Of a stretch of DNA of 64,000 nt, positions 1-64,000 are shown piece after piece (position 1 is the stretch's first letter; each line of letters starts with the position of its first letter). Location of the stretch: positions 4,698 through 68,697 of the forward strand of contig CATWNM010000001.1 in assembly GCA_958352145.1 (NCBI GenBank). The letters are read 5' to 3'. The translations under genes and the position numbers were made by a program. The notes below the pieces were generated by a model, which was not told the origin of the DNA, searched no databases, and saw only the letters and a program-made list of their open reading frames with translations. Origin of the DNA: an uncultured Eubacteriales bacterium (lineage in GTDB: Bacteria > Bacillota > Clostridia > Oscillospirales > CAG-272).

Positions 1-327
1 CAGCTTTCCGGCCTATTCGTTAAGAGTGATGCTGTGGCGGCCATTGTCGGAACATATTTTCTGATTGTCAGTGTCGGGTACATTCTGAATACGGTTACAA
101 ACTGCTATCTTGGTGCCCTTAACGGTATGGGAAAACCGTCAAAGAGTATGTTCCTGATGATTTTTTATTACATTGTGGTTCGGATGCCCCTGGCCTACTT
201 ACTTTCCTATCTTGGCTTTGGACTAAATGGAATTTGGGTTGCGGTTCTGGTCAGTCATGTAGTGGCCAGTGTTGCCGCTGGCATCTCTGGAACTATTGCT
301 TTCAAAAAGCGGACAAGTACAACCTAA
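1..327 (+). CDS. MATE family efflux transporter, C-terminal part (5' end outside window)
   Basis: The frame is open from nt 1 (QLSGLFVKSDAVAAIVGTYF...). It has a very hydrophobic multi-TM tail typical of MATE C-termini, with the stop at 325-327. The listed ORF 34-327 begins at an internal GTG. Confidence 0.7.
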   Translation, partial: QLSGLFVKSDAVAAIVGTYFLIVSVGYILNTVTNCYLGALNGMGKPSKSMFLMIFYYIVVRMPLAYLLSYLGFGLNGIWVAVLVSHVVASVAAGISGTIAFKKRTSTT

Positions 328-348
328 GTCAATTTTATTAGGCGAATG

Positions 349-463
349 CAACTGTCCGGCGGCGGTAAATAAAAAAAACCGCCATTGAGACAGTTGGTTT
401 TGTGCGCTCAATTTATATTTTCGGTGGCGGTTTTGAAATACATTTCAAGGCCGCCACCTTTTT
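349..463 (+). promoter_or_regulatory. Nested mutually exclusive helices ending in an intrinsic terminator (attenuator-like) just downstream of the MATE stop
   Basis: Helices 349-356/389-396 and 361-366/378-383 form one structure. Alternative pairing AAACCGCCA 376-384 with TGGCGGTTT 425-433 competes with the terminator stem GGTGGCGG 423-430 / CCGCCACC 451-458, which is followed by T5 at 459-463. Confidence 0.5.
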
Positions 464-527
464 GTCGCTCAAGAGAATGATAACAACCACACGCTAAAGA
501 TTACGGCGGCTTTAGGAGGGAGTCGCC

Positions 528-647
528 GTGAAACAAAAATTGCTTCGACATAATTCGGTGAGAATTGACCCGTCAAAAAAAGTATTTCCCCTGGACAGGG
601 AAACAAATGCAAAGCACTATTTGAAAGAAAACACCAAAATACATTAG
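528..647 (+). CDS. small hypothetical protein (39 aa, GTG start)
   Basis: AGGAGGG at 514-520 lies 7 nt before GTG 528. The product is VKQKLLRHNSVRIDPSKKVFPLDRETNAKHYLKENTKIH, and a strong terminator follows. It is too short for the ORF track and I recognised no family. Confidence 0.3.
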   Translation: MKQKLLRHNSVRIDPSKKVFPLDRETNAKHYLKENTKIH

Positions 648-650
648 ATA

Positions 651-686
651 GCGTCTGGCTGATTGATGAACAGCCAGACGCTTTTT
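651..686 (+). terminator. intrinsic terminator
   Basis: GCGTCTGGCTG (651-661) pairs with CAGCCAGACGC (671-681) as an 11-bp stem with a 9-nt loop, followed by TTTTT at 682-686. Confidence 0.7.
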
Positions 687-775
687 ATTACCTACTATGC
701 GTTTCTATCGGTTGCCGTTCTCCCCCGTTTGTCTACCCGCCCACGCAGACAAACATCAGAAAGGAGAACAGGCTT

Positions 776-1153
776 ATGGCCGAAAAAGATTGGGCTGCGA
801 TCCTTAAAAACGAGGATCGTATTATTGCAAACTCTGACCGCCGGTTCCGGTATCACTGCTACTCCCTGGAGAGTATGAGCGAGGAACTTACATACAAGGA
901 GCGGTCTATCTATATCCAGGATGATTTCACCGAACAACTGATGGTAGAAAATTTCATTGATACTGTCCGGAACGAAAAGCTGGCATATGGTTTACGCCGC
1001 CTGACAGACCGGCAGCGGTACGCCATCGAGCTGGCCTTTTGGGAAGGGTATCAGTACAAGGAAATTGCAGTTATCCTTGACTGCTCACCGGCAGCGGTCA
1101 CGCTTCTGCTTCAAAGGGCCTTTCACCGGCTTCGCAGCTTCTTAGCTGAATAA
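776..1153 (+). CDS. sigma-70 region-4-type HTH protein (mobile-element sigma-like regulator)
   Basis: AAGGAG RBS lies 8 nt upstream. The C-terminal sequence LTDRQRYAIELAFWEGYQYKEIAVILDCSPAAVTLLLQRAFHRLR matches the sigma-70 region 4 / LuxR-like HTH pattern. Confidence 0.7.
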   Translation: MAEKDWAAILKNEDRIIANSDRRFRYHCYSLESMSEELTYKERSIYIQDDFTEQLMVENFIDTVRNEKLAYGLRRLTDRQRYAIELAFWEGYQYKEIAVILDCSPAAVTLLLQRAFHRLRSFLAE

Positions 1154-1306
1154 GTGAAAGCAAGGGCAGCATTCTCGTAATGCTGTCCTTGCCTTTGCCT
1201 ATTCTGCTTTAGTCAAAAAGTTACTGTACCCTTTAATTTTATCGCCCTGGGATCTCCGATGTATAGAGGGACAAGCCCTCAGAAAAAGAATCGGAGGTGT
1301 TTTAAG

Positions 1307-1480
1307 ATGCTGAAAACCGTTAAAGTAATTCGTCTGGCCCCTGGTGAGTCGCTTCTCATCCTGACCGATCACGGGCCGAACCCTGTGCCGCCGCCTGACG
1401 CTGCGGCTGCCCAGTCATGCCCGCTCCTTGTTGATCCCCAGGACGATGATAAGATCGTCGCTCTGGTTCGAGTTGCATAA
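1307..1480 (+). CDS. hypothetical small protein (57 aa)
   Basis: GGAGGTG lies 8 nt before ATG 1307 (MLKTVKVIRLAPGES...). I recognised no motif. The longer ORF 1259-1480 lacks an RBS. Confidence 0.35.
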   Translation: MLKTVKVIRLAPGESLLILTDHGPNPVPPPDAAAAQSCPLLVDPQDDDKIVALVRVA

Positions 1481-1493
1481 GGGAGGGCGCACT

Positions 1494-1889
1494 ATGTATC
1501 TTGTCAAAATCTTAAATGCTGATCACCGCCCTGTCGATGTGGAAGTATCACTTGAAATCTACCGCGTTTACGAGGAAAGCCGAAAGCAGGAGGAACGGCA
1601 GCGGTATGAGCGCCGGAAACATATCGAAGGGAAATCTTTTGATGATTGCCTGCTGTATGATCTGGCTACGGAGCCGCTGGAAGAAACCGCCGAGCGCCTG
1701 GAAACCTTGCTGGAAATTGGCCAGGTGCTGGAGAAACTTCCCCCGTTGCAGCGGTGGCGTTTCATTCTCCATTTTTTCTACGGATACTCCTATTCAGAGA
1801 TTGCCAAAATGCAGGACTGCAATAAATCGGCGGTCATGCGTTCCGTGCATTCCGCTTTGAAGAAAATCCGAAAAAAAGTTGCGGCGTAA
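1494..1889 (+). CDS. sigma-70 family / region-4 HTH protein
   Basis: GGGAGGG RBS precedes ATG 1494. The sequence LPPLQRWRFILHFFYGYSYSEIAKMQDCNKSAVMRSVHSALKKIRK is a sigma-70 region 4_2-like HTH. Confidence 0.7.
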   Translation: MYLVKILNADHRPVDVEVSLEIYRVYEESRKQEERQRYERRKHIEGKSFDDCLLYDLATEPLEETAERLETLLEIGQVLEKLPPLQRWRFILHFFYGYSYSEIAKMQDCNKSAVMRSVHSALKKIRKKVAA

Positions 1890-2384
1890 CTATCAACGAT
1901 TGCCCGTTTTCCCTCCTATATAGTGAAAGGGATTTTAGAAACCCCTTTTGACTGTGTACCTTGAAAAACAACGGGCAATCCGTTCATACTCAGTATTCAA
2001 GTTTTTGAGTGCTGCGCCGAGCATCGCATAGCACAAACGCGATAACCCCCTGCGGATGGTCAGAGCATCCGTCAATACGATAACATCAAAGGGGCTGAGC
2101 GGTCATTTGGTGGCTGATGACCGGCCTGTGGTGGGCCGGAAAGTGCCAGGACGCGCAGCATAAGAAACCGTGCCACTCACCGAAACTTACTGCGAATATG
2201 GTGCCAACCACCTATCGGCGGTATGCGGCGGCTTCAGCAGCCATCCGGCTGACCAACCCTGAACCGGCTTGAATATTCCCTGTATCGGGGGTGTGCTGAT
2301 GGGCAGTCCTGCTGTCCAGAGAATACGATACAAAAAATAAGAGATAAGCGGTGCTGCGTCGGGAAAACCGGCGCAGCACTTCTT
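1890..2384 (+). other. ORF-free, helix-dense segment capped by an intrinsic terminator (candidate structured RNA, family unknown)
   Basis: No credible ORF on either strand. An 11-bp long-range pairing joins 1897-1907 and 1969-1979, and several local hairpins are present. A 12-bp stem at 2350-2378 is followed by TTCTTT. Confidence 0.3.
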
Positions 2385-2456
2385 TGATATAGAGAGGTGA
2401 TAAATGTTTGATTGGATTTCATACTTATTTCTTTTTGATTTTGGGAGAAATGGCTT

Positions 2457-2621
2457 ATGGGAGATGAATGGAATGGCCTAGCGGATTTGCTTGCTGGTTT
2501 AATCGAGAAGTATGCGGATGTTTTAGATATTGACAGTTTGCCAGACCCTAAAGAAAAGAAAAATATTAGTGAGTTTATCGATTTAAAGTGTGAATCTGTT
2601 GAAATTAAAGAGGCTGCATGA
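2457..2621 (+). CDS. small acidic hypothetical protein (54 aa)
   Basis: GGGAGA lies 8 nt before ATG 2457. The product is MGDEWNGLADLLAGLIEKYADVLDIDSLPDPKEKKNISEFIDLKCESVEIKEAA, directly upstream of the recombinase gene. It is below the ORF-track cutoff. Confidence 0.4.
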   Translation: MGDEWNGLADLLAGLIEKYADVLDIDSLPDPKEKKNISEFIDLKCESVEIKEAA

Positions 2622-2722
2622 TATAATTACATCGTGATTATATAGTCCAAACGTTTTTGAGACTGAACCGGTGTATGATGATTATGTAGTGCACATCAGT
2701 GGCACTATGCGTGAGGTTGTGT

Positions 2723-4420
2723 ATGGATAAGAGAAAAACAAAGGTTTATACCTACACCAGAGTGTCAACAGCAATGCAGATTGACGGATACTCTTTGGAC
2801 GCACAGAAGTCAAGAATGAAAGCTTTTGCGGAGTACAATGATTATGAAATTGTAAGAGAATATGAGGATGCTGGTAAGTCCGGAAAATCCATTGAAGGAC
2901 GAATACAGTTTTCCCAAATGATGGATGATATTAAAGAAGGAAAAGACGGAGTTTCTTATGTCCTTGTCTTTAAATTATCCCGTTTCGGGAGAAATGCGGC
3001 AGATGTTCTTTCGACTTTGCAAATAATGCAGGACTTTGGTGTAAATCTAATCTGTGTTGAGGATGGGATAGACTCTTCTAAGGATGCTGGTAAACTGATG
3101 ATTTCCGTTCTCTCGGCAGTCGCTGAAATTGAGAGGGAAAATATTCGTGTCCAAACAATGGAAGGACGTATCCAAAAAGCCAGAGAAGGAAAATGGAACG
3201 GCGGATTTGCACCGTATGGCTATCAGCTTGTGGACGGAAAACTGGAAAAAAACGAGGAAGAGGCAGTAGCAATTCGCGTGATATTCGACCAATATGTGAA
3301 TACCAATATTGGTTCAAATGGCATTGCTAAATATCTGGAAAATCACGGAATACGAAAAATACAACGGCAAAATGGAAAAAATCCTCTGTTTGATGCCCAT
3401 TTGGTTCGCCTAATACTAAGAAATCCAGTATATTGTGGCAAAATCGCCTATGGACGCAGAAGAACAGAAAAAGTACATGGAACCAGAAATGACTATCATC
3501 TTGTAGAACAAGAGAACTATTTACTGGTTGACGGATTGCATGAAGCCATTGTTTCCGAAGAAGTCTGGCAGGCGGCGCAGGTCAAATTACTTGCTCAAGC
3601 AAAAAAATATGAGCATGTGAACAAGGGAAAGGATACGAAAACTCATCTGCTTTCAGGTATTGTAAAATGCCCTGTGTGTGGTGCAGGAATGTATGGAAAC
3701 AAATGTATCAAACACAAAAAAGATGGGACAAAGTATAAGGATTTTTATTACTATGGTTGCAAGCACCGTACCATGACCCGTGGACATAAGTGCGATTACA
3801 AAAAGCAAATCAACGAGGAACTATTGGATGATGCAGTCGCAGAAATCATAGTAGCATTGGTCAGCAAGCCTAAATTTGCCGCAATGATGCAGGAAAAAAT
3901 CAATATGAAGGTAGACACCTCCACAATAGATCAGGAGGTTGCGAATCACGAAAAGCAGCTTCGTCAGTATTATTCCACTAAATCCAAATTGATGGATGAA
4001 ATAGATTCGCTTGATCCTGATGATCGTCATTATATTAAACGAAAAGTAGATCTTGATGACAGGCTTTATCGAATGTATGATAAAATTGAAGAGGAAGAAA
4101 ACCTTCTGGTTGAGGCAAGGGCGAAAAAGCAAGCCATTGAGGCTGAAAAGCTAACCGCAGACAACATCTACAAGGTTCTGATTTATTTTGAAAAACTATA
4201 CGGGGTGATGAATGACGTAGAACGGAGAAGATTTATAGAAGCGCTGATTTCAGAAATACAAATCTTTCCGGAGCGCCAGCCCAATGGACAGTGGCTCAAA
4301 TCAATCAAATTCAAGCTACCAATCATTGGGGAAAATATGGAATTAAGTTTGGACAATGATAAGCATGTGGAGTGCATATGCCTGATATCGAAAATCCCCC
4401 TCCATAATAATCCACAATAA
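2723..4420 (+). CDS. large serine recombinase (resolvase/invertase N-domain + recombinase domain + zinc ribbon + coiled coil)
   Basis: The N-terminus VYTYTRVSTAMQIDGYSLDAQ carries the catalytic Ser motif. It also has a central recombinase domain, CPVCG...YYGC Cys clusters and a long charged C-terminus. GAGG lies 6 nt before ATG 2723, and ORF 2699 is a GTG extension. Confidence 0.93.
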   Translation: MDKRKTKVYTYTRVSTAMQIDGYSLDAQKSRMKAFAEYNDYEIVREYEDAGKSGKSIEGRIQFSQMMDDIKEGKDGVSYVLVFKLSRFGRNAADVLSTLQIMQDFGVNLICVEDGIDSSKDAGKLMISVLSAVAEIERENIRVQTMEGRIQKAREGKWNGGFAPYGYQLVDGKLEKNEEEAVAIRVIFDQYVNTNIGSNGIAKYLENHGIRKIQRQNGKNPLFDAHLVRLILRNPVYCGKIAYGRRRTEKVHGTRNDYHLVEQENYLLVDGLHEAIVSEEVWQAAQVKLLAQAKKYEHVNKGKDTKTHLLSGIVKCPVCGAGMYGNKCIKHKKDGTKYKDFYYYGCKHRTMTRGHKCDYKKQINEELLDDAVAEIIVALVSKPKFAAMMQEKINMKVDTSTIDQEVANHEKQLRQYYSTKSKLMDEIDSLDPDDRHYIKRKVDLDDRLYRMYDKIEEEENLLVEARAKKQAIEAEKLTADNIYKVLIYFEKLYGVMNDVERRRFIEALISEIQIFPERQPNGQWLKSIKFKLPIIGENMELSLDNDKHVECICLISKIPLHNNPQ

Positions 4421-4436
4421 AGGAGGAATATTTTTA

Positions 4437-4934
4437 ATGGGTAAAATTTTCGACTGCGGATTTACAAAAGAAGAAAATTGGTTTCGGTATCGAGCTGGGG
4501 CAATCATTATAGAAAACGGCTGCGTTTTATTCGCAGGAAATGCAAACGAGGACTATCTTTATTCCATCGGCGGCGTCCATATCGGCGAAACAGCCGAGGA
4601 TGCGGTTATCCGTGAAATTTTCGAGGAAACAGGCGTTCATTACGAAATAGACCGTCTGGCCGTGATTCATGAAAATTTTTTTGATGAAAACAGCGGCACG
4701 CTGGCCGGATTGAATTGCCATGAAATTTCCTTTTATTTTATGATGAAACCAAGGGGGACGCAGGAACTTCACAGCAACAGCTATGCATACGGGGCAAAGG
4801 AGGAAATGCACTGGATTCCCATCGAAGCTTTGGAGCAATACAAGGCATTTCCATCATGGCTGTCCGATTACCTAAGCCGGGAACACAGCGGGATCGAGCA
4901 TATTGTCACCGACGATAGACATCGCCGAATATAG
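4437..4934 (+). CDS. NUDIX hydrolase
   Basis: Nudix box GGVHIGETAEDAVIREIFEETGV (GX5EX7REUXEEXGU) is present. AGGAGG RBS starts 16 nt after the recombinase stop. Confidence 0.8.
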   Translation: MGKIFDCGFTKEENWFRYRAGAIIIENGCVLFAGNANEDYLYSIGGVHIGETAEDAVIREIFEETGVHYEIDRLAVIHENFFDENSGTLAGLNCHEISFYFMMKPRGTQELHSNSYAYGAKEEMHWIPIEALEQYKAFPSWLSDYLSREHSGIEHIVTDDRHRRI

Positions 4935-4998
4935 AGCATATGATCCGTTGTAAACACCGGAAATGAAGCAGCCGTTTTCCTCTGCCAAAGCAAAGTAA

Positions 4999-5031
4999 AA
5001 ACAGGCGCCGTGGTAGAAACGGTGCCTGTTT
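4999..5031 (-). terminator. intrinsic terminator of the pot operon (also faces the NUDIX gene)
   Basis: CAGGCGCCG pairs with CGGTGCCTG with a 9-nt loop. On the minus strand the stem is followed by TTTTT. Confidence 0.55.
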
Positions 5032-5049
5032 CTGAATGAGGGCTTAAAC

Positions 5050-6273
5050 TCAATATAGTTTTTCGCGCTTCTTTTTTACAACCGAACGATAGACAAAAAA
5101 TCCCGCAATCAAAACGACGATCACCGCCGCAAGAATATATACGGCCGCACCGATCCCGCCGTCAATCTTTAATTCTTCCCAAAGATCATTGACCAGCGCC
5201 AGCGTGTCGGCATCGAGGTTACGAAAGCTCAGCGCATTATAATTTTCCGCAAAGCTGAAACCCTCGGGATACAAAACTTCCATCGCCTCTTCTCCCATAT
5301 CTTCTTTGTAAACCTCGCTTTCATACACTGCGGAGTTCGGCGAAGCGTAATAAATATATTCCGCATTGGCGATAGCGATCTCTTCGGAGAGCATAAAATT
5401 GATGTAAATTTCCGCAAGTTCCTTATTGGCCGCGCCTTTTGGAATACAAAAAGCGTCTACAAACAAATTGGTGGCAAAGTTTCCGTTCGCATCGGTCGGA
5501 TAATAGAACGCGAGCTTTTCATTGTTTTCAGCCATGGTGAGAAAGTCGCCCGCATAATACACGGCGACCGCAGCCTCGCCCGATTCCATCTTGTTGAACA
5601 TCTCGTCCATGAACCAGCCCTGCACCAACGGTTTTTGCGCCTGAAGCTCTGCAAGCGCTGTGCGCCAAAGCTCCGGATCGGTCGTGTTGACGTCGATTCC
5701 GTTTTTATACATCGCCGTGCCGAACGCATCGCGCGAATTGTTGAACTGCAGAATCTTCTTTTTATACTTGTCATTCCACATAAGGTCCCATTTGCCTGTA
5801 TCCGCAGGATCTACAACCGTAGAATCATAGATAATGCCGACCATGCCGTATGTATACGGAATAGAATAAGCGTCTTCCGGATCGTAATATAGCCCCCGGA
5901 AGTCCCCGGAAATATACGCATAGTTTGGAATGTTGGAAAAATCGAGCTTTTCCAGCATCCCCTCCGCAATCATGCGCTCGATCATATAATCCGAAGGGAT
6001 GATCACATCATAACCGGCCACGCCGCTTTTGAGCTTTGCATACAAGTCCTCGTTGCTCGCATAGGTCGTATAGATCACGTCTATGCTTTCGCCGTAAGTT
6101 TCCTCATAATATTTTTCAAACTCGGCGTTGACATCCAGCGATCCCTCGCTGCCATCGGAAATATACTCGCCCCAATTATAGACGTTCAGCACACGGTCCG
6201 CCGCAAACGCGGGCAGAGACAACAGCATAAAGAGCGCGGCGGCCGCCAGCGCAATATAAATTATTTTTTTCAT
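5050..6273 (-). CDS. potD: spermidine/putrescine ABC transporter substrate-binding protein with C-terminal TM anchor
   Basis: Signal peptide ...LSLPAFA/AD is followed by LNVYNWGEYI, a PotD-type SBP fold signature. The C-terminal hydrophobic helix IGAAVYILAAVIVVLIAGFFVY is followed by KKKREK. Confidence 0.85.
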   Translation of the reverse strand: MKKIIYIALAAAALFMLLSLPAFAADRVLNVYNWGEYISDGSEGSLDVNAEFEKYYEETYGESIDVIYTTYASNEDLYAKLKSGVAGYDVIIPSDYMIERMIAEGMLEKLDFSNIPNYAYISGDFRGLYYDPEDAYSIPYTYGMVGIIYDSTVVDPADTGKWDLMWNDKYKKKILQFNNSRDAFGTAMYKNGIDVNTTDPELWRTALAELQAQKPLVQGWFMDEMFNKMESGEAAVAVYYAGDFLTMAENNEKLAFYYPTDANGNFATNLFVDAFCIPKGAANKELAEIYINFMLSEEIAIANAEYIYYASPNSAVYESEVYKEDMGEEAMEVLYPEGFSFAENYNALSFRNLDADTLALVNDLWEELKIDGGIGAAVYILAAVIVVLIAGFFVYRSVVKKKREKLY

Positions 6274-6274
6274 T

Positions 6275-7099
6275 TCAATCCTCCAAAGTTACAGTCGCTT
6301 TCGGCAATTTCGCTTGTTTTTTATCCCGTCCGGCAAGGTTGGACAAAAGCAGCAAAACCAAAACCGCAATAAAAATCAGGGTGGAAAGCGCATACATATC
6401 CGGCGTGACACGCTTTTTCGTCATAGAATAAATACGGATCGGCAGCGTTTCAAAACCGTTTCCGGTTGTAAAATAACTGATCACAAAATCATCAAGCGAA
6501 AGTGTAAATGCCATGATCAGACCGGATATGACGCCGGGCATAATCAAAGGGAGTTCCACTTTCCAGAATGCCTGAAACGGCGTGCAGCCAAGATCCATTG
6601 CCGCCTCTGTCAAATGCTGATCCATCTGTCGGATTTTCGGCGTGACGGAAAGGATAACATAAGGCAGGTTAAACGTGACGTGCGCGATCAGCACAGTCGT
6701 AAAGCTCAAACTGGCGGATAGTCCCAGCCGTGTGCAGACAAACACAAAAAGCAGCATCATGGAAATTCCGGTCACGATGTCCGGATTCATCATCGGGATA
6801 TTGGTAACGGTCATGACCGCCCCACGCACGTATCTGCTTTTCAGCCGCGCCAGGCCCACTGCCGCCGCTGTTCCGATCAGCGTCGCAATCAAAGAAGAAA
6901 GCACCGCTAAAATCAGCGTATTTTTTAAAGCGGTCAGCGTTGCCCCGTCCCGGAAAAGCTCTCGGTACCAATACAGCGAAAAGCCCGCAAATACGCCGGT
7001 CGAATTGGCTCGGTTAAACGAAAACAAAACCATCACCGCAATCGGCGCATACAAAATTACAAAAATCAGTGCGGTATAAATTTTTGGGAGCGCTTTCAT
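6275..7099 (-). CDS. potC: spermidine/putrescine ABC transporter permease
   Basis: Six-TM BPD-type permease with an EAA-like motif (EAAMDLGCTPFQAFWKVELP). It lies in a potABCD arrangement. Confidence 0.85.
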   Translation of the reverse strand: MKALPKIYTALIFVILYAPIAVMVLFSFNRANSTGVFAGFSLYWYRELFRDGATLTALKNTLILAVLSSLIATLIGTAAAVGLARLKSRYVRGAVMTVTNIPMMNPDIVTGISMMLLFVFVCTRLGLSASLSFTTVLIAHVTFNLPYVILSVTPKIRQMDQHLTEAAMDLGCTPFQAFWKVELPLIMPGVISGLIMAFTLSLDDFVISYFTTGNGFETLPIRIYSMTKKRVTPDMYALSTLIFIAVLVLLLLSNLAGRDKKQAKLPKATVTLED

Positions 7100-7923
7100 A
7101 CGACCACTCCTCCCTCATCATCGGAATACCGGTTCATAACCGCCATGGATATCAAAATAACGATCATCAAAACCAACGACATAGCCGCACCGAGATTATA
7201 GTTGTATGCGCTTTGAAACTGCCGTTCAATCGTATCGCCGATCAAGTCGAAATTGCCGCCGCCGAGCTTCTGTGAAATATAAAAAGTGCTGACCGAAGGA
7301 ACAAACACCATCGTGATCCCCGAAACCACGCCAGAACGGCTGAGCGGCATAACCACTTTAAAAAAAGTCTGCGCAGGTGTACACCCAAGATCGGCCGCCG
7401 CCTCAAGCAAGCGCCGGTCCAGTTTGGAAAGCGCCGTATAAATTGGTAAAACCATATACGGCAGATAGTTATACACCATACCGAAGATAACAGCGCCGGC
7501 CGTGTTGATCATATGAACTGGTTTTAACCCGGCAGCACGGAGCAGAGAATTTAAAAAACCCGTATCCTCTATAATCGCCATGATCGAATACGTGCGGATC
7601 AAAAAATTCATCCACATCGGAAGCATAATTAGCATAATATAAATTTTTTGCGATCCGGGCTTGGCTCGGGCGACGGCATACGCCAGCGGATAAGCTACCA
7701 AAAGACAAATAGCCGTAGCTGCCAGCGCAAAACTCGCAGAACGCATAAAAATATCGGCATAACTTGCGCTGCCAAGCTGTTTGATATTGCCCAGCGTGAA
7801 GCTGCCGTTTCTGTCTGTAAACGCATAATACAGAACAAATGCGAGCGGCGCCAAAATGAAAAGCACAGACCAGAGCACATACGGCGCAGACATCAGGCGC
7901 GCCATCAGAGACTTACTGCGCAT
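7096..7923 (-). CDS. potB: spermidine/putrescine ABC transporter permease
   Basis: [20 protein letters not shown] motif. GGGGAGGG lies 9 nt before ATG 7923, and the gene overlaps the potA stop by 11 nt. Confidence 0.85.
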
Positions 7924-9037
7924 CTTTGCCGCCCTCCCCTGCCGCGGCGGACACATCCAGTTCGTCTATATACGAAGAATAGTCGCCGTAAAGATCGGAA
8001 TACTTTGATTTTTTCATAACGTGGATTTCATGCGGCAGGATTCGCAGTCCAACCACGGCACCTGGTTCGGCATAATCCGTCGTCTGCACCATCCATTTGA
8101 ATCCATCCACATCCACAATAATTTCATAATGCACGCCCTTAAACGTCACGGTGTCCACCACGCCATGGATCGGCACGGCGTCCACGCCGACGATATCGAC
8201 GTCTTCAGGCCGGATGACCACATCCACTGGCTCATCTTTTTCAAAGCCGCTGTCCACGCATTCCAGCGTGCGGCCAGCAAATTCAACAAGCTTATCCGCG
8301 TGCATGATACCGTCCAATATATTGCTCTCGCCGATAAAATCCGCCACGAAAGCGTTGACAGGCTCGTTATAGATGTCCTCAGGCGTGCCGATCTGCTGAA
8401 TGAGGCCGTTGTCCATGACCACCACCGTATCGCTCATCGAGAGCGCTTCCTCTTGGTCGTGCGTCACATAAACAAACGTAATACCCATCTTCTGCTGTAT
8501 TTTTTTCAATTCGACCTGCATTTCCTTTCGCAGCTTCAGATCCAGCGCGCCGAGCGGCTCGTCAAGAAGCAGGACTTTCGGGCTGTTTACAAGTGCCCGT
8601 GCAATGGCTACCCGCTGCTGCTGTCCGCCTGACAAGGTTTCTACATTTCTTTTTTCAAACCCGCTGAGGTTGACAATTTTCAGCATCTCCTTGACTCTCA
8701 CTGAAATTTCCTTTTCGCCCCGCTTGGCCAGCCGGAGCGCGAAGGCGACGTTCTCGTATACGTTCAAATGCGGGAACAGCGCGTACTTCTGGAAGACCGT
8801 ATTTACGGTCCGCTTATAGGGAGGCAAATCATTTATGCGTCTGCCGTCAAAATAAACGTCCCCCTCATCCGGCGTTTCAAAACCGCCAATGATGCGCAGT
8901 GTTGTCGTCTTGCCGCAGCCGGAGGGACCCAGGAGCGTAACGAATTCCTGATCGCGGATATACAGATTGATATTTTTCAACACCTGTGTATCTTCAAAGG
9001 ATTTCGATACGTTTTTCAGTTCAATAAGCCTGCTCAT
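7913..9037 (-). CDS. potA: spermidine/putrescine ABC transporter ATP-binding protein
   Basis: Walker [10 protein letters not shown], signature LSGGQQQR, Walker B LLLDEP and a C-terminal TOBE-like domain. The start was chosen at [10 protein letters not shown] (9037); the 70-aa upstream extension of the ORF looks non-coding. Confidence 0.9.
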
Positions 9038-9134
9038 TTTCTTAGAGTTTATACACATCCTTTTTAACCGATTAAACCCCGGGAAACATACCGGAATGCC
9101 CCCGTATTTTCCCCCGTGATTCATGTCGAAAACC

Positions 9135-9163
9135 ATTATATAAAAAAGCGCTGCAAAATGCAA
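9135..9163 (-). promoter_or_regulatory. candidate sigma-70-type promoter of pot operon
   Basis: The minus strand reads TTGCAT-17 nt-TATAAT (-35 at 9158-9163, -10 at 9135-9140), about 95 nt upstream of the potA ATG. Confidence 0.45.
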
Positions 9164-9328
9164 TAGGTTTTTCAAAAAAAATACGCATTTTTTGGGAATC
9201 TGCCGCTTTGAGATTTGATTTTCCGTGAATACATGCGTTTTCTTCAATCAAATCGTTTGTTTTCTCAAAAAACCTTTTATTTTCTTTTGAATTCTTCGAT
9301 TTTGATTGAGAATCCCAAGATGTGTTAA

Positions 9329-9383
9329 GATGCACAAACACGCACACAAAAACAAGGCGTTTTTGTGTGCGTGTTTGTGCATC
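9329..9383. repeat. perfect 25-bp inverted repeat with 5-nt loop
   Basis: GATGCACAAACACGCACACAAAAAC-aaggc-GTTTTTGTGTGCGTGTTTGTGCATC. It is intergenic and has no flanking U-tract on either strand. Confidence 0.85.
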
Positions 9384-9520
9384 GCCGCAACAACTGCATA
9401 GGATCACGTTCACAAAAAGCCGTCGGCAGTACCTGCAAAGCAACGAAAGCTTTTTGAGAAAAGCGTGGTGCACCAGCCGCACACCCGCAGGGGCGGCGAT
9501 TTCTAAGCAATAATACGCAT

Positions 9521-9544
9521 AAAGAGCGGAACAATCCGCTCTTT
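9521..9544 (-). terminator. weak hairpin terminator downstream of the M15 peptidase gene
   Basis: AAAGAGCGGA-acaa-TCCGCTCTTT forms a 10-bp stem. Its A/T-rich ends could act in both directions, but there is no long U-tract. Confidence 0.4.
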
Positions 9545-9637
9545 ATGCACAATTTTTTATTTTATTTTTCTTTATATGCTTTTCAACGTCTGAGCCCCAT
9601 AAAAAATCATCTGCTGAAACGGACAAAGCGGACTCGT

Positions 9638-10897
9638 TCATTTTGTTTCTCCGCTTTCCAGATAGTCTATATATTCCTCGAGACACATATCCAGCCGATG
9701 CATCTCCGATGCATGATAACGCCCCACAAACCGGTAATGCCAAGGCTCAAAGCTATATCCCGTAATCTCTTCTTTTCCCTCCGGAAAACGCAAAATAAAC
9801 CCAAATTTATAAGCGTTGTCACACAGCCAGGCGTACACTTTCTCCTTTGCGAAGCGCTGGGAGGCGCTTGGCAGATTGTGCATGTCGCAGCACAGGCCCG
9901 TTTGATGCTCGCTCGTGCCCGGACGCGCCGAATACGTATCTACAACTTTCTGCGCTTCTTCGCGGCTGAGCCCTCCGGCCATTTCCTGTTCAGTATACAG
10001 ATTATACAGATACACCTGCTTGTCATACGAACGATAACCGCTGGTAACCGACACATCGGTATAGCCTGCCGCACGCATTTCGATATACAAAGCTTCCAGC
10101 GCTTTTTCCGCCGTCTCCACCATACGCTCGGTGCGGTCAGAGCGAGAATCTTTGATATCCACCAGATCGGACGGAACAAAATCTGCGTCAACCGTCTTTT
10201 CCCGATTGACCAAAATCAGAAAACCGTCCACATCTTCAGGACACATATACGGTTCATAAGCGGAAAGATCCGTCAGAAATTCATAAACCGGCGCGACCTT
10301 AATATCGCTCGCGTTCGGCTGATCCAGCGTTTCATCTCCCTTGACCGAAAAAGCGGGATCCGAATAAAGCGGATTGTCTTTCGTACTGGCGTTATACTGA
10401 CCGCGCGAAACAATGACCTTTCCGTTTTCCTGAAGAACTTCAATGCCGCCCATAAACTGACTGACAAATTGAAGCGGCGCATACAGCTTGCCGTCAAGCA
10501 GGCGCGCCTCAGCCATCATGTCTACAGAAGCGCCGTTAACGTCTGCAGTCTTGCTTCCGGCTTGCAGCGTAATACGTTCATCCGAATTTCCGGCATAATA
10601 AGTTTTCTCGCTTTCGCTGCCGGTCACGGTCATTTCACAAAGCAGCGCAATATCATCAAAGCAAACCATCAGTTCGCCGCCGGAGTACGCCGCCTCTGCA
10701 GAAAGCGTATAACTGTTCTTGCCGATCGTATATTCAACGCCCGGCTTCCGGCCGCCGCCGAAAAAATCAAAAATGAAAAAAAGCAGCACGATCGCCGCCA
10801 AAGCAAAAAACACGGTAAAGAAAACGGCGCCGGCACTGCTTCCATTTTTTTGCCGGGACGCCGGCCTTCTTTTCTGCGCATTCTGATTATTTTGCAT
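9638..10897 (-). CDS. M15B (VanY-type) D-alanyl-D-alanine carboxypeptidase with N-terminal TM and copper-amine-oxidase-like stalk domain
   Basis: SEHQTGLCCD and EPWHYRFVG match the VanY SxHxxGxAxD / ExxH motifs. AGGAGGA RBS precedes ATG 10897. Confidence 0.85.
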   Translation of the reverse strand: MQNNQNAQKRRPASRQKNGSSAGAVFFTVFFALAAIVLLFFIFDFFGGGRKPGVEYTIGKNSYTLSAEAAYSGGELMVCFDDIALLCEMTVTGSESEKTYYAGNSDERITLQAGSKTADVNGASVDMMAEARLLDGKLYAPLQFVSQFMGGIEVLQENGKVIVSRGQYNASTKDNPLYSDPAFSVKGDETLDQPNASDIKVAPVYEFLTDLSAYEPYMCPEDVDGFLILVNREKTVDADFVPSDLVDIKDSRSDRTERMVETAEKALEALYIEMRAAGYTDVSVTSGYRSYDKQVYLYNLYTEQEMAGGLSREEAQKVVDTYSARPGTSEHQTGLCCDMHNLPSASQRFAKEKVYAWLCDNAYKFGFILRFPEGKEEITGYSFEPWHYRFVGRYHASEMHRLDMCLEEYIDYLESGETK

Positions 10898-10905
10898 ATA
10901 TCCTC

Positions 10906-11457
10906 CTATTTTGTTTCCAGCGCGAAAAAATACGGTGCCGCCGGAGAATTGACAATCTGTACTTTTGACACGCACATTTTCCGGCGGTCAAGCCCTGCGA
11001 AATACTGTGCAAGCGCTTCTCCTTCCGCAGCCCCTTCCGCATGCCCGGGGTATACGGCAACCAGCAAAACCGCATCTTCGTCTAAAATTGAAACTGCCGC
11101 GTGCACGGCTTTTAGCGTACTTTCCCGGCACGTCGTAAATTCCTTGCGCCCGCTGCCGGGAAGATAGCCCAAATTGAACATGCCTGCTTTGACTGGTGTA
11201 TGAATATACGCTTTCAGGTTCTCATGGCTGTCGCAAATCAACGTGTAATTGGAAAGGCAAGCCTGTTCCAACCGCTTTCGTGTCGCTTCCAGCGCCTGCG
11301 TCTGCACGTCAAACGCATATACATGCCCCGTATTGCCGACTGTCCGGCACAGAAACTCGGTATCGTTTCCGTTGCCCATTGTAAAATCGGCAGCCGTATC
11401 TCCTGCGCCCAAATGACGCAGAATCAACTGCTTATGCATGTCCAATAAATCTATCAT
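10906..11457 (-). CDS. class I SAM-dependent methyltransferase, MnmM/YtqB-like
   Basis: DFTMGNGNDTEFL (SAM motif I) and the overall length resemble the YtqB family. The start at 11457 is preceded by GGTGGTG; the ORF could extend to 11514. Confidence 0.65.
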   Translation of the reverse strand: MIDLLDMHKQLILRHLGAGDTAADFTMGNGNDTEFLCRTVGNTGHVYAFDVQTQALEATRKRLEQACLSNYTLICDSHENLKAYIHTPVKAGMFNLGYLPGSGRKEFTTCRESTLKAVHAAVSILDEDAVLLVAVYPGHAEGAAEGEALAQYFAGLDRRKMCVSKVQIVNSPAAPYFFALETK

Positions 11458-11588
11458 TCCATTTACACCACCAAAATCGACCGCATCTGCATATTCCGCC
11501 CACAAAAAACGCATCGCGGCACACCGCTTTTTCCGCCATACGGCGTGCCGCTTTTTATGTACATTTTATCACACGCACGCTGCCGCTG

Positions 11589-12140
11589 TCAAGGTATTAT
11601 AGCAATTCCAGCAAGCAAATCGGCATAGCAGGTATCGGCAGAAAAATCGATTTCGAAACGCACGCCGAGAATTTTGATAAAACGCGCTGAAGCAAAGTTA
11701 TAGGTACTCAGCGGACGATCGAACGCGTCGTCCGAATGAGCGGCAACAAGAATTTCTCCCTGTTCCGAAAATCCGCTCACAAGCAACGTATGATAGTAAT
11801 CTCCCTCGGCGTTTGCAAGCTGTACGACATCCCCCACAGCCACCCTTGTCTCGTCGACTTCCGCGCCGTAAGGTCCCACGCCCGCATTGCCTGTCATAAA
11901 GTTATAAAAGAATTCTACGCCCGTCCATGAAGCCGTGCGAGAATTTTCATCCAAATAATACCAACCAAAAACAGGCGTAAAGTTCATTTGACAACTTCCA
12001 GCAAATACGCATTGGGAAACAAAATTGGTGCAGTCGCCGCCTATGCCGGTATAATTATAAAATAGCGGATTCCGTGCAGCCGCCCAAGTTTGCGCATATT
12101 CCTGCGCGCGTCTGCGATCATACGGCCGTTCTACTAACAT
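11589..12140 (-). CDS. putative amidase-domain protein (Amidase_6-like)
   Basis: GGDCTNFVSQCVFAG carries the catalytic Cys motif and HTLLVSG is present, both typical of this family. GAGGTGA RBS is present. Confidence 0.65.
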   Translation of the reverse strand: MLVERPYDRRRAQEYAQTWAAARNPLFYNYTGIGGDCTNFVSQCVFAGSCQMNFTPVFGWYYLDENSRTASWTGVEFFYNFMTGNAGVGPYGAEVDETRVAVGDVVQLANAEGDYYHTLLVSGFSEQGEILVAAHSDDAFDRPLSTYNFASARFIKILGVRFEIDFSADTCYADLLAGIAIIP

Positions 12141-12259
12141 AAAATCACCTCAAACAAAGCATATGCAAAAACGCGCAAAGGCGTGCCGCGCGCTGAAGAA
12201 GGCAACGGCATCTGACGTGCAGATTCATGCTGCGGCAGAGGCAATTATCAATGCTGAGA

Positions 12260-12952
12260 TTATATATCCACGCCTCCGCGTGGGAGGCGACCGGACGCTG
12301 CCTCACTTAGTCAGGCGGCTGCTTTATTTCAATCCACGCCTCCGCGTGGGAGGCGACTCAAGCAGCACTCGTTTAACTGTGTCGCCACTGGCATTTCAAT
12401 CCACGCCTCCGCGTGGGAGGCGACTGCTGCTAATAATTTGTCTTGGTCATTTTCTTTAATTTCAATCCACGCCTCCGCGTGGGAGGCGACGAGGCCGTAA
12501 TTTTATTTTTTTCTGCATAAACGCATTTCAATCCACGCCTCCGCGTGGGAGGCGACGCGCGGAAACGGTAGACGCCTTGACGGACAGCGCCATTTCAATC
12601 CACGCCTCCGCGTGGGAGGCGACATTGCATCATAAATATGGATGTTGTAACGCTATAATTTCAATCCACGCCTCCGCGTGGGAGGCGACTGTGCAGAAAT
12701 TTGCGATCTATTTTGAGGACCTATTTCAATCCACGCCTCCGCGTGGGAGGCGACTTTGCCGTATAAGTGGATGCGTAAAAAGCGGTATATTTCAATCCAC
12801 GCCTCCGCGTGGGAGGCGACTTTGCCGTATAAGTGGATGCGTAAAAAGCGGTATATTTCAATCCACGCCTCCGCGTGGGAGGCGACTTCTCTCAATGATT
12901 TTTCTGTTTCTCTCTCTAAAATTTCAATCCACGCCTCCGCGTGGGAGGCGAC
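12260..12952 (-). CRISPR. CRISPR array, 11 repeats (32 nt) / 10 spacers (33-35 nt), type I-C repeat
   Basis: Transcribed-strand repeat is GTCGCCTCCCACGCGGAGGCGTGGATTGAAAT. Repeats start at 12260 (4 mismatches), 12326, 12393, 12459, 12525, 12592, 12658, 12723, 12789, 12855 and 12921. The cas genes lie on the same strand. Confidence 0.97.
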
Positions 12953-13124
12953 AGCAAATTTGTATAATTATATCATACAAATTTTGAAAAACTAAGCAAA
13001 AACTTAAAAAAACATAATTATTTTAAACGAACAATGTAAATTTACTGCCCGTACAGACCTTTCTACCCGCATTTCAACGATGCGAACCTCCCACAGTTTT
13101 CATGTGCGCTTATACTTCGCATCG
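12953..13124 (-). promoter_or_regulatory. CRISPR leader (AT-rich) between cas2 and first repeat
   Basis: A 172-nt AT-rich segment sits next to the intact-repeat end, and the degenerate repeat lies at the opposite end. This fits a leader-proximal position. Confidence 0.55.
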
Positions 13125-13415
13125 TCAAATAATCAGCGTACTTTCCGGCAAATAAGACTGTTTGCATCCGAAATGCTCCACTTTATTTTCATACTTATTT
13201 CCCAAATAATAAAACCGAAGACTATCCTTTTCCGAGTCCATAATCGCGCATAGTTTGGCCTGAAGCATCTTACACTGCGCAGCGTCCAAAAGGCACTCAA
13301 AAACCGAACACTGTACCCGCTGACCATAATTTACGCATTGCCTAGCGATTTTTCTGAGTCTCTTTCTGCCCTCTGCATCTTCTGTGTTCACATCATACGT
13401 AATCAGCACCAACAT
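13125..13415 (-). CDS. cas2: CRISPR-associated endoribonuclease Cas2
   Basis: MLVLITYDVNTEDAEGRKRLRKIARQC... is a canonical Cas2 N-terminus. It is 96 aa and starts 5 nt after the cas1 stop. Confidence 0.93.
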   Translation of the reverse strand: MLVLITYDVNTEDAEGRKRLRKIARQCVNYGQRVQCSVFECLLDAAQCKMLQAKLCAIMDSEKDSLRFYYLGNKYENKVEHFGCKQSYLPESTLII

Positions 13416-13419
13416 AAAA

Positions 13420-14451
13420 TCACTTCCATAAAAACGGCGGATACGCATCCATATCGCCGCGCAAATACCGTGCCAAAAGTAGAGCCTGAACATACGGAAT
13501 GAGCCCCCATTCCATCTTTTCTTCCAGAAACGGATGACTTAGTGCATCTTTCTTTTTTTCCTGCCAGCACTTTAAAAACGTTCGCCTGCCATCCTCATTC
13601 AATAATACGGCTCCACTCTCCGTCGTCTCAAAATTCTCCGCTTTAATCATCCGATTATTAATCATCGTCAGCACAAACCGATCCGCCATGCATGGACGCA
13701 ATTCCTCCATCAAATCAAGCGCAAGAGACATTCTTCCCGGGCGGTCACGATGCATAAACCCAACGTAGGCATCAAGTCCAACGCTTTCCAGCGCCGAAGC
13801 GCAGTCATGTAAAAGCAGGTTATACGCAAACGAAAGCATCGCGTTGACATGATCTAGCGGCGGTCTTCGGTTACGCCCATGAAAATAAAATATGTCTTTG
13901 TGATTCAAAATCATATGGTCTAAGACGCCAAAATACGACGAAGCCGCGGCGCCCTCTACCCCGCGCAGGCTGTCAAGAGAAGTCTGCTGCATGATCTGCG
14001 GCAGCATCTGCTGCAGTTGTCCGGATGCGGCGCCAAGCGCAGCATCATCCACGCACAGCCCGTGATCACGCCGGGTGCGCTCGATGCTGCGCCGGGCATT
14101 ATACAGCTTTCCAAACAGCATGCACCGCGCCGCAAGGCAGCTTTGCGACTCATCGTCCGCGATGCGGTATTGGCGGCGGCGCAGCAAAACGTTCCCATTA
14201 TTTTCTCCGCAGGTTCTGGCTAAAAATTTTCCTTGCGGCGTGCAGAAAGAAAAAGCAATTCCCCGCTTGGCACAAGCTCCGAGCAAAGCCGGCGACGCAC
14301 CTGCGTAAGAAAACGAAATAATACCGCAAAAATTGTGCAGCGGATATCTTGCAACATGCTGCTTTTCCCGATTGGCTACAACGTTTTCCCCGTCTAGTGA
14401 CAAATACAAATCCTCTGAAGTCACAAACAACGTATTCAACAAATGTTTCAT
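13420..14451 (-). CDS. cas1: CRISPR-associated endonuclease Cas1 (type I-C)
   Basis: 343 aa with Cas1-like motifs (...FHGRNRRPPLDHVNAMLSFAYNLL...). It sits between cas4 and cas2. Confidence 0.93.
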   Translation of the reverse strand: MKHLLNTLFVTSEDLYLSLDGENVVANREKQHVARYPLHNFCGIISFSYAGASPALLGACAKRGIAFSFCTPQGKFLARTCGENNGNVLLRRRQYRIADDESQSCLAARCMLFGKLYNARRSIERTRRDHGLCVDDAALGAASGQLQQMLPQIMQQTSLDSLRGVEGAAASSYFGVLDHMILNHKDIFYFHGRNRRPPLDHVNAMLSFAYNLLLHDCASALESVGLDAYVGFMHRDRPGRMSLALDLMEELRPCMADRFVLTMINNRMIKAENFETTESGAVLLNEDGRRTFLKCWQEKKKDALSHPFLEEKMEWGLIPYVQALLLARYLRGDMDAYPPFLWK

Positions 14452-14454
14452 GTT

Positions 14455-15111
14455 TTACTCCCCTGCAGCACACTCGATATACGCGGCGGCCGACCCGCCG
14501 CGCAGCAGCTTCGGCAAGCAGATTTCTTTAAGCGAACAGGCGTTGCAGGATTTTGTGGGCCTGACCTTCGGCGTATATCCGCGCTTGTACATGCTGTGCA
14601 TCTCCAAAATCGCGTCCCGGACACCCGCACGCAGTGCCTCCGTAAATTCAACTTCCGTCCTATGCCGCGTCTCTCCGGAATACAACGCGCCCTTTGGAAT
14701 ATCACAGCACAGCATCTCTTCAAGACACATAGCCTGTCCGCACAATTGAAGATGATCTCCTGCGCGCAGATTATGGCCGCTTCTCTTATACTCGACCGGG
14801 TATGGCTGCCATAATCCTTCACGCCCCTCGAGCACTGCGCCGTCCGCCGCGCGCCTAAACTCCAAAACATCGCACGCGCCAGACACGCCGAGCGTCGAAG
14901 AAAATATGCGGATGCCGCGCGCAATCAGCAAATCACCCCGGCTTTCGCGCAAGGTCGCATCGTGCGCTTTCGCATGCATCAACCGGCCGTCGGCCGTCCG
15001 ATAATTTTCTTCCCATTGCTGCTCGATATGAATCAGCGCCCACTGGCGGCGGCAAAATGCAAAATGCTGAATGCCCGAAAGCATCAAAAACTCGTCCTCA
15101 TTATACGCCAT
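14455..15111 (-). CDS. cas4: CRISPR-associated exonuclease Cas4
   Basis: RecB-like nuclease with an N-terminal Cys (HFAFCRRQW) and a C-terminal CNACSLKEIC cluster. 218 aa. Confidence 0.9.
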   Translation of the reverse strand: MAYNEDEFLMLSGIQHFAFCRRQWALIHIEQQWEENYRTADGRLMHAKAHDATLRESRGDLLIARGIRIFSSTLGVSGACDVLEFRRAADGAVLEGREGLWQPYPVEYKRSGHNLRAGDHLQLCGQAMCLEEMLCCDIPKGALYSGETRHRTEVEFTEALRAGVRDAILEMHSMYKRGYTPKVRPTKSCNACSLKEICLPKLLRGGSAAAYIECAAGE

Positions 15112-15943
15112 CGATCACCTCGCATTGAAGGTCCGGAAGCGTATGCAGCGTGATTTCATAGTCGTCGATATCGGAAGCCTCCTCAAGCCCCTGCTTCAGC
15201 TGCACATCGACCAAGCGGTGAACCTGCGCCGAGGAATACTGCCCGATTTTAGAATTATGTTCCCACCAGTACAGCCTGTACACCTCCATCGAACCATCCG
15301 GACGCGCCGAAGAGGCGTCGTTGACAAACAGCGTGCGCAGGCATTCTTTGATAATTTGCGCGTCTTCGTAGCTGAAACCGGTTTTTTCCGCAAGCTGTAC
15401 GTTGATGGCGCCCTTGATCCTGTAAAAGCCATAGCGGACAAAGTGCTTCATACCCATGGTATCGCTCCCGCGTTTCTCGCCGGGCTCGCTGTTCACGCTT
15501 TTGGTGATCTGCATAGACCGTACCTCAATTGGAAACACACTCACTGCCTGATGGATAGAAACCGGCCCGCGTATGCCTCCGGACACATCCTCCGACTCCT
15601 TCGACTTAAAAGCGAATACCTGACCGAAGCTGCGGACGTCCATCCATGTCTGACAGGCAAGCTTGGCATATTCTTCCCTGCTGCCGGTCTGCGCAATCAT
15701 TTTTGCGCGCTCTCTAAGACAAGTGCACCCATCGTCAGAGCGATCGGCCGACTGCACGAAAATACGGTATCCCATATCCTGCATGCGGTTGCGGATCTTG
15801 CGCTTAATACACACATCGGATATTTCGCCAAATCCATCGTAGTCAATTCTCGGACGATTTCCATTTAAGGGATCGCCGTTTGAATTGGCCATTTTGACGC
15901 TGACCAGCGCCGTAAAGTCGATTTTGTTCTTCAGTTCACTCAT
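15101..15943 (-). CDS. cas7: type I-C Cas7 (Csd2)
   Basis: 280 aa with an MANSNGDPLNGNRPR N-terminus typical of Csd2/Cas7c. It overlaps cas4 by 11 nt and cas8c by 8 nt. Confidence 0.9.
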   Translation of the reverse strand: MSELKNKIDFTALVSVKMANSNGDPLNGNRPRIDYDGFGEISDVCIKRKIRNRMQDMGYRIFVQSADRSDDGCTCLRERAKMIAQTGSREEYAKLACQTWMDVRSFGQVFAFKSKESEDVSGGIRGPVSIHQAVSVFPIEVRSMQITKSVNSEPGEKRGSDTMGMKHFVRYGFYRIKGAINVQLAEKTGFSYEDAQIIKECLRTLFVNDASSARPDGSMEVYRLYWWEHNSKIGQYSSAQVHRLVDVQLKQGLEEASDIDDYEITLHTLPDLQCEVIDGV

Positions 15944-17729
15944 GATCCAGTTCCTCCGTATCGTTTATTTCTTTTTTCTTGCTCATAGCCGCCTGCTGAT
16001 GAAAATATCCGAGCAGGTATGTATCCTTCAAGCTTTTGCCGAGTGCCGGATCGCCCGCGTCAAGCATATCCGCGATCTCTTCGATCATATTTTTATAATA
16101 CGCACGCAGCCCCGGCGCTAATTTAGCAAAATACGGAGTCAACTGCTCATACACGATCTGCCATGCATAGGCCGGACGCCTTGCAAACACCGGCAGCATC
16201 CGAACGGCGTTTGGCTCCCTTTTTTCCTCCTGGTCATACGTGCTCCTTTCCACTTTTTCCGCAATGGCAAGCAATCTGCCGTAAAGATAGCTGCGATCGG
16301 TCTGGTTTTTGTCCAGCGACACTGTCCATTCCTCCTTGTTTTGTCTATTTTCGTTTTTTTCGTTCCTGTATTTTCGGATCACCGCGCAGGCGGCCATCAT
16401 CAGCTTTCTGCGGTCTTCATCCGAATACGTCTGCAAAAACGAAGCCCGCTGCGCCAACGCGCAAACGATATCCTGCGGGATTGCCCGCCGGTCCGAAATG
16501 CATCCGATCAGACGTTGTATATGTTCTCCAAAAGCTTTATCGTCACGCACGATGCCAAATGCAAAATGAATAATATTGGTAAGCGGAGGCGACTGGACAC
16601 CGCCATATGGAACCGCAATGCAGCAAGTCGCGTACCATGCCTCCACTCTCTCAAGAAAATCGGAACCCTTTAATTCATTGAAATAAGTGACCGACAGCCG
16701 GCCGGTAGTGGCGGCGTCAAGCGCAGCGACCACAACGCGATCGTCCGGCCGGAGCCCCTGCCTGTAGCCGCGAAACGTTTGGGCAAGATCGTCCTTATAT
16801 CCGTCGTACGCATCCACAGACGGAGAAAAATTGAAAAGCACCCGCCCCGTTGGCAGAGGCGCGCCCTCCGGGCTCCAGCAAATGAACGTCCGGCCGCCCG
16901 CGGCAAATCCATAATTTGCCGCTGCCCACCGCAGTCCGTTGTGCGCCATTTGAGAGGCTGTATAGCCGAGTATATATGCCTGCCGCCCGGTTCGAAACCG
17001 TCCGCGGTAAGTAAACCCGCTTTCATCATTGGCCGAAACCAGCTTTGCACTAAAAGAAGAACGCAGAACGCCTTTCGGATGCATCGCGCATTCGGCGTCC
17101 TCCTTGCCGGAAACATAGCACAAAGTTTTTGGCAACTGCCGGTTTTGTTCGAGATAATAGCCGGTAAAACATTCAAAAAGCGTCGTATCCCGCCAGCACT
17201 CTGCCAAAACGCCGTCCGGCGGCGGAATCACGCGCCATCGGATCATGCATTTATCATACGGAGTCTGGCCGACACCACCCTTTGCCGGGACGTCCGCCTC
17301 CGCGCCGATCACGCCTGCCTGCGCAAGGTCTTGCACAATATTTCCCTTTTGAATATACGTGAGCACCGCCCTGACCTTTGGATGCGAATACGCGGACCCT
17401 GCCCAATCTGCCAGTTGCCGCACATAGAAATCATATTTTATGCCGCCAAACGGCGCAAGATAGCACAATTGATCGCACAACGGATGCGGCGCGCACTTTG
17501 AAGAAGAACGGCAGGCCGACTCCACAGTCACAGGTACGATGGTTTTCTCCTCACCTTCCGAAACCGCGGCGGCGTTTTCAAACCTGCCGCCGTCCGTAAT
17601 CGTAATTTCGATCTGCGCCTTCAAAACAGCATGCGCAATCGGTACAAGCGGTTCTTTTCCTACGGTCTCAATCCCAGCAAAAGCGCGGCGCGCCTCATAA
17701 GTGCGGTAGCCCGCCTGCAGAATACCCAA
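15936..17729 (-). CDS. cas8c: type I-C large subunit Cas8c (Csd1)
   Basis: 597 aa, positioned between cas5 and cas7 as in canonical I-C operons. Confidence 0.88.
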   Translation of the reverse strand: MGILQAGYRTYEARRAFAGIETVGKEPLVPIAHAVLKAQIEITITDGGRFENAAAVSEGEEKTIVPVTVESACRSSSKCAPHPLCDQLCYLAPFGGIKYDFYVRQLADWAGSAYSHPKVRAVLTYIQKGNIVQDLAQAGVIGAEADVPAKGGVGQTPYDKCMIRWRVIPPPDGVLAECWRDTTLFECFTGYYLEQNRQLPKTLCYVSGKEDAECAMHPKGVLRSSFSAKLVSANDESGFTYRGRFRTGRQAYILGYTASQMAHNGLRWAAANYGFAAGGRTFICWSPEGAPLPTGRVLFNFSPSVDAYDGYKDDLAQTFRGYRQGLRPDDRVVVAALDAATTGRLSVTYFNELKGSDFLERVEAWYATCCIAVPYGGVQSPPLTNIIHFAFGIVRDDKAFGEHIQRLIGCISDRRAIPQDIVCALAQRASFLQTYSDEDRRKLMMAACAVIRKYRNEKNENRQNKEEWTVSLDKNQTDRSYLYGRLLAIAEKVERSTYDQEEKREPNAVRMLPVFARRPAYAWQIVYEQLTPYFAKLAPGLRAYYKNMIEEIADMLDAGDPALGKSLKDTYLLGYFHQQAAMSKKKEINDTEELDHE

Positions 17730-18458
17730 TCACAGCACCTCCTGTTCAAAGTCATACACCGTCTGAAAATTGCCGTCTTGCGCTCCAAACGGTTTGATTT
17801 TCATCTCCCGCACGGTTCTAGTAATGCTACAATCCTCCGGACGCACGAATTCAAGGACACCGTTTTGCATGACGGGATACCAAAAACGCACGGTCATCTT
17901 ATCCTCCGTCTGATCGGAATACGCCTCGTCCGCATAGGTCAATCCATGATAGGTCAACCCAAAAGCAAGTTCAGGCGTATCGTCATAATACCCTTTGCCG
18001 CTGCCGAACGCGCAGGGAACAATATAACCCTGGCATTCCCTTGTCCCGAGAAAGATATCCCGCCGACCGCCGCGCTCGATCATCCGCTTGGCGATATTGT
18101 GATGTTTGTTCTCGTTTCGGTCCGCCGCAAGTTCAGGCCGGTTCATATTCCATTCAAAATGCGCCCTAACCTGATAACGGCAGTTCTTTAAATATGTAAA
18201 ATAAGAAAGATCGTTGCCTTTCTCATATTTCATACGCCGAATCCCTTTCACTGCAGTCTGGATTGGATTCATCACCCGAACGCTGTCGATCACCCACACG
18301 ATCGTCGGCTTCCAGTAGGCGGATTCCAGCGCCCCTTTCAGCGCTTCGTACGTAGGAATCTGCAAGGTACACTTTTCGCCGCCGACCCGCATGACCGGAT
18401 CGGAAAACAACGCATAATCGCCAAATAGTTCAAATTCAACCGTGTTTCTGTAAACCAT
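17730..18458 (-). CDS. cas5: type I-C Cas5 (Cas5d, pre-crRNA endonuclease)
   Basis: MVYRNTVEFELFGDYALFSDP is a Cas5d-type N-terminus. GGGAGGAAG RBS precedes ATG 18458; the longer ORF to 18572 lacks an RBS. Confidence 0.9.
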   Translation of the reverse strand: MVYRNTVEFELFGDYALFSDPVMRVGGEKCTLQIPTYEALKGALESAYWKPTIVWVIDSVRVMNPIQTAVKGIRRMKYEKGNDLSYFTYLKNCRYQVRAHFEWNMNRPELAADRNENKHHNIAKRMIERGGRRDIFLGTRECQGYIVPCAFGSGKGYYDDTPELAFGLTYHGLTYADEAYSDQTEDKMTVRFWYPVMQNGVLEFVRPEDCSITRTVREMKIKPFGAQDGNFQTVYDFEQEVL

Positions 18459-18498
18459 ATTTCTCTTCCTCCCTTTCTTCAACGCTATATTTTCTCGC

Positions 18499-20880
18499 CT
18501 ACAATTCGATAAAACGACTGGCCGGCGCTTCCATTGAAAAACCGCAGTCTCCGTCATAATACGCGGCGTCAAGGATAAAAACCGAACCGCATTCCAGTGC
18601 GCGCACCGCGCCGCACGCCGTCAGGTGTTTTTGCTGATATTCAAAGAGCGAGACGGTATATTCCGCTGCCTTTTGATACAGATGGGAACGATATGTCAAA
18701 CTGTGCGCCGCGCGCGCCGAATATAAATCTGCAATCAATTCAGCGCCCGCTTCATACGGCACGATCACGTCGACGGCAGAATCGTCAAATACGCGAAATG
18801 TTTTTCCCGCCGTCTCAAAAGCCTGATGCATCGTATAGTTTTTTTGACTTTCACAACGATAAGCGCCCGTCGAATTTGTTGAGAGCCATTCGTAAATCGT
18901 TGCTCCATACGCGCCAGCCGGATAATCCTGACTTCCGGCTTTTGCTCCTTTATACAGTTCGGAATAATACGCCGTCACAGACGCCCCGCTTGTCAAATCC
19001 TCGCCGTATATCTCAGGATGGCGGCTATAGCGCAGCAGAAATGATTCAGCCGCCTGCTGCGCTTGCCTGATCTCCGGCAGCGCGTCCAGCCGTTCCTCGC
19101 GCAGATTGACGATGTATACCGGGCAAAGCCGGCCAAATTCACCGCTGCGGTTACATCTCCCCGCTGCCTGTATCACATTGTCAAGGCCTGCTGCGATCCG
19201 TATCACGCAGCCAAATGAAAAATCGACGCCCGCTTCAACCATCTGTGTGGAAATACAAACGACTTTTTCTTTACTTTCCAGCGACGCGGCAATGTCTGAA
19301 AGCACCCGCCTCCGGTGCGCCATACACATGGCCGTCGATAAATGAAACGCTTTCACAGCGCAGCTTTCCCGAACGGAGATATACAGACTTTTGGCCTCCG
19401 CCTTTGTATTGCACACGACCAGCAGACTGTCGTTTTCCTCTATGCATGTCAATATAAACTGACCGAGTTCACCGGCAGAATACCCCGCTGGCTTTCGCCG
19501 GTCAATAATGTTTGTCCGCTTGAACAATGCGAGATCCTCAGGGCTGCACACATACAACTCCGGGTCGGCCGCATACCGGATCTTATGAAACGTGCGGTCG
19601 AGACAGGGCTGCGTTGCCGAGCAATGCACAATCGTGCATCCGCAAAAAACCGCCAGATAATTCATAGCAAGATTGAAGAGCGTGAGCATGTTCCGTGGCA
19701 CCGACTGCACCTCGTCAATGACGATCACACTGTTGCGCAGCGCTGCCATGCGGCGAACGGCGGAGGTCTGACCAGCAAACAGCGTATTCAAAAACTGCAC
19801 AAGCGTGGTAATGATAATCGGAGCATTCCAGTTTTGTATCCCCGTTTCGCTGATATCCGGCGGCGTCAGATCCAAAATGTTTTGATCCCGTACGACGTTG
19901 GAATGATGCTCAAGTACGGCGCAACCATCTCCTATAAACGACCGCCAAACTTTGGCGTTCTGTTCCAGAATACTCAAAAGCGGAATAACCAAAATGACAT
20001 TTCCTCCCTTTTGAGCCGCCGAAGCAAGCGCAAAACGCAGAGTCGCCAGCGTTTTGCCGCCGCCGGTCGGAACCGTCAGCCGGTAAATCCCGCACGCGCC
20101 CTCCGCGCGGCTGCGGCAGGCATTGGATATTTTCCGGCGAACTGCATCCAGCCCGCTTTTTTCGGGCATCTGGCGCAATCTGGATTCCACGCCCGCCAAA
20201 AGACCGGCAAAAGAGACCGTTCGATTCTTCGTCAAATTTCCCGATATAAATTCAGCGGTATCCCGCCTGTCCCCTTCGATCACAGCAGCGAGAACCTGTC
20301 TTGCCAGCATCGAAACGCAGAACATCGCTTCCCCCAAGTCCGCCGCCGACGCGTTGCAGCGGGTGATAAATTCAGCCGTTTCCTGTTCGGCCAAAGAAAA
20401 CAGTCGATCCAACTCCTGCGTGCCGGCGCAACATTTTAGATAATTGCTTTCTGCCTCCGCATAGTCTATTCCCTCTTTCTGAAGACGATACAGATAGCCG
20501 TTTTGCCCCTCGGGAGAAATGCAGTCAAATTGTCCGTGATGCGCGCCAACCGCAAACGCGATGATCTCCGCAGTCAGCGTCTGCAAAGACGGAGGTGCAT
20601 TTTTGTGCCAGCGCGCCATTACGAACCGCACACCCGCAAACGTATGGTTGACGCTCCCGCGCCGGACCGGTTCGCCGCGCGACGCGCACGCAAGATATGT
20701 CCGAAACCTTTCCGTATATTTTCCAAAATCATGGAGCAGTCCCGCCAAATACGCTAGTTGCTTTATGTGGCTCGGCGCTGCTGATTTTGCATGCGCCGCG
20801 CAGTTTCTGCAATGTGTTTCCACAGTCTGTACGCATTCGGCGCCGTCGTTTCCAAATTTTATATGCGCAGGAAAATACAT
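18499..20880 (-). CDS. cas3: CRISPR-associated helicase/nuclease Cas3 (HD + DEAD/DEAH helicase)
   Basis: HD motif (LAGLLHDFGKY), Walker A-like TGGGKT and DEVQ helicase motifs. 793 aa, first gene of the operon. Confidence 0.93.
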   Translation of the reverse strand: MYFPAHIKFGNDGAECVQTVETHCRNCAAHAKSAAPSHIKQLAYLAGLLHDFGKYTERFRTYLACASRGEPVRRGSVNHTFAGVRFVMARWHKNAPPSLQTLTAEIIAFAVGAHHGQFDCISPEGQNGYLYRLQKEGIDYAEAESNYLKCCAGTQELDRLFSLAEQETAEFITRCNASAADLGEAMFCVSMLARQVLAAVIEGDRRDTAEFISGNLTKNRTVSFAGLLAGVESRLRQMPEKSGLDAVRRKISNACRSRAEGACGIYRLTVPTGGGKTLATLRFALASAAQKGGNVILVIPLLSILEQNAKVWRSFIGDGCAVLEHHSNVVRDQNILDLTPPDISETGIQNWNAPIIITTLVQFLNTLFAGQTSAVRRMAALRNSVIVIDEVQSVPRNMLTLFNLAMNYLAVFCGCTIVHCSATQPCLDRTFHKIRYAADPELYVCSPEDLALFKRTNIIDRRKPAGYSAGELGQFILTCIEENDSLLVVCNTKAEAKSLYISVRESCAVKAFHLSTAMCMAHRRRVLSDIAASLESKEKVVCISTQMVEAGVDFSFGCVIRIAAGLDNVIQAAGRCNRSGEFGRLCPVYIVNLREERLDALPEIRQAQQAAESFLLRYSRHPEIYGEDLTSGASVTAYYSELYKGAKAGSQDYPAGAYGATIYEWLSTNSTGAYRCESQKNYTMHQAFETAGKTFRVFDDSAVDVIVPYEAGAELIADLYSARAAHSLTYRSHLYQKAAEYTVSLFEYQQKHLTACGAVRALECGSVFILDAAYYDGDCGFSMEAPASRFIEL

Positions 20881-20911
20881 AATCGTCTCTCCTGAGATTC
20901 ATTTTTTACTA

Positions 20912-20940
20912 ATATTACCATATTTTTCAAAAAAATTCAA
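20912..20940 (-). promoter_or_regulatory. candidate promoter of cas operon
   Basis: The minus strand reads TTGAAT-17 nt-(TGg)TAATAT in the AT-rich 170-nt region upstream of cas3. Confidence 0.4.
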
Positions 20941-21008
20941 TATTTTTGTGGAAATTTCGTTCGTTATTTTAAGAAAATGAACGCACCCATTTGACAATAA
21001 AATAAAAA

Positions 21009-21044
21009 ATCTGCGCGATCCCAACGTAAAGGAATCGCGCAGAT
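21009..21044 (-). terminator. intrinsic terminator after tRNA-His
   Basis: The minus strand forms an ATCTGCGCGAT / ATCGCGCAGAT 11-bp stem followed by TTTTTTATTTT. It insulates the tRNAs from cas3. Confidence 0.75.
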
Positions 21045-21054
21045 CTCTATAAAA

Positions 21055-21132
21055 TGGGGTGACTGATGGGATTCGAACCCACGACCTCCAGGGCCACAAC
21101 CTGGCGCTCTAACCAACTGAGCTACAACCACC
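21055..21132 (-). tRNA. tRNA-His (anticodon GTG), CCA encoded
   Basis: The reverse complement GGTGGTTGTAGCTCAGTTGGTTAGAGCGCCAGGTTGTGGCCCTGGAGGTCGTGGGTTCGAATCCCATCAGTCACCCCA folds as a cloverleaf. It has the extra G-1 and anticodon loop TTGTGGC. Confidence 0.93.
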
Positions 21133-21157
21133 GTTTTCCCCCGCTATTGCAGGGTAA

Positions 21158-21234
<77 letters not shown>

Positions 21235-21257
21235 ATACACCCGCCGCAACGCTTGAT

Positions 21258-21286
21258 ATTATATCATTCGTCCGGCGGCTTGTCAA
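21258..21286 (-). promoter_or_regulatory. consensus promoter for the tRNA pair
   Basis: The minus strand reads TTGACA-17 nt-TATAAT, ending about 24 nt upstream of the tRNA-Arg 5' end. Confidence 0.6.
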
Positions 21287-21369
21287 TATTTTTTTAAAAA
21301 TATGAACAGAAATTCCGGCACATCTTTCCAAGACGGACAAGATACCGGATACCATCATCGCTCCGCTTG

Positions 21370-21864
21370 CTATTTTTCAAAGATAATAGGCAGGCACAGC
21401 GCATGCGAAGCGCGGATAAAATCATCCGGAGACAACAAAATCTGCGAGCCGATGCGTCCGCCGGAAACCATAATCATATCAAACAGCACGCAGGTTTCAT
21501 CGATCACCGTGGGGTAATCCTTTTTCATGCCGATGGCCGTGCAGCCGCCGCGGATATAACCGGTAACTTTTTGCAGATCCCGTACCGGAATCAGTTCTAC
21601 GGATTTTTCACCCACCGCTTTGGCCGCGGCTTTCATATCCAGTTCTTCGGCTACCGGAATCACAAAGACGAAATACCCGCCGCCTTTTCCGGCCGCAACC
21701 AGCGTCTTGAAGGTGCTCTCGCGCGGCGCGCCAAGCCGGTCCGCAAGGCTGACGCCATCTGTAAACTCGCCGCCCTCATACGTCCGCACCTCATATGGAA
21801 TCTCCAGCGTATCCAAAATACGCATGGCATTGGTTTTTATGTCCTTTTCCCTGTCTTTCGCCAT
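21370..21864 (-). CDS. ybaK: Cys-tRNA(Pro)/Cys-tRNA(Cys) deacylase YbaK
   Basis: 164 aa with TNAMRILD..., FKTLV and GGCTAIGMKK motifs characteristic of YbaK/EbsC. Confidence 0.85.
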   Translation of the reverse strand: MAKDREKDIKTNAMRILDTLEIPYEVRTYEGGEFTDGVSLADRLGAPRESTFKTLVAAGKGGGYFVFVIPVAEELDMKAAAKAVGEKSVELIPVRDLQKVTGYIRGGCTAIGMKKDYPTVIDETCVLFDMIMVSGGRIGSQILLSPDDFIRASHALCLPIIFEK

Positions 21865-21875
21865 ACAGCGTCCCT

Positions 21876-22874
21876 CTATTTCCGAAACCCGGCTTGCTCC
21901 ATCGCGGCAATCAGATGATGCGTATACAGCCCAAACCCCATGGTATTCGGATGCAGGCCGTCGGAATAAAAATCCGCGATATTCGGCACAAGCGTCCGGC
22001 CGTCCACCACCGTCACATTCGAATGCGCGCTGTAAAGCTCGCCCAAAATATCGTATATCGTATCGAACGCCATCCGTTCAGGCCGCACTTTTTGGTCCGC
22101 CCGCCACACCGGCATAATCCCGAAAATCCGGGCATCGGAATATCTGCTGCAAAGCTTATTTATATATGCTTCTGCCGCATCGCGGTATTTTTGCTCGTCT
22201 TTTCCGTACCGTCCCCAGTCATTGGTGCCGTAAGCGACCGTAACCGCGTCCGGCTCAAACGGCAGCGCTTCGTCAATCACGTCCTCTTCAAAATAATGCC
22301 CCGCAATCGACTGGTTCAAACCGTCAGCCTCAAAATATCTCACCACTGACGACGCATAGGACAGCGAGGTGTACCGGGTATCAAACCCCTGCGTAATCGA
22401 ATCACCCAAAAGCAGAATCTTTTTACCCGAAACCGGGACAGGTTCAATGGACGCGCCGTCATCCAGCGTAAAGTTGTAAATTTCCACACCGCAGGTACAG
22501 GGCAGATATACCTGAATCCGGCGGTGTTTTTTTTCCGCAAAGCGATAGACAAAGTGCGTGGATCCCTCTCCGTTCATCATGGTCTTATGCGCAAAAACCA
22601 TGATCCCGTCGGCGTACAGATCAAAGCTCAAAAAAGGACGCGAGCACTGATGCATCGGGAAAAAGTCAAACGCAATCAGACTGCCGTCATAATAAAAATC
22701 AAAATATTCTCCCACATTGCAGCGCGCACGGGCACCGAAAAATGCCCTATTGCGGTCATAGAGCGCCATTTGATGTTCCGTAAAGCGCGAAAACGCAATA
22801 CGGTTCCCCTCTTTTTTACTATAGCCGAGACTGCCGCGAAGCAGCGCTCCTACCTCATCCAACCGTAGAATCAT
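21876..22874 (-). CDS. SGNH/GDSL hydrolase family protein
   Basis: Block I LLLGDSITQG, block III GTNDW and block V DGLHPN are present. The N-terminal ~150 aa form an extra beta-rich domain. Confidence 0.8.
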   Translation of the reverse strand: MILRLDEVGALLRGSLGYSKKEGNRIAFSRFTEHQMALYDRNRAFFGARARCNVGEYFDFYYDGSLIAFDFFPMHQCSRPFLSFDLYADGIMVFAHKTMMNGEGSTHFVYRFAEKKHRRIQVYLPCTCGVEIYNFTLDDGASIEPVPVSGKKILLLGDSITQGFDTRYTSLSYASSVVRYFEADGLNQSIAGHYFEEDVIDEALPFEPDAVTVAYGTNDWGRYGKDEQKYRDAAEAYINKLCSRYSDARIFGIMPVWRADQKVRPERMAFDTIYDILGELYSAHSNVTVVDGRTLVPNIADFYSDGLHPNTMGFGLYTHHLIAAMEQAGFRK

Positions 22875-23778
22875 CTGTTTTTTCTCCTTTCAGCAGTACG
22901 CCGGTATAATCGAATTTCGGAATAAAGCTCTCCGCCACGCATTCGCTGTCCTGGATAAACGCGTTTTCAATACCAAGCGATAGCGCAAAATCCACAACCG
23001 CATCATATTCCGCATCGGTCAGCGCCCGCAAAAGCTCCGGCGCCGCACAGGCGGCAGGCGGCGTGTACTGGCGCATGACCGACAGAATCGCCCGATGGCC
23101 GCAAAGCTCGAACACGCGGGCCAGCACAGCTTTTGAATCCTCCGTACAGCCGGGCAAAACCAAATGACGGACGATAACCCCGCGGCGCAAAAGACCGCCC
23201 TGATATTTGCACTCCGGCCGCTGGAGCAGCATTTCACAAAGCGCCGCTTCAGCAACCGGCGGATAATCGGGCGCGCCCGAATACCGCATAGCGCGCTTGG
23301 CGGACATATATTTAAAATCAGTCAAATACACATCAATCAGTCCGCGGAGCATGCGCAGCGTCTCTACGCGCTCGTAGCCGCCGGTATTCCAGACAAACGG
23401 CAAATCAAAGCCCTGTCCGCGCGCAATGCGGATCGCACCGGCGACCTGCGCGGCATACTGCGTGGGCGAAACCAGATTGATATTATGCGCGCCCATGTCC
23501 CGCAATTCAAAAAAAATCTGCACCAAGCGCGTTTCTGAAATGTCCAGTCCGCTACCGCCGGCGGATATTTCCCGATTCTGGCAATACACGCATTTCAGCG
23601 GACAATGAGAAAAAAACACCGTGCCGCTTCCATGCGTGCCCGATACCGGTGGCTCCTCCCACATATGAAGCGCCGCACGCGCTACGCGCAGCGCTTTGCC
23701 CGCGCCGCAAAATCCGATTTGTCCGTGTCCGCGGTCGGCGCCGCACTGCCGGGGGCAAAGCATACAATGGTGAGACAT
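22855..23778 (-). CDS. radical SAM protein (PflX-like activase family)
   Basis: CPLKCVYCQN is the CxxxCxxC radical SAM cluster, and an N-terminal CPRQC...FCG Cys motif is present. It overlaps the downstream SGNH gene by 20 nt. Confidence 0.8.
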   Translation of the reverse strand: MSHHCMLCPRQCGADRGHGQIGFCGAGKALRVARAALHMWEEPPVSGTHGSGTVFFSHCPLKCVYCQNREISAGGSGLDISETRLVQIFFELRDMGAHNINLVSPTQYAAQVAGAIRIARGQGFDLPFVWNTGGYERVETLRMLRGLIDVYLTDFKYMSAKRAMRYSGAPDYPPVAEAALCEMLLQRPECKYQGGLLRRGVIVRHLVLPGCTEDSKAVLARVFELCGHRAILSVMRQYTPPAACAAPELLRALTDAEYDAVVDFALSLGIENAFIQDSECVAESFIPKFDYTGVLLKGEKTDDSTVG

Positions 23779-24009
23779 AGAAATTCAACAAGTACGCTGG
23801 ATGAAGACCATACATTCCATGTTTCGCGCAAAACCTTTCCATATATATAATTATAATCAAGATAGTTATCATCCCGCGAATCCAATACAGCAAATGATTA
23901 CGGCCGACGCTGAAAGCTTTCAAAATTGAACAAAAGATAGGGCGCAGGCGCTCCTAGCTGTTTATAATAGCACATTTTCATAAATAAATCAATAATTTTT
24001 AAAAATGTA

Positions 24010-24073
24010 TTGACAACAACCCAAAAAATGTTATAATGATTAACGTGTTAATAATTAACACGTTAATCATTAT
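24010..24073 (+). promoter_or_regulatory. promoter TTGACA-16-TATAAT overlapped by a perfect 41-nt palindrome (putative MarR operator)
   Basis: The -35 is at 24010-24015 and the -10 at 24032-24037. The palindrome ATAATGATTAACGTGTTAAT-A-ATTAACACGTTAATCATTAT spans 24033-24073. Confidence 0.7.
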
Positions 24074-24100
24074 GATGAAAGAGTGAAGGAGGTGTGAAAA

Positions 24101-24592
24101 GTGCCGTACGATCAAAGCGGCAAACCAACTGCGCGCTGCACAATACATAAATTGCTCTCTACCGTCAAGCTGCACCGTTTCGCTTTTGACGGCATGCGCG
24201 AAACAACCGGACTCGGCCGAACCGCGCACAGAATGCTCATGCAGATTGCGGATAAGCATGCGCCCTGCTCTCAGACCGAGCTTGCAGAAGCGCTTGAGAT
24301 CAGCGCCGCCGCCGTGGCCGTCATGCTGAAGAAACTGGAAACGGACGGGTATGTATGCCGCAAGGTCAATCCCGCGGATACGCGCTTCAACCGTATCGCA
24401 CTTACTGAAAAAGGGGCGAACATTGTGAACAAATCCCACGAGGCGTTCGATGCGATCGACAATGCGATACTGAACGGGTTTTCCGAAGCGGAACTGCTGA
24501 CGCTAAACGCCTATATTGACCGGATGCATGAAAACATCCGCGAAGCCTGTAAAAAAGCCAAAAACAAGCATGGAAAGGATGAACGCACTTGA
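24101..24592 (+). CDS. MarR family transcriptional regulator
   Basis: Winged-HTH sequence QTELAEALEISAAAVAVMLKKLETDGYVCRKVNPADTRFNRIALTEKG. GTG start has AGGAGG 8 nt upstream. Confidence 0.88.
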   Translation: MPYDQSGKPTARCTIHKLLSTVKLHRFAFDGMRETTGLGRTAHRMLMQIADKHAPCSQTELAEALEISAAAVAVMLKKLETDGYVCRKVNPADTRFNRIALTEKGANIVNKSHEAFDAIDNAILNGFSEAELLTLNAYIDRMHENIREACKKAKNKHGKDERT

Positions 24593-26349
24593 ACAAATGG
24601 CTCAAATATATCAAGCCATATAAAAAATACTTTTTTCTCGGGCCGCTGTGCATGATCGTTGAGGTCATCGGCGAGATCGTGATGCCAAAGCTGTACTCAA
24701 TCATCATCGGCCACGCAGAGGAACATCTAAGCGCCGAGGCGGAAGGATCGGTCTGGTACGTTACAGGCATTGCGGCACTGATGGTTCTTACCGCGCTGTT
24801 GATGATGGCGGGCGGAATCGGCGGCGCTTATTTCGGCGCAAAAGCCTCTGTAAACTTTGCAAGCGACCTGCGGCTGGACGTATACAAACGGGTGCAGGAA
24901 TTCTCCTTCGCCAATATCGACAAATTTCAGACCGGTTCTCTGATTACCCGCCTGACAAACGATGTGACGCAGCTTCAAAATTTCGTCAACATGCTGCTCC
25001 GCATGTTCTTGCGCGCGCCCGGCATGCTAATCGGCGCGCTGATCATGTGCATCACGCTCAGTCCGCGCCTTGCGCTGATTCTAGCCGTGGCCATCCCGGT
25101 GCTTACCATTCTGCTCGTCTTTGTAGTCAAAGTGGGCTTTCCCCGCTTCGGTGCCATGCAGACAAAAATAGACGCGCTGAACAATACGGTGGGTGAAAAT
25201 CTGACCAACATACGCGTAGTCAAATCCTTTGTTCGGGAAGACTTTGAAAATCAAAAATTCAAAAAGGCCAACGGTGATCTGAAAGAAGCCGGCCTGCGCG
25301 CCATGAACGTCATGATCTTCACCCAGCCGATCATGATGCTGGTTATGAACCTGACTTCGCTTGCCGTGATTTATTTCGGCGGCAATATGGTTATCGGCGG
25401 AAGTCTGGAAATTCAGGATTTTTCGGCGTTGCTGACCTACATTACGCAAATTCTCATGTCCTTAATGATGGTCACCATGCTCTTTATGATCAGTTCACGC
25501 GCACTGGCTTCCTCGCGCCGGATTACCGAAGTGCTGGAGGAAAAAATTGATCTTGACGATACGGACGCCGCATATAAAGACAAAAAGGTGGAAAAAGGCG
25601 AGGTCGAATTTAAAAACGTCGGCTTCCGCTATTATAAAAACAGTCCGGACGAGGTTCTAAGCGGGATCAGCTTTAAGATCCGCGCCGGCGAAACGCTCGG
25701 CATTATCGGCGGCACCGGCAGCGGCAAGACGACGCTCGTGTCCTTGATTCCCCGCCTGTACGATGCAGACGAAGGCGAAATCCTCATCGACGGCATCAAT
25801 GTGAAGGACTACAAAATGCATACGCTTCGGGACGGCATCGGTATGGTACTTCAGAAAAATCTTCTTTTTGCCGGCACCATCGAAGAAAATCTTCGCTGGG
25901 GGGATGAAAACGCCTCTGAAACCGAGCTCAAACAGGCAGCGCAGTTTGCGCAGGCGGATAATTTTATTCAGAGCTTCGGCGACGGCTATACGCATGAGAT
26001 CGAACGCGGCGGCGCCAATGTTTCCGGCGGACAAAAACAGCGGCTGTGCATTGCGCGCGCGCTTCTGAAAAGGCCGAAGATTCTGATCTTAGACGACTCG
26101 ACAAGTGCCGTGGACACCGCGACCGAAGCCAAAATCAGAGAAGCGTTCAGAACCAGCCTGAAAGACTCCACCAAAATTATTATCGCGCAGCGCATCTCCT
26201 CCGTTATGGATGCGGACAGGATCCTCGTGCTGGAGGATGGGCGGATCGCCGGCCTTGGCAGTCACGACGAACTTATGCAAAGCTGCGAGGAGTACCGTGA
26301 AATCTATACGCTGCAGATAGAAAGCAAGGAGGCGGCGGAAAATGGCTAA
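24589..26349 (+). CDS. ABC transporter ATP-binding/permease protein (exporter half 1)
   Basis: Six-TM domain plus NBD with Walker A GGTGSGKTT, signature VSGGQKQR and Walker B ILILDD. The TTG start overlaps the marR stop. Confidence 0.88.
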   Translation: MNKWLKYIKPYKKYFFLGPLCMIVEVIGEIVMPKLYSIIIGHAEEHLSAEAEGSVWYVTGIAALMVLTALLMMAGGIGGAYFGAKASVNFASDLRLDVYKRVQEFSFANIDKFQTGSLITRLTNDVTQLQNFVNMLLRMFLRAPGMLIGALIMCITLSPRLALILAVAIPVLTILLVFVVKVGFPRFGAMQTKIDALNNTVGENLTNIRVVKSFVREDFENQKFKKANGDLKEAGLRAMNVMIFTQPIMMLVMNLTSLAVIYFGGNMVIGGSLEIQDFSALLTYITQILMSLMMVTMLFMISSRALASSRRITEVLEEKIDLDDTDAAYKDKKVEKGEVEFKNVGFRYYKNSPDEVLSGISFKIRAGETLGIIGGTGSGKTTLVSLIPRLYDADEGEILIDGINVKDYKMHTLRDGIGMVLQKNLLFAGTIEENLRWGDENASETELKQAAQFAQADNFIQSFGDGYTHEIERGGANVSGGQKQRLCIARALLKRPKILILDDSTSAVDTATEAKIREAFRTSLKDSTKIIIAQRISSVMDADRILVLEDGRIAGLGSHDELMQSCEEYREIYTLQIESKEAAENG

Positions 26350-28237
26350 ACGAACGCTAAACGATCTTCAAAAACAATACAATTCCTATGCCGCGGCCAC
26401 ACAAAGCAGCCCGATGCGCGGACCGGGCGGTCCCGGCAGGCCCGGCGGACCGGGCGCGCACGGACGAACGGGCGGCTCAAAACCCAAGGGCGATGCAAAA
26501 AAAGTGATCCGGCGGCTGCTCTCGTATATCGGATCATACAAATACCTCCTGCTCGTGGCGTTCGTTTTCCTAATCCTCTCTACGCTTGCAGGTACGGCGG
26601 CTTCCTATCTGCTCCGTCCGATCGTCAATACGTTGGTCGACGGCAGCATGACTGTCTCCGCCCGGGCAGCCTACATCCTAAAAACCGTTTTTCTGCTGCT
26701 CGGCATCTATCTTGCGCAGGTGCTGTTCCAGTATCTGCAGGCCAAACTGATGCTGCGTATTTCTCAAAATGCGATGGAAAAGCTGCGCAACGATCTGTTT
26801 GCCAAGATTCAAAAACTGCCCGTCCGGTTCTTCGATAATGAGAGCCACGGCGAGATCATGAGCCGCTTTACAAACGACGTGGACAACGTCGCTACAATGT
26901 TTGACAGCACACTGACCAGCTTGATCTCCGGTTCCATCACCCTGATCAGCACCTTTGCCATTATGTGCTATACGAACATTTGGCTGACGCTGATTACCGT
27001 AGCATTCATTCCGGTATTTATTTTCGGCGGCGGCGCAATCGCCAAGCGGTCTCGCAAATATTATTCCTCGCAGCAAGCGGCGCTCGGCGCAGTAAACGGT
27101 TATATCGAGGAAAGCGTTTCCGGGCAGAAAGTCATCAAAGTCTTTAATCATGAGCAAACCTGCACAGAAGAATTTGCGCTGCTGAACGACGATCTGCGCG
27201 AAAAACAGATCTATGCGCAGTTCTATGGCGGTATCATGGGTCCGATCATGGGCAACGCCGGACAGATCAGCTATGCGCTGACCGCCGGAATCGGCGGTAT
27301 CCTCTGCCTGACACGCGGCTTTGACATTGGCGGACTTACGATATTTGTCAACTATGCCCGTCAGTTTGCCCGCCCGATCAATGAAATTTCCATGCAGATG
27401 AGCACGGTTTTCTCCGCATTGGCAGGCGCGGAGCGCGTGTTCAACGTACTGGACCGCTCCGAAGAAGAACCGGACGCGCCGAACGCAGACGACATGCCGC
27501 GCATGCAGGGATACGTTAAACTCCATGACGTCACTTTCGGCTATGTGCCGGGAAAAACCATTTTAAAGCATATTTCGCTTTACGCAAAACCAGGACAAAA
27601 GATTGCGTTCGTCGGATCGACCGGCGCTGGCAAAACCACAATTACAAATCTCCTCAATCGATTTTATGATATTGAAGCCGGGGAGATTACGATCGACGAC
27701 GTAAATATCCGAGCCATCAAGCGCGACGTGCTTCGCCAAAATATCGCCATGGTGCTTCAGGATACGCATCTTTTTACCGGAACCATCATGGAAAACATCC
27801 GGTACGGCCGCCTGGACGCAACCGACGGAGAAGTGATCCAAGCCGCAAAAACCGCCAGTGCTCATAGTTTTATTATGCGTCTGGAAAACGGATACGACAC
27901 GATGATCACCGGAGACGGCGCAAACCTGTCTCAAGGACAGCGTCAGCTTTTGAACATCGCGCGCGCCGCTATCTCCAAAGCGCCGATTCTAGTTCTGGAT
28001 GAAGCGACAAGTTCAGTAGACACCCGCACCGAACGGCATATCGAGCATGGTATGGACCGCCTGATGCAGAACCGCACCACTTTTGTCATCGCGCACCGTC
28101 TTTCCACCGTGCGGAACGCTAACGCTATCATGGTACTCGAAAACGGCGAAATTATTGAGCGAGGCACGCACGACGAACTTTTGGCGATGAAAGGCCGCTA
28201 TTACGAACTGTATACCGGAAAAAAAGAATTAGACTGA
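26342..28237 (+). CDS. ABC transporter ATP-binding/permease protein (exporter half 2)
   Basis: Gly/Pro-rich N-terminal tail, six-TM domain, Walker A GSTGAGKTT, signature LSQGQRQ and Walker B LVLDEA. It overlaps the upstream gene by 8 nt, which fits a heterodimeric exporter. Confidence 0.88.
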   Translation: MAKRTLNDLQKQYNSYAAATQSSPMRGPGGPGRPGGPGAHGRTGGSKPKGDAKKVIRRLLSYIGSYKYLLLVAFVFLILSTLAGTAASYLLRPIVNTLVDGSMTVSARAAYILKTVFLLLGIYLAQVLFQYLQAKLMLRISQNAMEKLRNDLFAKIQKLPVRFFDNESHGEIMSRFTNDVDNVATMFDSTLTSLISGSITLISTFAIMCYTNIWLTLITVAFIPVFIFGGGAIAKRSRKYYSSQQAALGAVNGYIEESVSGQKVIKVFNHEQTCTEEFALLNDDLREKQIYAQFYGGIMGPIMGNAGQISYALTAGIGGILCLTRGFDIGGLTIFVNYARQFARPINEISMQMSTVFSALAGAERVFNVLDRSEEEPDAPNADDMPRMQGYVKLHDVTFGYVPGKTILKHISLYAKPGQKIAFVGSTGAGKTTITNLLNRFYDIEAGEITIDDVNIRAIKRDVLRQNIAMVLQDTHLFTGTIMENIRYGRLDATDGEVIQAAKTASAHSFIMRLENGYDTMITGDGANLSQGQRQLLNIARAAISKAPILVLDEATSSVDTRTERHIEHGMDRLMQNRTTFVIAHRLSTVRNANAIMVLENGEIIERGTHDELLAMKGRYYELYTGKKELD

Positions 28238-28528
28238 TACCGCGTATTACCAGCAAAACTCCACACAATGCGGCTATATGCACAACATAAATTCCTGACC
28301 AGGCGAACAGTGAAAACTGTCCGCCTGATTGTGTTTTACTTTTCAAAACCGGTATTCGAAATTGGTTAGCGGCCTTTGTCCCACAGTGCAGTCCAGCAAA
28401 AATTTGCTTCAAAAACTACAAAAATCCTGAATTATACATTTTCATTTTTACGGATTATGCTACAATAGAATTGGATCATATTTATGCAGAGATTAAAAAC
28501 ACATTGGAAGAAAAGAGGAACACATTAG

Positions 28529-29841
28529 ATGAACCCAACAGAACTTTTTGGTACTGAAAAAATCAGTAAAATACTATTCAAGCTTGCACCGCCTGTCATG
28601 CTGGCTCAGTTGATTCAAGCACTTTATAATATTATTGACAGTTTATTTGTAGGGCGGTATTCTGATTCAGGTCTTACTGCTTTGTCTATCATTTATCCTA
28701 TACAGCTTTTTATGATTGCCTTGGCAGTTGGAACCAGTGTCGGTATCAACACCGTTATGGCGGCAAAGCTCGGTGTAGGCAGTAAAAAGGAAGCAGATGA
28801 GTTTGCTGGTGTAGGAACACCTTGGCAGTTGCCATGTGGTTCTTGTTTTCTTTGATCTGTTGGTTTATCATGCCCGCGTATGCAAGAATGTCTACAAACT
28901 CCGAAGCGGTTATAAATGATGTAATCACATATGGCAGAATCGTATGTGTTTTTAGTTTCGGGTTATTTCTGGAAAGTATCTGGACAAAAGTTCTGCAAGC
29001 AAACGGTGATATGAAAACTCCTATGGTTGCACAAATTATGGGTGCTATCACGAATATCATTTTGGACCCTCTGCTGATTTTCGGTATGTTTGGGTTTCCG
29101 AAAATGGGAATTGGCGGTGCTGCCGTTGCAACTGTAGCCGGACAAATCATAGCGGCGTTAATTGTATCAAAAAAGGGATTTCGGAAATCTCCTGCAAAAG
29201 AAGTGTATCCGAGACACATCGCAAAAATATTTCGTCTGGGTGTACCAAATATCCTGATGCAATCGGCATATACCTTTTACATATTAGGACTAAATTTGAT
29301 TTTAGCTACATTCTCCGATCAAGCGGTCACAGCGTTGGGACTATATTATAAATGGCAAACATTTTTCTTCATCCCGCTTGGAGCAATGCAGACCTGTATT
29401 GTACCTATTATCAGCTTCAACTATGCTGCAAGAAACATTGAACGCTGTAAAAAGACTCTGATAACTGCCATCGGCTTTGGGCTTGCACTGATGGCGGTGG
29501 GAACAATTTGCTTTGTTTCCATTCCGACACAAATGCTGCGGGTATTCACTTTGGATGATCTGGTAATTGAAATCGGACGGATTGGTTTCCGCTTTATTGG
29601 AATCAGCTTTTTACCGATGGTCACATCCCTAACTTTCCCTGTATTCTTTCAGGCAACAGGTTCCAGCCTGAAAAGCTCCCTTTTGACCGTTATCCGTACT
29701 GTAGCTCTATTTGTACCCTTGGGTTTTCTCTTCGCCCGGCTCGGACTGAATTATTTTTGGTTGACTTTCCCGATAACGGAAGCAATTACCAGTTTGGTTG
29801 GCGCTGTGTATTATCGTCAGTTCCTTGCAAGGAACATTTAA
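28529..29841 (+). pseudogene. MATE family efflux transporter interrupted by a frameshift near 28817-28824
   Basis: ORF 28529-28855 (N-terminal MATE TM1-3) and the frame open from 28801 to 29841 (rest of the MATE) overlap by 55 nt in different frames. Together they make a ~437-aa MATE. The gene is about 42% GC against ~58% in the flanks. Confidence 0.8.
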
Positions 29842-30026
29842 AAAACGAAAAGACGGATGCTGCCAAAGATCAGAATCCTAAAATAAGATATCGTCCGTAC
29901 AGACGTTGACATTGTCATAAGCATACGCACAGTGCAGTTTTTCCTTTTCGGATTGTTTTCTTTTCCTTGCCGATTAGAAAAAATAAAATCGCAACCGCTG
30001 GTTGCGGAAATACCATCCCGCCTTGG

Positions 30027-30055
30027 TTGCCCGCAACCGCGCTTTATGATACAAT
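30027..30055 (+). promoter_or_regulatory. candidate promoter of XRE gene
   Basis: TTGCCC-17 nt-(TGa)TACAAT, about 32 nt upstream of ATG 30088. Confidence 0.4.
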
Positions 30056-30087
30056 GATGGTAACAATACGAAAGGATACCCGCGCTT

Positions 30088-30762
30088 ATGAAATTCAGCA
30101 GCCAATTGGTACATTACCGAAAATCCAAAGGGATGAGTCAGGAGGAACTGGCGGCGCTCGTGGGCGTTTCCCGTCAAGCCGTGAGCAAATGGGAAACGGA
30201 AGAGGCGCTGCCTGATCTGAACAAAGCTATCGCGCTGGCAGAAGCGCTCGGCGTAAGTCTAGACGCGCTTTGCGGAAATGAGACGGCCGTCTCCTATCCT
30301 GCGCCGAAACAAGGCCATTCCGCCGATCAATCAAAGCGGTTCCGTCCGCTGATTGCCGTCGTCTTTTTTCTGCTTCTATGCGGAAGCTTTTTTATGGGGA
30401 TGCGCCTTAGCAGCAAACCGGCGCCTGACGTTTCCGTTTTGCCGGAAACCGTTTCAGTCACCGGCGTACAGTTTCATATGAAAGATGGCGCGGTTGCCTA
30501 TCAATTTATACCGAGTATCGTCAGCAGCACATATACCTATCAAATTTCTTTTGTAGGGAACGACGGTTCTTCTTATACTTTTGATGCAGGCTGCAGTGGA
30601 GGCGTCTGTTCCGGCATCGCCGCCGTCGGCGAGGGAATTTATTTGGTAACGGCGCTGATTCGCGACGGCGAGCGCATATGCACCGCGCCGCTTGCTTCGG
30701 AACTGACCGTTAGCGGCGGCACGGTCACCTGGCTGCCGATCGATGCATCCGGGCAGCGGTAA
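30088..30762 (+). CDS. XRE-family HTH regulator with one TM segment and extracytoplasmic C-terminal domain
   Basis: GMSQEELAALVGVSRQAVSKWETEEALPDLNKAIALAEALGVSLDAL is an HTH_3 motif. It is followed by the hydrophobic segment LIAVVFFLLLCGSFFMGM. Confidence 0.85.
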   Translation: MKFSSQLVHYRKSKGMSQEELAALVGVSRQAVSKWETEEALPDLNKAIALAEALGVSLDALCGNETAVSYPAPKQGHSADQSKRFRPLIAVVFFLLLCGSFFMGMRLSSKPAPDVSVLPETVSVTGVQFHMKDGAVAYQFIPSIVSSTYTYQISFVGNDGSSYTFDAGCSGGVCSGIAAVGEGIYLVTALIRDGERICTAPLASELTVSGGTVTWLPIDASGQR

Positions 30763-30798
30763 ATCGGCGACGTTTCAGAAACTTCCTTTTACGCAGTA

Positions 30799-30848
30799 AA
30801 AACCTCCCGTGGAGGAGCGGTATATACCGCTCCTCCACGGGAGGTTTT
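30799..30848. terminator. 50-nt perfect palindrome, bidirectional terminator
   Basis: AAAACCTCCCGTGGAGGAGCGGTAT|ATACCGCTCCTCCACGGGAGGTTTT. It has an A4 run on the left and a T4 run on the right. Confidence 0.75.
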
Positions 30849-30898
30849 GCAGCTTATCGAGGCATGAGAAGTGAGATAGGTGTTTCTCGACAGGCTGG

Positions 30899-30927
30899 AT
30901 CGGACAGCAAAAGCTGTCCGATTTTTT
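30899..30927 (+). terminator. second intrinsic terminator
   Basis: ATCGGACAGC-aaaa-GCTGTCCGAT followed by TTTTTT. Confidence 0.7.
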
Positions 30928-31003
30928 ATTGTATCGCGATTCCGAGCGCATGAAAATAGGAAATTCGCCATACAGTCCTGCAAATCAAAATTTTATGTTT
31001 TAC

Positions 31004-31032
31004 TTGCATCTTCCGCTATCGTATGCTACAAT
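31004..31032 (+). promoter_or_regulatory. orphan promoter TTGCAT-17-(TGc)TACAAT
   Basis: The -35 is at 31004-31009 and the extended -10 at 31024-31032. Confidence 0.5.
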
Positions 31033-31038
31033 GAATTC

Positions 31039-31122
31039 GCTGCGCGCGCATAGCCTCCCCTGCGCGCAGCAATGGGAATCCATCGACTTTTTCAGAAAAG
31101 GACTGTCCAAACAGTCCTTTTT
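31039..31122 (+). ncRNA. candidate ~85-nt small RNA or attenuating leader (no known family recognised)
   Basis: It starts about 7 nt after the -10. Hairpin GCTGCGCGC/GCGCGCAGC (31039-31070) has a 14-nt loop GCATAGCCTCCCCT. The terminator AAAGGACTGT-ccaa-ACAGTCCTTT plus TT spans 31097-31122. Confidence 0.35.
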
Positions 31123-31182
31123 GCTATATGATAGAGTATAGAAAGCAAATGTAAGACACACTAAATTTTGGAAGGTGAATTT

Positions 31183-31980
31183 ATGCCGGGAGCATACGCG
31201 CATTATAAAGTCGGGCAGAGCGTCTTGGCGCAATTGACGAAAGGCATACGCGATACAGCCGAGCAGGAATCCGAATTATATAATCTCGGTCTGCACGGCC
31301 CCGATCTGCTTTTTTACTACAAACCCTACCTACGCACACGCACAAGCGCGGCTGGTTTTCGCGCACACAAAAAAAGCGGCCGGGAATTTTTCACAGCCGC
31401 CGCGGCCGCAGCCGCCGCCTCTGAAAACACCGCCGCCGCGCGGGCTTATCTTTACGGCACGGTCTGCCATTTCGCGCTGGACAGCCTATGCCATCCGTAC
31501 GTAGAAGCCGCGATGAAAAAACAGCGCGCCAATCATCTGGAAATCGAAAGTTCGCTTGACCGCGCGCTGATGCTGGCGGACGGACTCGATCCGCTCTGTC
31601 ACCGGCCGTGCGCGCATATCCGGCCAAGCGAACGAAGCGCCGCCATAATCGCCCCCTTTTACAAAAGAATCCCGCCTAAAACCATTTTTGCAGCGGAAAA
31701 ATCCATGCTGGCCATCACAGATCTGCTCTATGCATCCCCTCTGATCAAACGACGGCGGATGCTGCGGCTGCTTAGAATGATTGGACTCGGCAGGCTGATC
31801 GGCGGCATGTTCATTCCCGAGCGGGACAATCCAAACTGCACAGAGAGCGACCGCGCGCTGACGGCTCTATGCGCGGAAGCGGTAGAATATTCATTGCGGC
31901 TAATCGGACAAATGGAAGCGTTTTTGTCTGACGGAACACCGCTCGGAAAGGAATTTGACCATACGTTCGGCGCGGAATAA
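31183..31980 (+). CDS. zinc-dependent phospholipase C-like family protein (uncertain)
   Basis: N-terminal YAHYKVG...LGLHGPDLLFYY and later H-rich positions (CHFALDSLCHPY) resemble the Zn_dep_PLPC fold family. GGAAGGTG RBS precedes ATG 31183. Confidence 0.5.
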   Translation: MPGAYAHYKVGQSVLAQLTKGIRDTAEQESELYNLGLHGPDLLFYYKPYLRTRTSAAGFRAHKKSGREFFTAAAAAAAASENTAAARAYLYGTVCHFALDSLCHPYVEAAMKKQRANHLEIESSLDRALMLADGLDPLCHRPCAHIRPSERSAAIIAPFYKRIPPKTIFAAEKSMLAITDLLYASPLIKRRRMLRLLRMIGLGRLIGGMFIPERDNPNCTESDRALTALCAEAVEYSLRLIGQMEAFLSDGTPLGKEFDHTFGAE

Positions 31981-32112
31981 ACAAAAGGATCGCGTTCAAT
32001 GTATCGCCCATACGCCCATAAAGCGCGGGAGTTTGGCAATGCAATTTCGTTTGCCTGCCCGAGCACCGCATTTTTATAAACTTTCGCGGACAAAAAGCGC
32101 AATAATTTTATA

Positions 32113-32141
32113 TTGCAACCATGCGCGCTTTTTGCTATAAT
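32113..32141 (+). promoter_or_regulatory. candidate promoter of DUF362 gene
   Basis: TTGCAA-17 nt-(TGc)TATAAT, 41 nt upstream of ATG 32182. Confidence 0.45.
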
Positions 32142-32181
32142 TAATATCATCCAAGACAGAATTTAAAATTCGGAGGCTGCT

Positions 32182-33291
32182 ATGGGAAACGCTAAAGTTT
32201 ACTTTACGAACATGCGCGCAAAAGCGGGTGAAAGTCTGCTGAAAAAGTTGAAACGGCTGATGAAGCAAGCCGGATTTGAAACGATCGATTTCGACGGGAA
32301 ATTCACCGCCGTCAAAATTCATTTCGGCGAACCGGGCAATCTCGCATATCTGCGCCCAAATTATGCGAAAGCCGTTTGCGACTACATAAAAGATCTCGGC
32401 GGAAAACCTTTTCTGACCGATTGCAACACGCTGTATGTCGGCGGACGAAAAAACGCGCTCGATCACTTGGACAGCGCATACGAAAATGGATATAATCCCT
32501 TTCAGACCGGCGTGCATTCGATCATCGCAGACGGACTCAAAGGGACAGACGAAGTCCTCGTACCGGTTGAGGGCGGCACTTATGTAAAAGAAGCCAAAAT
32601 CGGACGCGCGCTGATGGATGCGGATATCGTCCTATCGCTCAACCATTTCAAAGGGCACGAATGCGCAGGATTTGGCGGTGCGCTGAAAAACATTGGCATG
32701 GGCGGAGGAAGCCGCGCGGGAAAGATGGAAATGCACAGCGCGGGAAAGCCGTCCGTCGATCAAAAGCGCTGCATCGGCTGCGGTGCATGTTCGCGGATCT
32801 GCGCGCATAATGGCGCGGTTTTGGAAAACAAAAAGGCGCGCATCGATCATAATGCATGCGCCGGCTGCGGCCGCTGCATCGGCGTATGTCCCAAGGACGC
32901 GATCGTTGCCTCCATGGACGAAAAAGGCGAGATTTTAAACTGCAAAATTGCCGAATATACCAAAGCGATCCTCGCAGGCCGTCCAAATTTTCATATCAAC
33001 TTTGTGATCGACGTTTCGCCTTTCTGCGACTGTCACGGTGAAAACGACGCGCCCATCGTGCCCGACATTGGCATCTTCGCCTCCTTCGATCCCGTCGCGC
33101 TGGACACCGCCTGCGCGGAAGCAGTGCTGAAAGCGCCGATCCTCCAAGGTTCCATGCTGGATGAGGTCGAACACACCCACGGCGATCATTTTACCGACAT
33201 TTCACCCAATACCGCCTGGCGCACGCAATTGGAACATGGACAGGCAATTGGCATCGGTTCCATGACTTATGAACTGATCGAAGTCAAATGA
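32182..33291 (+). CDS. DUF362 domain protein with 2x[4Fe-4S] ferredoxin insert
   Basis: The N-terminus VYFTNMRAK...VKIHFGEPGN...FLTDCNTLY is DUF362-like. Two Cys clusters are present: CIGCGACSRIC and CAGCGRCIGVCP. Confidence 0.75.
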   Translation: MGNAKVYFTNMRAKAGESLLKKLKRLMKQAGFETIDFDGKFTAVKIHFGEPGNLAYLRPNYAKAVCDYIKDLGGKPFLTDCNTLYVGGRKNALDHLDSAYENGYNPFQTGVHSIIADGLKGTDEVLVPVEGGTYVKEAKIGRALMDADIVLSLNHFKGHECAGFGGALKNIGMGGGSRAGKMEMHSAGKPSVDQKRCIGCGACSRICAHNGAVLENKKARIDHNACAGCGRCIGVCPKDAIVASMDEKGEILNCKIAEYTKAILAGRPNFHINFVIDVSPFCDCHGENDAPIVPDIGIFASFDPVALDTACAEAVLKAPILQGSMLDEVEHTHGDHFTDISPNTAWRTQLEHGQAIGIGSMTYELIEVK

Positions 33292-33842
33292 CAGCCGGTT
33301 TTGAAATCATCCGCTCAAAAAGACGCACGCTGGCGCTGGAAATTACAAGGGACGTGCGGCTGCTGGTGCGCGCGCCGCTGTATGTTTCGCAGCGCGAAAT
33401 TGAAACCTGCGTCTCGGCGCACAGTGCATGGATCCAAAACAAACTGACCGCTGCCCGAGCGCGGATGGCGGCAATGTGCGCGCTGAGCGAAGATGAAATC
33501 ATGCAGTTGCGCAAACAGGCAGCGGATATACTGCCCGCAAAAACCACCTATTTTGCAGCGCGTATGGGACTGACCTACAACCGCGTTCGTATTACCAATG
33601 CAAAAAACCGTTTCGGCTCCTGCGGCAAAAACGGGAATATCTGTTATGCCTGGCGGCTGATGCTCTACCCCGAAACGGCGCAGGATTATGTGGTCGTGCA
33701 TGAACTCTGCCATCTGATCCACTTTAACCACTCCGCGGCATTCTATACACTGCTGTCCGGCGTGCTGCCCGATTATAAAGCGCGCGCGGCGCTGCTGAAA
33801 GCCGTGCCAACGACCAGCCAGCCGGATACATATGTGGTTTGA
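33288..33842 (+). CDS. YgjP-like (DUF45/M48-type) metal-dependent hydrolase
   Basis: HELCHLIHFNHS is an HExxH motif near the C-terminus, and the length and layout resemble the YgjP family. There is a 4-nt overlap with the upstream gene. Confidence 0.7.
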   Translation: MTAGFEIIRSKRRTLALEITRDVRLLVRAPLYVSQREIETCVSAHSAWIQNKLTAARARMAAMCALSEDEIMQLRKQAADILPAKTTYFAARMGLTYNRVRITNAKNRFGSCGKNGNICYAWRLMLYPETAQDYVVVHELCHLIHFNHSAAFYTLLSGVLPDYKARAALLKAVPTTSQPDTYVV

Positions 33843-33847
33843 ACAAA

Positions 33848-34747
33848 TCACAGTCCTCGCACGTATTTTTCAGCCTCCACAGCGGCTCTGGCGCCGTCGG
33901 ACGCAGCCGTAACGATCTGGCGCAGCGTTTTCGACCGCGTATCGCCCGCGGCAAAAACACCGCGGCGCGCTGTGCGCGTATCCTCCCCCGCTTCGATATA
34001 CCCACTGCTGTCGAGCGGCACAAGCCCGCGAAAACGCGCGTTGTCGGGGACAAGTCCAACGGCGATAAACACCGCGGCAACGTCGATTTTCCGATCGCCA
34101 TCCGCTGTTTTCAGCGAAAGCGCTTCCGTTTTCTTTTCCCCAAGGATTTCCGTCACCGTCGTATTATATAAAATCTCAATGTTCTTTGCGGACAGGACGC
34201 GGTCTGCAAAAACCTTCTGCGCGGTAAACGTATCCCGGCGGTGGATCAGATATACCTTCTCGCAAATTCCCGAAAGATACAGCGCGTCCTCAAGCGCAGT
34301 ATTGCCGCCGCCGACAACCGCGACCCGCTTTCCACGAAAAAACATGCCGTCGCATACCGCACAGAAAGATACGCCGCGATACATAAGACGTTCTTCCCCC
34401 GGCACGCCGAGCTTCCGGCGCTCAGCGCCGTTAGCAAGGATCAGTGTCTGGGACGTATATTCGTTTGAGGCGGTTTTCAGTGAGAGAGGAGTCTCTCCGG
34501 AAACGGACAGCACCTCTTCCGTATACAGCGCCGCGCCAAGCGCAAGCATCTGCGCGCGCATAGATTCCGACAGCGTTGCACCGGAGGTCATTGCAATCCC
34601 CGGATAATTGGCGACCTCGGGCGTATTGACCATCTGTCCGCCGCAGACCGCTTTTTCAAAAACCGCCGTGCGCAGTCCTGCCCGGCAGGCGTAAATTGCC
34701 GCGCTCATTCCCGCCGGACCGGCGCCTATAATGCAAACATCAAACAT
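33848..34747 (-). CDS. trxB: thioredoxin-disulfide reductase
   Basis: GAGPAG FAD motif, redox-active CAVCDG and GGGNTALEDALYL NADPH motif. GGAGGA RBS precedes ATG 34747. Confidence 0.92.
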   Translation of the reverse strand: MFDVCIIGAGPAGMSAAIYACRAGLRTAVFEKAVCGGQMVNTPEVANYPGIAMTSGATLSESMRAQMLALGAALYTEEVLSVSGETPLSLKTASNEYTSQTLILANGAERRKLGVPGEERLMYRGVSFCAVCDGMFFRGKRVAVVGGGNTALEDALYLSGICEKVYLIHRRDTFTAQKVFADRVLSAKNIEILYNTTVTEILGEKKTEALSLKTADGDRKIDVAAVFIAVGLVPDNARFRGLVPLDSSGYIEAGEDTRTARRGVFAAGDTRSKTLRQIVTAASDGARAAVEAEKYVRGL

Positions 34748-34956
34748 ATCAAGTCCTCCAAAATCATTATGAAATTTTATAGAACAACTTTTCTGAACGG
34801 TATTTCCATGCTCCTGCACAAATCCAAACCGAAATTAAAAAACAAAATTTTTCAAAATACAGTTTCAGTATCGGCTTTTTGTGCTATACTATATGCATTA
34901 CAATACTGGCAGTGTTCGGCTGCTGAAAATATTTTATACCGCAAAGAGGTGCAATC

Positions 34957-35277
34957 ATGTCTGTCATACAGTTGAACGAAGAGAATTTTCAAAGTGAAAT
35001 CAAAAATTATGCCGGCGTCGCCCTAATCGACTTTTACGCCGATTGGTGCGGCCCCTGCAAGATGGTTTCTCCGGTCGTGGATGAAATTGCAGAAGAACAT
35101 CCCGAATTTAAGGTCTGCAAAGTCAACGTGGACGAAGCCTCTACGCTTGCTTCTGAATTTTCCGTCATGAGCATACCGACGCTTGTTGTCATGAAAAATG
35201 GGGAAATCGCCGACTCGCACATCGGACTGACTTCCAAATCGGCGATCGTAGGCATGCTGGAAAACGCAAACAAATAA
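34957..35277 (+). CDS. trxA: thioredoxin
   Basis: WCGPCK active site; 106 aa. It is divergent from trxB. Confidence 0.93.
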   Translation: MSVIQLNEENFQSEIKNYAGVALIDFYADWCGPCKMVSPVVDEIAEEHPEFKVCKVNVDEASTLASEFSVMSIPTLVVMKNGEIADSHIGLTSKSAIVGMLENANK

Positions 35278-35402
35278 AGACCAGCGGCCAAAAGTCAAGG
35301 TTTTCTGCTGAAAAACGTGTGCTGTCCGCTCCGCTGCGCCCCTATCCGGTGTAACAAGGCCGGCAAAACCACGTTTATTGCAAAATACTTTTCTATAGGT
35401 TG

Positions 35403-35429
35403 AAAAGACGGCAAAAAAGCCGTCTTTTT
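35403..35429. terminator. bidirectional terminator between trxA and GNAT gene
   Basis: AAAAGACGG-caaaaaag-CCGTCTTTTT. Confidence 0.6.
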
Positions 35430-35494
35430 CCAATTCTTAGCCGTATTCGCCGTACCTATATATTTTGTCCGCCGTATAAAGGCGCCTGACCATT

Positions 35495-35986
35495 CTACAA
35501 AACACAGTAATGCGGAATGATGTCCTCGTAATGTCCGTCTTTCATCAAAAATCCGCCCGGGATCGTGCCAAGCTGCACAAACCCCAGTTTTTGATACAAA
35601 TGAAGCGCCGGCGCGTTGCTTTTTACCACTGCATTGAATTGCAGAATGCGAAATCCCAAAGTCTTTGCCGTCTCCATGCAATGCCGGACAAGTTGCTCGC
35701 CGATTCCCTGTCCGCGCATTCTATCCTTCACTGCATAGCTTGCGTTGCATATATGCCCGCACCGGCCTACATTGTTCGGATGCAGGATATAAAGTCCCAC
35801 AATGTCCCCGCAACCAGAATCATAAGCAACAGCTGTAAGGGACTGTGCCGAGAAAAAAGCGCCGCCCGTGCTTTCCGTAAGCATTTCCGTCTGCGGGAAA
35901 GCGATACCGGTTTCCACAACGGTATTCCAGATTCGAACCAACGAATCGACATCCGTTTTTTCATACGCCCTGATTTGAATATCCAT
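35495..35986 (-). CDS. GNAT family N-acetyltransferase
   Basis: RMRGQGIGEQLV fits the acetyl-CoA-binding Q/RxxGxG/A motif, followed by NAVVKSNAPALHLYQKLGF. GAGGA RBS precedes ATG 35986. Confidence 0.85.
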   Translation of the reverse strand: MDIQIRAYEKTDVDSLVRIWNTVVETGIAFPQTEMLTESTGGAFFSAQSLTAVAYDSGCGDIVGLYILHPNNVGRCGHICNASYAVKDRMRGQGIGEQLVRHCMETAKTLGFRILQFNAVVKSNAPALHLYQKLGFVQLGTIPGGFLMKDGHYEDIIPHYCVL

Positions 35987-36011
35987 TTTTTCCTCAATAT
36001 TTCGGTAAATT

Positions 36012-36785
36012 TTATCCGCGGTCACGTTCGATTAAAATTTTGAGCGCTTCCACGGCAAGCCGAATCGCCGCATCGGTATCGGTATTCATTTCACCGGCGT
36101 CATCTAAAGCCGCCTCCTTGCGCTCCTGATTCCAAACAATATGAAATACCGCTCCGCATCGCGCGCCGAGCGCATCCGCAACCACAAACTGCGCGGCGCT
36201 TTCCATCTCGCTGCACAGCACGCCGAGCCGTTTCCACGCCTCCCATTTTCCGAGCAGTTCCGCCTCGGTCGGCATGCGATGCGGACTGTGCTGTCCGTAA
36301 AAAGAATCCTTGCTCTGCACAATGCCGGTATGAAACCGAAAACCGGCTTCCTCGGCCGCCCATACCAGTGCCTGCGTCACTTCAAAGTCGGCGACCGCCG
36401 GATATTCCGGCGGCGCGTATTCGCGGCTGGTGCCCTCCTGGCGCACCGCGCCCGTAGCGATCACGCAGTCCCCTGCGCGCACACGCCGGTCTATGCCGCC
36501 GGCCGTTCCGACCCGGATGAACGTATCCGCACCCACGGCAAACAATTCCTCCATCGCAATCGCGCTGGACGGTCCGCCAATGCCGGTGGAGCAAACGCTC
36601 ACTCGCTCCCCAAGCAGACGGCCTGTATAAATTGTAAACTCGCGGTTTTGCGATACAAAATCCGCCTCCTCCAAATACGCCGCAATCTTCTCACAGCGTC
36701 CGGGATCTCCGGGCAAAATCACATAACGTCCGATATCCCCTTCGCAGCAGCGGATATGGTACTGCAAATCATTGTCGGGCAGCAT
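36012..36785 (-). CDS. udp: uridine phosphorylase (PNP_UDP_1 family nucleoside phosphorylase)
   Basis: [21 protein letters not shown] and IRVGTAGG motifs. GGGGGA RBS precedes ATG 36785. Confidence 0.8.
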
Positions 36786-36992
36786 AAAATGTCCCCCTTT
36801 ATCTCCCATATATTATGCATTCGAAACAACCGTTACATCAAGATGCGCAAACGTCCACAGTCATCCGAAATGTTCTAGCGGCATCGCCTTAACCTATAGG
36901 GAACACGTCTCTTCGCTTTGACATAACGCCTCTGCATGCGTTTCAAAGCGCCAAAGACAACGTTCCCGGCAAAATCAACTCCATAAAAACAA

Positions 36993-37400
36993 CTACTTTA
37001 CATGTTCCCCGCCAAAGCTCTCGGGCAAAAGCGCGCCGAGCGTATAACACACAATCTCTCTGCCGCCGCACGCAATATAGATTGGGAAACCGTCGCCGCA
37101 AAATTCACACAAAACCTGACGGCAGACGCCGCACGGCACAAACGGCGCGCCGATTTCTCCGCCCTTTCCGCCCGCGATTGCAATGGCCGAAAAGCGGCGC
37201 TGCCCAGCCGATACCGCGCAGGCAATGGCGGCACGCTCCGCACAAATTGTCGGGCCAAAAGCCGCGTTTTCGATATTGCAGCCAAGATATACCTGCCCAT
37301 TTTCGGCCAGCAGCGCCGCGCCGACAAAACACCCCGAATAGGGCGCGTACGCGCGCTTCATCGCTTCTATGGCATGTCGCACCAATTCTTCTTTTGTCAT
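36993..37400 (-). CDS. cdd: cytidine deaminase
   Basis: CAERAAI and PCGVCRQ zinc-binding motifs; 135 aa. The long upstream ORF extension overlaps deoB and was rejected. Confidence 0.9.
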   Translation of the reverse strand: MTKEELVRHAIEAMKRAYAPYSGCFVGAALLAENGQVYLGCNIENAAFGPTICAERAAIACAVSAGQRRFSAIAIAGGKGGEIGAPFVPCGVCRQVLCEFCGDGFPIYIACGGREIVCYTLGALLPESFGGEHVK

Positions 37401-37401
37401 T

Positions 37402-38559
37402 TTATCCTCGCAAAATCTGCGGCAAAAAACTCTTGCCCGGCAGACTGTATTCAATCCCCAAAAACTCCGCCGCGGTCGCGCCGATATCCGCAAAGCTCCG
37501 CCGCGTGCCAAGATCGGCCGGATGCACATTGCATCCAACCGCCAGCAGCGGCGTATACTCGCGGGTATGGTCGGTCCCGCGAAAACCGGGGTCACAGCCA
37601 TGATCGCCCGTAATCATTAACAGATCCTCCGAGCGCATAGCGGGAATAAACTCGCCAAGCCAGCGGTCGAACTCCGTCAGCGCGGCCGCATAGCCGTCCG
37701 TGTCCCGGCGGTGCCCATACAGCATATCAAAATCCACCAGATTGATAAAAGCAAGCCCATGGAAATCCGCATCCAAAAGTTCTTTCGTTTTCCGCATGCC
37801 GTCCGCGTTCCCATCGGTTTTCACCGATCGTCCGATCCCGCGCCCCGCGAAAATATCGCCGATCTTGCCGACGGCGATCGTATCCAACTCCGACGACCGC
37901 ATCAAATCCATCAGCGTCTCGTGCGGCGGCGGCAGAGCATAATCATGCCGCCCGGCGGTGCGTGTATACGGAAAATCCCCCGCAAAAGGACGCGCGATCA
38001 CCCGGCCTACGCCATGCTCGCCCCGCAGCATTTTTCGGGCGATTTCACAGCAGCGGTAAAGCTCCCGTACAGGTACGACATCCTCATGCGCGGCAACCTG
38101 AAACACACTGTCGGCCGAGGTATATACGATCAGCTTTCCAGTACGTACATGCTCTTTGCCGTAATCGGCAATCACTTTTGTCCCGGAGTACGGAAGATTG
38201 CAGAGCGTTTTATGCCCGGTCAGGCGCTCGAAATCGTCGATGACCGACTTCGGAAACCCCGCGGGATACACCGGGAGATCCCGCTCGGACACAACGCCGC
38301 ACATCTCCCAGTGCCCAATGATCGTATCCTTGCCGCGGGAAGCCTCAGTCATGCGCGCATACGCGCCTTTAGGACTTTTTACGCCGCCATCAAGCCCTTC
38401 TATATTCAGTAAACCGTATTCCCGCATGACCGGCACGCAAAAGCAAGGCGACCTTCGAACCGACCCCAGCGTATCCGCCCCGGCGTCGCCGAATCCGGCG
38501 CTGTCCGGCATAGCGCCGATCCCAAAGCTGTCAAGGACGATCAAAAATACCCGTTTCAC
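37402..38559 (-). CDS. deoB: phosphopentomutase
   Basis: The MKRVFLIVLDSFGIG N-terminus and GDHGCDP motif are as in DeoB. 385 aa. Confidence 0.92.
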   Translation of the reverse strand: MKRVFLIVLDSFGIGAMPDSAGFGDAGADTLGSVRRSPCFCVPVMREYGLLNIEGLDGGVKSPKGAYARMTEASRGKDTIIGHWEMCGVVSERDLPVYPAGFPKSVIDDFERLTGHKTLCNLPYSGTKVIADYGKEHVRTGKLIVYTSADSVFQVAAHEDVVPVRELYRCCEIARKMLRGEHGVGRVIARPFAGDFPYTRTAGRHDYALPPPHETLMDLMRSSELDTIAVGKIGDIFAGRGIGRSVKTDGNADGMRKTKELLDADFHGLAFINLVDFDMLYGHRRDTDGYAAALTEFDRWLGEFIPAMRSEDLLMITGDHGCDPGFRGTDHTREYTPLLAVGCNVHPADLGTRRSFADIGATAAEFLGIEYSLPGKSFLPQILRG

Positions 38560-39230
38560 GCCTTTGCCTCCTCGAACAGCCGAATCATCGAACTTGTTCC
38601 CAGACGATCCGCGCCAAGCTCAATGAAGCGCGCGGCGTCCTCTATGCTGCGGATTCCGCCGGCCGCCTTGATTTTAATTCCCCGTACATGCCTCAAAAAC
38701 AACGCAATATCCTCAAAAGTTGCGCCGCCCCCGGCAAATCCGGTGGAGGTCTTGATATAGTCCGCGCCGGAATCAGAAACGATCCCGCACATGCGGACTT
38801 TTTCATCCTCCGTCAGCAGACAGGTCTCAATGATTACCTTTAAAATTTTTCCGGCGCACACGGCTCGAACCGCCCGAATCTCGTCAAGCAGAGCGTCATC
38901 ATCGCCTGCGCGCAGCGCGCCGATGTCGATGACCATATCGATTTCATCCGCGCCGTTTCTAATCGCGTCTTTGGTCTCGAAAACCTTGACGGATTTGGTA
39001 TTGTATCCGTTTGGGAAACCGACGACCGTACAGATTTTCACGTTGCCGCCCGCATATTCCGAGGCGCGCCGTACAAAGGACGGCGGAATGCAGACCGACG
39101 CCGTTCCATTTTCGATCCCTTCGCCGACCACGCGCCGGATCTGCGGCCAAACCGCGTCCTGCCGCAAAAGCGTATGATCTACCCTGGATAAAATTTCTTC
39201 TTTCGTATATCCGCCATACAATACCGGCAT
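38556..39230 (-). CDS. deoC: deoxyribose-phosphate aldolase
   Basis: VDHTLL, VCTVVGFPNG-like and YIKTSTGF (Schiff-base Lys) motifs. GAGGGG RBS precedes ATG 39230. Confidence 0.9.
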   Translation of the reverse strand: MPVLYGGYTKEEILSRVDHTLLRQDAVWPQIRRVVGEGIENGTASVCIPPSFVRRASEYAGGNVKICTVVGFPNGYNTKSVKVFETKDAIRNGADEIDMVIDIGALRAGDDDALLDEIRAVRAVCAGKILKVIIETCLLTEDEKVRMCGIVSDSGADYIKTSTGFAGGGATFEDIALFLRHVRGIKIKAAGGIRSIEDAARFIELGADRLGTSSMIRLFEEAKA

Positions 39231-39336
39231 ATTGATCCCCTCATTTTTTCCGAACATTTTATAAATTCACTCAAATTGTAGCACATACGCCGAAAAATTT
39301 CTATAGCTTTGCCTAAATAAATTTTAAGTTTTGCTG

Positions 39337-39365
39337 TTGACTTGCGTTTCTTTTTATGCTACACT
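39337..39365 (+). promoter_or_regulatory. promoter of aro operon leader
   Basis: TTGACT (39337-39342), 17 nt, then (TGc)TACACT (39357-39365). Confidence 0.55.
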
Positions 39366-39376
39366 TGAAGAAACCA

Positions 39377-39502
39377 ATGAAAGGACAGCGAAAAACCATG
39401 CGGAACACGCAGCAAAACAGCGTATTTGCATATTTTTACTTTAGCTTTATCTATTTTATGGATAAGGCTTGTTTTGCTGTTCGAAAATCTGTGGCCGCAT
39501 AG
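39377..39502 (+). CDS. candidate Phe/Tyr-rich leader peptide (41 aa; alternative start 39398 gives 34 aa)
   Basis: The product is MKGQRKTMRNTQQNSVFAYFYFSFIYFMDKACFAVRKSVAA. Eight of 11 consecutive residues (codons 39425-39457) are F or Y. AAGGA lies 13 nt before the second ATG. It is below the ORF-track cutoff. Confidence 0.5.
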   Translation: MKGQRKTMRNTQQNSVFAYFYFSFIYFMDKACFAVRKSVAA

Positions 39503-39523
39503 AGGTTTGCATCTGCGGATATA

Positions 39524-39565
39524 CAGGGCTTGCAGCAAAATAAGCTGCGAGCCCTGTTTTTGTTT
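39524..39565 (+). terminator. intrinsic terminator (attenuator) between leader ORF and aroF
   Basis: CAGGGCTTGCAGC-aaaataa-GCTGCGAGCCCTG (13 bp including one G-U) is followed by TTTTTGTTT. It lies 44 nt upstream of the aroF ATG. Confidence 0.75.
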
Positions 39566-39608
39566 GGTTGAATTCGGATTATTTTATATATAAAAGGAGT
39601 ATCGTATC

Positions 39609-40619
39609 ATGGTTGTTATTCTAAAGCAAAATGCGGACAAAGCGCAGCTTGAGCAGTTGGAGTCATGGATTCAAGGCATGGGGCTTTCCGTCCACAAAAG
39701 CGAAGGGCAAAATTCTACGATCCTTGGACTCGTAGGCGACACCTCCAAGGTTGACATCGATCTGCTCAGCGCGCTCGACATTGTGGAAAACGTCAAGCGC
39801 ATCCAGGAGCCTTACAAAAACGCCAACCGCAAATTCCACCCAATGGACACGGTCATTGACGTTGGAGGCGTTAAAATCGGCGGCGGCAACTTTGCAGTCA
39901 TCGCCGGCCCCTGCTCGGTCGAATCCGAAGCGCAGATCTGCGAAGTCGCGGCCGACGTCCAAAAAAGCGGAGCCAAACTGCTTCGCGGCGGCGCGTTCAA
40001 GCCGCGCACCTCGCCCTACTCTTTCCAAGGCATGCGCGGAGAGGGCATCAAACTGCTTTTAGAAGCGAAAGCCAAAACCGGCCTGCCGATCGTAACCGAA
40101 ATTATGGATATGTCGCAGCTTCCCCTTTTCGAGGATGTGGACGTCATCCAGGTCGGTGCGCGAAACATGCAGAACTTTGAACTGCTGAAAGAACTCGGAC
40201 ATGTAGACAAGCCGATTCTGCTCAAGCGCGGATTAGCCAGCACAATCGAAGAACTTTTAATGAGCGCCGAATATATCATGGCCGGCGGCAATGAGAAAGT
40301 CATTCTCTGTGAGCGCGGTATCCGTACCTTTGAAACGGCCACCACGCGCAACACGCTGGATCTCTGCGCGATCCCAGTTCTCAAGGAACGCACGCATCTG
40401 CCGATCATCATCGACCCAAGCCATGCGACCGGCGTTGCAAGACTCGTCAAACCCATGTGCATTGCGGCAACCGCCGCGGGCGCGGACGGTCTGATCGTAG
40501 AAGTACACAACGATCCCGCGCATGCGCTCTGCGACGGCAAACAATCCTTGACGCCCGAAGCGTTCGACGACGTTATGCGTGCGGTCGAGGCCGTGCGTCC
40601 TTACGCATACAAAGGCTGA
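39609..40619 (+). CDS. aroF: 3-deoxy-7-phosphoheptulonate (DAHP) synthase, type I-beta with N-terminal regulatory domain
   Basis: An N-terminal ~65-aa ACT/ferredoxin-like domain is followed by the KDO8P/DAHPS core (IAGPCSVES, LRGGAFKPRTSPYSFQG, IDPSHATG). Confidence 0.9.
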   Translation: MVVILKQNADKAQLEQLESWIQGMGLSVHKSEGQNSTILGLVGDTSKVDIDLLSALDIVENVKRIQEPYKNANRKFHPMDTVIDVGGVKIGGGNFAVIAGPCSVESEAQICEVAADVQKSGAKLLRGGAFKPRTSPYSFQGMRGEGIKLLLEAKAKTGLPIVTEIMDMSQLPLFEDVDVIQVGARNMQNFELLKELGHVDKPILLKRGLASTIEELLMSAEYIMAGGNEKVILCERGIRTFETATTRNTLDLCAIPVLKERTHLPIIIDPSHATGVARLVKPMCIAATAAGADGLIVEVHNDPAHALCDGKQSLTPEAFDDVMRAVEAVRPYAYKG

Positions 40620-40678
40620 TTGCAAAATCTTTGAAAAACTGCTATACTGTAAACGATAGAACAGGGACGGAAAAAACT

Positions 40679-41515
40679 ATGAAGATCTTCATCTGCGGGC
40701 TGGGACTCATCGGCGGCTCGTTTGCCAAGGCAATCAAAGAACGTACGCTGCATACGGTGATCGGCACGGACAAGGACGCATCGGTTATCGATCAGGCGCT
40801 GGAAGTCGGCGCAATCGACGCGCAAGCGTCGACCGAAAACCTCGGCACATGCGACCTTATCCTTATTGCGCTGTATCCGAAAGCCGCGATTGAATTTGTA
40901 CGTGAAAATCTCGGCCGCTTTAAGCCCGGCGCAATCCTGCTCGACACCTGCGGCATCAAAACCGAAGTCTGCACGGAGGTCGGCGCGCTGATTGCCGGCA
41001 CTTCGCTCCATTTCATCGGCGGACATCCGATGGCCGGGATCGAACACAGCGGATTCGACTACGCTTTCGCCTCTCTTTTCGAGGGCGCTTCCATGATCCT
41101 CTGCACGGAAGCCTGCACAGATATAAAAGCCGTCGAAACAGTGTCCGAACTTTGCAAAGCCATCGGCTTTTGCCGGATCACGCGCAGCACCTGCGCGCAG
41201 CACGATAAAATCATCGCGTTTACCTCGCAGCTTGCCCACGTGGTCTCCAGCGCTTATGCGCACGGCAAATACGCGACCGAGCACAGCGGCTTTTCCGCAG
41301 GTTCGTTCCGGGATATGACGCGCGTCGCGCGGTTGAATCCCGATATGTGGACGGAGTTGTTTTTTGAAAACCGCGAAAACCTGGCCGGTATGATCGAAGA
41401 ACTGATCGAAAATCTGCAAAAATACAAAGCGGCGCTCGATTGCGGCGACCGGGAAGCCATGCATAAACTGCTCGCCGACGGAAACGCCCGAAAAATTCAA
41501 GCGGACAGATTGTGA
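40679..41515 (+). CDS. tyrA: prephenate dehydrogenase
   Basis: MKIFICGLGLIGGSFAKAI is a Rossmann GxGxxG motif and HPMAG is present. The start is ATG 40679; ORF 40457 is an extension overlapping aroF. Confidence 0.88.
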   Translation: MKIFICGLGLIGGSFAKAIKERTLHTVIGTDKDASVIDQALEVGAIDAQASTENLGTCDLILIALYPKAAIEFVRENLGRFKPGAILLDTCGIKTEVCTEVGALIAGTSLHFIGGHPMAGIEHSGFDYAFASLFEGASMILCTEACTDIKAVETVSELCKAIGFCRITRSTCAQHDKIIAFTSQLAHVVSSAYAHGKYATEHSGFSAGSFRDMTRVARLNPDMWTELFFENRENLAGMIEELIENLQKYKAALDCGDREAMHKLLADGNARKIQADRL

Positions 41516-41522
41516 GGCAAAA

Positions 41523-42572
41523 ATGACATCCATATCCATCCATACCAGTACCGAATATGAAGTGCACATCGGCGCCGGCCTGCTGGACAGCGCCGGGGCG
41601 AGAATCGCCGGGATTGCCCGGGGCAAGCGGATCATGATCGTTTCGGACGACGCCGTCTTCCCGCTCTACGGCAGCCGCCTTGTACGCGCTGCGGAAAACG
41701 CGGGCTTTGAGTGCAGCACGTTTATTTTTTCAAACGGCGAAGCGCAAAAACGGCTTTCCACGCTTGAGCAGCTTCTGGAATCTCTGGCGGAAAAGCATTT
41801 TTGCCGAAGCGATCTGATTTTGGCGCTTGGCGGCGGCGTCGTGGGCGATATGGCTGGGTTCGCAGCCGCTGTGTTTTTACGCGGCATAGACTATGTTCAA
41901 TTGCCGACCACGCTGCTGGCCGCCGTAGATTCCTCGGTGGGGGGGAAAACGGCCGTCGATCTTTCGCATGGAAAAAATCTGTGCGGCGCGTTCCACCAGC
42001 CAAAACTTGTCCTCTGCGACACGAATACGTTCAAAACGCTCGCGCCTCTCCAATGGCAGGATGGCCTTGCGGAAATGCTGAAATACGGCGTGATCTGCGA
42101 TAAAACGCTGTTTGAGCAAATTCAAAATTACAAAAACGAAAATCTAGAAGCGCTGATCGCCCGCTGTGTGGAGATCAAACGGGATATCGTATCTGCGGAT
42201 GAATTCGACCATGGAAAACGGCAGTTGCTCAACCTCGGTCATACGGTAGGCCACGCGGTGGAAGCCGCATCAAACTTCAGCATCACGCACGGTCACGCGG
42301 TCGCCATCGGCATGGCGGTCATCGCACGCGGTGCTCAGCGGCTTCAAATGGCCGAGCCGGGCACCGCGGCGCATATAGAGCGCGCGCTCGACGCCTGCGC
42401 GCTGCCCAGCCGCTGTGATTTCGACGCGGATACGCTGGCATCCCTTACCCTCTCCGACAAAAAATCGGACGGAGATTTCATCAACTTGATTATACCCGAA
42501 CGTATCGGGGGCAGCGTCATTCGAAAAAGTCCCGCGTCGGATGTTCGAAAACTGATCGCCGCAGGACTGTGA
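41523..42572 (+). CDS. aroB: 3-dehydroquinate synthase
   Basis: LGGGVVGDMAGFAAA, GGKTAVD and GHTVGHA motifs; 349 aa. Confidence 0.92.
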   Translation: MTSISIHTSTEYEVHIGAGLLDSAGARIAGIARGKRIMIVSDDAVFPLYGSRLVRAAENAGFECSTFIFSNGEAQKRLSTLEQLLESLAEKHFCRSDLILALGGGVVGDMAGFAAAVFLRGIDYVQLPTTLLAAVDSSVGGKTAVDLSHGKNLCGAFHQPKLVLCDTNTFKTLAPLQWQDGLAEMLKYGVICDKTLFEQIQNYKNENLEALIARCVEIKRDIVSADEFDHGKRQLLNLGHTVGHAVEAASNFSITHGHAVAIGMAVIARGAQRLQMAEPGTAAHIERALDACALPSRCDFDADTLASLTLSDKKSDGDFINLIIPERIGGSVIRKSPASDVRKLIAAGL

Positions 42573-42578
42573 GGGCCT

Positions 42579-43868
42579 ATGGACATTCGAATTGAAAATA
42601 CGCCGCTGTCCGGCGCTGTCCGCGCAATTTCCTCAAAATCCGACGTCCACCGGTTTCTGATCGCTGCCGCGCTTTCGGACGGCTGCTCGGATATCCGGTT
42701 TACGACTCTGTCTGACGACATTCGCGCAACGGCCGGCGCGCTCCGCGCGCTCTGCGCAGACATTTCGCTTTGCGAAGAGGCGGACGGCTGGCATGCAAAA
42801 ATTCAAGGAAATCGCAAAAAAGATACGCCGCCCGCGCTTTTTGCCGGGGAATGCGGAACCACTGCGCGGCTGCTGCTGCCCGTGGCAGCGACGCTGTATG
42901 ATTCATGTGTGCTCGACGGCGCGCCGGGACTTCGCCGCCGGCCCTTTGGGCCGCTGTGTGCGGCGATGCGGGGAGGCGACGTGGAAGTATCCGATGATTT
43001 TCTGCCCATCCGCTGTCGCGGGCGGCTGAAAAGCGGCGTCTACACGATTCGCGGAGACGTCAGTTCCCAGTATATCAGCGGGCTGCTCTTTGCGCTTCCT
43101 CTGCTTACGGACGACAGTGAAATTCGTCTGACGACGCCGCTGGCTTCCGCCGGTTACGTAGATATGACGCTCGACACACTGCGCCGTTTTGGCATCCGGA
43201 TCAGCCAAACTGATTTTGGCTATCGGATTCCGGGCGGGCAGCGCTACCGTTCAGTCACGGGCTACACAGCGGAAGGCGACTGGTCGAGCGCGGGCTTTTG
43301 GCTGTGCGCAGGCGCGCTCGGTGGCAGTGTAACCGTTACGGGCTTGCCGCTCAACTCGCACCAGCGGGACAAAAATCTGCTGGCCGTCCTTGCCGAAGCC
43401 GGCGCTTCGGTCTGCCTGCGGGCAGATCAGATTACAATCAGCGGCGCGCCGCTCACCGCTGTTTCCTTTGACGGTGAGGATATGCCCGACGCGCTGCCCG
43501 TGTTGGCCGCCGTTCTTGCGACGGCAAACGGCGTCAGTCAAATCCGCGGCGGCGCGCGCCTGAAAATCAAGGAGAGCGACCGGCTCCATACCACAGCGGA
43601 AATGATCAGGGCGCTCGGCGGCGGCATCGAATGCAATGCCGACGGCTTTTCAATCCGCGGCGGCCCGCTTTGCGGCGGGACATGCGACACAGCAAACGAT
43701 CATCGCATCGCCATGAGCGCGGCCGTTCTGGCGACGAAAACCGCGGCGGGCGCAGTCCTGCGCGGCGCAGATGCCGTTGCGAAATCCTATCCATCCTTTT
43801 TTGAAGATTTTCAGAAACTCGGAGGTAAATGCCATGTCCTCACAGATGGGCAAACGTGTAACAGTTGA
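42579..43868 (+). CDS. aroA: 3-phosphoshikimate 1-carboxyvinyltransferase (EPSP synthase)
   Basis: SKSDVHR, ECGTTARLL, LKIKESDR and NDHRIAMS motifs; 429 aa. Confidence 0.92.
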   Translation: MDIRIENTPLSGAVRAISSKSDVHRFLIAAALSDGCSDIRFTTLSDDIRATAGALRALCADISLCEEADGWHAKIQGNRKKDTPPALFAGECGTTARLLLPVAATLYDSCVLDGAPGLRRRPFGPLCAAMRGGDVEVSDDFLPIRCRGRLKSGVYTIRGDVSSQYISGLLFALPLLTDDSEIRLTTPLASAGYVDMTLDTLRRFGIRISQTDFGYRIPGGQRYRSVTGYTAEGDWSSAGFWLCAGALGGSVTVTGLPLNSHQRDKNLLAVLAEAGASVCLRADQITISGAPLTAVSFDGEDMPDALPVLAAVLATANGVSQIRGGARLKIKESDRLHTTAEMIRALGGGIECNADGFSIRGGPLCGGTCDTANDHRIAMSAAVLATKTAAGAVLRGADAVAKSYPSFFEDFQKLGGKCHVLTDGQTCNS

Positions 43869-44928
43869 AATTTTCGGCGAGTCGCACGCAGATGCGATCG
43901 GAATGACGCTCGACGGAGTTCCCGCCGGCGAGCCGGTCGACATGGACGCGCTCCTTGCGTTTATGCGGCGGCGCGCGCCCGGTCACAGCGCGCTTTCTAC
44001 GGCCCGGCGTGAAGAAGATATCCCCGAATTTTTATGCGGGCTTCGTGAAAATGTGACCACCGGCGCCCCGGTCACTGCGATCATCCGCAACAAGGATACG
44101 CGTTCAGGCGATTATGCGAATCTGCGTGAGCTTCCCCGCCCCTCCCACGCCGATTACACAGCTTATATCCGTTACGGCGGCAAAAACGATATACGGGGCG
44201 GCGGACATTTCTCCGGGCGTCTCACCGCGCCGCTTTGCACGGCGGGTGCAATTGCGCTTCAGATTCTTTCCCGCCGGGGCATTGAGATCGGCGCGCACCT
44301 CGCAAAAGCGGCCGGCATATGCGATGTGTGCTTTGATCCCGTAAATCCGAGCGCGCAGCTGCATAAAGCGGCGGAAAAGCCGTTCCCCGTTTTGTCCGAT
44401 GAAGCGGGCGTGCGCATGCAGGAAAAAATCCATGCCGCAAAAGCCGAGGGCGACTCGGTCGGTGGGATCATCGAATGCGCGGTCACCGGCATGCCGCCCG
44501 GCTGCGGCAATCCGATGTTCGACGGCGTCGAAAACCGGCTGGCAGCTGCGCTGTTCGGGATACCGGCGGTGCGCGGTGTGGAATTCGGAAGCGGATTTGC
44601 CGCCGCTGACATGACCGGCAGTGCGCATAACGATCCCTTTGCCTACCAAGACGGCCGTGTCGTCACCACAACCAATCGCAGCGGCGGCATACAGGGCGGC
44701 ATCACCAACGGCATGCCCATTGTGTTCCGTATTGCAATAAAACCTACTCCTTCTATTTACAAAGAACAGCCGACCGTGAATCTGCGGACCGGCGAAAACG
44801 CCGTTTTGCAGATCCACGGCAGACACGACCCCTGCATCGCCGTGCGCGCCGTGCCCGTTACGGAAGCCGTCGCCGCACTGTGCATACTTGATATTTTAAG
44901 TGAGGTAGAAACCCATGGACATGAATGA
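43834..44928 (+). CDS. aroC: chorismate synthase
   Basis: FGESHADAIG, RPSHADY, GGGHFSGR and GRHDPC motifs. GGAGGT lies 7 nt before ATG 43834, and the gene overlaps the aroA 3' end by 35 nt. Confidence 0.9.
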   Translation: MSSQMGKRVTVEIFGESHADAIGMTLDGVPAGEPVDMDALLAFMRRRAPGHSALSTARREEDIPEFLCGLRENVTTGAPVTAIIRNKDTRSGDYANLRELPRPSHADYTAYIRYGGKNDIRGGGHFSGRLTAPLCTAGAIALQILSRRGIEIGAHLAKAAGICDVCFDPVNPSAQLHKAAEKPFPVLSDEAGVRMQEKIHAAKAEGDSVGGIIECAVTGMPPGCGNPMFDGVENRLAAALFGIPAVRGVEFGSGFAAADMTGSAHNDPFAYQDGRVVTTTNRSGGIQGGITNGMPIVFRIAIKPTPSIYKEQPTVNLRTGENAVLQIHGRHDPCIAVRAVPVTEAVAALCILDILSEVETHGHE

Positions 44929-46057
44929 GACTAGAACCCAGATCGACAAAATTGACGACGTCATCCGCGAAGCCTTTGCAAAGCGCATGGAACTCTGCGC
45001 AAGTCTTGCGGAGTACAAAAAGGAAAACAATCTGCCGGTAGCCTATCCGGGACGCGAACGTGAGATCGTCGCGCGCTTGACCAAAGATATGGACAGCCGC
45101 ATGGCCACCTATACAAAGGTGCTGTATACCACATTGTTTGAAGTATCGCGCTCCTACCAGACCGCACGCCTCGGCGAAGGCGGCCGCCTGGCTGCAAAGA
45201 TCCGGGAAGCAGCCGAAAAAACACCGAAAACGCTGCCGACGACCTGCACCGTCGCTTGTCAGGGAACTGAGGGCGCTTATTCGCAGGTGGCAGCCGAAAA
45301 GCTTTTTTCGATTCCAAGCATTATGTATATGGGCACATTCGAGGGCGTTTTCAACGCGGTAGCCAGCGGCTTTTGCCGGTACGGCATCCTGCCGATCAGC
45401 AACAACCTGCATGGTTCGGTCACCGAAGTCTACGACCTGATGAAGCGCCATAAATTCTATATCGTCAAAAGCATCAAGCTGCGCATCGACCACACGCTCT
45501 CTGCGAAAAAAGGCGCAAAGCTTGCAGATATCCGCGAAATCTTCTCGCATCCGCAGGCGATCGGACAGTGTCAGGAATTTTTGAAGTCACTGGGCAAGGA
45601 TGTCAAGATCACCGAGTGCGCCAATACGGCGACGGCGGCCAAAATGCTTGCGGAAAGCAAGCGAACCGACGCAGCCGCGATCTGCAACGAAGCCTGCGCG
45701 GCGCTGTACGGCCTGACCAAGCTTGCGGACGGCATCGCAGACAGCGACAACAACTACACGCGTTTCATCTGCATTTCCAAAGCGCTTGAAATTTATCCCG
45801 GTTCCAACAAAACCAGCATCATGTTCACGCTGCCGCATACGCCCGGTTCGCTGTTCAGCATTCTGGCCAAATTTGCCACGCTCGGCGTAAACTTTTCCAA
45901 AATTGAAAGCCGGCCGATCCCGGGCAAGGATTTTGAATACATGTTTTATCTGGATTTTGATTCTTCGCTGTATGCGGACGGACTGATCGAAACGCTGGAT
46001 TTGTTCGACGCAGAATATGAAGGCGGCACGTTCCTTGGCTGCTACTCCGAGGTCTGA
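44915..46057 (+). CDS. pheA: bifunctional chorismate mutase / prephenate dehydratase (P-protein)
   Basis: The N-terminal CM_2 domain (RTQIDKIDDVIREAFAKRMEL) is followed by a PDT domain (CQGTEGAYSQ) and a C-terminal ACT domain with the ESRP motif (SKIESRPIPG). Confidence 0.9.
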   Translation: MDMNETRTQIDKIDDVIREAFAKRMELCASLAEYKKENNLPVAYPGREREIVARLTKDMDSRMATYTKVLYTTLFEVSRSYQTARLGEGGRLAAKIREAAEKTPKTLPTTCTVACQGTEGAYSQVAAEKLFSIPSIMYMGTFEGVFNAVASGFCRYGILPISNNLHGSVTEVYDLMKRHKFYIVKSIKLRIDHTLSAKKGAKLADIREIFSHPQAIGQCQEFLKSLGKDVKITECANTATAAKMLAESKRTDAAAICNEACAALYGLTKLADGIADSDNNYTRFICISKALEIYPGSNKTSIMFTLPHTPGSLFSILAKFATLGVNFSKIESRPIPGKDFEYMFYLDFDSSLYADGLIETLDLFDAEYEGGTFLGCYSEV

Positions 46058-46058
46058 T

Positions 46059-47303
46059 ATGCGGTACGCCATCGTCGGAGAGCACCTGCCGCATTCACAC
46101 TCGCCAAAAATTCACGCGCTGTTTGGGAATCCCGACTATGGACTGTGCGAGCTTGCGCCCGACGCGCTCGCGCCCTTTATGCGCGCGCGGAATTTTGACG
46201 GCGTAAACGTGACGATTCCTTACAAGCAGGATGTAATGCCGCTCTGCGATTTCTTAGACGGCGCGGCCATGCGCATCGGCGCAGTGAACACGGTAGCCAA
46301 TTATAACGGTTGTCTTTTCGGCTTCAATACTGATTTTGACGGGTTCCGGTTTCTGTGCCGCCGCGCGGGCATCGAGCTTTACGGAAAACACACCGTCATC
46401 CTCGGCGGTGGAGGCACTTCGAAAACGGCATGCGCCGCCGCCGAGGCCGGCGGCGCACGCAAAATAACGATCATATCGAGAAAAGGCAGCGTCAACTACA
46501 AAAATCTCCATAAGACGTGCGCAGACGCAGAAATCCTGATCAATACCACACCGGTCGGCATGTATCCGGACATACAGGCGCGGCCGCTCGATCTTTCGCA
46601 GATGCCCGCGCTTTTGGGCGTCGTAGACGTCATCTACAACCCGCTGCGCACGCGTCTTGTGCTCGACGCCCTGCAGCGGGGCATTCCCGCTGCAGGAGGC
46701 CTTCCGATGCTGGTGGCGCAAGCCGCCTATGCGGACGCGTATTTCCGTGGACAAAAACATTCGGAAGCAGAAATCGACGCCGTGCTCGCGGCCATGCACC
46801 AATCGCTCTCCAACATCGTGCTGATCGGTATGCCGGGCTGCGGAAAAAGCACGGTCGGAAGCATTCTATCCGAAAAAACCGGACGGCCGCTGTATGACCT
46901 CGATTTGCTCATTGCCGAACGCGCGGGCATGTCCGCGGCTGAAATCATCCGCACGCGCGGTGAGGCGCATTTCAGAGATTTGGAAACCGATATCTGCATA
47001 GAAATATCCGCAAAAAGCAACTGCATCATCGCCTGCGGCGGTGGAACCGTCCTGCGCCCCGAAAACCGAAACGCCCTGCGTCAAAACGGATGCATCGTCT
47101 ATCTTAAGCGTGCGCTGGACGCCCTTGCGACCGACGGGCGGCCGCTTTCAAGCAGCGCAGACGCGCTCAGGAAGATGTACGAAAAACGCCGTCCGATCTA
47201 CGAAGCGGCAGCGGATATCATCGTACCAGAATGCGCCAGCGCGGACGAGGGCGCCGCGCGGACGCTTGCAGCTTTCAAAGAAAGGGATTGGTGCAAAATA
47301 TGA
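46059..47303 (+). CDS. aroE: fused shikimate dehydrogenase (AroE) - shikimate kinase (AroK)
   Basis: The N-terminal part carries HSHSPKIHN-like, VTIPYK, NTD and GGGGTSK motifs. The C-terminal part carries the P-loop GMPGCGKST and GGG motifs. Confidence 0.88.
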   Translation: MRYAIVGEHLPHSHSPKIHALFGNPDYGLCELAPDALAPFMRARNFDGVNVTIPYKQDVMPLCDFLDGAAMRIGAVNTVANYNGCLFGFNTDFDGFRFLCRRAGIELYGKHTVILGGGGTSKTACAAAEAGGARKITIISRKGSVNYKNLHKTCADAEILINTTPVGMYPDIQARPLDLSQMPALLGVVDVIYNPLRTRLVLDALQRGIPAAGGLPMLVAQAAYADAYFRGQKHSEAEIDAVLAAMHQSLSNIVLIGMPGCGKSTVGSILSEKTGRPLYDLDLLIAERAGMSAAEIIRTRGEAHFRDLETDICIEISAKSNCIIACGGGTVLRPENRNALRQNGCIVYLKRALDALATDGRPLSSSADALRKMYEKRRPIYEAAADIIVPECASADEGAARTLAAFKERDWCKI

Positions 47304-47746
47304 AATTTTTGGTCATCAACGGCCCAAACCTGAATATGCTGGGCATACGAGAGCCGGACATCTACGGAAAAAACACCTATGACGAACTTGTACGAATGAT
47401 CGAAGCACACGGACAGAAAAAAGGCGCTTTTGTCCATTGCTTCCAATCCAATCATGAGGGCGCGATCGTGGATGAAATCCAGCGCGCATACGGCCGATTC
47501 GACGGCATTATTATCAATCCCGCTGCTTACACGCACACGAGCGTCGCGATTCTTGACGCGCTCAAAGCGGTAGGCCTTCCTGCGGTCGAAGTGCACATTT
47601 CCGACGTAAATTCACGCGAGGAATTCCGGAAAATTTCGTACGTATCGCTCGCAGCGAAAAAAACCATTGCAGGCCACGGATTTGACGGCTATCTGGAAGC
47701 AATCGATTTTTTATGCGCCCTGTCCGAAAAAGGCTCGGCAATTTGA
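47300..47746 (+). CDS. aroQ: type II 3-dehydroquinate dehydratase
   Basis: MKFLVINGPNLNMLGIREPDIYG, QSNHEG and NPAAYTHTS motifs. The ATGA start overlaps the aroE::aroK stop. Confidence 0.92.
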   Translation: MKFLVINGPNLNMLGIREPDIYGKNTYDELVRMIEAHGQKKGAFVHCFQSNHEGAIVDEIQRAYGRFDGIIINPAAYTHTSVAILDALKAVGLPAVEVHISDVNSREEFRKISYVSLAAKKTIAGHGFDGYLEAIDFLCALSEKGSAI

Positions 47747-47818
47747 ATGCATGCAAAATCCGGCGGTCATAAAGATCGCCGTACACTACTGCAGCTGCTC
47801 TATCGACGCTGCATCCAA

Positions 47819-47865
47819 GCAAAGCGGAGGTATACCCTGATGTTTAGGGTATACCTCCGCTTTGC
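47819..47865. terminator. bidirectional terminator (20-bp stem) between aroQ and the convergent SH3b gene
   Basis: GCAAAGCGGAGGTATACCCT-gatgttt-AGGGTATACCTCCGCTTTGC. Confidence 0.7.
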
Positions 47866-47875
47866 CCGTCGGAAT

Positions 47876-48814
47876 TCAATAAACGATGGTTTTGACAATA
47901 TAGGGATACTCCGCATAAATGTCAGCCAGCGTCGTACGGGTCTCCGAACCCGGATCATAAATTTTGAAATTTTTTGTGTCAAGTTCTCCGCCCGTATATC
48001 CATATACAACGACAAAATGCGTAGCACCGTTTTCCTTTTTCACATGGACAATGACCGGCTTGCCCGCAGCTAGGCAGGAATACAAAAACGACGTATCGGT
48101 AGCTTCGCCGCGTCCATACCCGCTTGGCCAGTAGATCGCGCCACCTGACGTAAACTTTTCGCTTTCCAAAATATTGGCCGGCGTAACCGTGGTCCCGAGG
48201 CGATAACTCTCGGTCATCGCAAGTGCAGTCACCGCGCAGCCGTGCGTACGTATGCTTTCTCCGCTGCCTGGAAGCGTCAGACGGGCCCAGCGGCTATCAT
48301 ACTGTTTATACGAGGGCAGGTTCAGCGCAATGGACGCCGCTGACGCGCCGTTTGAAATCGAAAGATATTCGCTTGCGACATATCCTACCGAATTCCCGTT
48401 ATAAAGCACCTTAGTGAAGTTTCCGTATGTACCGAGGCAAAGCACCGTCTCGCCGTTTTTCAGCTTGTCTTTAATCGAATAATTGAGACCCGCGCCGCTG
48501 CGCACATTCAGATTAGAGCCGCGTGTCCGTACAGACGCGCTTTTGAGTCCCAGCGAACTGATGTAGCTGGCGGAAGCATAGCCGTATAAACCGTCGCCGT
48601 ATTGGATATACCACCAGTTTCCGGTTTTATCGTGCAGCGTGACGACCTGTCCGTCGTACAGAGAAGCTTTTACGCTTGCGCTCATATCCGGCTTTGTCCG
48701 AACATTCAGCGTAGTTTTGACATGTACTTGTCCGCCGTCCAGCGCAGATGTACCTAGCGCAAGCGCAGCGGATATTGCGGCAAATGAAAAAGCAATCGCG
48801 ACTTTTTTATTCAT
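47876..48814 (-). CDS. secreted SH3b-repeat protein with C-terminal C39-like (papain-fold) peptidase domain
   Basis: It has a signal peptide and repeated LNVRT/LNVRSG SH3b-like modules. The C-terminal domain has Cys (THGCAVTALAM) and His (THFVVVYGY). Confidence 0.65.
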   Translation of the reverse strand: MNKKVAIAFSFAAISAALALGTSALDGGQVHVKTTLNVRTKPDMSASVKASLYDGQVVTLHDKTGNWWYIQYGDGLYGYASASYISSLGLKSASVRTRGSNLNVRSGAGLNYSIKDKLKNGETVLCLGTYGNFTKVLYNGNSVGYVASEYLSISNGASAASIALNLPSYKQYDSRWARLTLPGSGESIRTHGCAVTALAMTESYRLGTTVTPANILESEKFTSGGAIYWPSGYGRGEATDTSFLYSCLAAGKPVIVHVKKENGATHFVVVYGYTGGELDTKNFKIYDPGSETRTTLADIYAEYPYIVKTIVY

Positions 48815-48916
48815 ACTCTTTTTTTCTCCTTTTTGAATAAACTTCAGCCAACTGGGGTTATTAACATTTTATCACATGCTGCCTAAAAAAGATAGTGAAA
48901 ATAATTGGCAGCAAAG

Positions 48917-48945
48917 TTGACAAAAAGCGGAAAAAATGATACGAT
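48917..48945 (+). promoter_or_regulatory. candidate promoter of dusB
   Basis: TTGACA-17 nt-(TGa)TACGAT. Confidence 0.4.
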
Positions 48946-49014
48946 TATATAAAAATTTTTTCAGGTTTGTGCGGCGGATATTTTTGATCTTTGCCGCGCG
49001 CAGAACAAGAAACA

Positions 49015-49986
49015 ATGAAAATTAAAAATATTGATATCCCGCATGGGCTCTGTTTAGCGCCGCTGGCCGGTGTCAGCGACCGCGCATTTCGAAAAATAAG
49101 CCGAATGCACGGCGCCGAATATCTCTGCACCGAAATGATCAGCGCCGCCGCAATCTGCTACGGCGACAAAAAAACGCCGGCGCTCGCGCAATTTGACCCG
49201 GACGAGATGCCCATCGCCATCCAGCTTTTCGGATCAAAACCGGAATTTATGGCGGAAGCGGCTGAGCGAATCTCCTCCGGTACACTGGCCGGTTATGTCC
49301 GTATTCCCTCCGCAATCGACATCAATATGGGCTGTCCTGTCCGAAAAATCGTTTCCAACGGAGAAGGATGCGCGCTGATGCGCGACATCCCGCTCGCCGA
49401 AAAAATCGTTGCCGCCGTCCGCGCGGCCACGCGTCTGCCAGTCACCGTCAAAATCCGCGCCGGCTTTGACGAAACACACAAAAACGCGCCCGAGATGGCC
49501 AAAGCGCTGGAGGCAGCCGGCGCGGATATGATCTGCGTCCACGGACGCACGCGCGAACAAATGTACAGCGGCCGGGCCGATCTGAATATCATTGCCGGGG
49601 TCAAACAAGCAGTAAACATTCCAGTTGTCGGAAACGGTGATATTTTTTCGGCCGAAGACGCGTTCCGCATGCTGCGTCACACCGGCTGCGACGGCGTGAT
49701 GGTTGCCCGGGGCGCAATGGGAAACCCATGGATTTTTGACGAAATTTTGGCTTCCTTTGACGGCAAAAGTTATACGCCGCCCGAACCGAGTGAACGGATT
49801 GAAACGGCGATTTTGCATTTGGAACTGATGTTGGCTACAAAGCCGGCACGCACGGCGATCGCTGAAGCGCGGCGTCAAACAGCGCAGTATATCCGCGACA
49901 TGGAGGGCGCGGCCGCAGTGCGCGGCCGGCTCCATACAGCGACCAGCGCCGAGGAAATGAAGCAAATCCTGCGCAGTCTGATCTGA
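49015..49986 (+). CDS. dusB: tRNA dihydrouridine synthase
   Basis: LAPLAGVSD, DINMGCP and HGRT motifs. The start is at MKIKNIDIPHGL; the RBS is weak, so the start is uncertain. Confidence 0.88.
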   Translation: MKIKNIDIPHGLCLAPLAGVSDRAFRKISRMHGAEYLCTEMISAAAICYGDKKTPALAQFDPDEMPIAIQLFGSKPEFMAEAAERISSGTLAGYVRIPSAIDINMGCPVRKIVSNGEGCALMRDIPLAEKIVAAVRAATRLPVTVKIRAGFDETHKNAPEMAKALEAAGADMICVHGRTREQMYSGRADLNIIAGVKQAVNIPVVGNGDIFSAEDAFRMLRHTGCDGVMVARGAMGNPWIFDEILASFDGKSYTPPEPSERIETAILHLELMLATKPARTAIAEARRQTAQYIRDMEGAAAVRGRLHTATSAEEMKQILRSLI

Positions 49987-50177
49987 TCGTACCAAAGCAA
50001 AGATATGCATTCAATTTGCTTGATTTTTTTAATTACAGATACGCAAAGAGCCCGTGCGGAGATGAAAAGCCGTTTCCGCACGGGAATTTGCATCACAATA
50101 TTTGAAACGCGGCGCGAAAGACGAAGCCGGCACAATACCAAGCGCGATAAGGAAACATTGTCCAATCGCCTGCACAC

Positions 50178-50228
50178 TTGACAAAACGATTTAAGGCTCC
50201 TATAATATACATATACCCCTTATTGTAT
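50178..50228 (+). promoter_or_regulatory. csoR promoter (TTGACA-17-TATAAT) with downstream ATACCCC-N5-GTAT box
   Basis: The -35 is at 50178-50183 and the -10 at 50201-50206. The box ATACCCCTTATTGTAT lies at 50213-50228. Confidence 0.6.
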
Positions 50229-50241
50229 TGGAGGCGAAAAA

Positions 50242-50517
50242 ATGAGGCAGTGTATGGATTCGGACAATCTGCACCGCAGGCTGAAAAAAATTATCGGTCA
50301 AGTGCAGGCGATCGACCGCATGATCGACGAAGATGTGCCCTGTGAAGATGTTTTGGCACAGATCAACGCCGCAAAATCAGCTTTGCACAGCTGTGGAAAA
50401 GTCGTGCTGGAAGGGCATATCCGACATTGCGTCCGGGATGGGATTGAACATGGCGATCCGGATAAAACGATTGAAAGTTTTACAAAAGCTGTGGAACGTT
50501 TTTCAAATATGACATGA
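50242..50517 (+). CDS. csoR: CsoR/RcnR-family metal-sensing repressor, x-C-H-C (Cu(I)-type) fingerprint
   Basis: LHRRLKKIIGQVQAIDRMI... with Cys34, His59 and Cys63 (the 25 and 4 spacing seen in CsoR). 91 aa. Confidence 0.85.
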   Translation: MRQCMDSDNLHRRLKKIIGQVQAIDRMIDEDVPCEDVLAQINAAKSALHSCGKVVLEGHIRHCVRDGIEHGDPDKTIESFTKAVERFSNMT

Positions 50518-50606
50518 TTGCATTATTGTGTAAAGTGAAGCGAAGTTCACGTATGGTATTTTTACTATGCGTGAGCTTTTTTTAGTATAAATTTCCACGT
50601 CTCCGC

Positions 50607-50662
50607 TTGACAACCCATACCCCCATGTGTATAATGGATAATACCGATACCCCTTACGGTAT
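50607..50662 (+). promoter_or_regulatory. ATPase promoter (TTGACA-17-TATAAT) with two ATACCCC-N5-GTAT boxes
   Basis: The -35 is at 50607-50612 and the -10 at 50630-50635. The boxes are ATACCCCCATGTGTAT (50617-50632) and ATACCCCTTACGGTAT (50647-50662). Confidence 0.6.
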
Positions 50663-50682
50663 ATTAAGAAAGGAACACGTTT

Positions 50683-52575
50683 ATGAAAAAGTTCATGGAA
50701 AAAATAGAACATATACTGGCGCTTGGCGGCACAAAGAAAGACATCACGCTGCTTGCCATTTCCGGCATTGCTCTAATCATCAGCTTATTTGATTTATTGC
50801 CTCTGCCGTTTAATGCGGCATGGATCGCTGTTCTTCTCTGCGGTATTCCGATTATTTTAGAGGCCATCATTGGTCTTGTAACCGCTTTTGATATTAAAGC
50901 CGATGTGCTGGTTTCTCTGGCGCTGATCGCTTCGGTTTGCATCGGAGAGGATTTTGCCGCCGGAGAAGTGGCATTTATCATGCAGCTTGGCGCATTGCTT
51001 GAAGATCTCACGGTTGCCAAAGCGCGCGCAGGAATCGAAAAACTGGTGCATTTGACGCCGCAGACAGCAAGAGTGATTATCGAAGGAAGAGAAAAAATCA
51101 TACCCGCCGAACTAGTCAAAGTAAACGATCTTCTGCGTGTTCTTCCCGGAGAGACCGTTCCGGTAGACGGCATAATTACATCAGGACAAACTTCGATCAA
51201 TCAGGCCGTTATGACCGGCGAATCTTTACCGGTGGATAAGACGGCAGGCGACGAGGTTTCTTCCGGTACAGTCAATCAGTTCGGCGCTTTTGAAATGAAA
51301 GCGACCAAGGTAGGCAAAGACAGTTCCATTCAGCGAATGATCCGCCTTGTCCAATCAGCGGACGCGGGCAAGGCGAAAATTGTCAGCCTCGCCGACCGGT
51401 GGGCAACTTGGATTGTTTTGATTGCTCTGAGCGCCGCCGCGCTTACATGGCTTATTTCCGGTGAGATCATCCGCGCCGTTACGATTCTCGTCGTTTTTTG
51501 CCCCTGTGCGCTGGTATTGGCAACACCGACAGCGATTATGGCGGCAATTGGAAACGCGACAAAACACGGCTTTCTTGTCCGTGAGGGCGATGCCTTAGAG
51601 CGTCTGGCAAAGGTAACGAAAATTACTTTTGATAAAACGGGCACGCTGACTTACGGCACACCGCAGGTCATTAAAACGGAGAGCATACTACCGGAAATCT
51701 CCGAAAAGACGTTATACGCGCTTTGCGCTTCTGCGGAACAATTATCCGAACATCCGCTCGGCAAAGCGATCACGCGATGCTATACACAGGCAAACGGAAA
51801 GGATATTGTATCCGCAGCGGAATTCAAAATGATTCCGGGGCGGGGTATTTCATCTATTGTAGATGGGAAGACGGTACTTGCAGGAAATCGTGAAATGCTT
51901 GCCGAACAGAATATTGAAATACCCAAAGCAGTATTGCCGCAGGCAGAAAAATATCTTATGCAGGGCTGTACAGTGATTTATATCGCAATCAATCAAACGC
52001 TTGCCGGATATATTGTTCTCTCAGATACGGTGCGCAAGGAAAGCGCCGCAATGATTGACAGCCTGACGAACCTAAATGTACAGCCTGTTTTACTTACCGG
52101 AGACCATGAAAATGCAGCTACCGAAATTGCAAAGCAAATCCATATCAAAGAAGTACACGCAAACTGTCTGCCGGAGGATAAGCTGAAATGGATCGCTTCT
52201 TATCAGGAAAAGAAAGAGGCGGTCTGCATGATCGGAGACGGCATAAACGATGCTCCGGCGCTGAAGGCGGCAAATGTAGGCATTGCTATGGGCGGCACGG
52301 GCAGCGACATTGCGGTGGACGCAGCCGATATTGCGCTGGTAGATGATGAGGTAAAGGAACTGCCGCACCTGATTGCCCTCTCCAAGCGGATGATGACAAC
52401 GATTAAGCTGAATCTGACCTTTTCAATGGCGCTCAATTTTCTGGCAATTGCCCTTGCGATTCCAGGCATTTTAAATCCTGTTATCGGCGCGTTGGTACAT
52501 AATGCCGGTTCAGTCGCCGTTATTCTCAATTCTGCACTGCTCTTGAAGTGGAAAAAGAAAACATCCGTGGGTTAG
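50683..52575 (+). CDS. heavy-metal translocating P1B-type ATPase lacking an N-terminal metal-binding domain
   Basis: CPC in TM6, DKTGTLT, GDGINDAPAL. There is no CxxC/HMA domain at the N-terminus. TM7/8 read ALNFLAIALAIPG and LVHNAGSVAVILNS. Confidence 0.88.
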   Translation: MKKFMEKIEHILALGGTKKDITLLAISGIALIISLFDLLPLPFNAAWIAVLLCGIPIILEAIIGLVTAFDIKADVLVSLALIASVCIGEDFAAGEVAFIMQLGALLEDLTVAKARAGIEKLVHLTPQTARVIIEGREKIIPAELVKVNDLLRVLPGETVPVDGIITSGQTSINQAVMTGESLPVDKTAGDEVSSGTVNQFGAFEMKATKVGKDSSIQRMIRLVQSADAGKAKIVSLADRWATWIVLIALSAAALTWLISGEIIRAVTILVVFCPCALVLATPTAIMAAIGNATKHGFLVREGDALERLAKVTKITFDKTGTLTYGTPQVIKTESILPEISEKTLYALCASAEQLSEHPLGKAITRCYTQANGKDIVSAAEFKMIPGRGISSIVDGKTVLAGNREMLAEQNIEIPKAVLPQAEKYLMQGCTVIYIAINQTLAGYIVLSDTVRKESAAMIDSLTNLNVQPVLLTGDHENAATEIAKQIHIKEVHANCLPEDKLKWIASYQEKKEAVCMIGDGINDAPALKAANVGIAMGGTGSDIAVDAADIALVDDEVKELPHLIALSKRMMTTIKLNLTFSMALNFLAIALAIPGILNPVIGALVHNAGSVAVILNSALLLKWKKKTSVG

Positions 52576-52676
52576 GAGAGGCAAAAGGAAGGAGATTGAA
52601 ATTCACACCCCTGAAAAAAGAAGCAGAAAAACACGTTGCGAATAAAAACGTCTAAATCGCGTCATTTTGTTTTGAT

Positions 52677-54836
52677 TTACCGCGGGGACAGCGGGATGAA
52701 AACGAACTCGCTGCAGACTGCAGACGCCGTATCCGCCAAATAAACTTCCTCGCTGTAAACGGCCTCGTCAGTCTCCGGCAAGTCATTATCCCAAAATACA
52801 ACCAGCAATTGCGTTGTATCAATCGCGATGAAATCGGAAGACAAGCCGTAGCCGGACCGCGTGGCGGCGCCGTATTCGACATAGAGGCGTTCTGCCTGCG
52901 CGGCGCTGAGCACTGTGGAAGAATAATACCTGCAATACCGTTCTACTTCATTTACATCACCATCGTCCCGCCCTACTTCGCGAGCCGCCGGAACCAAAAC
53001 GGACGTATCCAGAAGCAAGCCGCCGCAAATCCTGCTTTCCGTACTTGCTTCTGCTGCGCCGTCTTCCCCAAAAGAGGCCTGCGTATGCAGCCATGCCAGC
53101 GTACGCTCCATATCTGCATACAGCGGAAAAGCAGTCATCTGAAGCTGCCGAAACGCAGCGGACAGCCCCGCGGAAGATACCGGCAAAGTATTTGTTGCAT
53201 CCGCAACCGGTATATACGGAGAATACAGTTCCGCCTGCCCCACCGACAGACTGCGCAAACGACTATAATCCAGCGTTCCAAGTTCCGTACGATACAACGC
53301 CATAAATTCATATATGGGCGCATCAAAATCAATATAATTTCCGTCGAGCCGTACGGAAAAATGCGCACGGAGCGTTTGTTTCCCATACTGCTCAAGCAGC
53401 GGATCCATTTCATAAAGCATCTCGTCCATACGTTGGTCATTTGCATACTGTTCCAAAAAACTCAGCGCACCGGGAACCGCTTTGGAAATAAAATACGTCC
53501 GCGCAATCGGAATGCCAAGTTTGGTATGCATGACGACGGAAAGTTGAAAAGCCGCGTCTCCGTAATCATAGGGATTGACCAGATCCTCTGCGTCAAACTC
53601 AACCGTATTTTCAAGGAGCGCGGACAGCGTATCGAGCATCTTTGGATCATCAAAGCGGCGGTCGTCAAACGGCGCGCTGTTCACAGCGATCTCCGCATAA
53701 GATAAAGCGTCCGCATCCGGAACGAACTCGTCCATTTTAAATACGTCTGCGCCAAATACAATAAAATACAGCGCAAAAACGAGGACAAACACAGCCAAAC
53801 CGCGAAATCCGCGAAACATGGCCTTGGGCGTTTTATATAAAATCGTATTTAAAAGCATAAAGCCGAGCAGCGCGCCCGAACCAAAGCCAAAAATCGTCCA
53901 GAACAAGCCGGTGGAATCGGTAATGGCGTAGAAAAACAGGCCTGCATAAACGGTAATGACAAACAGGATCATATATTTGACAATGGTTCCCAGCCGTTTG
54001 AATACGATCGTCTTTTCTGCATTCTCCATAGCGCGCCGCCGGTATATCACCGCTGCACCCAGCAAAAGCGCGGCAATCGCCAGAAACGCGCAGACCAAAG
54101 AGAGCGCGGAAATGCCGTCATAATAATGCGACGCCGCATAAGCCGCCGGGGACAGCCACGGCAAAATGCGCTCCGACATATAATACTGAAGATCATAATA
54201 AACCGCGTACATATCGCGGAGCATGGCTATTCCGCAAAAAGCGGCAAGCGGATAAAACTGGACGATCAGACTCATCAACACCTGTACCACGCTGCTGCCT
54301 GAAAAACTGCCGGCAAAAACCGTTACCGCATAAGACGCGAGAAAATACACGACATTTTTAAAGAGCAGCAGCAAAAACAACCGCATAACTGCCGCGGTAA
54401 AGAGTGAATACACGGAAAAAAGCACAAGTAAAACAAGCAGATTCACAAGCGCGCCGAGCGCAGCTGAAAGCAATGCGGAAATCAGACTGGAAAAATACAG
54501 CGTCTCACGCCGCTGCGGAAGCGCATGCCAAAACTGCGCGCTGCGCCGCCGCATCATATAATGCATGGTAACGACGCCAAAATAGATGCCCAGGATAAAC
54601 ATGAACACCAAATTAACGGATAAGATCCGGCGCACGGCAAATTCCGCATGGTCCAAAACCTGCGCCCGGGTATACAAAACGTCGGAAAACTCCCTGCGCG
54701 CCATCATCAGCGGAACGGAAGTCGTAAAAAAATGAATCAAAAATGCAACCAGGACATGCGGCATACGGCGGCGGGTCATATTTCCGATCAACCTGTCGTC
54801 AAGCAGCCGTTCAGAAGACAATTTTCGAGTAGTCAT
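52677..54836 (-). CDS. large polytopic membrane protein (putative ABC-2-type permease partner) with ~330-aa C-terminal non-membrane domain
   Basis: About 10 predicted hydrophobic helices in residues 25-390 are followed by a hydrophilic domain with no motif I recognise. Its start overlaps the ABC ATPase gene by 26 nt. Confidence 0.6.
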   Translation of the reverse strand: MTTRKLSSERLLDDRLIGNMTRRRMPHVLVAFLIHFFTTSVPLMMARREFSDVLYTRAQVLDHAEFAVRRILSVNLVFMFILGIYFGVVTMHYMMRRRSAQFWHALPQRRETLYFSSLISALLSAALGALVNLLVLLVLFSVYSLFTAAVMRLFLLLLFKNVVYFLASYAVTVFAGSFSGSSVVQVLMSLIVQFYPLAAFCGIAMLRDMYAVYYDLQYYMSERILPWLSPAAYAASHYYDGISALSLVCAFLAIAALLLGAAVIYRRRAMENAEKTIVFKRLGTIVKYMILFVITVYAGLFFYAITDSTGLFWTIFGFGSGALLGFMLLNTILYKTPKAMFRGFRGLAVFVLVFALYFIVFGADVFKMDEFVPDADALSYAEIAVNSAPFDDRRFDDPKMLDTLSALLENTVEFDAEDLVNPYDYGDAAFQLSVVMHTKLGIPIARTYFISKAVPGALSFLEQYANDQRMDEMLYEMDPLLEQYGKQTLRAHFSVRLDGNYIDFDAPIYEFMALYRTELGTLDYSRLRSLSVGQAELYSPYIPVADATNTLPVSSAGLSAAFRQLQMTAFPLYADMERTLAWLHTQASFGEDGAAEASTESRICGGLLLDTSVLVPAAREVGRDDGDVNEVERYCRYYSSTVLSAAQAERLYVEYGAATRSGYGLSSDFIAIDTTQLLVVFWDNDLPETDEAVYSEEVYLADTASAVCSEFVFIPLSPR

Positions 54837-55710
54837 AACCCCTCTCCTCCATTTCGCTGATGAAAATTTCCTCCAGCGTCAGCGGAATGATCTCAAAGAA
54901 ATCCGGCTCAAGCGCCTGTACTTTTGTCCGCACCTCATCCACACTGCCGCGCATGACCACAGCCACCATACTGCCCCGCTGCTTGATAGACACCGTCCCA
55001 AGGCGCGCAATATCCTCGATCTGTATTTTCCTTGAAAAAACAGCCTGCACCGTATGAATATTCTCTTTCAGGCTGTCGATTTCGTTCTCAAACAATATGC
55101 CGCCTTTGTGCAGAAGGCCGATATGATCACAGATATCCTCCAGTTCGCGCAGATTATGCGAAGCGATCACTGCCGTCATGCCCCGGCTCTCCACCGCATC
55201 GGCAAAAAGGCGCTTGACCATCTGACGCATAACCGGATCCAAACCGTCAAACGTTTCATCGCACAGCAAATACTGCGGCATAGCAGAAAGTCCCAGCAAA
55301 ATCGCCGCTTGCTTCTGCATTCCTTTGGAAAAAGTGGCGACCTTGCGAAAGCGGTCCAGACAAAACAGATCAAGCAGCCGCAAATATTCTTCGCGGGAAA
55401 AATCCGTATACACCGACGCATACAGATTGGCCATGTCGTCGATCGTAGAACTCGAAAGAAAATACTGGTCGTCTGAAAGGTATACCAGCTTATTTTTCAG
55501 CCGCACATTTTCATACACGTTTTCCCCGTCATACAGCACTTCTCCGCTGTCCGCGCGAAAAATACCGCTCATAACACGCAGCAGCGTAGATTTCCCGGAG
55601 CCGTTGGAACCGATCAACCCAAAAATCGACCCGGGCTTGATCGAAGCCGTGACCGAATCGAGCGACTTGATATTGTCATACCGTTTCGTAACCTTGCTGA
55701 TCTGGATCAT
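54811..55710 (-). CDS. ABC transporter ATP-binding protein
   Basis: Walker A GSNGSGKST, signature FSKGMQKQ, Walker B LLCDETFDGLD. Confidence 0.88.
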   Translation of the reverse strand: MIQISKVTKRYDNIKSLDSVTASIKPGSIFGLIGSNGSGKSTLLRVMSGIFRADSGEVLYDGENVYENVRLKNKLVYLSDDQYFLSSSTIDDMANLYASVYTDFSREEYLRLLDLFCLDRFRKVATFSKGMQKQAAILLGLSAMPQYLLCDETFDGLDPVMRQMVKRLFADAVESRGMTAVIASHNLRELEDICDHIGLLHKGGILFENEIDSLKENIHTVQAVFSRKIQIEDIARLGTVSIKQRGSMVAVVMRGSVDEVRTKVQALEPDFFEIIPLTLEEIFISEMEERGYDYSKIVF

Positions 55711-56099
55711 ATCCTGTCCCCTCCTCCATAAGCTGCAAGCGCCCGCTCGACCGTGCGCTCAACGCACGCGCGCTCAATCCCATATTCCGAAGCGGCCTCA
55801 ATGCTCTCCGCAATACGTTCCAGCAGTTTCGCACGATATTTCCCGGTCAGCGCAGAAATATCCGAAGCGACAAAATTTCCCCGGCCTGCCAGAGAATAAA
55901 TGACGCCCTGCCGCTCCAGTTCACCGTATGCTTTCTGAATCGTATTGGGATTGATCGCAAGTTCGGCCGCAAGCGCGCGAACAGACGGCAAATGTTCATC
56001 CGGTGACAGAAGACCGCGGATGACAAGATCACGCACGCATTCGATGATCTGCTCAAAAATCGGCGTACGGCTGCGAAGATCTACATAAATTAAACTCAC
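55707..56099 (-). CDS. GntR family (YtrA-like, short) transcriptional regulator
   Basis: LPSVRALAAELAINPNTIQKAYGELERQG winged HTH; about 130 aa. GTG start 56099 has GGAGG 7 nt upstream. There is a 4-nt overlap with the ATPase gene. Confidence 0.85.
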   Translation of the reverse strand: MSLIYVDLRSRTPIFEQIIECVRDLVIRGLLSPDEHLPSVRALAAELAINPNTIQKAYGELERQGVIYSLAGRGNFVASDISALTGKYRAKLLERIAESIEAASEYGIERACVERTVERALAAYGGGDRI

Positions 56100-56246
56100 A
56101 TGGACTCCTCCCCAAACCGTATTATTCGTATTAGTACAGACATGGTAACATACCTTTTTCCATCTGTCAACTACTTTTGAAAAATTTGCGCTCCGGGCGC
56201 TTGACAAAGATTGACGAAGCCTGTATGATATTGTAGAGGTGATTGG

Positions 56247-56972
56247 ATGAAAAGTATTTTCCGGCGTCTTTTGCCGCTCAGTATACTTCTTCTAGCCGCG
56301 CTGTTTTCCTGCGACGGCGGGAGTCAGCCTTCTCAAATCTATGACGCCGCCATGTCGGACGGTATCCTGTGCGTGATTTTGGATAGCGGACACGGCCTGT
56401 CGGACACAGGCGCGCTGAACGAGGAAAACCTCGGCACTTTGACCGAGGCGGATATTAATTTTGCAATTACATGTAAATTGGCCGAACTGCTCACGGGCCG
56501 CGGATACACCGTGGTGATGACGCACGACGGAAAGACGCAGCCCGAAACCGAATATGACGACGGAAAAGCGACCTACGGCCCGAGCGAACGGGCAGACTTT
56601 TCCAATGCGAATCCAGCGGACTTGTTTATTTCGATCCACAGTGACTCTTTCCCATCCGACCCGTCCGTTTACGGCACGCGCGTTTATTATCCGGTAGACA
56701 CGCCCAATTCCAGCAGCCTTGACAAATATTTTGCGCAAACTTTCAAAAAAACGTTTGAGGCTGCGTTTCCAAACGATAAGCAAGTAATCATGCACGACAT
56801 GCACGGCCAAGACTGCTATACGGTGCTTTACAAAACCACGGCGCCCTCCGTGTTAATCGAAACCGGGTTCATCTCCAATAAAGAAGACGCGGCCCGAATA
56901 TCCGACGGCCAATGGCAAGCGGAGTTCGCGGCGGTAATTGCAGACGCAATAGACGCGTATTTCGCAAAATAA
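56247..56972 (+). CDS. N-acetylmuramoyl-L-alanine amidase (Amidase_3) lipoprotein
   Basis: Lipobox LFSC, then LDSGHG, ISIHSD and ETGFISN motifs. Confidence 0.85.
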   Translation: MKSIFRRLLPLSILLLAALFSCDGGSQPSQIYDAAMSDGILCVILDSGHGLSDTGALNEENLGTLTEADINFAITCKLAELLTGRGYTVVMTHDGKTQPETEYDDGKATYGPSERADFSNANPADLFISIHSDSFPSDPSVYGTRVYYPVDTPNSSSLDKYFAQTFKKTFEAAFPNDKQVIMHDMHGQDCYTVLYKTTAPSVLIETGFISNKEDAARISDGQWQAEFAAVIADAIDAYFAK

Positions 56973-57091
56973 AACACAGCCGCATTCAGCACCGCCGGCA
57001 CCTCCGGTGTGCGATCCGGTATTGTCCGTCTTTGCGCAAAGCCAAGAAATTCCCGCTTTTCTTGGGAAACGTCTCCGGCGTTGCCTTCATT

Positions 57092-57144
57092 CAAAAAGAC
57101 AAAAAGGAAGCATTTGCAAACGCTTCCTTGAGACTGTCGAAAAA
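57092..57144 (-). repeat. 53-nt hairpin-terminator module, copy A (minus orientation)
   Basis: The minus strand reads TTTTTCGACAGTCTCAAGGAAGCGTTTGCAAATGCTTCCTTTTTGTCTTTTTG. It matches copy B at 44 of 53 positions. Confidence 0.75.
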
Positions 57145-57223
57145 CGAAGTTTTTCGACAGAGAAGACCGCGTTCACTCGCGTCTTCGCGCCGCTTATGCG
57201 GCACTCGCGCGGCCACAAGGTGT

Positions 57224-57252
57224 AAAAAAAGCCGGCAAAGCCGGCTTTTTTT
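57224..57252. terminator. bidirectional terminator A7-GCCGGC-aaa-GCCGGC-T7
   Basis: A perfect 6-bp GC stem is flanked by A7 and T7. It lies between the convergent amidase and ABC operon. Confidence 0.75.
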
Positions 57253-57287
57253 ACGAAACCTTTATAGTATTTTGTTTGTGCGAATAC

Positions 57288-57340
57288 TTTTTCGACAAAC
57301 TGAAGGAAGCATGTGCAAATGCTTCCTTTTTTGATTTTTA
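57288..57340 (+). repeat. 53-nt hairpin-terminator module, copy B (plus orientation)
   Basis: TTTTTCGACAAACTGAAGGAAGCATGTGCAAATGCTTCCTTTTTTGATTTTTA. It abuts and overlaps the stop codon of the ABC ATPase gene. Confidence 0.75.
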
Positions 57341-58123
57341 TATTTTTTCCAAAGAATGCTGTAAAAAAGCTTTTGTTTTTTCACTTTTAGGACAGCCGAA
57401 AATTTCTTCCGGCGCGCCGATCTCCTCAATCACGCCGTCCGCCATAAACAAAACGGTGTCCGAAACATGACGAGCAAATTCCATCTCGTGCGTAACGACG
57501 ATCATCGTGCGATCCTGCCCTTTCAGTCCTTTGATCACCCGCAGCACCTCGCCGGTCAATTCAGGATCCAGCGCGCTCGTCGGCTCGTCAAAACATAATA
57601 TTTCAGGCTTTAGAGCAAGCGCGCGGGCAATCGCCACACGCTGCTGCTGACCGCCGGACAATTCGCACGGATACGCATTCGCTTTCTCCAAAAGCCCCAC
57701 GCTGTCCAAAAGCGCCATACCGGACGCATCAAGCTCCGCAAGTATATTTTTTTTGCCGGCCTTATAATCCGGACGCTCTTTCGCCGCAAGCTTCGGCGCA
57801 AGCGTAACATTCTCAAGCACCGTATACTGCGGAAATAAATTGAACTGCTGAAAGACCAATCCGAAATGCAGCCGCTTCCGGCGAAGCATAGCGTCGTTCA
57901 GATTACGGTCGGCAGCGGCATCATAAATTTTTTCGCCGCTTATGTACATCTCGCCGGTATCCGGGGTTTCCAGAAAGTTCATACACCGAAGAAGCGTCGT
58001 CTTTCCGCTGCCTGAGGAACCGATAATACACAAAACCTTTCCCTGTTCCAAACCGAAATCGATTCCACGAAGAACAGAAACAGAACCAAAGCTCTTGGTA
58101 AATTGCCTGACTTCAAAAAACAT
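57338..58123 (-). CDS. amino acid ABC transporter ATP-binding protein
   Basis: Walker A GSSGSGKTT, signature LSGGQQQR, Walker B LCFDEPTSALD. The start is at MFFEVRQFTKSF (58123). Confidence 0.9.
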   Translation of the reverse strand: MFFEVRQFTKSFGSVSVLRGIDFGLEQGKVLCIIGSSGSGKTTLLRCMNFLETPDTGEMYISGEKIYDAAADRNLNDAMLRRKRLHFGLVFQQFNLFPQYTVLENVTLAPKLAAKERPDYKAGKKNILAELDASGMALLDSVGLLEKANAYPCELSGGQQQRVAIARALALKPEILCFDEPTSALDPELTGEVLRVIKGLKGQDRTMIVVTHEMEFARHVSDTVLFMADGVIEEIGAPEEIFGCPKSEKTKAFLQHSLEKI

Positions 58124-58128
58124 ACCGT

Positions 58129-58818
58129 TTATCCTTTGAAATAATTCAGCTTTTTTTCCAATCTCCCGAGCAGCAGCGTAAGCAGTCCTACAAAAAGCAG
58201 ATAAAAAACGCCCGTGTAAAACAGCGGCCAAATCATGGCCTGCGCTGCGAGCTTCTTCGCCTGCATGATAATCTCCGAGACCAGAATCGCGTTGGCAAGC
58301 GCCGTATCTTTAACCAGCGTAATAATCTCATTGCTCATCGGAGGCACGATTCGCTTAATCACCTGTTTCAAAATGATCTTTGTGAAAATCTGGGACTTAG
58401 AGAGCCCCAGCACCTGACCGGCCTCATACTGCCCCTGCGAAATGCTTTCAATGCCGCCCCGGAAAATTTCGGAAAAATAGGCGGCGTAATTAATGACAAA
58501 GGCAATGATAACAGCAACAAAACGCCCGGTATTCTCCACGCCATATGTAAGCAGGAAGTACAAATCCACCTTTGCAAAAAGGTTAAATCCAAAAAAGCCG
58601 GGAACATAGTAAATGATAAAGATCTGAAGCATGAGCGGTACGCCGCGGATGATCCACACAAGTACCTTTGTCACGGCTTTAACCGGCCGGAACCGGCTCA
58701 TGGAGCAAAACGAGACCGCAAGTCCGAGCGGCAGCGCAAATACAAGCGTCAGCGCAAACAAAAGCAGCGTCAGCTTAAACCCATCCAGTAAATAAAGGGT
58801 TACCTGCCAAAAAGACAT
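58129..58818 (-). CDS. amino acid ABC transporter permease (His/Glu/Gln/Arg/opine family)
   Basis: EAA-type loop YEAGQVLGLSKSQIFTKIILKQ; 229 aa; five TM segments. Confidence 0.88.
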   Translation of the reverse strand: MSFWQVTLYLLDGFKLTLLLFALTLVFALPLGLAVSFCSMSRFRPVKAVTKVLVWIIRGVPLMLQIFIIYYVPGFFGFNLFAKVDLYFLLTYGVENTGRFVAVIIAFVINYAAYFSEIFRGGIESISQGQYEAGQVLGLSKSQIFTKIILKQVIKRIVPPMSNEIITLVKDTALANAILVSEIIMQAKKLAAQAMIWPLFYTGVFYLLFVGLLTLLLGRLEKKLNYFKG

Positions 58819-58836
58819 TGAGACTCTCCGTAAAAT

Positions 58837-59637
58837 TTATTTTTGATCGGAATAATCCAAAATCGCCGCGTTCTCCAGACCGTACTTTTCGGCAAGCGCT
58901 TTAATCGTACCGTCCGCCGCAAGTTTTTCAAGCTGCGCATTTACCTGCGCGGTCAGCGCGCTGCCCTTTTCAAACCCAATCGCATAATATTCCGGCTCGC
59001 TCGTCAGGCTGTCCACAATCGCAAGATCCGCATAATCGCCGGCGCCGACTATACTTTTCGCAAGAAGAACGTCCACGACCGCAAAAGTTGCAGAACCGCT
59101 CTTGACCTCCATCAGCGCCTCGGTCTGCTTGATGGCGTCCATAATCTTCGCGCCCTCAAAAGCCGAATCCGCATAGGAAGCGCCGGCAGAGCCAGCCTCG
59201 GCATACCCGATCTTATCCTTAAAATAGCTGGCGTCCGTAACCGCCGGCGCAATGTCCGCCTTGACGACCACGGCCTGCTGGTTAATCATGTAATTGTAGG
59301 AAAAATCTACTTTCTCACTTCTCTGCACACCGTCGTCGTCCGCACAGTTCGCCGTAAAGCCGTTCCAAAGACAATCTACATTTTTCGCCGCAAGGTCGGT
59401 ATACTTATTGGACCACTCAATTTCCTTGAAAACGACCTGATAGCCCAGTCCTTCAAACACGGCTTTTGCCAGTTCGGTGTCAAAGCCGATCAATTCATTG
59501 TTTTCGTCCAGATAGTTCATCGGCTCATACAACGTATAACCGATTGTAACGACCTTTTGTTCCCCGCTGCCGCCGCAGGACGCAAATACAAACAGCATCA
59601 TCAGCGCGGCAAGAAAAAGCACAATAATTTTCTTCAT
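58837..59637 (-). CDS. amino acid ABC transporter substrate-binding lipoprotein (family 3 SBP)
   Basis: Lipobox FASC followed by a PBPb-type fold (GFDTELAKAV..., WNGFT...). Confidence 0.85.
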   Translation of the reverse strand: MKKIIVLFLAALMMLFVFASCGGSGEQKVVTIGYTLYEPMNYLDENNELIGFDTELAKAVFEGLGYQVVFKEIEWSNKYTDLAAKNVDCLWNGFTANCADDDGVQRSEKVDFSYNYMINQQAVVVKADIAPAVTDASYFKDKIGYAEAGSAGASYADSAFEGAKIMDAIKQTEALMEVKSGSATFAVVDVLLAKSIVGAGDYADLAIVDSLTSEPEYYAIGFEKGSALTAQVNAQLEKLAADGTIKALAEKYGLENAAILDYSDQK

Positions 59638-59698
59638 TAAATGATTCCTCCGAATAAAAGATTTTGTTTTTATCGCTTTAGCGTGCTAAACTGATAGT

Positions 59699-59727
59699 AT
59701 AGTAACACACCGCTGTCTGCTTGTCAA
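59699..59727 (-). promoter_or_regulatory. candidate promoter of amino-acid ABC operon
   Basis: The minus strand reads TTGACA-17 nt-TACTAT. Confidence 0.4.
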
Positions 59728-59969
59728 GTGCTTTGTCAAATTTTCTTAAAATTTCCACGCGCTTTTAAACCAAAAAATTGCGGCTCTGCATCCGAACCCA
59801 TTCCAAATGCAAAGCCGCAAGGCCGCGCGATTCACCGTTAATAAAGAGCCAAAGCCCTCCGCCCAACGCGTATATTGCCCTACAAATTTAAATTTGTTAG
59901 GCGGGGAGTTAAGATGCTCCAACGAGCAAAATGCAAAACATTTTACGGGAAGGGGACCCCTTTCCTATT

Positions 59970-60869
59970 CTATGCTCTATCCATTCTACAAAAGCTAATA
60001 CATAAATCAATAAACAAACGCATTAATGGACTAATCCATTTATTTTTGTGGTAGCCACAAATGGCTGTAATAGTTTTATCTGAAATATCGGTAGGAATTT
60101 CTTCTAATTCTCCTGTGTCGAGATCCTCTTGCACTGCAAACGTAGGCAGGAATGAAATACCAATATCGCTTTTTACAAGATTTTTGATTGTAGGAACACT
60201 CCATAACTCAATCGTATGATCAAGGATAATAGATTTTTTTTGAAGATATTCTTCAAAAATTTGTCGAAAAATGCATTTTTTCTCGTTGATGATAAAGGGA
60301 ACAGGGATTATTCTGTCCGGGGTTATAAAATCTGGGTAAAGTTTTTTTATTCCGGGAGATGCCACAAGCGACATAGGATAGCTACCCAATGAATGAACCG
60401 TAAGATTAGAACCAAAGCCTCCCACATCTTCATAAAACAATCCCAAATCTAATGTGCCATTTAAAAGTTCATTGCGGATGTCATAACAATTCATAGACTG
60501 CAAGAACAAGCGAACTTTTGGCGCTTTTTGATGGAATTCTTTCAAAATAGCAGGCAAACGATAGCAGAGCAGAGTTTCACCAACACCAATGTTCAAACTA
60601 CCTTGACACTCAGATAAATCAGATTCAAAAAAACGCAGTTTATCTACAGATTGTAATATTTCATCTACATAGGGAACTAAATGTTCTCCTGCTTTTGTCA
60701 AGACCATCTTGCGTCCGATTTTTTCAAACAGAGTGATAGACAATTCTTGTTCTAGCTGACCAATTTGAAATGTAATTGTAGACTGTGTATAATTCAATTT
60801 TGCAGCGGCTTTGTTAAATCCTCCCTCATTAATAATTGTCCGAAAGGTTCGTAAATATTTTAATTCCAT
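59970..60869 (-). CDS. LysR family transcriptional regulator
   Basis: MELKYLRTFRTIINEGGFNKAAAKLNYTQSTITFQIGQLEQEL HTH plus a LysR substrate-binding domain. GGAGGCG RBS is present and the gene is AT-rich. Confidence 0.9.
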   Translation of the reverse strand: MELKYLRTFRTIINEGGFNKAAAKLNYTQSTITFQIGQLEQELSITLFEKIGRKMVLTKAGEHLVPYVDEILQSVDKLRFFESDLSECQGSLNIGVGETLLCYRLPAILKEFHQKAPKVRLFLQSMNCYDIRNELLNGTLDLGLFYEDVGGFGSNLTVHSLGSYPMSLVASPGIKKLYPDFITPDRIIPVPFIINEKKCIFRQIFEEYLQKKSIILDHTIELWSVPTIKNLVKSDIGISFLPTFAVQEDLDTGELEEIPTDISDKTITAICGYHKNKWISPLMRLFIDLCISFCRMDRA

Positions 60870-60891
60870 GTAACGCCTCCAATGGTTCAAT

Positions 60892-60925
60892 AAAATCGAA
60901 CTATCAATAAAATAATTTCGATTTT
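60892..60925. promoter_or_regulatory. inverted repeat AAAATCGAA-N16-TTCGATTTT in the LysR/GNAT divergent region (possible LysR box)
   Basis: It has perfect 9-bp arms and lies 23 nt upstream of the LysR start codon. Confidence 0.4.
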
Positions 60926-61113
60926 ACAAAACTGATCTTTGGGTGTATTATATTTGTTGTAATGTTTGTGGTAAATGGCGCATTTGGTGTTGGCACCGTT
61001 TATTACGACGCTGACGTGTGGTTATATGTTTACTATATATAAAAATATGTCCAAAAACATGCTATTAAGTAAAAATCAATATTAGGAAAAAGTTATAACT
61101 AGGAGGAATCAAG

Positions 61114-61626
61114 ATGTATTTACTTGAGCTAGCAAAATTAGATGATGTGCGAAAATGCTACAATATCATCAAAGAAGCAAAAAAATTTCAAAAGGAGCAG
61201 GGATTTACTCAATGGACGGATGATTATCCCAATCAAGATACGATTCAACAGGATATACAAGCGGAAAAAGGTTATATAGTCACATCTGACAAAGAGATTG
61301 CAGGTTACATGTGCATTGATTTTTCTGGCGAGCCTGCCTATGAGAACATAGAAGGAAAGTGGAATACAGATCTACCATATGCCGTTATTCATCGTATGGC
61401 ATTTAGTAAAGAATTTAGAAATAGAGGCTTGAGCAGTATCGCACTATCTTTAATCGAAAACTTATGCCTTTCTAAAAACATAAAAAGTATTCGTGTTGAT
61501 ACCGACTTTCCAAATAAACGGATGCAACATATTTTAGAAAAAAACGGCTTTTCTAAATGTGGGATAATCGTTTTTCAAGGAAGCGGTAAATTGGCTTATG
61601 AAAAGGCCCTTATCAGCGAGACATAG
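61114..61626 (+). CDS. GNAT family N-acetyltransferase
   Basis: FRNRGLSSIALSLIENL fits the R/QxxGxG/A-type acetyl-CoA motif, followed by NKRMQHILEKNGF. AGGAGG RBS is present. The gene is divergent from LysR. Confidence 0.85.
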   Translation: MYLLELAKLDDVRKCYNIIKEAKKFQKEQGFTQWTDDYPNQDTIQQDIQAEKGYIVTSDKEIAGYMCIDFSGEPAYENIEGKWNTDLPYAVIHRMAFSKEFRNRGLSSIALSLIENLCLSKNIKSIRVDTDFPNKRMQHILEKNGFSKCGIIVFQGSGKLAYEKALISET

Positions 61627-62234
61627 TATGGAATTCAAAGCAGGAATATTAGACCCCGAAAATGAAATGTGCCGATAGCTTCAATCACTTTTGGAACATC
61701 ATCGTTCCATAGAAGTCAAACAAAAGTGCAGTTTCTTAGGCAACAAAAAAGGGGCAATCTCCCGTCATTACTACGCGGAGTAGATTTTATATTCTGTATT
61801 TATCAACCAGATGACATTCTTTATTCCATATACTTGCTACGAAACTTTTTTGCAGACTATTTTCCCTGGATTATTTTGCACTTTGATTCAGTCCAGGTTT
61901 TTTCTTTGCGAAATAGCTTTTGGGAAAGGAATGGATGACTTGATGGGACGGAATTTAATGCGTTTTAAAAAGTTACGTTAAAGGTTGATTTTGAGAGAAA
62001 AAGTATAAACACCTTGCTCCTTAATAATTGTACCTGTAAAGCTTTTTGTGGCGCCAAAATGGCGCCCAACCTTGCACAACCACCTAATACGGGATATAGA
62101 CTTTATGCGAAAAGTCTTTATTTTAAGCTGTTTTGCAAGGTTTTATAAACATTGGCGGAAAGGTATAAGGTGATTTCTATCTATAAAATCAATAAAAATA
62201 AGCGGAAGCTAGGCCTCTTTCGGCGGAAAACATA

Positions 62235-62711
62235 TTATTTTTTATTAGATTTCAAAAACCATACAGGCATTCGATATTTATAGCTTCGTAAAAAATCTGT
62301 TCTCTCACCCGCAATTATTACAGCAAACGCTTCTCTTTTATCCGGTAAAATACGCCAGGCGCAGGAACGCAAGGCGCATCTATGCCGGTTCATGTCATAA
62401 TCCGGCATGCTTTTTTTGCATTTTCCTATGAATATACACAGAAACGGTTTTGCCTTGTCAAATAAATACGTTTCAAGGAAATTATCCTGAACCTCTTCGT
62501 TTATCGGCCAGCCAACACATACAGAGATTCTATCAAAACAACCCGAAGTGTCAGTCATTGTCAATACAATTGTAGCATACAACCGGAATTCAGAAAAGAT
62601 TACAGATAAGCAACAACTGTATTTCCACTGTAGCGGCATATTTTGACATGCGGAAAATGTTCGCAAAAATACAAAATCTCTCAAACATACATTTTCATTC
62701 TTACAAATCAT
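62235..62711 (-). CDS. hypothetical Cys-rich protein (start uncertain; possibly 62558)
   Basis: It is the only long ORF in an AT-rich stretch. There is no SD at any candidate ATG, and I recognised no motif. Confidence 0.3.
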   Translation of the reverse strand: MICKNENVCLRDFVFLRTFSACQNMPLQWKYSCCLSVIFSEFRLYATIVLTMTDTSGCFDRISVCVGWPINEEVQDNFLETYLFDKAKPFLCIFIGKCKKSMPDYDMNRHRCALRSCAWRILPDKREAFAVIIAGERTDFLRSYKYRMPVWFLKSNKK

Positions 62712-62812
62712 GCTATAATTAAAATATAGTCTTGTTCCGTACTTTTAATGTGGCAAAACATCACAAAAGGCGGATTATATTATAAGCACATTTATATACG
62801 GGAGACAACAGT

Positions 62813-64000
62813 ATGAAAAGAGCGATATTATTCATGATTTTGTTTTGCGCGCTGTTTTCGTTTTGCCTTGCCAGCGTGTCTGCCGCCGGCGCACCGGACG
62901 GCGCGGCCTGTGCGGACGGATTGTATTTTTTGGGATTAATTCAGGGATACAGCGCGGGAGGACAAGACTTTGGTCTTGACGACGCGTTGACGCGCGCGCA
63001 GGCAGTCGTGCTACTGGAGCGCTATCTGGGCGTGCTAACCGACGCCGAAACCACGGTGGTCAAAGCGCCTTTTGACGATGTGCCCGATTGGGCCGACAGC
63101 TATATTGGCTATGCCTGCGAACACCGGCTTGTATCAGGGAAAACGGATGCTTCCGGAAAGGCGTATTTTGATCCGGATGCGCCGGTCAGTGAGACGGAAT
63201 TTTTGACGCTTTTGCTGCGGGCGATGGATTATACCGATCAAAACGACGGCAGCGGCGACTTTGTCTGGAGCGATCCGTATTCGCTGTCGGATTCGCTAGG
63301 GCTTACCAACGGGAAGAGCGAGACCTTTTTGCGGGGCGATGCTTTCGGTATATGCTGGTCGGCGCTCGGCGCCCTTTCCAAAACCGGAAAGACGGTCGCG
63401 GAAAAGCTGATGTCTGCCGGTGTGTTTAACGACGCCCGGTATACGTATGCAAAGCGCATTGCCGCCGGCGATACAATCCGTGTCGTCTGTGTCGGCGACA
63501 GCATCACGCAGGGGACCGGCGCGAAAGATCCGGCCAGCAACAGCTATCCGTCGAGGCTGCAAAAGCTGCTGGGTAACGGCTTCGAAGTCATTAACTGCGG
63601 AAAAGCTAGCGCATATGTTATGTCACCGGACATTTCTTTCAATCAAAAGGCAAAAACGCACGGAATCGAACTGTATTATCCCAACACAGCGGCCTATCAA
63701 ACCGCAATTCAAGCCAATCCGGACGTTGTGATTATTATGCTTGGCACAAACGACTGTAGAAACATTACCGATTCGGCAAGCACCGCGCAATGGATCAGCG
63801 ACTACAAAGCATTGATCGCCGATTTTGCAGCGCTGGATTCAAATCCCAAAATCTATCTGTCAACAATGATTCCCGCTGTTAATATAGAGCTTGCCTATCA
63901 AAACACTGCTTGGAATATTCCCGGATTAATTCGCTCGGTTGGCGCCGAATTCCAACTTCCGGTTCTTGAAACCGGCAAAATTCTGCATGATTATTATGTG
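62813..64000 (+). CDS. secreted SLH-domain protein fused to an SGNH/GDSL hydrolase domain (3' end outside window)
   Basis: It is absent from the ORF track because there is no stop in the window. My translation gives a signal peptide MKRAILFMILFCALFSFCLASVSA, SLH-like repeats (FDDVPDWADSYIGYACEHRLVSG), then VVCVGDSITQG and IMLGTNDC SGNH blocks. Confidence 0.75.
   Translation, partial: MKRAILFMILFCALFSFCLASVSAAGAPDGAACADGLYFLGLIQGYSAGGQDFGLDDALTRAQAVVLLERYLGVLTDAETTVVKAPFDDVPDWADSYIGYACEHRLVSGKTDASGKAYFDPDAPVSETEFLTLLLRAMDYTDQNDGSGDFVWSDPYSLSDSLGLTNGKSETFLRGDAFGICWSALGALSKTGKTVAEKLMSAGVFNDARYTYAKRIAAGDTIRVVCVGDSITQGTGAKDPASNSYPSRLQKLLGNGFEVINCGKASAYVMSPDISFNQKAKTHGIELYYPNTAAYQTAIQANPDVVIIMLGTNDCRNITDSASTAQWISDYKALIADFAALDSNPKIYLSTMIPAVNIELAYQNTAWNIPGLIRSVGAEFQLPVLETGKILHDYYV

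Follow-up and report, generated by a model that had tools for sequence, protein, structure and literature searches.

A Phe/Tyr-rich leader upstream of a clostridial aromatic amino acid operon most likely acts as a ribosome-mediated transcription attenuator

The leader in front of an eight-gene aromatic amino acid operon in the window (the whole 64-kb stretch of DNA analyzed here) most likely switches that operon on when charged Phe or Tyr tRNA runs low. With high probability, we regard it as a ribosome-mediated (leader-peptide) transcription attenuator of the classical 1:2 / 2:3 / 3:4 type, which couples the operon to the supply of both Phe-tRNA and Tyr-tRNA. The window holds an ORF with SD and start codon, a cluster of cognate codons, an intrinsic terminator, a mutually exclusive 2:3 helix and, in silico, a 1:2 helix; directly established are these parts of the sequence, their conservation, the covariation of the helices, the reading-frame evidence and a switch in computed folds. 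An earlier note on this DNA had proposed leader-peptide attenuation sensing Phe- and Tyr-tRNA, a proposal now supported by ORF conservation, the frame of the SD-preceded starts and covariation, from which we infer the response itself. As that note had also read it, the controlled operon (39609-47746, forward strand) is devoted to Phe and Tyr: Pfam identifies aroF, tyrA, aroB, aroA, aroC, pheA, an aroE-aroK fusion and aroQ, and no trp genes among the eight. The aroF product is a DAHP synthase with an FXD domain and pheA encodes a CM-PDT-ACT protein (Pfam), and the gene order aroF-tyrA-aroB-aroA-aroC is seen again in 37 of 80 related loci.

A candidate sigma-70-type promoter, called by consensus match only, lies at 39337-39365 on the forward strand, with TTGACT (39337-39342) and TACACT (39360-39365) separated by 17 nt and an extended -10 (TGcTACACT, with TG at 39357-39358). 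It scored 9/12 plus TG in our scan, in agreement with the earlier call, and transcription is predicted to start at about 39372. Such sites are common (13 in the 11 kb from 38500 to 49500, against 7.1 expected), so the promoter is plausible but not significant alone. The leader ORF (39377-39502, forward strand) translates to MKGQRKTMRNTQQNSVFAYFYFSFIYFMDKACFAVRKSVAA and stops with TAG at 39500-39502. As previously described, it has two in-frame ATGs, at 39377 (41 codons) and at 39398 (34 codons), and both its translation and the AAAGGA (39380-39385) upstream of the second bear out that description; ATG 39398 is the probable start. The spacing of this SD from ATG 39398 is long (12 nt), and with the promoter where we predict it, the transcript would have almost no leader ahead of ATG 39377, which makes the starts of the leader ORF and of transcription both uncertain. 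The ORF is absent from gene-caller output on all six same-species contigs examined. Between contigs of this species the leader differs by 0-1 SNPs, too few to be informative.

Reading the codons at 39425-39457 (forward strand) gives F-A-Y-F-Y-F-S-F-I-Y-F, that is, five Phe and three Tyr in 11 codons (8/11) with no Trp, just as had been noted. This regulatory codon run is the sole 11-codon stretch with at least seven Phe/Tyr codons in the six frames of the whole 64 kb, and a stretch with 8 of 11 arises in just 7 of 200 shuffles. Such rarity argues against a chance pairing of a U-rich ORF with a terminator in a divergent promoter region, without regulatory role. Although that reading can point to the abundance in the region of promoter-like sites, counted above, and of terminator-like ones (20 against 17 expected), it is also opposed by the fold of the whole leader (39372-39570; -77.9 kcal/mol, z = -7.8 relative to shuffles) and by the element itself, which is conserved and covaries in over 50 genomes at species level. 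We give it a vanishingly small probability, and return to the attenuator and its helices.

An intrinsic terminator occupies 39523-39566 on the forward strand, with a 14-bp stem (39523-39536 paired to 39544-39557) and a 7-nt loop followed by UUUUGUUU; the stem, from 39523 to 39557, has 9 G-C pairs and leads into the T-run TTTTGTTT. At -27.2 kcal/mol it is by far the strongest terminator-like site between 38500 and 49500. It begins 21 nt past the leader stop codon and its T-run ends at 39565, 44 nt ahead of the aroF ATG (39609), which upholds the terminator and the spacings given in the earlier note. A role as end signal of the upstream gene was ruled out: that gene (38556-39257, minus strand) is divergent from the leader. 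The upstream neighbors of the leader are a deoC-like aldolase and a metalloenzyme (Pfam).

Two further stretches of the forward strand compete with this stem: region 2 (39466-39480; GGCUUGUUUUGCUGU) and region 3 (39532-39546; GCAGCAAAAUAAGCU), the latter covering the top of the terminator 5' arm, the loop and the first 3 nt of the 3' arm. The pairing recognized previously between GCTTGTTTTGCTG (39467-39479) and CAGCAAAATAAGC (39533-39545), with 12 Watson-Crick pairs and one G-U, not only holds but extends to an antiterminator helix of 15 bp (39466-39480 with 39532-39546), with a duplex energy of -21.5 kcal/mol and -33.0 kcal/mol for the antiterminator domain as a whole (39466-39546). Antiterminator and terminator are mutually exclusive by virtue of the shared region 3; of the terminator, the antiterminator takes up just the top 5 bp, the loop and 3 nt, and topology alone keeps the 9 bp at the base of the stem from forming.

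The competition between these two structures thus stands as first described, but a two-structure switch is incomplete, since it misses a third helix, P1 (1:2). Region 2 is a shared strand that can pair either with region 3, as antiterminator, or with region 1, as P1. In the folds, region 1, the 5' strand of P1 (39409-39419, forward strand; GCAGCAAAACA), pairs with 39470-39480, making P1 an anti-antiterminator that encloses the F/Y run along with an inner hairpin, P2 (39443-39469, forward strand; AGCUUUAUCUAU / AUGGAUAAGGCU, 12 bp, -11.7 kcal/mol), whose 5' arm is made of the run codons S-F-I-Y. Region 2 has a near-isoenergetic other partner at 39383-39393, which overlaps the SD, and the folds of 39372-39522 come to -44.1 kcal/mol (P1a) and -45.4 kcal/mol (P1b). 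Region 1 of the window sits about 10 nt further upstream than is the norm for the family, and the covariance model described below aligns that part poorly. A spacer hairpin, B (39487-39520, forward strand; -11.5 kcal/mol), holds the leader stop codon within the loop closed by the antiterminator; among relatives (alignments A2 and A4), the spacer differs both in length and in sequence, and hairpin B is probably not a conserved functional part.

The earlier note had made its proposal hinge on whether the F/Y-rich ORF is conserved in orthologous leaders. We compared 80 loci from Clostridia that encode AroF relatives and are not assembly duplicates, as evident from their AroF identities (64-79%) and differing leaders, and scored as a leader any ORF with at least six Phe/Tyr in 11 codons that is followed by a strong terminator before aroF. 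An F/Y-rich ORF and then a terminator were present in 64 of the 80, so the proposal withstands this first test. One carrier, the cultured Angelakisella massiliensis Marseille-P3217, has its leader at 3797-3967 of locus L021, and the family includes a Tyr-rich subgroup (GYYYYVL). Runs in this family are about 9-10 codons long with 6-9 aromatic codons, and across the 64 loci Phe or Tyr occupies 472 of 611 run codons (77%; 242 Phe and 230 Tyr), with both synonymous codons of each amino acid in use and Trp almost absent. The run varies only by U/A exchanges at the second codon position and U/C exchanges at the third, such that its codons remain Phe or Tyr. Among SD-preceded start codons in the 75 nt ahead of the run, 64 share the F/Y frame and three do not, and at 57 of the 64 loci an SD and start codon in the F/Y frame are open through to the run.

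This bias in frame, and the restriction of run variation to changes that keep Phe or Tyr codons, are difficult to reconcile with an attenuator made of RNA only, in which the helices and the conserved U/A-rich stretch would serve as the binding site of a TRAP- or PyrR-like protein, an uncharged tRNA or a small ligand, with the ORF as a by-product. Conserved helices alone could indeed support a riboswitch-like element, and both the strong nucleotide conservation of the run (consensus UACUUUUACUUU) and the nearly invariant base of P2 (CUUU/AAGG) would suit one. However, an in-frame stop codon always lies between the run and the terminator, Rfam families (T-box included) provide no match, and Pfam reveals no candidate regulator gene among the neighbors of the locus. 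We consider such an element quite unlikely.

A different possibility is that the product of the ORF is a small hydrophobic protein with a function of its own, such as a membrane micro-protein, and that the terminator is no more than a leaky signal at a gene end. The aromatic, hydrophobic character of the peptide and the preservation of the ORF as such in many genomes would fit this possibility; however, the peptide ranges from 14 to 42 residues among relatives, and the stop codon falls before region 2 in 16 cases, within it in 8 and after it in 26. From this variable position of the stop relative to the helices, it follows that the tail of the leader is conserved as RNA and not as peptide. Residues outside the run (A-A-E, G-K-A, F-A-A-K) are likewise explained by base pairing, with the same nucleotides conserved where they are untranslated. 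Moreover, no family in Pfam or NCBIfam matches the leader peptides (seven searched against NCBIfam and four against Pfam, with E up to 10), and the element always stands directly upstream of aroF, leaving the small-protein reading highly improbable.

The attenuator reading also draws on the covariation of its helices. Applied to a raw MAFFT alignment of the 64 sequences (A1), RNAalifold recovered the terminator alone, with compensatory changes at 11 of 11 pairs; P1 and P2 were lost because length variation broke their alignment. A 26-seed alignment was used instead to build a covariance model, R1, comprising P1, P2 and the terminator. R1 matches 52 of the 80 loci, each time directly upstream of aroF, and scores 100.2 bits in the window, where it has a single match in 64 kb. 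Within the resulting alignment of 51 sequences, 84.2% of cells are paired, as opposed to 36-48% when the register is slid, and compensatory changes occur at 29 of 34 pairs. None of 500 shuffles reaches the observed value; the sequences are related to one another, and shuffle controls such as these make no correction for phylogeny. Taking the helices one at a time in the model alignment, P1 is paired in 72% of cells and shows double changes at 9 of 9 pairs, the P2 core is 91.7% paired with compensatory changes at four loop-proximal pairs, and the terminator is 81-93% paired. A long-range outer helix of at least six pairs spanning the run occurs in 60 of the 64 loci, as does an inner hairpin at the place of P2 (60/64).

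The antiterminator has a conserved core of 8 bp, in which 83.5% of cells are paired (51 sequences) against 20-57% with the register slid, and 0 of 500 shuffles reach either the observed percentage paired or the covariation score. Its covariation is modest, consisting mostly of G-C to G-U changes with double changes in 16 cells only. An alignment-free test gave a concordant picture for both alternatives: the 1:2 and 2:3 duplexes native to a locus are more stable than those between strands taken from different loci (0 of 5000 permutations for either helix), and the stretches of region 2 used for the two overlap in most loci.

Computed folds under a ribosome footprint, which are equilibrium calculations and not co-transcriptional kinetics, switch between these alternatives. 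Placing a 28-nt footprint on the run raises the pairing probability between region 3 and the region 2 zone from 0.48 to 0.80 across loci (up in 41 and down in 2; p about 1e-9), and in the window from 0.52 to 0.98; when the footprint covers the earliest run codons of the window, the antiterminator probability falls to 0.26. With a ribosome at 39425-39454, the lowest-energy fold of the window contains the 15-bp antiterminator, and with a ribosome at the stop codon it contains P1 and P2 and the antiterminator is absent. The comparison of alternative folds that had been suggested for this leader thus yields a switch to the antiterminator when the footprint is imposed. A cruder measure, which counted all pairing of the entire terminator 5' arm with upstream sequence, produced a weak effect whose direction was wrong for the window, and was replaced by the measure specific to regions 2 and 3; it misled because antiterminator pairing is directed at the loop and the upper stem.

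We infer that ribosomes stall at the run, that the terminator is functional and that read-through responds to Phe and Tyr, in the following manner. Transcription would begin near 39372, and a ribosome would translate the leader ORF, probably from ATG 39398. When both charged tRNAs are plentiful, the ribosome would pass the F/Y codons (39425-39457) and reach the stop at 39500; behind it, region 1 (39409-39419, or alternatively 39383-39393) would re-pair with region 2 (39470-39480) and P2 (39443-39469) would re-form, such that region 2 is locked away, the terminator (39523-39557 and the U-run) forms and transcription halts ahead of aroF. When either Phe-tRNA or Tyr-tRNA is scarce, the ribosome would stall within the run, where it covers both the P1-enclosed loop and the P2 5' arm and thereby prevents the two helices from forming. 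Region 2 (39466-39480), being free, would then pair with region 3 (39532-39546) as soon as the latter is transcribed, tying up the upper terminator stem together with the loop and allowing RNA polymerase to read into aroF-tyrA-aroB-aroA-aroC-pheA-aroEK-aroQ.

A stall at the run could also be imagined without any sensing of tRNA charging, if the nascent F/Y-rich peptide itself arrested the ribosome on free Phe or Tyr. Aromatic nascent chains can interact with the ribosomal exit tunnel, and TnaC arrests the ribosome in response to free Trp; in the present family, an N-terminal flank (F-A-A-E) and an alternating Y-F pattern are conserved, as a TnaC-like peptide might require. However, the logic of such an arrest would be inverted, with an abundant amino acid switching on its own biosynthesis, and the conserved flanks are accounted for by P1 and P2. 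The number and order of Phe and Tyr, moreover, vary freely between loci. We therefore hold arrest by the nascent peptide to be very unlikely, and tRNA-dependent attenuation remains our preferred account.

Searches of RNA libraries returned no known family for the element. An Rfam scan of the window leader yielded nothing at gathering score, which confirms the absence of a T-box that had been noted from the sequence; the T-box model (RF00230) had no match in the window or in 15 related loci, and the amino acid leader families of Rfam, Phe_leader among them, had none over 39200-39700 even at E up to 10. The trpB motif (RF04312) was rejected as a candidate, its score of 22.5 bits (E = 0.88) comparing with a gathering score of 59 bits and the match being carried by the terminator hairpin. 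Three identical weak matches to R1 (29 bits) that lacked aroF (L101, L113 and L123) were set aside as chance; L123 was inspected and has no leader ORF. Scanning metagenomes with a 21-nt leader pattern gave 46 matches, 18 of them strong by the covariance model, and 17 of these 18 have aroF 150-290 nt downstream. Of the 46, 26 are without an aroF hit, and those inspected are chance matches in coding DNA or unrelated sequence; the pattern scan uncovered no second gene context for the leader.

The closest mechanistic parallels are the E. coli leaders of pheA (pheL) and pheST (pheM), in which Phe-tRNA is sensed by ribosome stalling (PMC11802643, PMC3082878). Like the present element, these consist of a short ORF with a Phe run and then alternative 1:2, 2:3 and 3:4 helices with an intrinsic terminator; however, they are proteobacterial, use Phe codons only and control pheA or the synthetase alone, whereas the clostridial family has Phe and Tyr codons at about 1:1, controls DAHP synthase, the common pathway and both branches, nests hairpin P2 inside the 1:2 helix and goes unmatched by the Rfam model at E = 10. 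In Corynebacterium glutamicum, the aroR leader (F-Y-F) lies upstream of aroF, and its attenuation is described as relieved by Phe limitation (Neshat et al. 2014, in PMC11802643). By that description, it too has a leader peptide with Phe and Tyr codons before an operon whose first gene is aroF, for DAHP synthase, but it is actinobacterial and has three regulatory codons only, and Tyr availability is reported there as without effect. A further resemblance is to uORFC-13-1, a predicted upstream ORF with Phe codons before a terminator stem and aroF in Acholeplasma, for which attenuation has been proposed (Brewer et al. 2021, PMC8632094). Its arrangement of ORF, terminator and aroF, in a lineage related to Bacillota, is that of our element; it differs in being reported only from Acholeplasma and environmental sequences (24 representatives) and, compared with our family by description only, in having a U-run that codes for at least one Phe, with Tyr codons unmentioned (PMC8632094). 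The motif gave no match in our Rfam search of the window, if it is included in Rfam 15.

Among bacilli, a His leader precedes hisS/hisZ paralogues (PMC2965389), and the ilv-leu operon of Staphylococcus aureus has a Leu-rich attenuator peptide (PMC5794164). These leaders use the same mechanism in the same phylum, but for other amino acids and other operons and with unrelated sequences, and they imply that T-boxes are not the sole sensor of tRNA charging in Bacillota. The earlier note had set the leader against a norm of T-box or TRAP control; it was right that no T-box is present, but leader-peptide attenuation had already been documented or predicted in Bacillota and their relatives (PMC2965389, PMC5794164, PMC8632094). 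A T-box would share the position and purpose of the leader, and also its terminator/antiterminator switch answering tRNA charging, but binds uncharged tRNA directly, without an ORF.

The mechanism is a textbook one and our finding leaves its principles unchanged, yet we found this leader family, which is common in gut Clostridia, in no library or paper that we searched. Aromatic amino acid synthesis in Bacillota is usually described as being under the control of T-boxes, TRAP or repressors. Judging by their sequences, many Clostridia (Oscillospiraceae, Acutalibacteraceae, Lachnospiraceae and Christensenellales-like genomes) appear instead to put a leader-peptide attenuator before the whole pathway. 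There is a corresponding gap in annotation: the leader ORF escapes gene callers, a model is lacking from Rfam, Pfam and NCBIfam alike, and both ORF and RNA go unannotated. R1 could seed a new Rfam family and improve the annotation of regulons in gut metagenomes; the mixture of Phe and Tyr codons in one run would provide a natural two-input sensor for studying how stalling is integrated, and the leader could serve as a compact Phe/Tyr-responsive part for the engineering of anaerobes.

A wider claim is one that we advance tentatively and would sooner doubt than assert: that the window leader is the founding example of a large two-input (Phe and Tyr) attenuator family, missing from the libraries and papers searched, which serves as the main transcriptional control of the shikimate pathway in gut and rumen Clostridia and whose codon mix is tuned to the products of each operon. 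Where aroF has no tyrA beside it, the leaders are biased toward Phe. If true, such a family could also explain a premature termination event in the aroF 5' UTR of Clostridioides difficile 630, where there is no known riboregulator (PMC8237595).

Comparison and folding supported the earlier note's interpretation of the region 5' of aroF as a Phe/Tyr leader-peptide attenuator, with one amendment: a long-range helix (P1) had been missed and is now added. The other parts that it had described were recovered on re-reading 39100-39800. The leader ORF (39377-39502) translates as stated, and its alternative ATG at 39398 lies in the same frame, 12 nt 3' of AAAGGA. Codons 39425-39457 (F-A-Y-F-Y-F-S-F-I-Y-F, termed here the run) are the sole site with at least seven F/Y codons per 11 when the six frames of the 64-kb window are scanned in 11-codon stretches without stop codons; among 200 shuffles that kept the composition, only 7 produced an 8/11 stretch anywhere. 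The terminator (39523-39557; 14 bp, nine of them G-C, a loop of 7, then UUUUGUUU; -27.2 kcal/mol) tops all terminator-like sites within 38500-49500, and the 13-nt complementarity of 39467-79 with 39533-45 is exact as described, the antiterminator pairing reaching 15 bp (39466-80 with 39532-46). Against shuffles, the leader fold has a z of -7.8. Pfam confirmed the operon as aroF, tyrA, aroB, aroA, aroC, pheA (CM-PDT-ACT), an aroE-aroK fusion and aroQ, and an Rfam scan returned no T-box in the leader even at E = 10 and no match there at gathering score. The promoter-like TTGACT-17-TACACT is also present (39337-39365, TG at 39357-58; 9/12 plus TG in the promoter scan); with 13 sites of this kind in the region against 7.1 expected, it is plausible as a promoter, not significant.

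A scan with the AroF protein, using one genome per species, yielded 80 loci (64-79% identical), nearly all from Clostridia MAGs, spanning Oscillospiraceae, Acutalibacteraceae, Lachnospiraceae, Christensenellaceae, Anaerovoracaceae and others, and including the cultured Angelakisella massiliensis. The conservation that the note had proposed to look for was found: in 64 of the 80, an F/Y-rich ORF (at least six F/Y/W in 11 codons, then a strong hairpin plus T-run) sits 80-300 nt 5' of aroF, with the hairpin and T-run 13-72 nt past its stop (typical peptides, MKRNLFAAEYFYFNFAYFFGKAFSRLADNRF and MKKNVFSAAYFYFYFIK); in three of the remaining 16 loci, the upstream sequence is shorter than 140 nt. At least 21 public contigs, NCBI GCA_902492175.1 among them, encode an AroF identical to that of the window; their leaders match the window's exactly or are one SNP apart, and the leader ORF was called by no gene caller.

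Minimum-energy folds of these relatives share one recurring design, in which a segment just 5' of the run (region 1; consensus UUUGCAGCUGAA, codons F-A-A-E) pairs long-range with a downstream UUxGCUGCAAA (region 2) to form P1. Nested within P1 are the F/Y codons plus an inner hairpin, P2 (codons S-F-A ... G-K-A). An outer helix of at least six pairs was folded in 60 of 64 loci, and the inner hairpin likewise in 60 of 64. In the terminator, the 5' arm (CGCAGYGAAA) is similar to region 1 and the 3' arm to region 2, as a 1:2 / 2:3 / 3:4 attenuator would require. From 26 leaders aligned with MAFFT (alignment A2), with the structure decided by vote over individual folds, we built a covariance model (R1) of P1, P2 and the terminator, leaving the antiterminator out. 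R1 matched 52 of the 80 loci plus the window (39413-39561, 100.2 bits); all plus-strand matches lie directly 5' of aroF, and the 64-kb window holds one. In the 51-sequence model alignment (A4), whose fitting to R1 biases it toward the structure, 84.2% of cells are paired (P1 72%, P2 92%, terminator 81-93%) vs 36-48% with the 3' partner slid, and compensatory changes occur at 29 of 34 pairs, values reached by 0 of 500 shuffles. The unfitted A2 gave 83.4% paired and compensatory changes at 24 of 34 pairs, and RNAalifold, run on the raw 64-sequence alignment, recovered the terminator independently, with compensatory changes at 11 of 11 pairs.

R1 misses a second leader subgroup (L018, L024, L026, L030, L031), which carries Tyr-dominated runs (e.g., MSSSRFGYYYYYVLCSLCRA, MLRRYFGYYYCVLFQ) and a terminator 5' of aroF; no other aro genes were found 3' of aroF in these five loci, three of which have less than 2 kb of downstream sequence. 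Two F/Y-rich leaders with terminators are on contigs binned outside Bacillota, in a Victivallales MAG (L061) and a Planctomycetia MAG (L080, an R1 match at 65.7 bits), the cause being either contigs binned wrongly or an operon transferred horizontally along with its leader.

In the window, region 1 (39409-19, GCAGCAAAACA; 11 bp with 39470-80) is about 10 nt farther from the run than in the family consensus, and 39383-93, which overlaps the SD, is a near-isoenergetic other partner of region 2 (alternatives at -45.4 and -44.1 kcal/mol). P2 occupies 39443-69, and a non-conserved hairpin (39487-39520) is enclosed by the pairing of region 2 (39466-80) with region 3 (39532-46). In the naked-RNA fold, AUGCGG at the start codon (39398-39403) pairs with stop-adjacent CCGCAU (39495-39500), and 39406-08 with 39491-93, which might limit re-initiation on completed leader transcripts.

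The antiterminator has a conserved 8-bp core in which 83.5% of cells are paired vs 20-57% when slid; 6 of the 8 pairs show double changes, yet in 16 cells only. None of 500 shuffles matched its percentage paired or covariation score, an effect weaker on A2. In an alignment-free test, native region 1:2 duplexes averaged -15.9 vs -12.1 kcal/mol for cross-locus duplexes, and native region 2:3 duplexes -14.8 vs -11.2 kcal/mol, the native mean being attained in 0 of 5000 permutations for each; the stretches of region 2 used in the two pairings overlap in most loci. A ribosome whose A site is at F15 was represented by keeping 39425-54 unpaired in equilibrium folding of a transcript cut at 39546; the lowest-energy fold then carried the antiterminator at its full 15 bp. 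When the footprint is moved to the stop codon (39485-39514) or the ribosome is left out, P1 and P2 hold region 2, leaving region 3 available to the terminator. In equilibrium calculations across the 64 loci, pairing between region 3 and the region 2 zone had a probability of 0.48 on ribosome-free RNA, rising to 0.80 when a ribosome stood early or midway in the run (up in 41 loci, down in 2; p ~1e-9).

The best reading is classical attenuation, for which stalling, terminator efficiency and a response to tRNA charging are inferred. When Phe-tRNA and Tyr-tRNA are plentiful, the ribosome would clear the run, P1 and P2 would re-form behind it, and the terminator would halt polymerase short of aroF. 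If the ribosome instead stalled in the run, it would occupy the loop that P1 has to close, together with the 5' arm of P2, so that region 2, left free, would capture region 3 and polymerase would enter the eight genes. Since P1 encloses the run, little would depend on where the stop codon lies, and this fits its variable placement among relatives: always between run and terminator, it has no fixed place (inside or just after P2 in 16 sequences, inside region 2 in 8, past region 2 in 26).

Several features bear on translation of the leader ORF. Within 75 nt 5' of the run in the 64 loci, start codons with GGAG, GAGG or AGGA number 64 in the F/Y frame vs 3 in the other two frames, and 57 of the 64 loci have an SD-preceded in-frame start that is open as far as the run. 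Phe (242) and Tyr (230) account for 472 of the 611 run codons (TTT 205, TTC 37, TAC 131, TAT 99), and Trp is nearly missing. The nucleotides of the P2 3' arm and region 2 stay conserved in translated and untranslated copies alike, so what look like peptide motifs, G-K-A and F-A-A-K, are a trace of RNA pairing, not of peptide function.

In a metagenome collection, 46 contigs carried a match to a degenerate leader pattern of 21 nt; 18 were strong R1 matches (67-106 bits), with aroF 150-290 nt downstream in 17, and no second gene context emerged among the pattern matches. The exception, L102 (metagenome contig OQWE01021337.1; 67 bits), has aroF fragments upstream, inverted, and none downstream, probably through misassembly or rearrangement. 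Of the 46, 26 gave no aroF match; the ones looked at proved to be chance occurrences in coding or unrelated DNA. No T-box was found in fifteen related loci without an R1 match.

The leader shares its mechanism with E. coli pheL and pheM (PMC11802643, PMC3082878). By gene context, its nearest analogue is C. glutamicum aroR, an F-Y-F leader 5' of aroF responsive to Phe limitation (PMC11802643). In Acholeplasma, the uORFC-13-1 motif (Brewer et al., PMC8632094) combines a predicted Phe-coding upstream ORF with a terminator 5' of aroF. Documented Bacillota leader peptides include those for His in bacilli (PMC2965389) and for Leu in S. aureus (PMC5794164). In C. difficile 630, Fuchs et al. (PMC8237595) observed that transcription ends prematurely within the aroF 5' UTR, where no riboregulator is known, possibly an experimental counterpart. 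We found no description of the Clostridia aroF leader in the literature searched, and no Rfam, Pfam or NCBIfam model matches its RNA or peptide. It constitutes a large, well-conserved new family within a textbook class of regulators, unsurprising in principle but of use in annotation and in understanding how gut Clostridia control their amino acids. The Rfam trpB ncRNA motif gave a sub-threshold match (RF04312; 39455-39564, plus strand; 22.5 bits vs a gathering score of 59, E = 0.88) that is carried by the terminator hairpin; in related organisms, that family may act as a comparable attenuator.

One lead goes past the routine: in loci whose aroF is followed by a gene other than tyrA (L006, L020/L021, L034, L043, L044, L048, L053, L066, L080), leaders tend to be Phe-biased, with a median F/(F+Y) of 0.73 vs 0.56 in the 49 other loci (Mann-Whitney p = 0.007, n = 9 vs 49, without phylogenetic correction), suggesting that codon mix tracks operon content. 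In the window, AroF (39609-40619, plus strand) bears an N-terminal ferredoxin-like DAHP_snth_FXD domain, a candidate allosteric feedback domain, so pathway entry may be under both attenuation and enzyme inhibition. Between aroF and tyrA, a promoter-like TTGCAA-17-TATACT with TG (40620-40648, plus strand) could be an internal promoter escaping the attenuator. The aroE-aroK fusion is one ORF (46017-47303, plus strand) joining a shikimate dehydrogenase N-terminal domain to shikimate kinase. The window's only Rfam matches at gathering score are two minus-strand tRNA genes (21058-21131 and 21161-21234).
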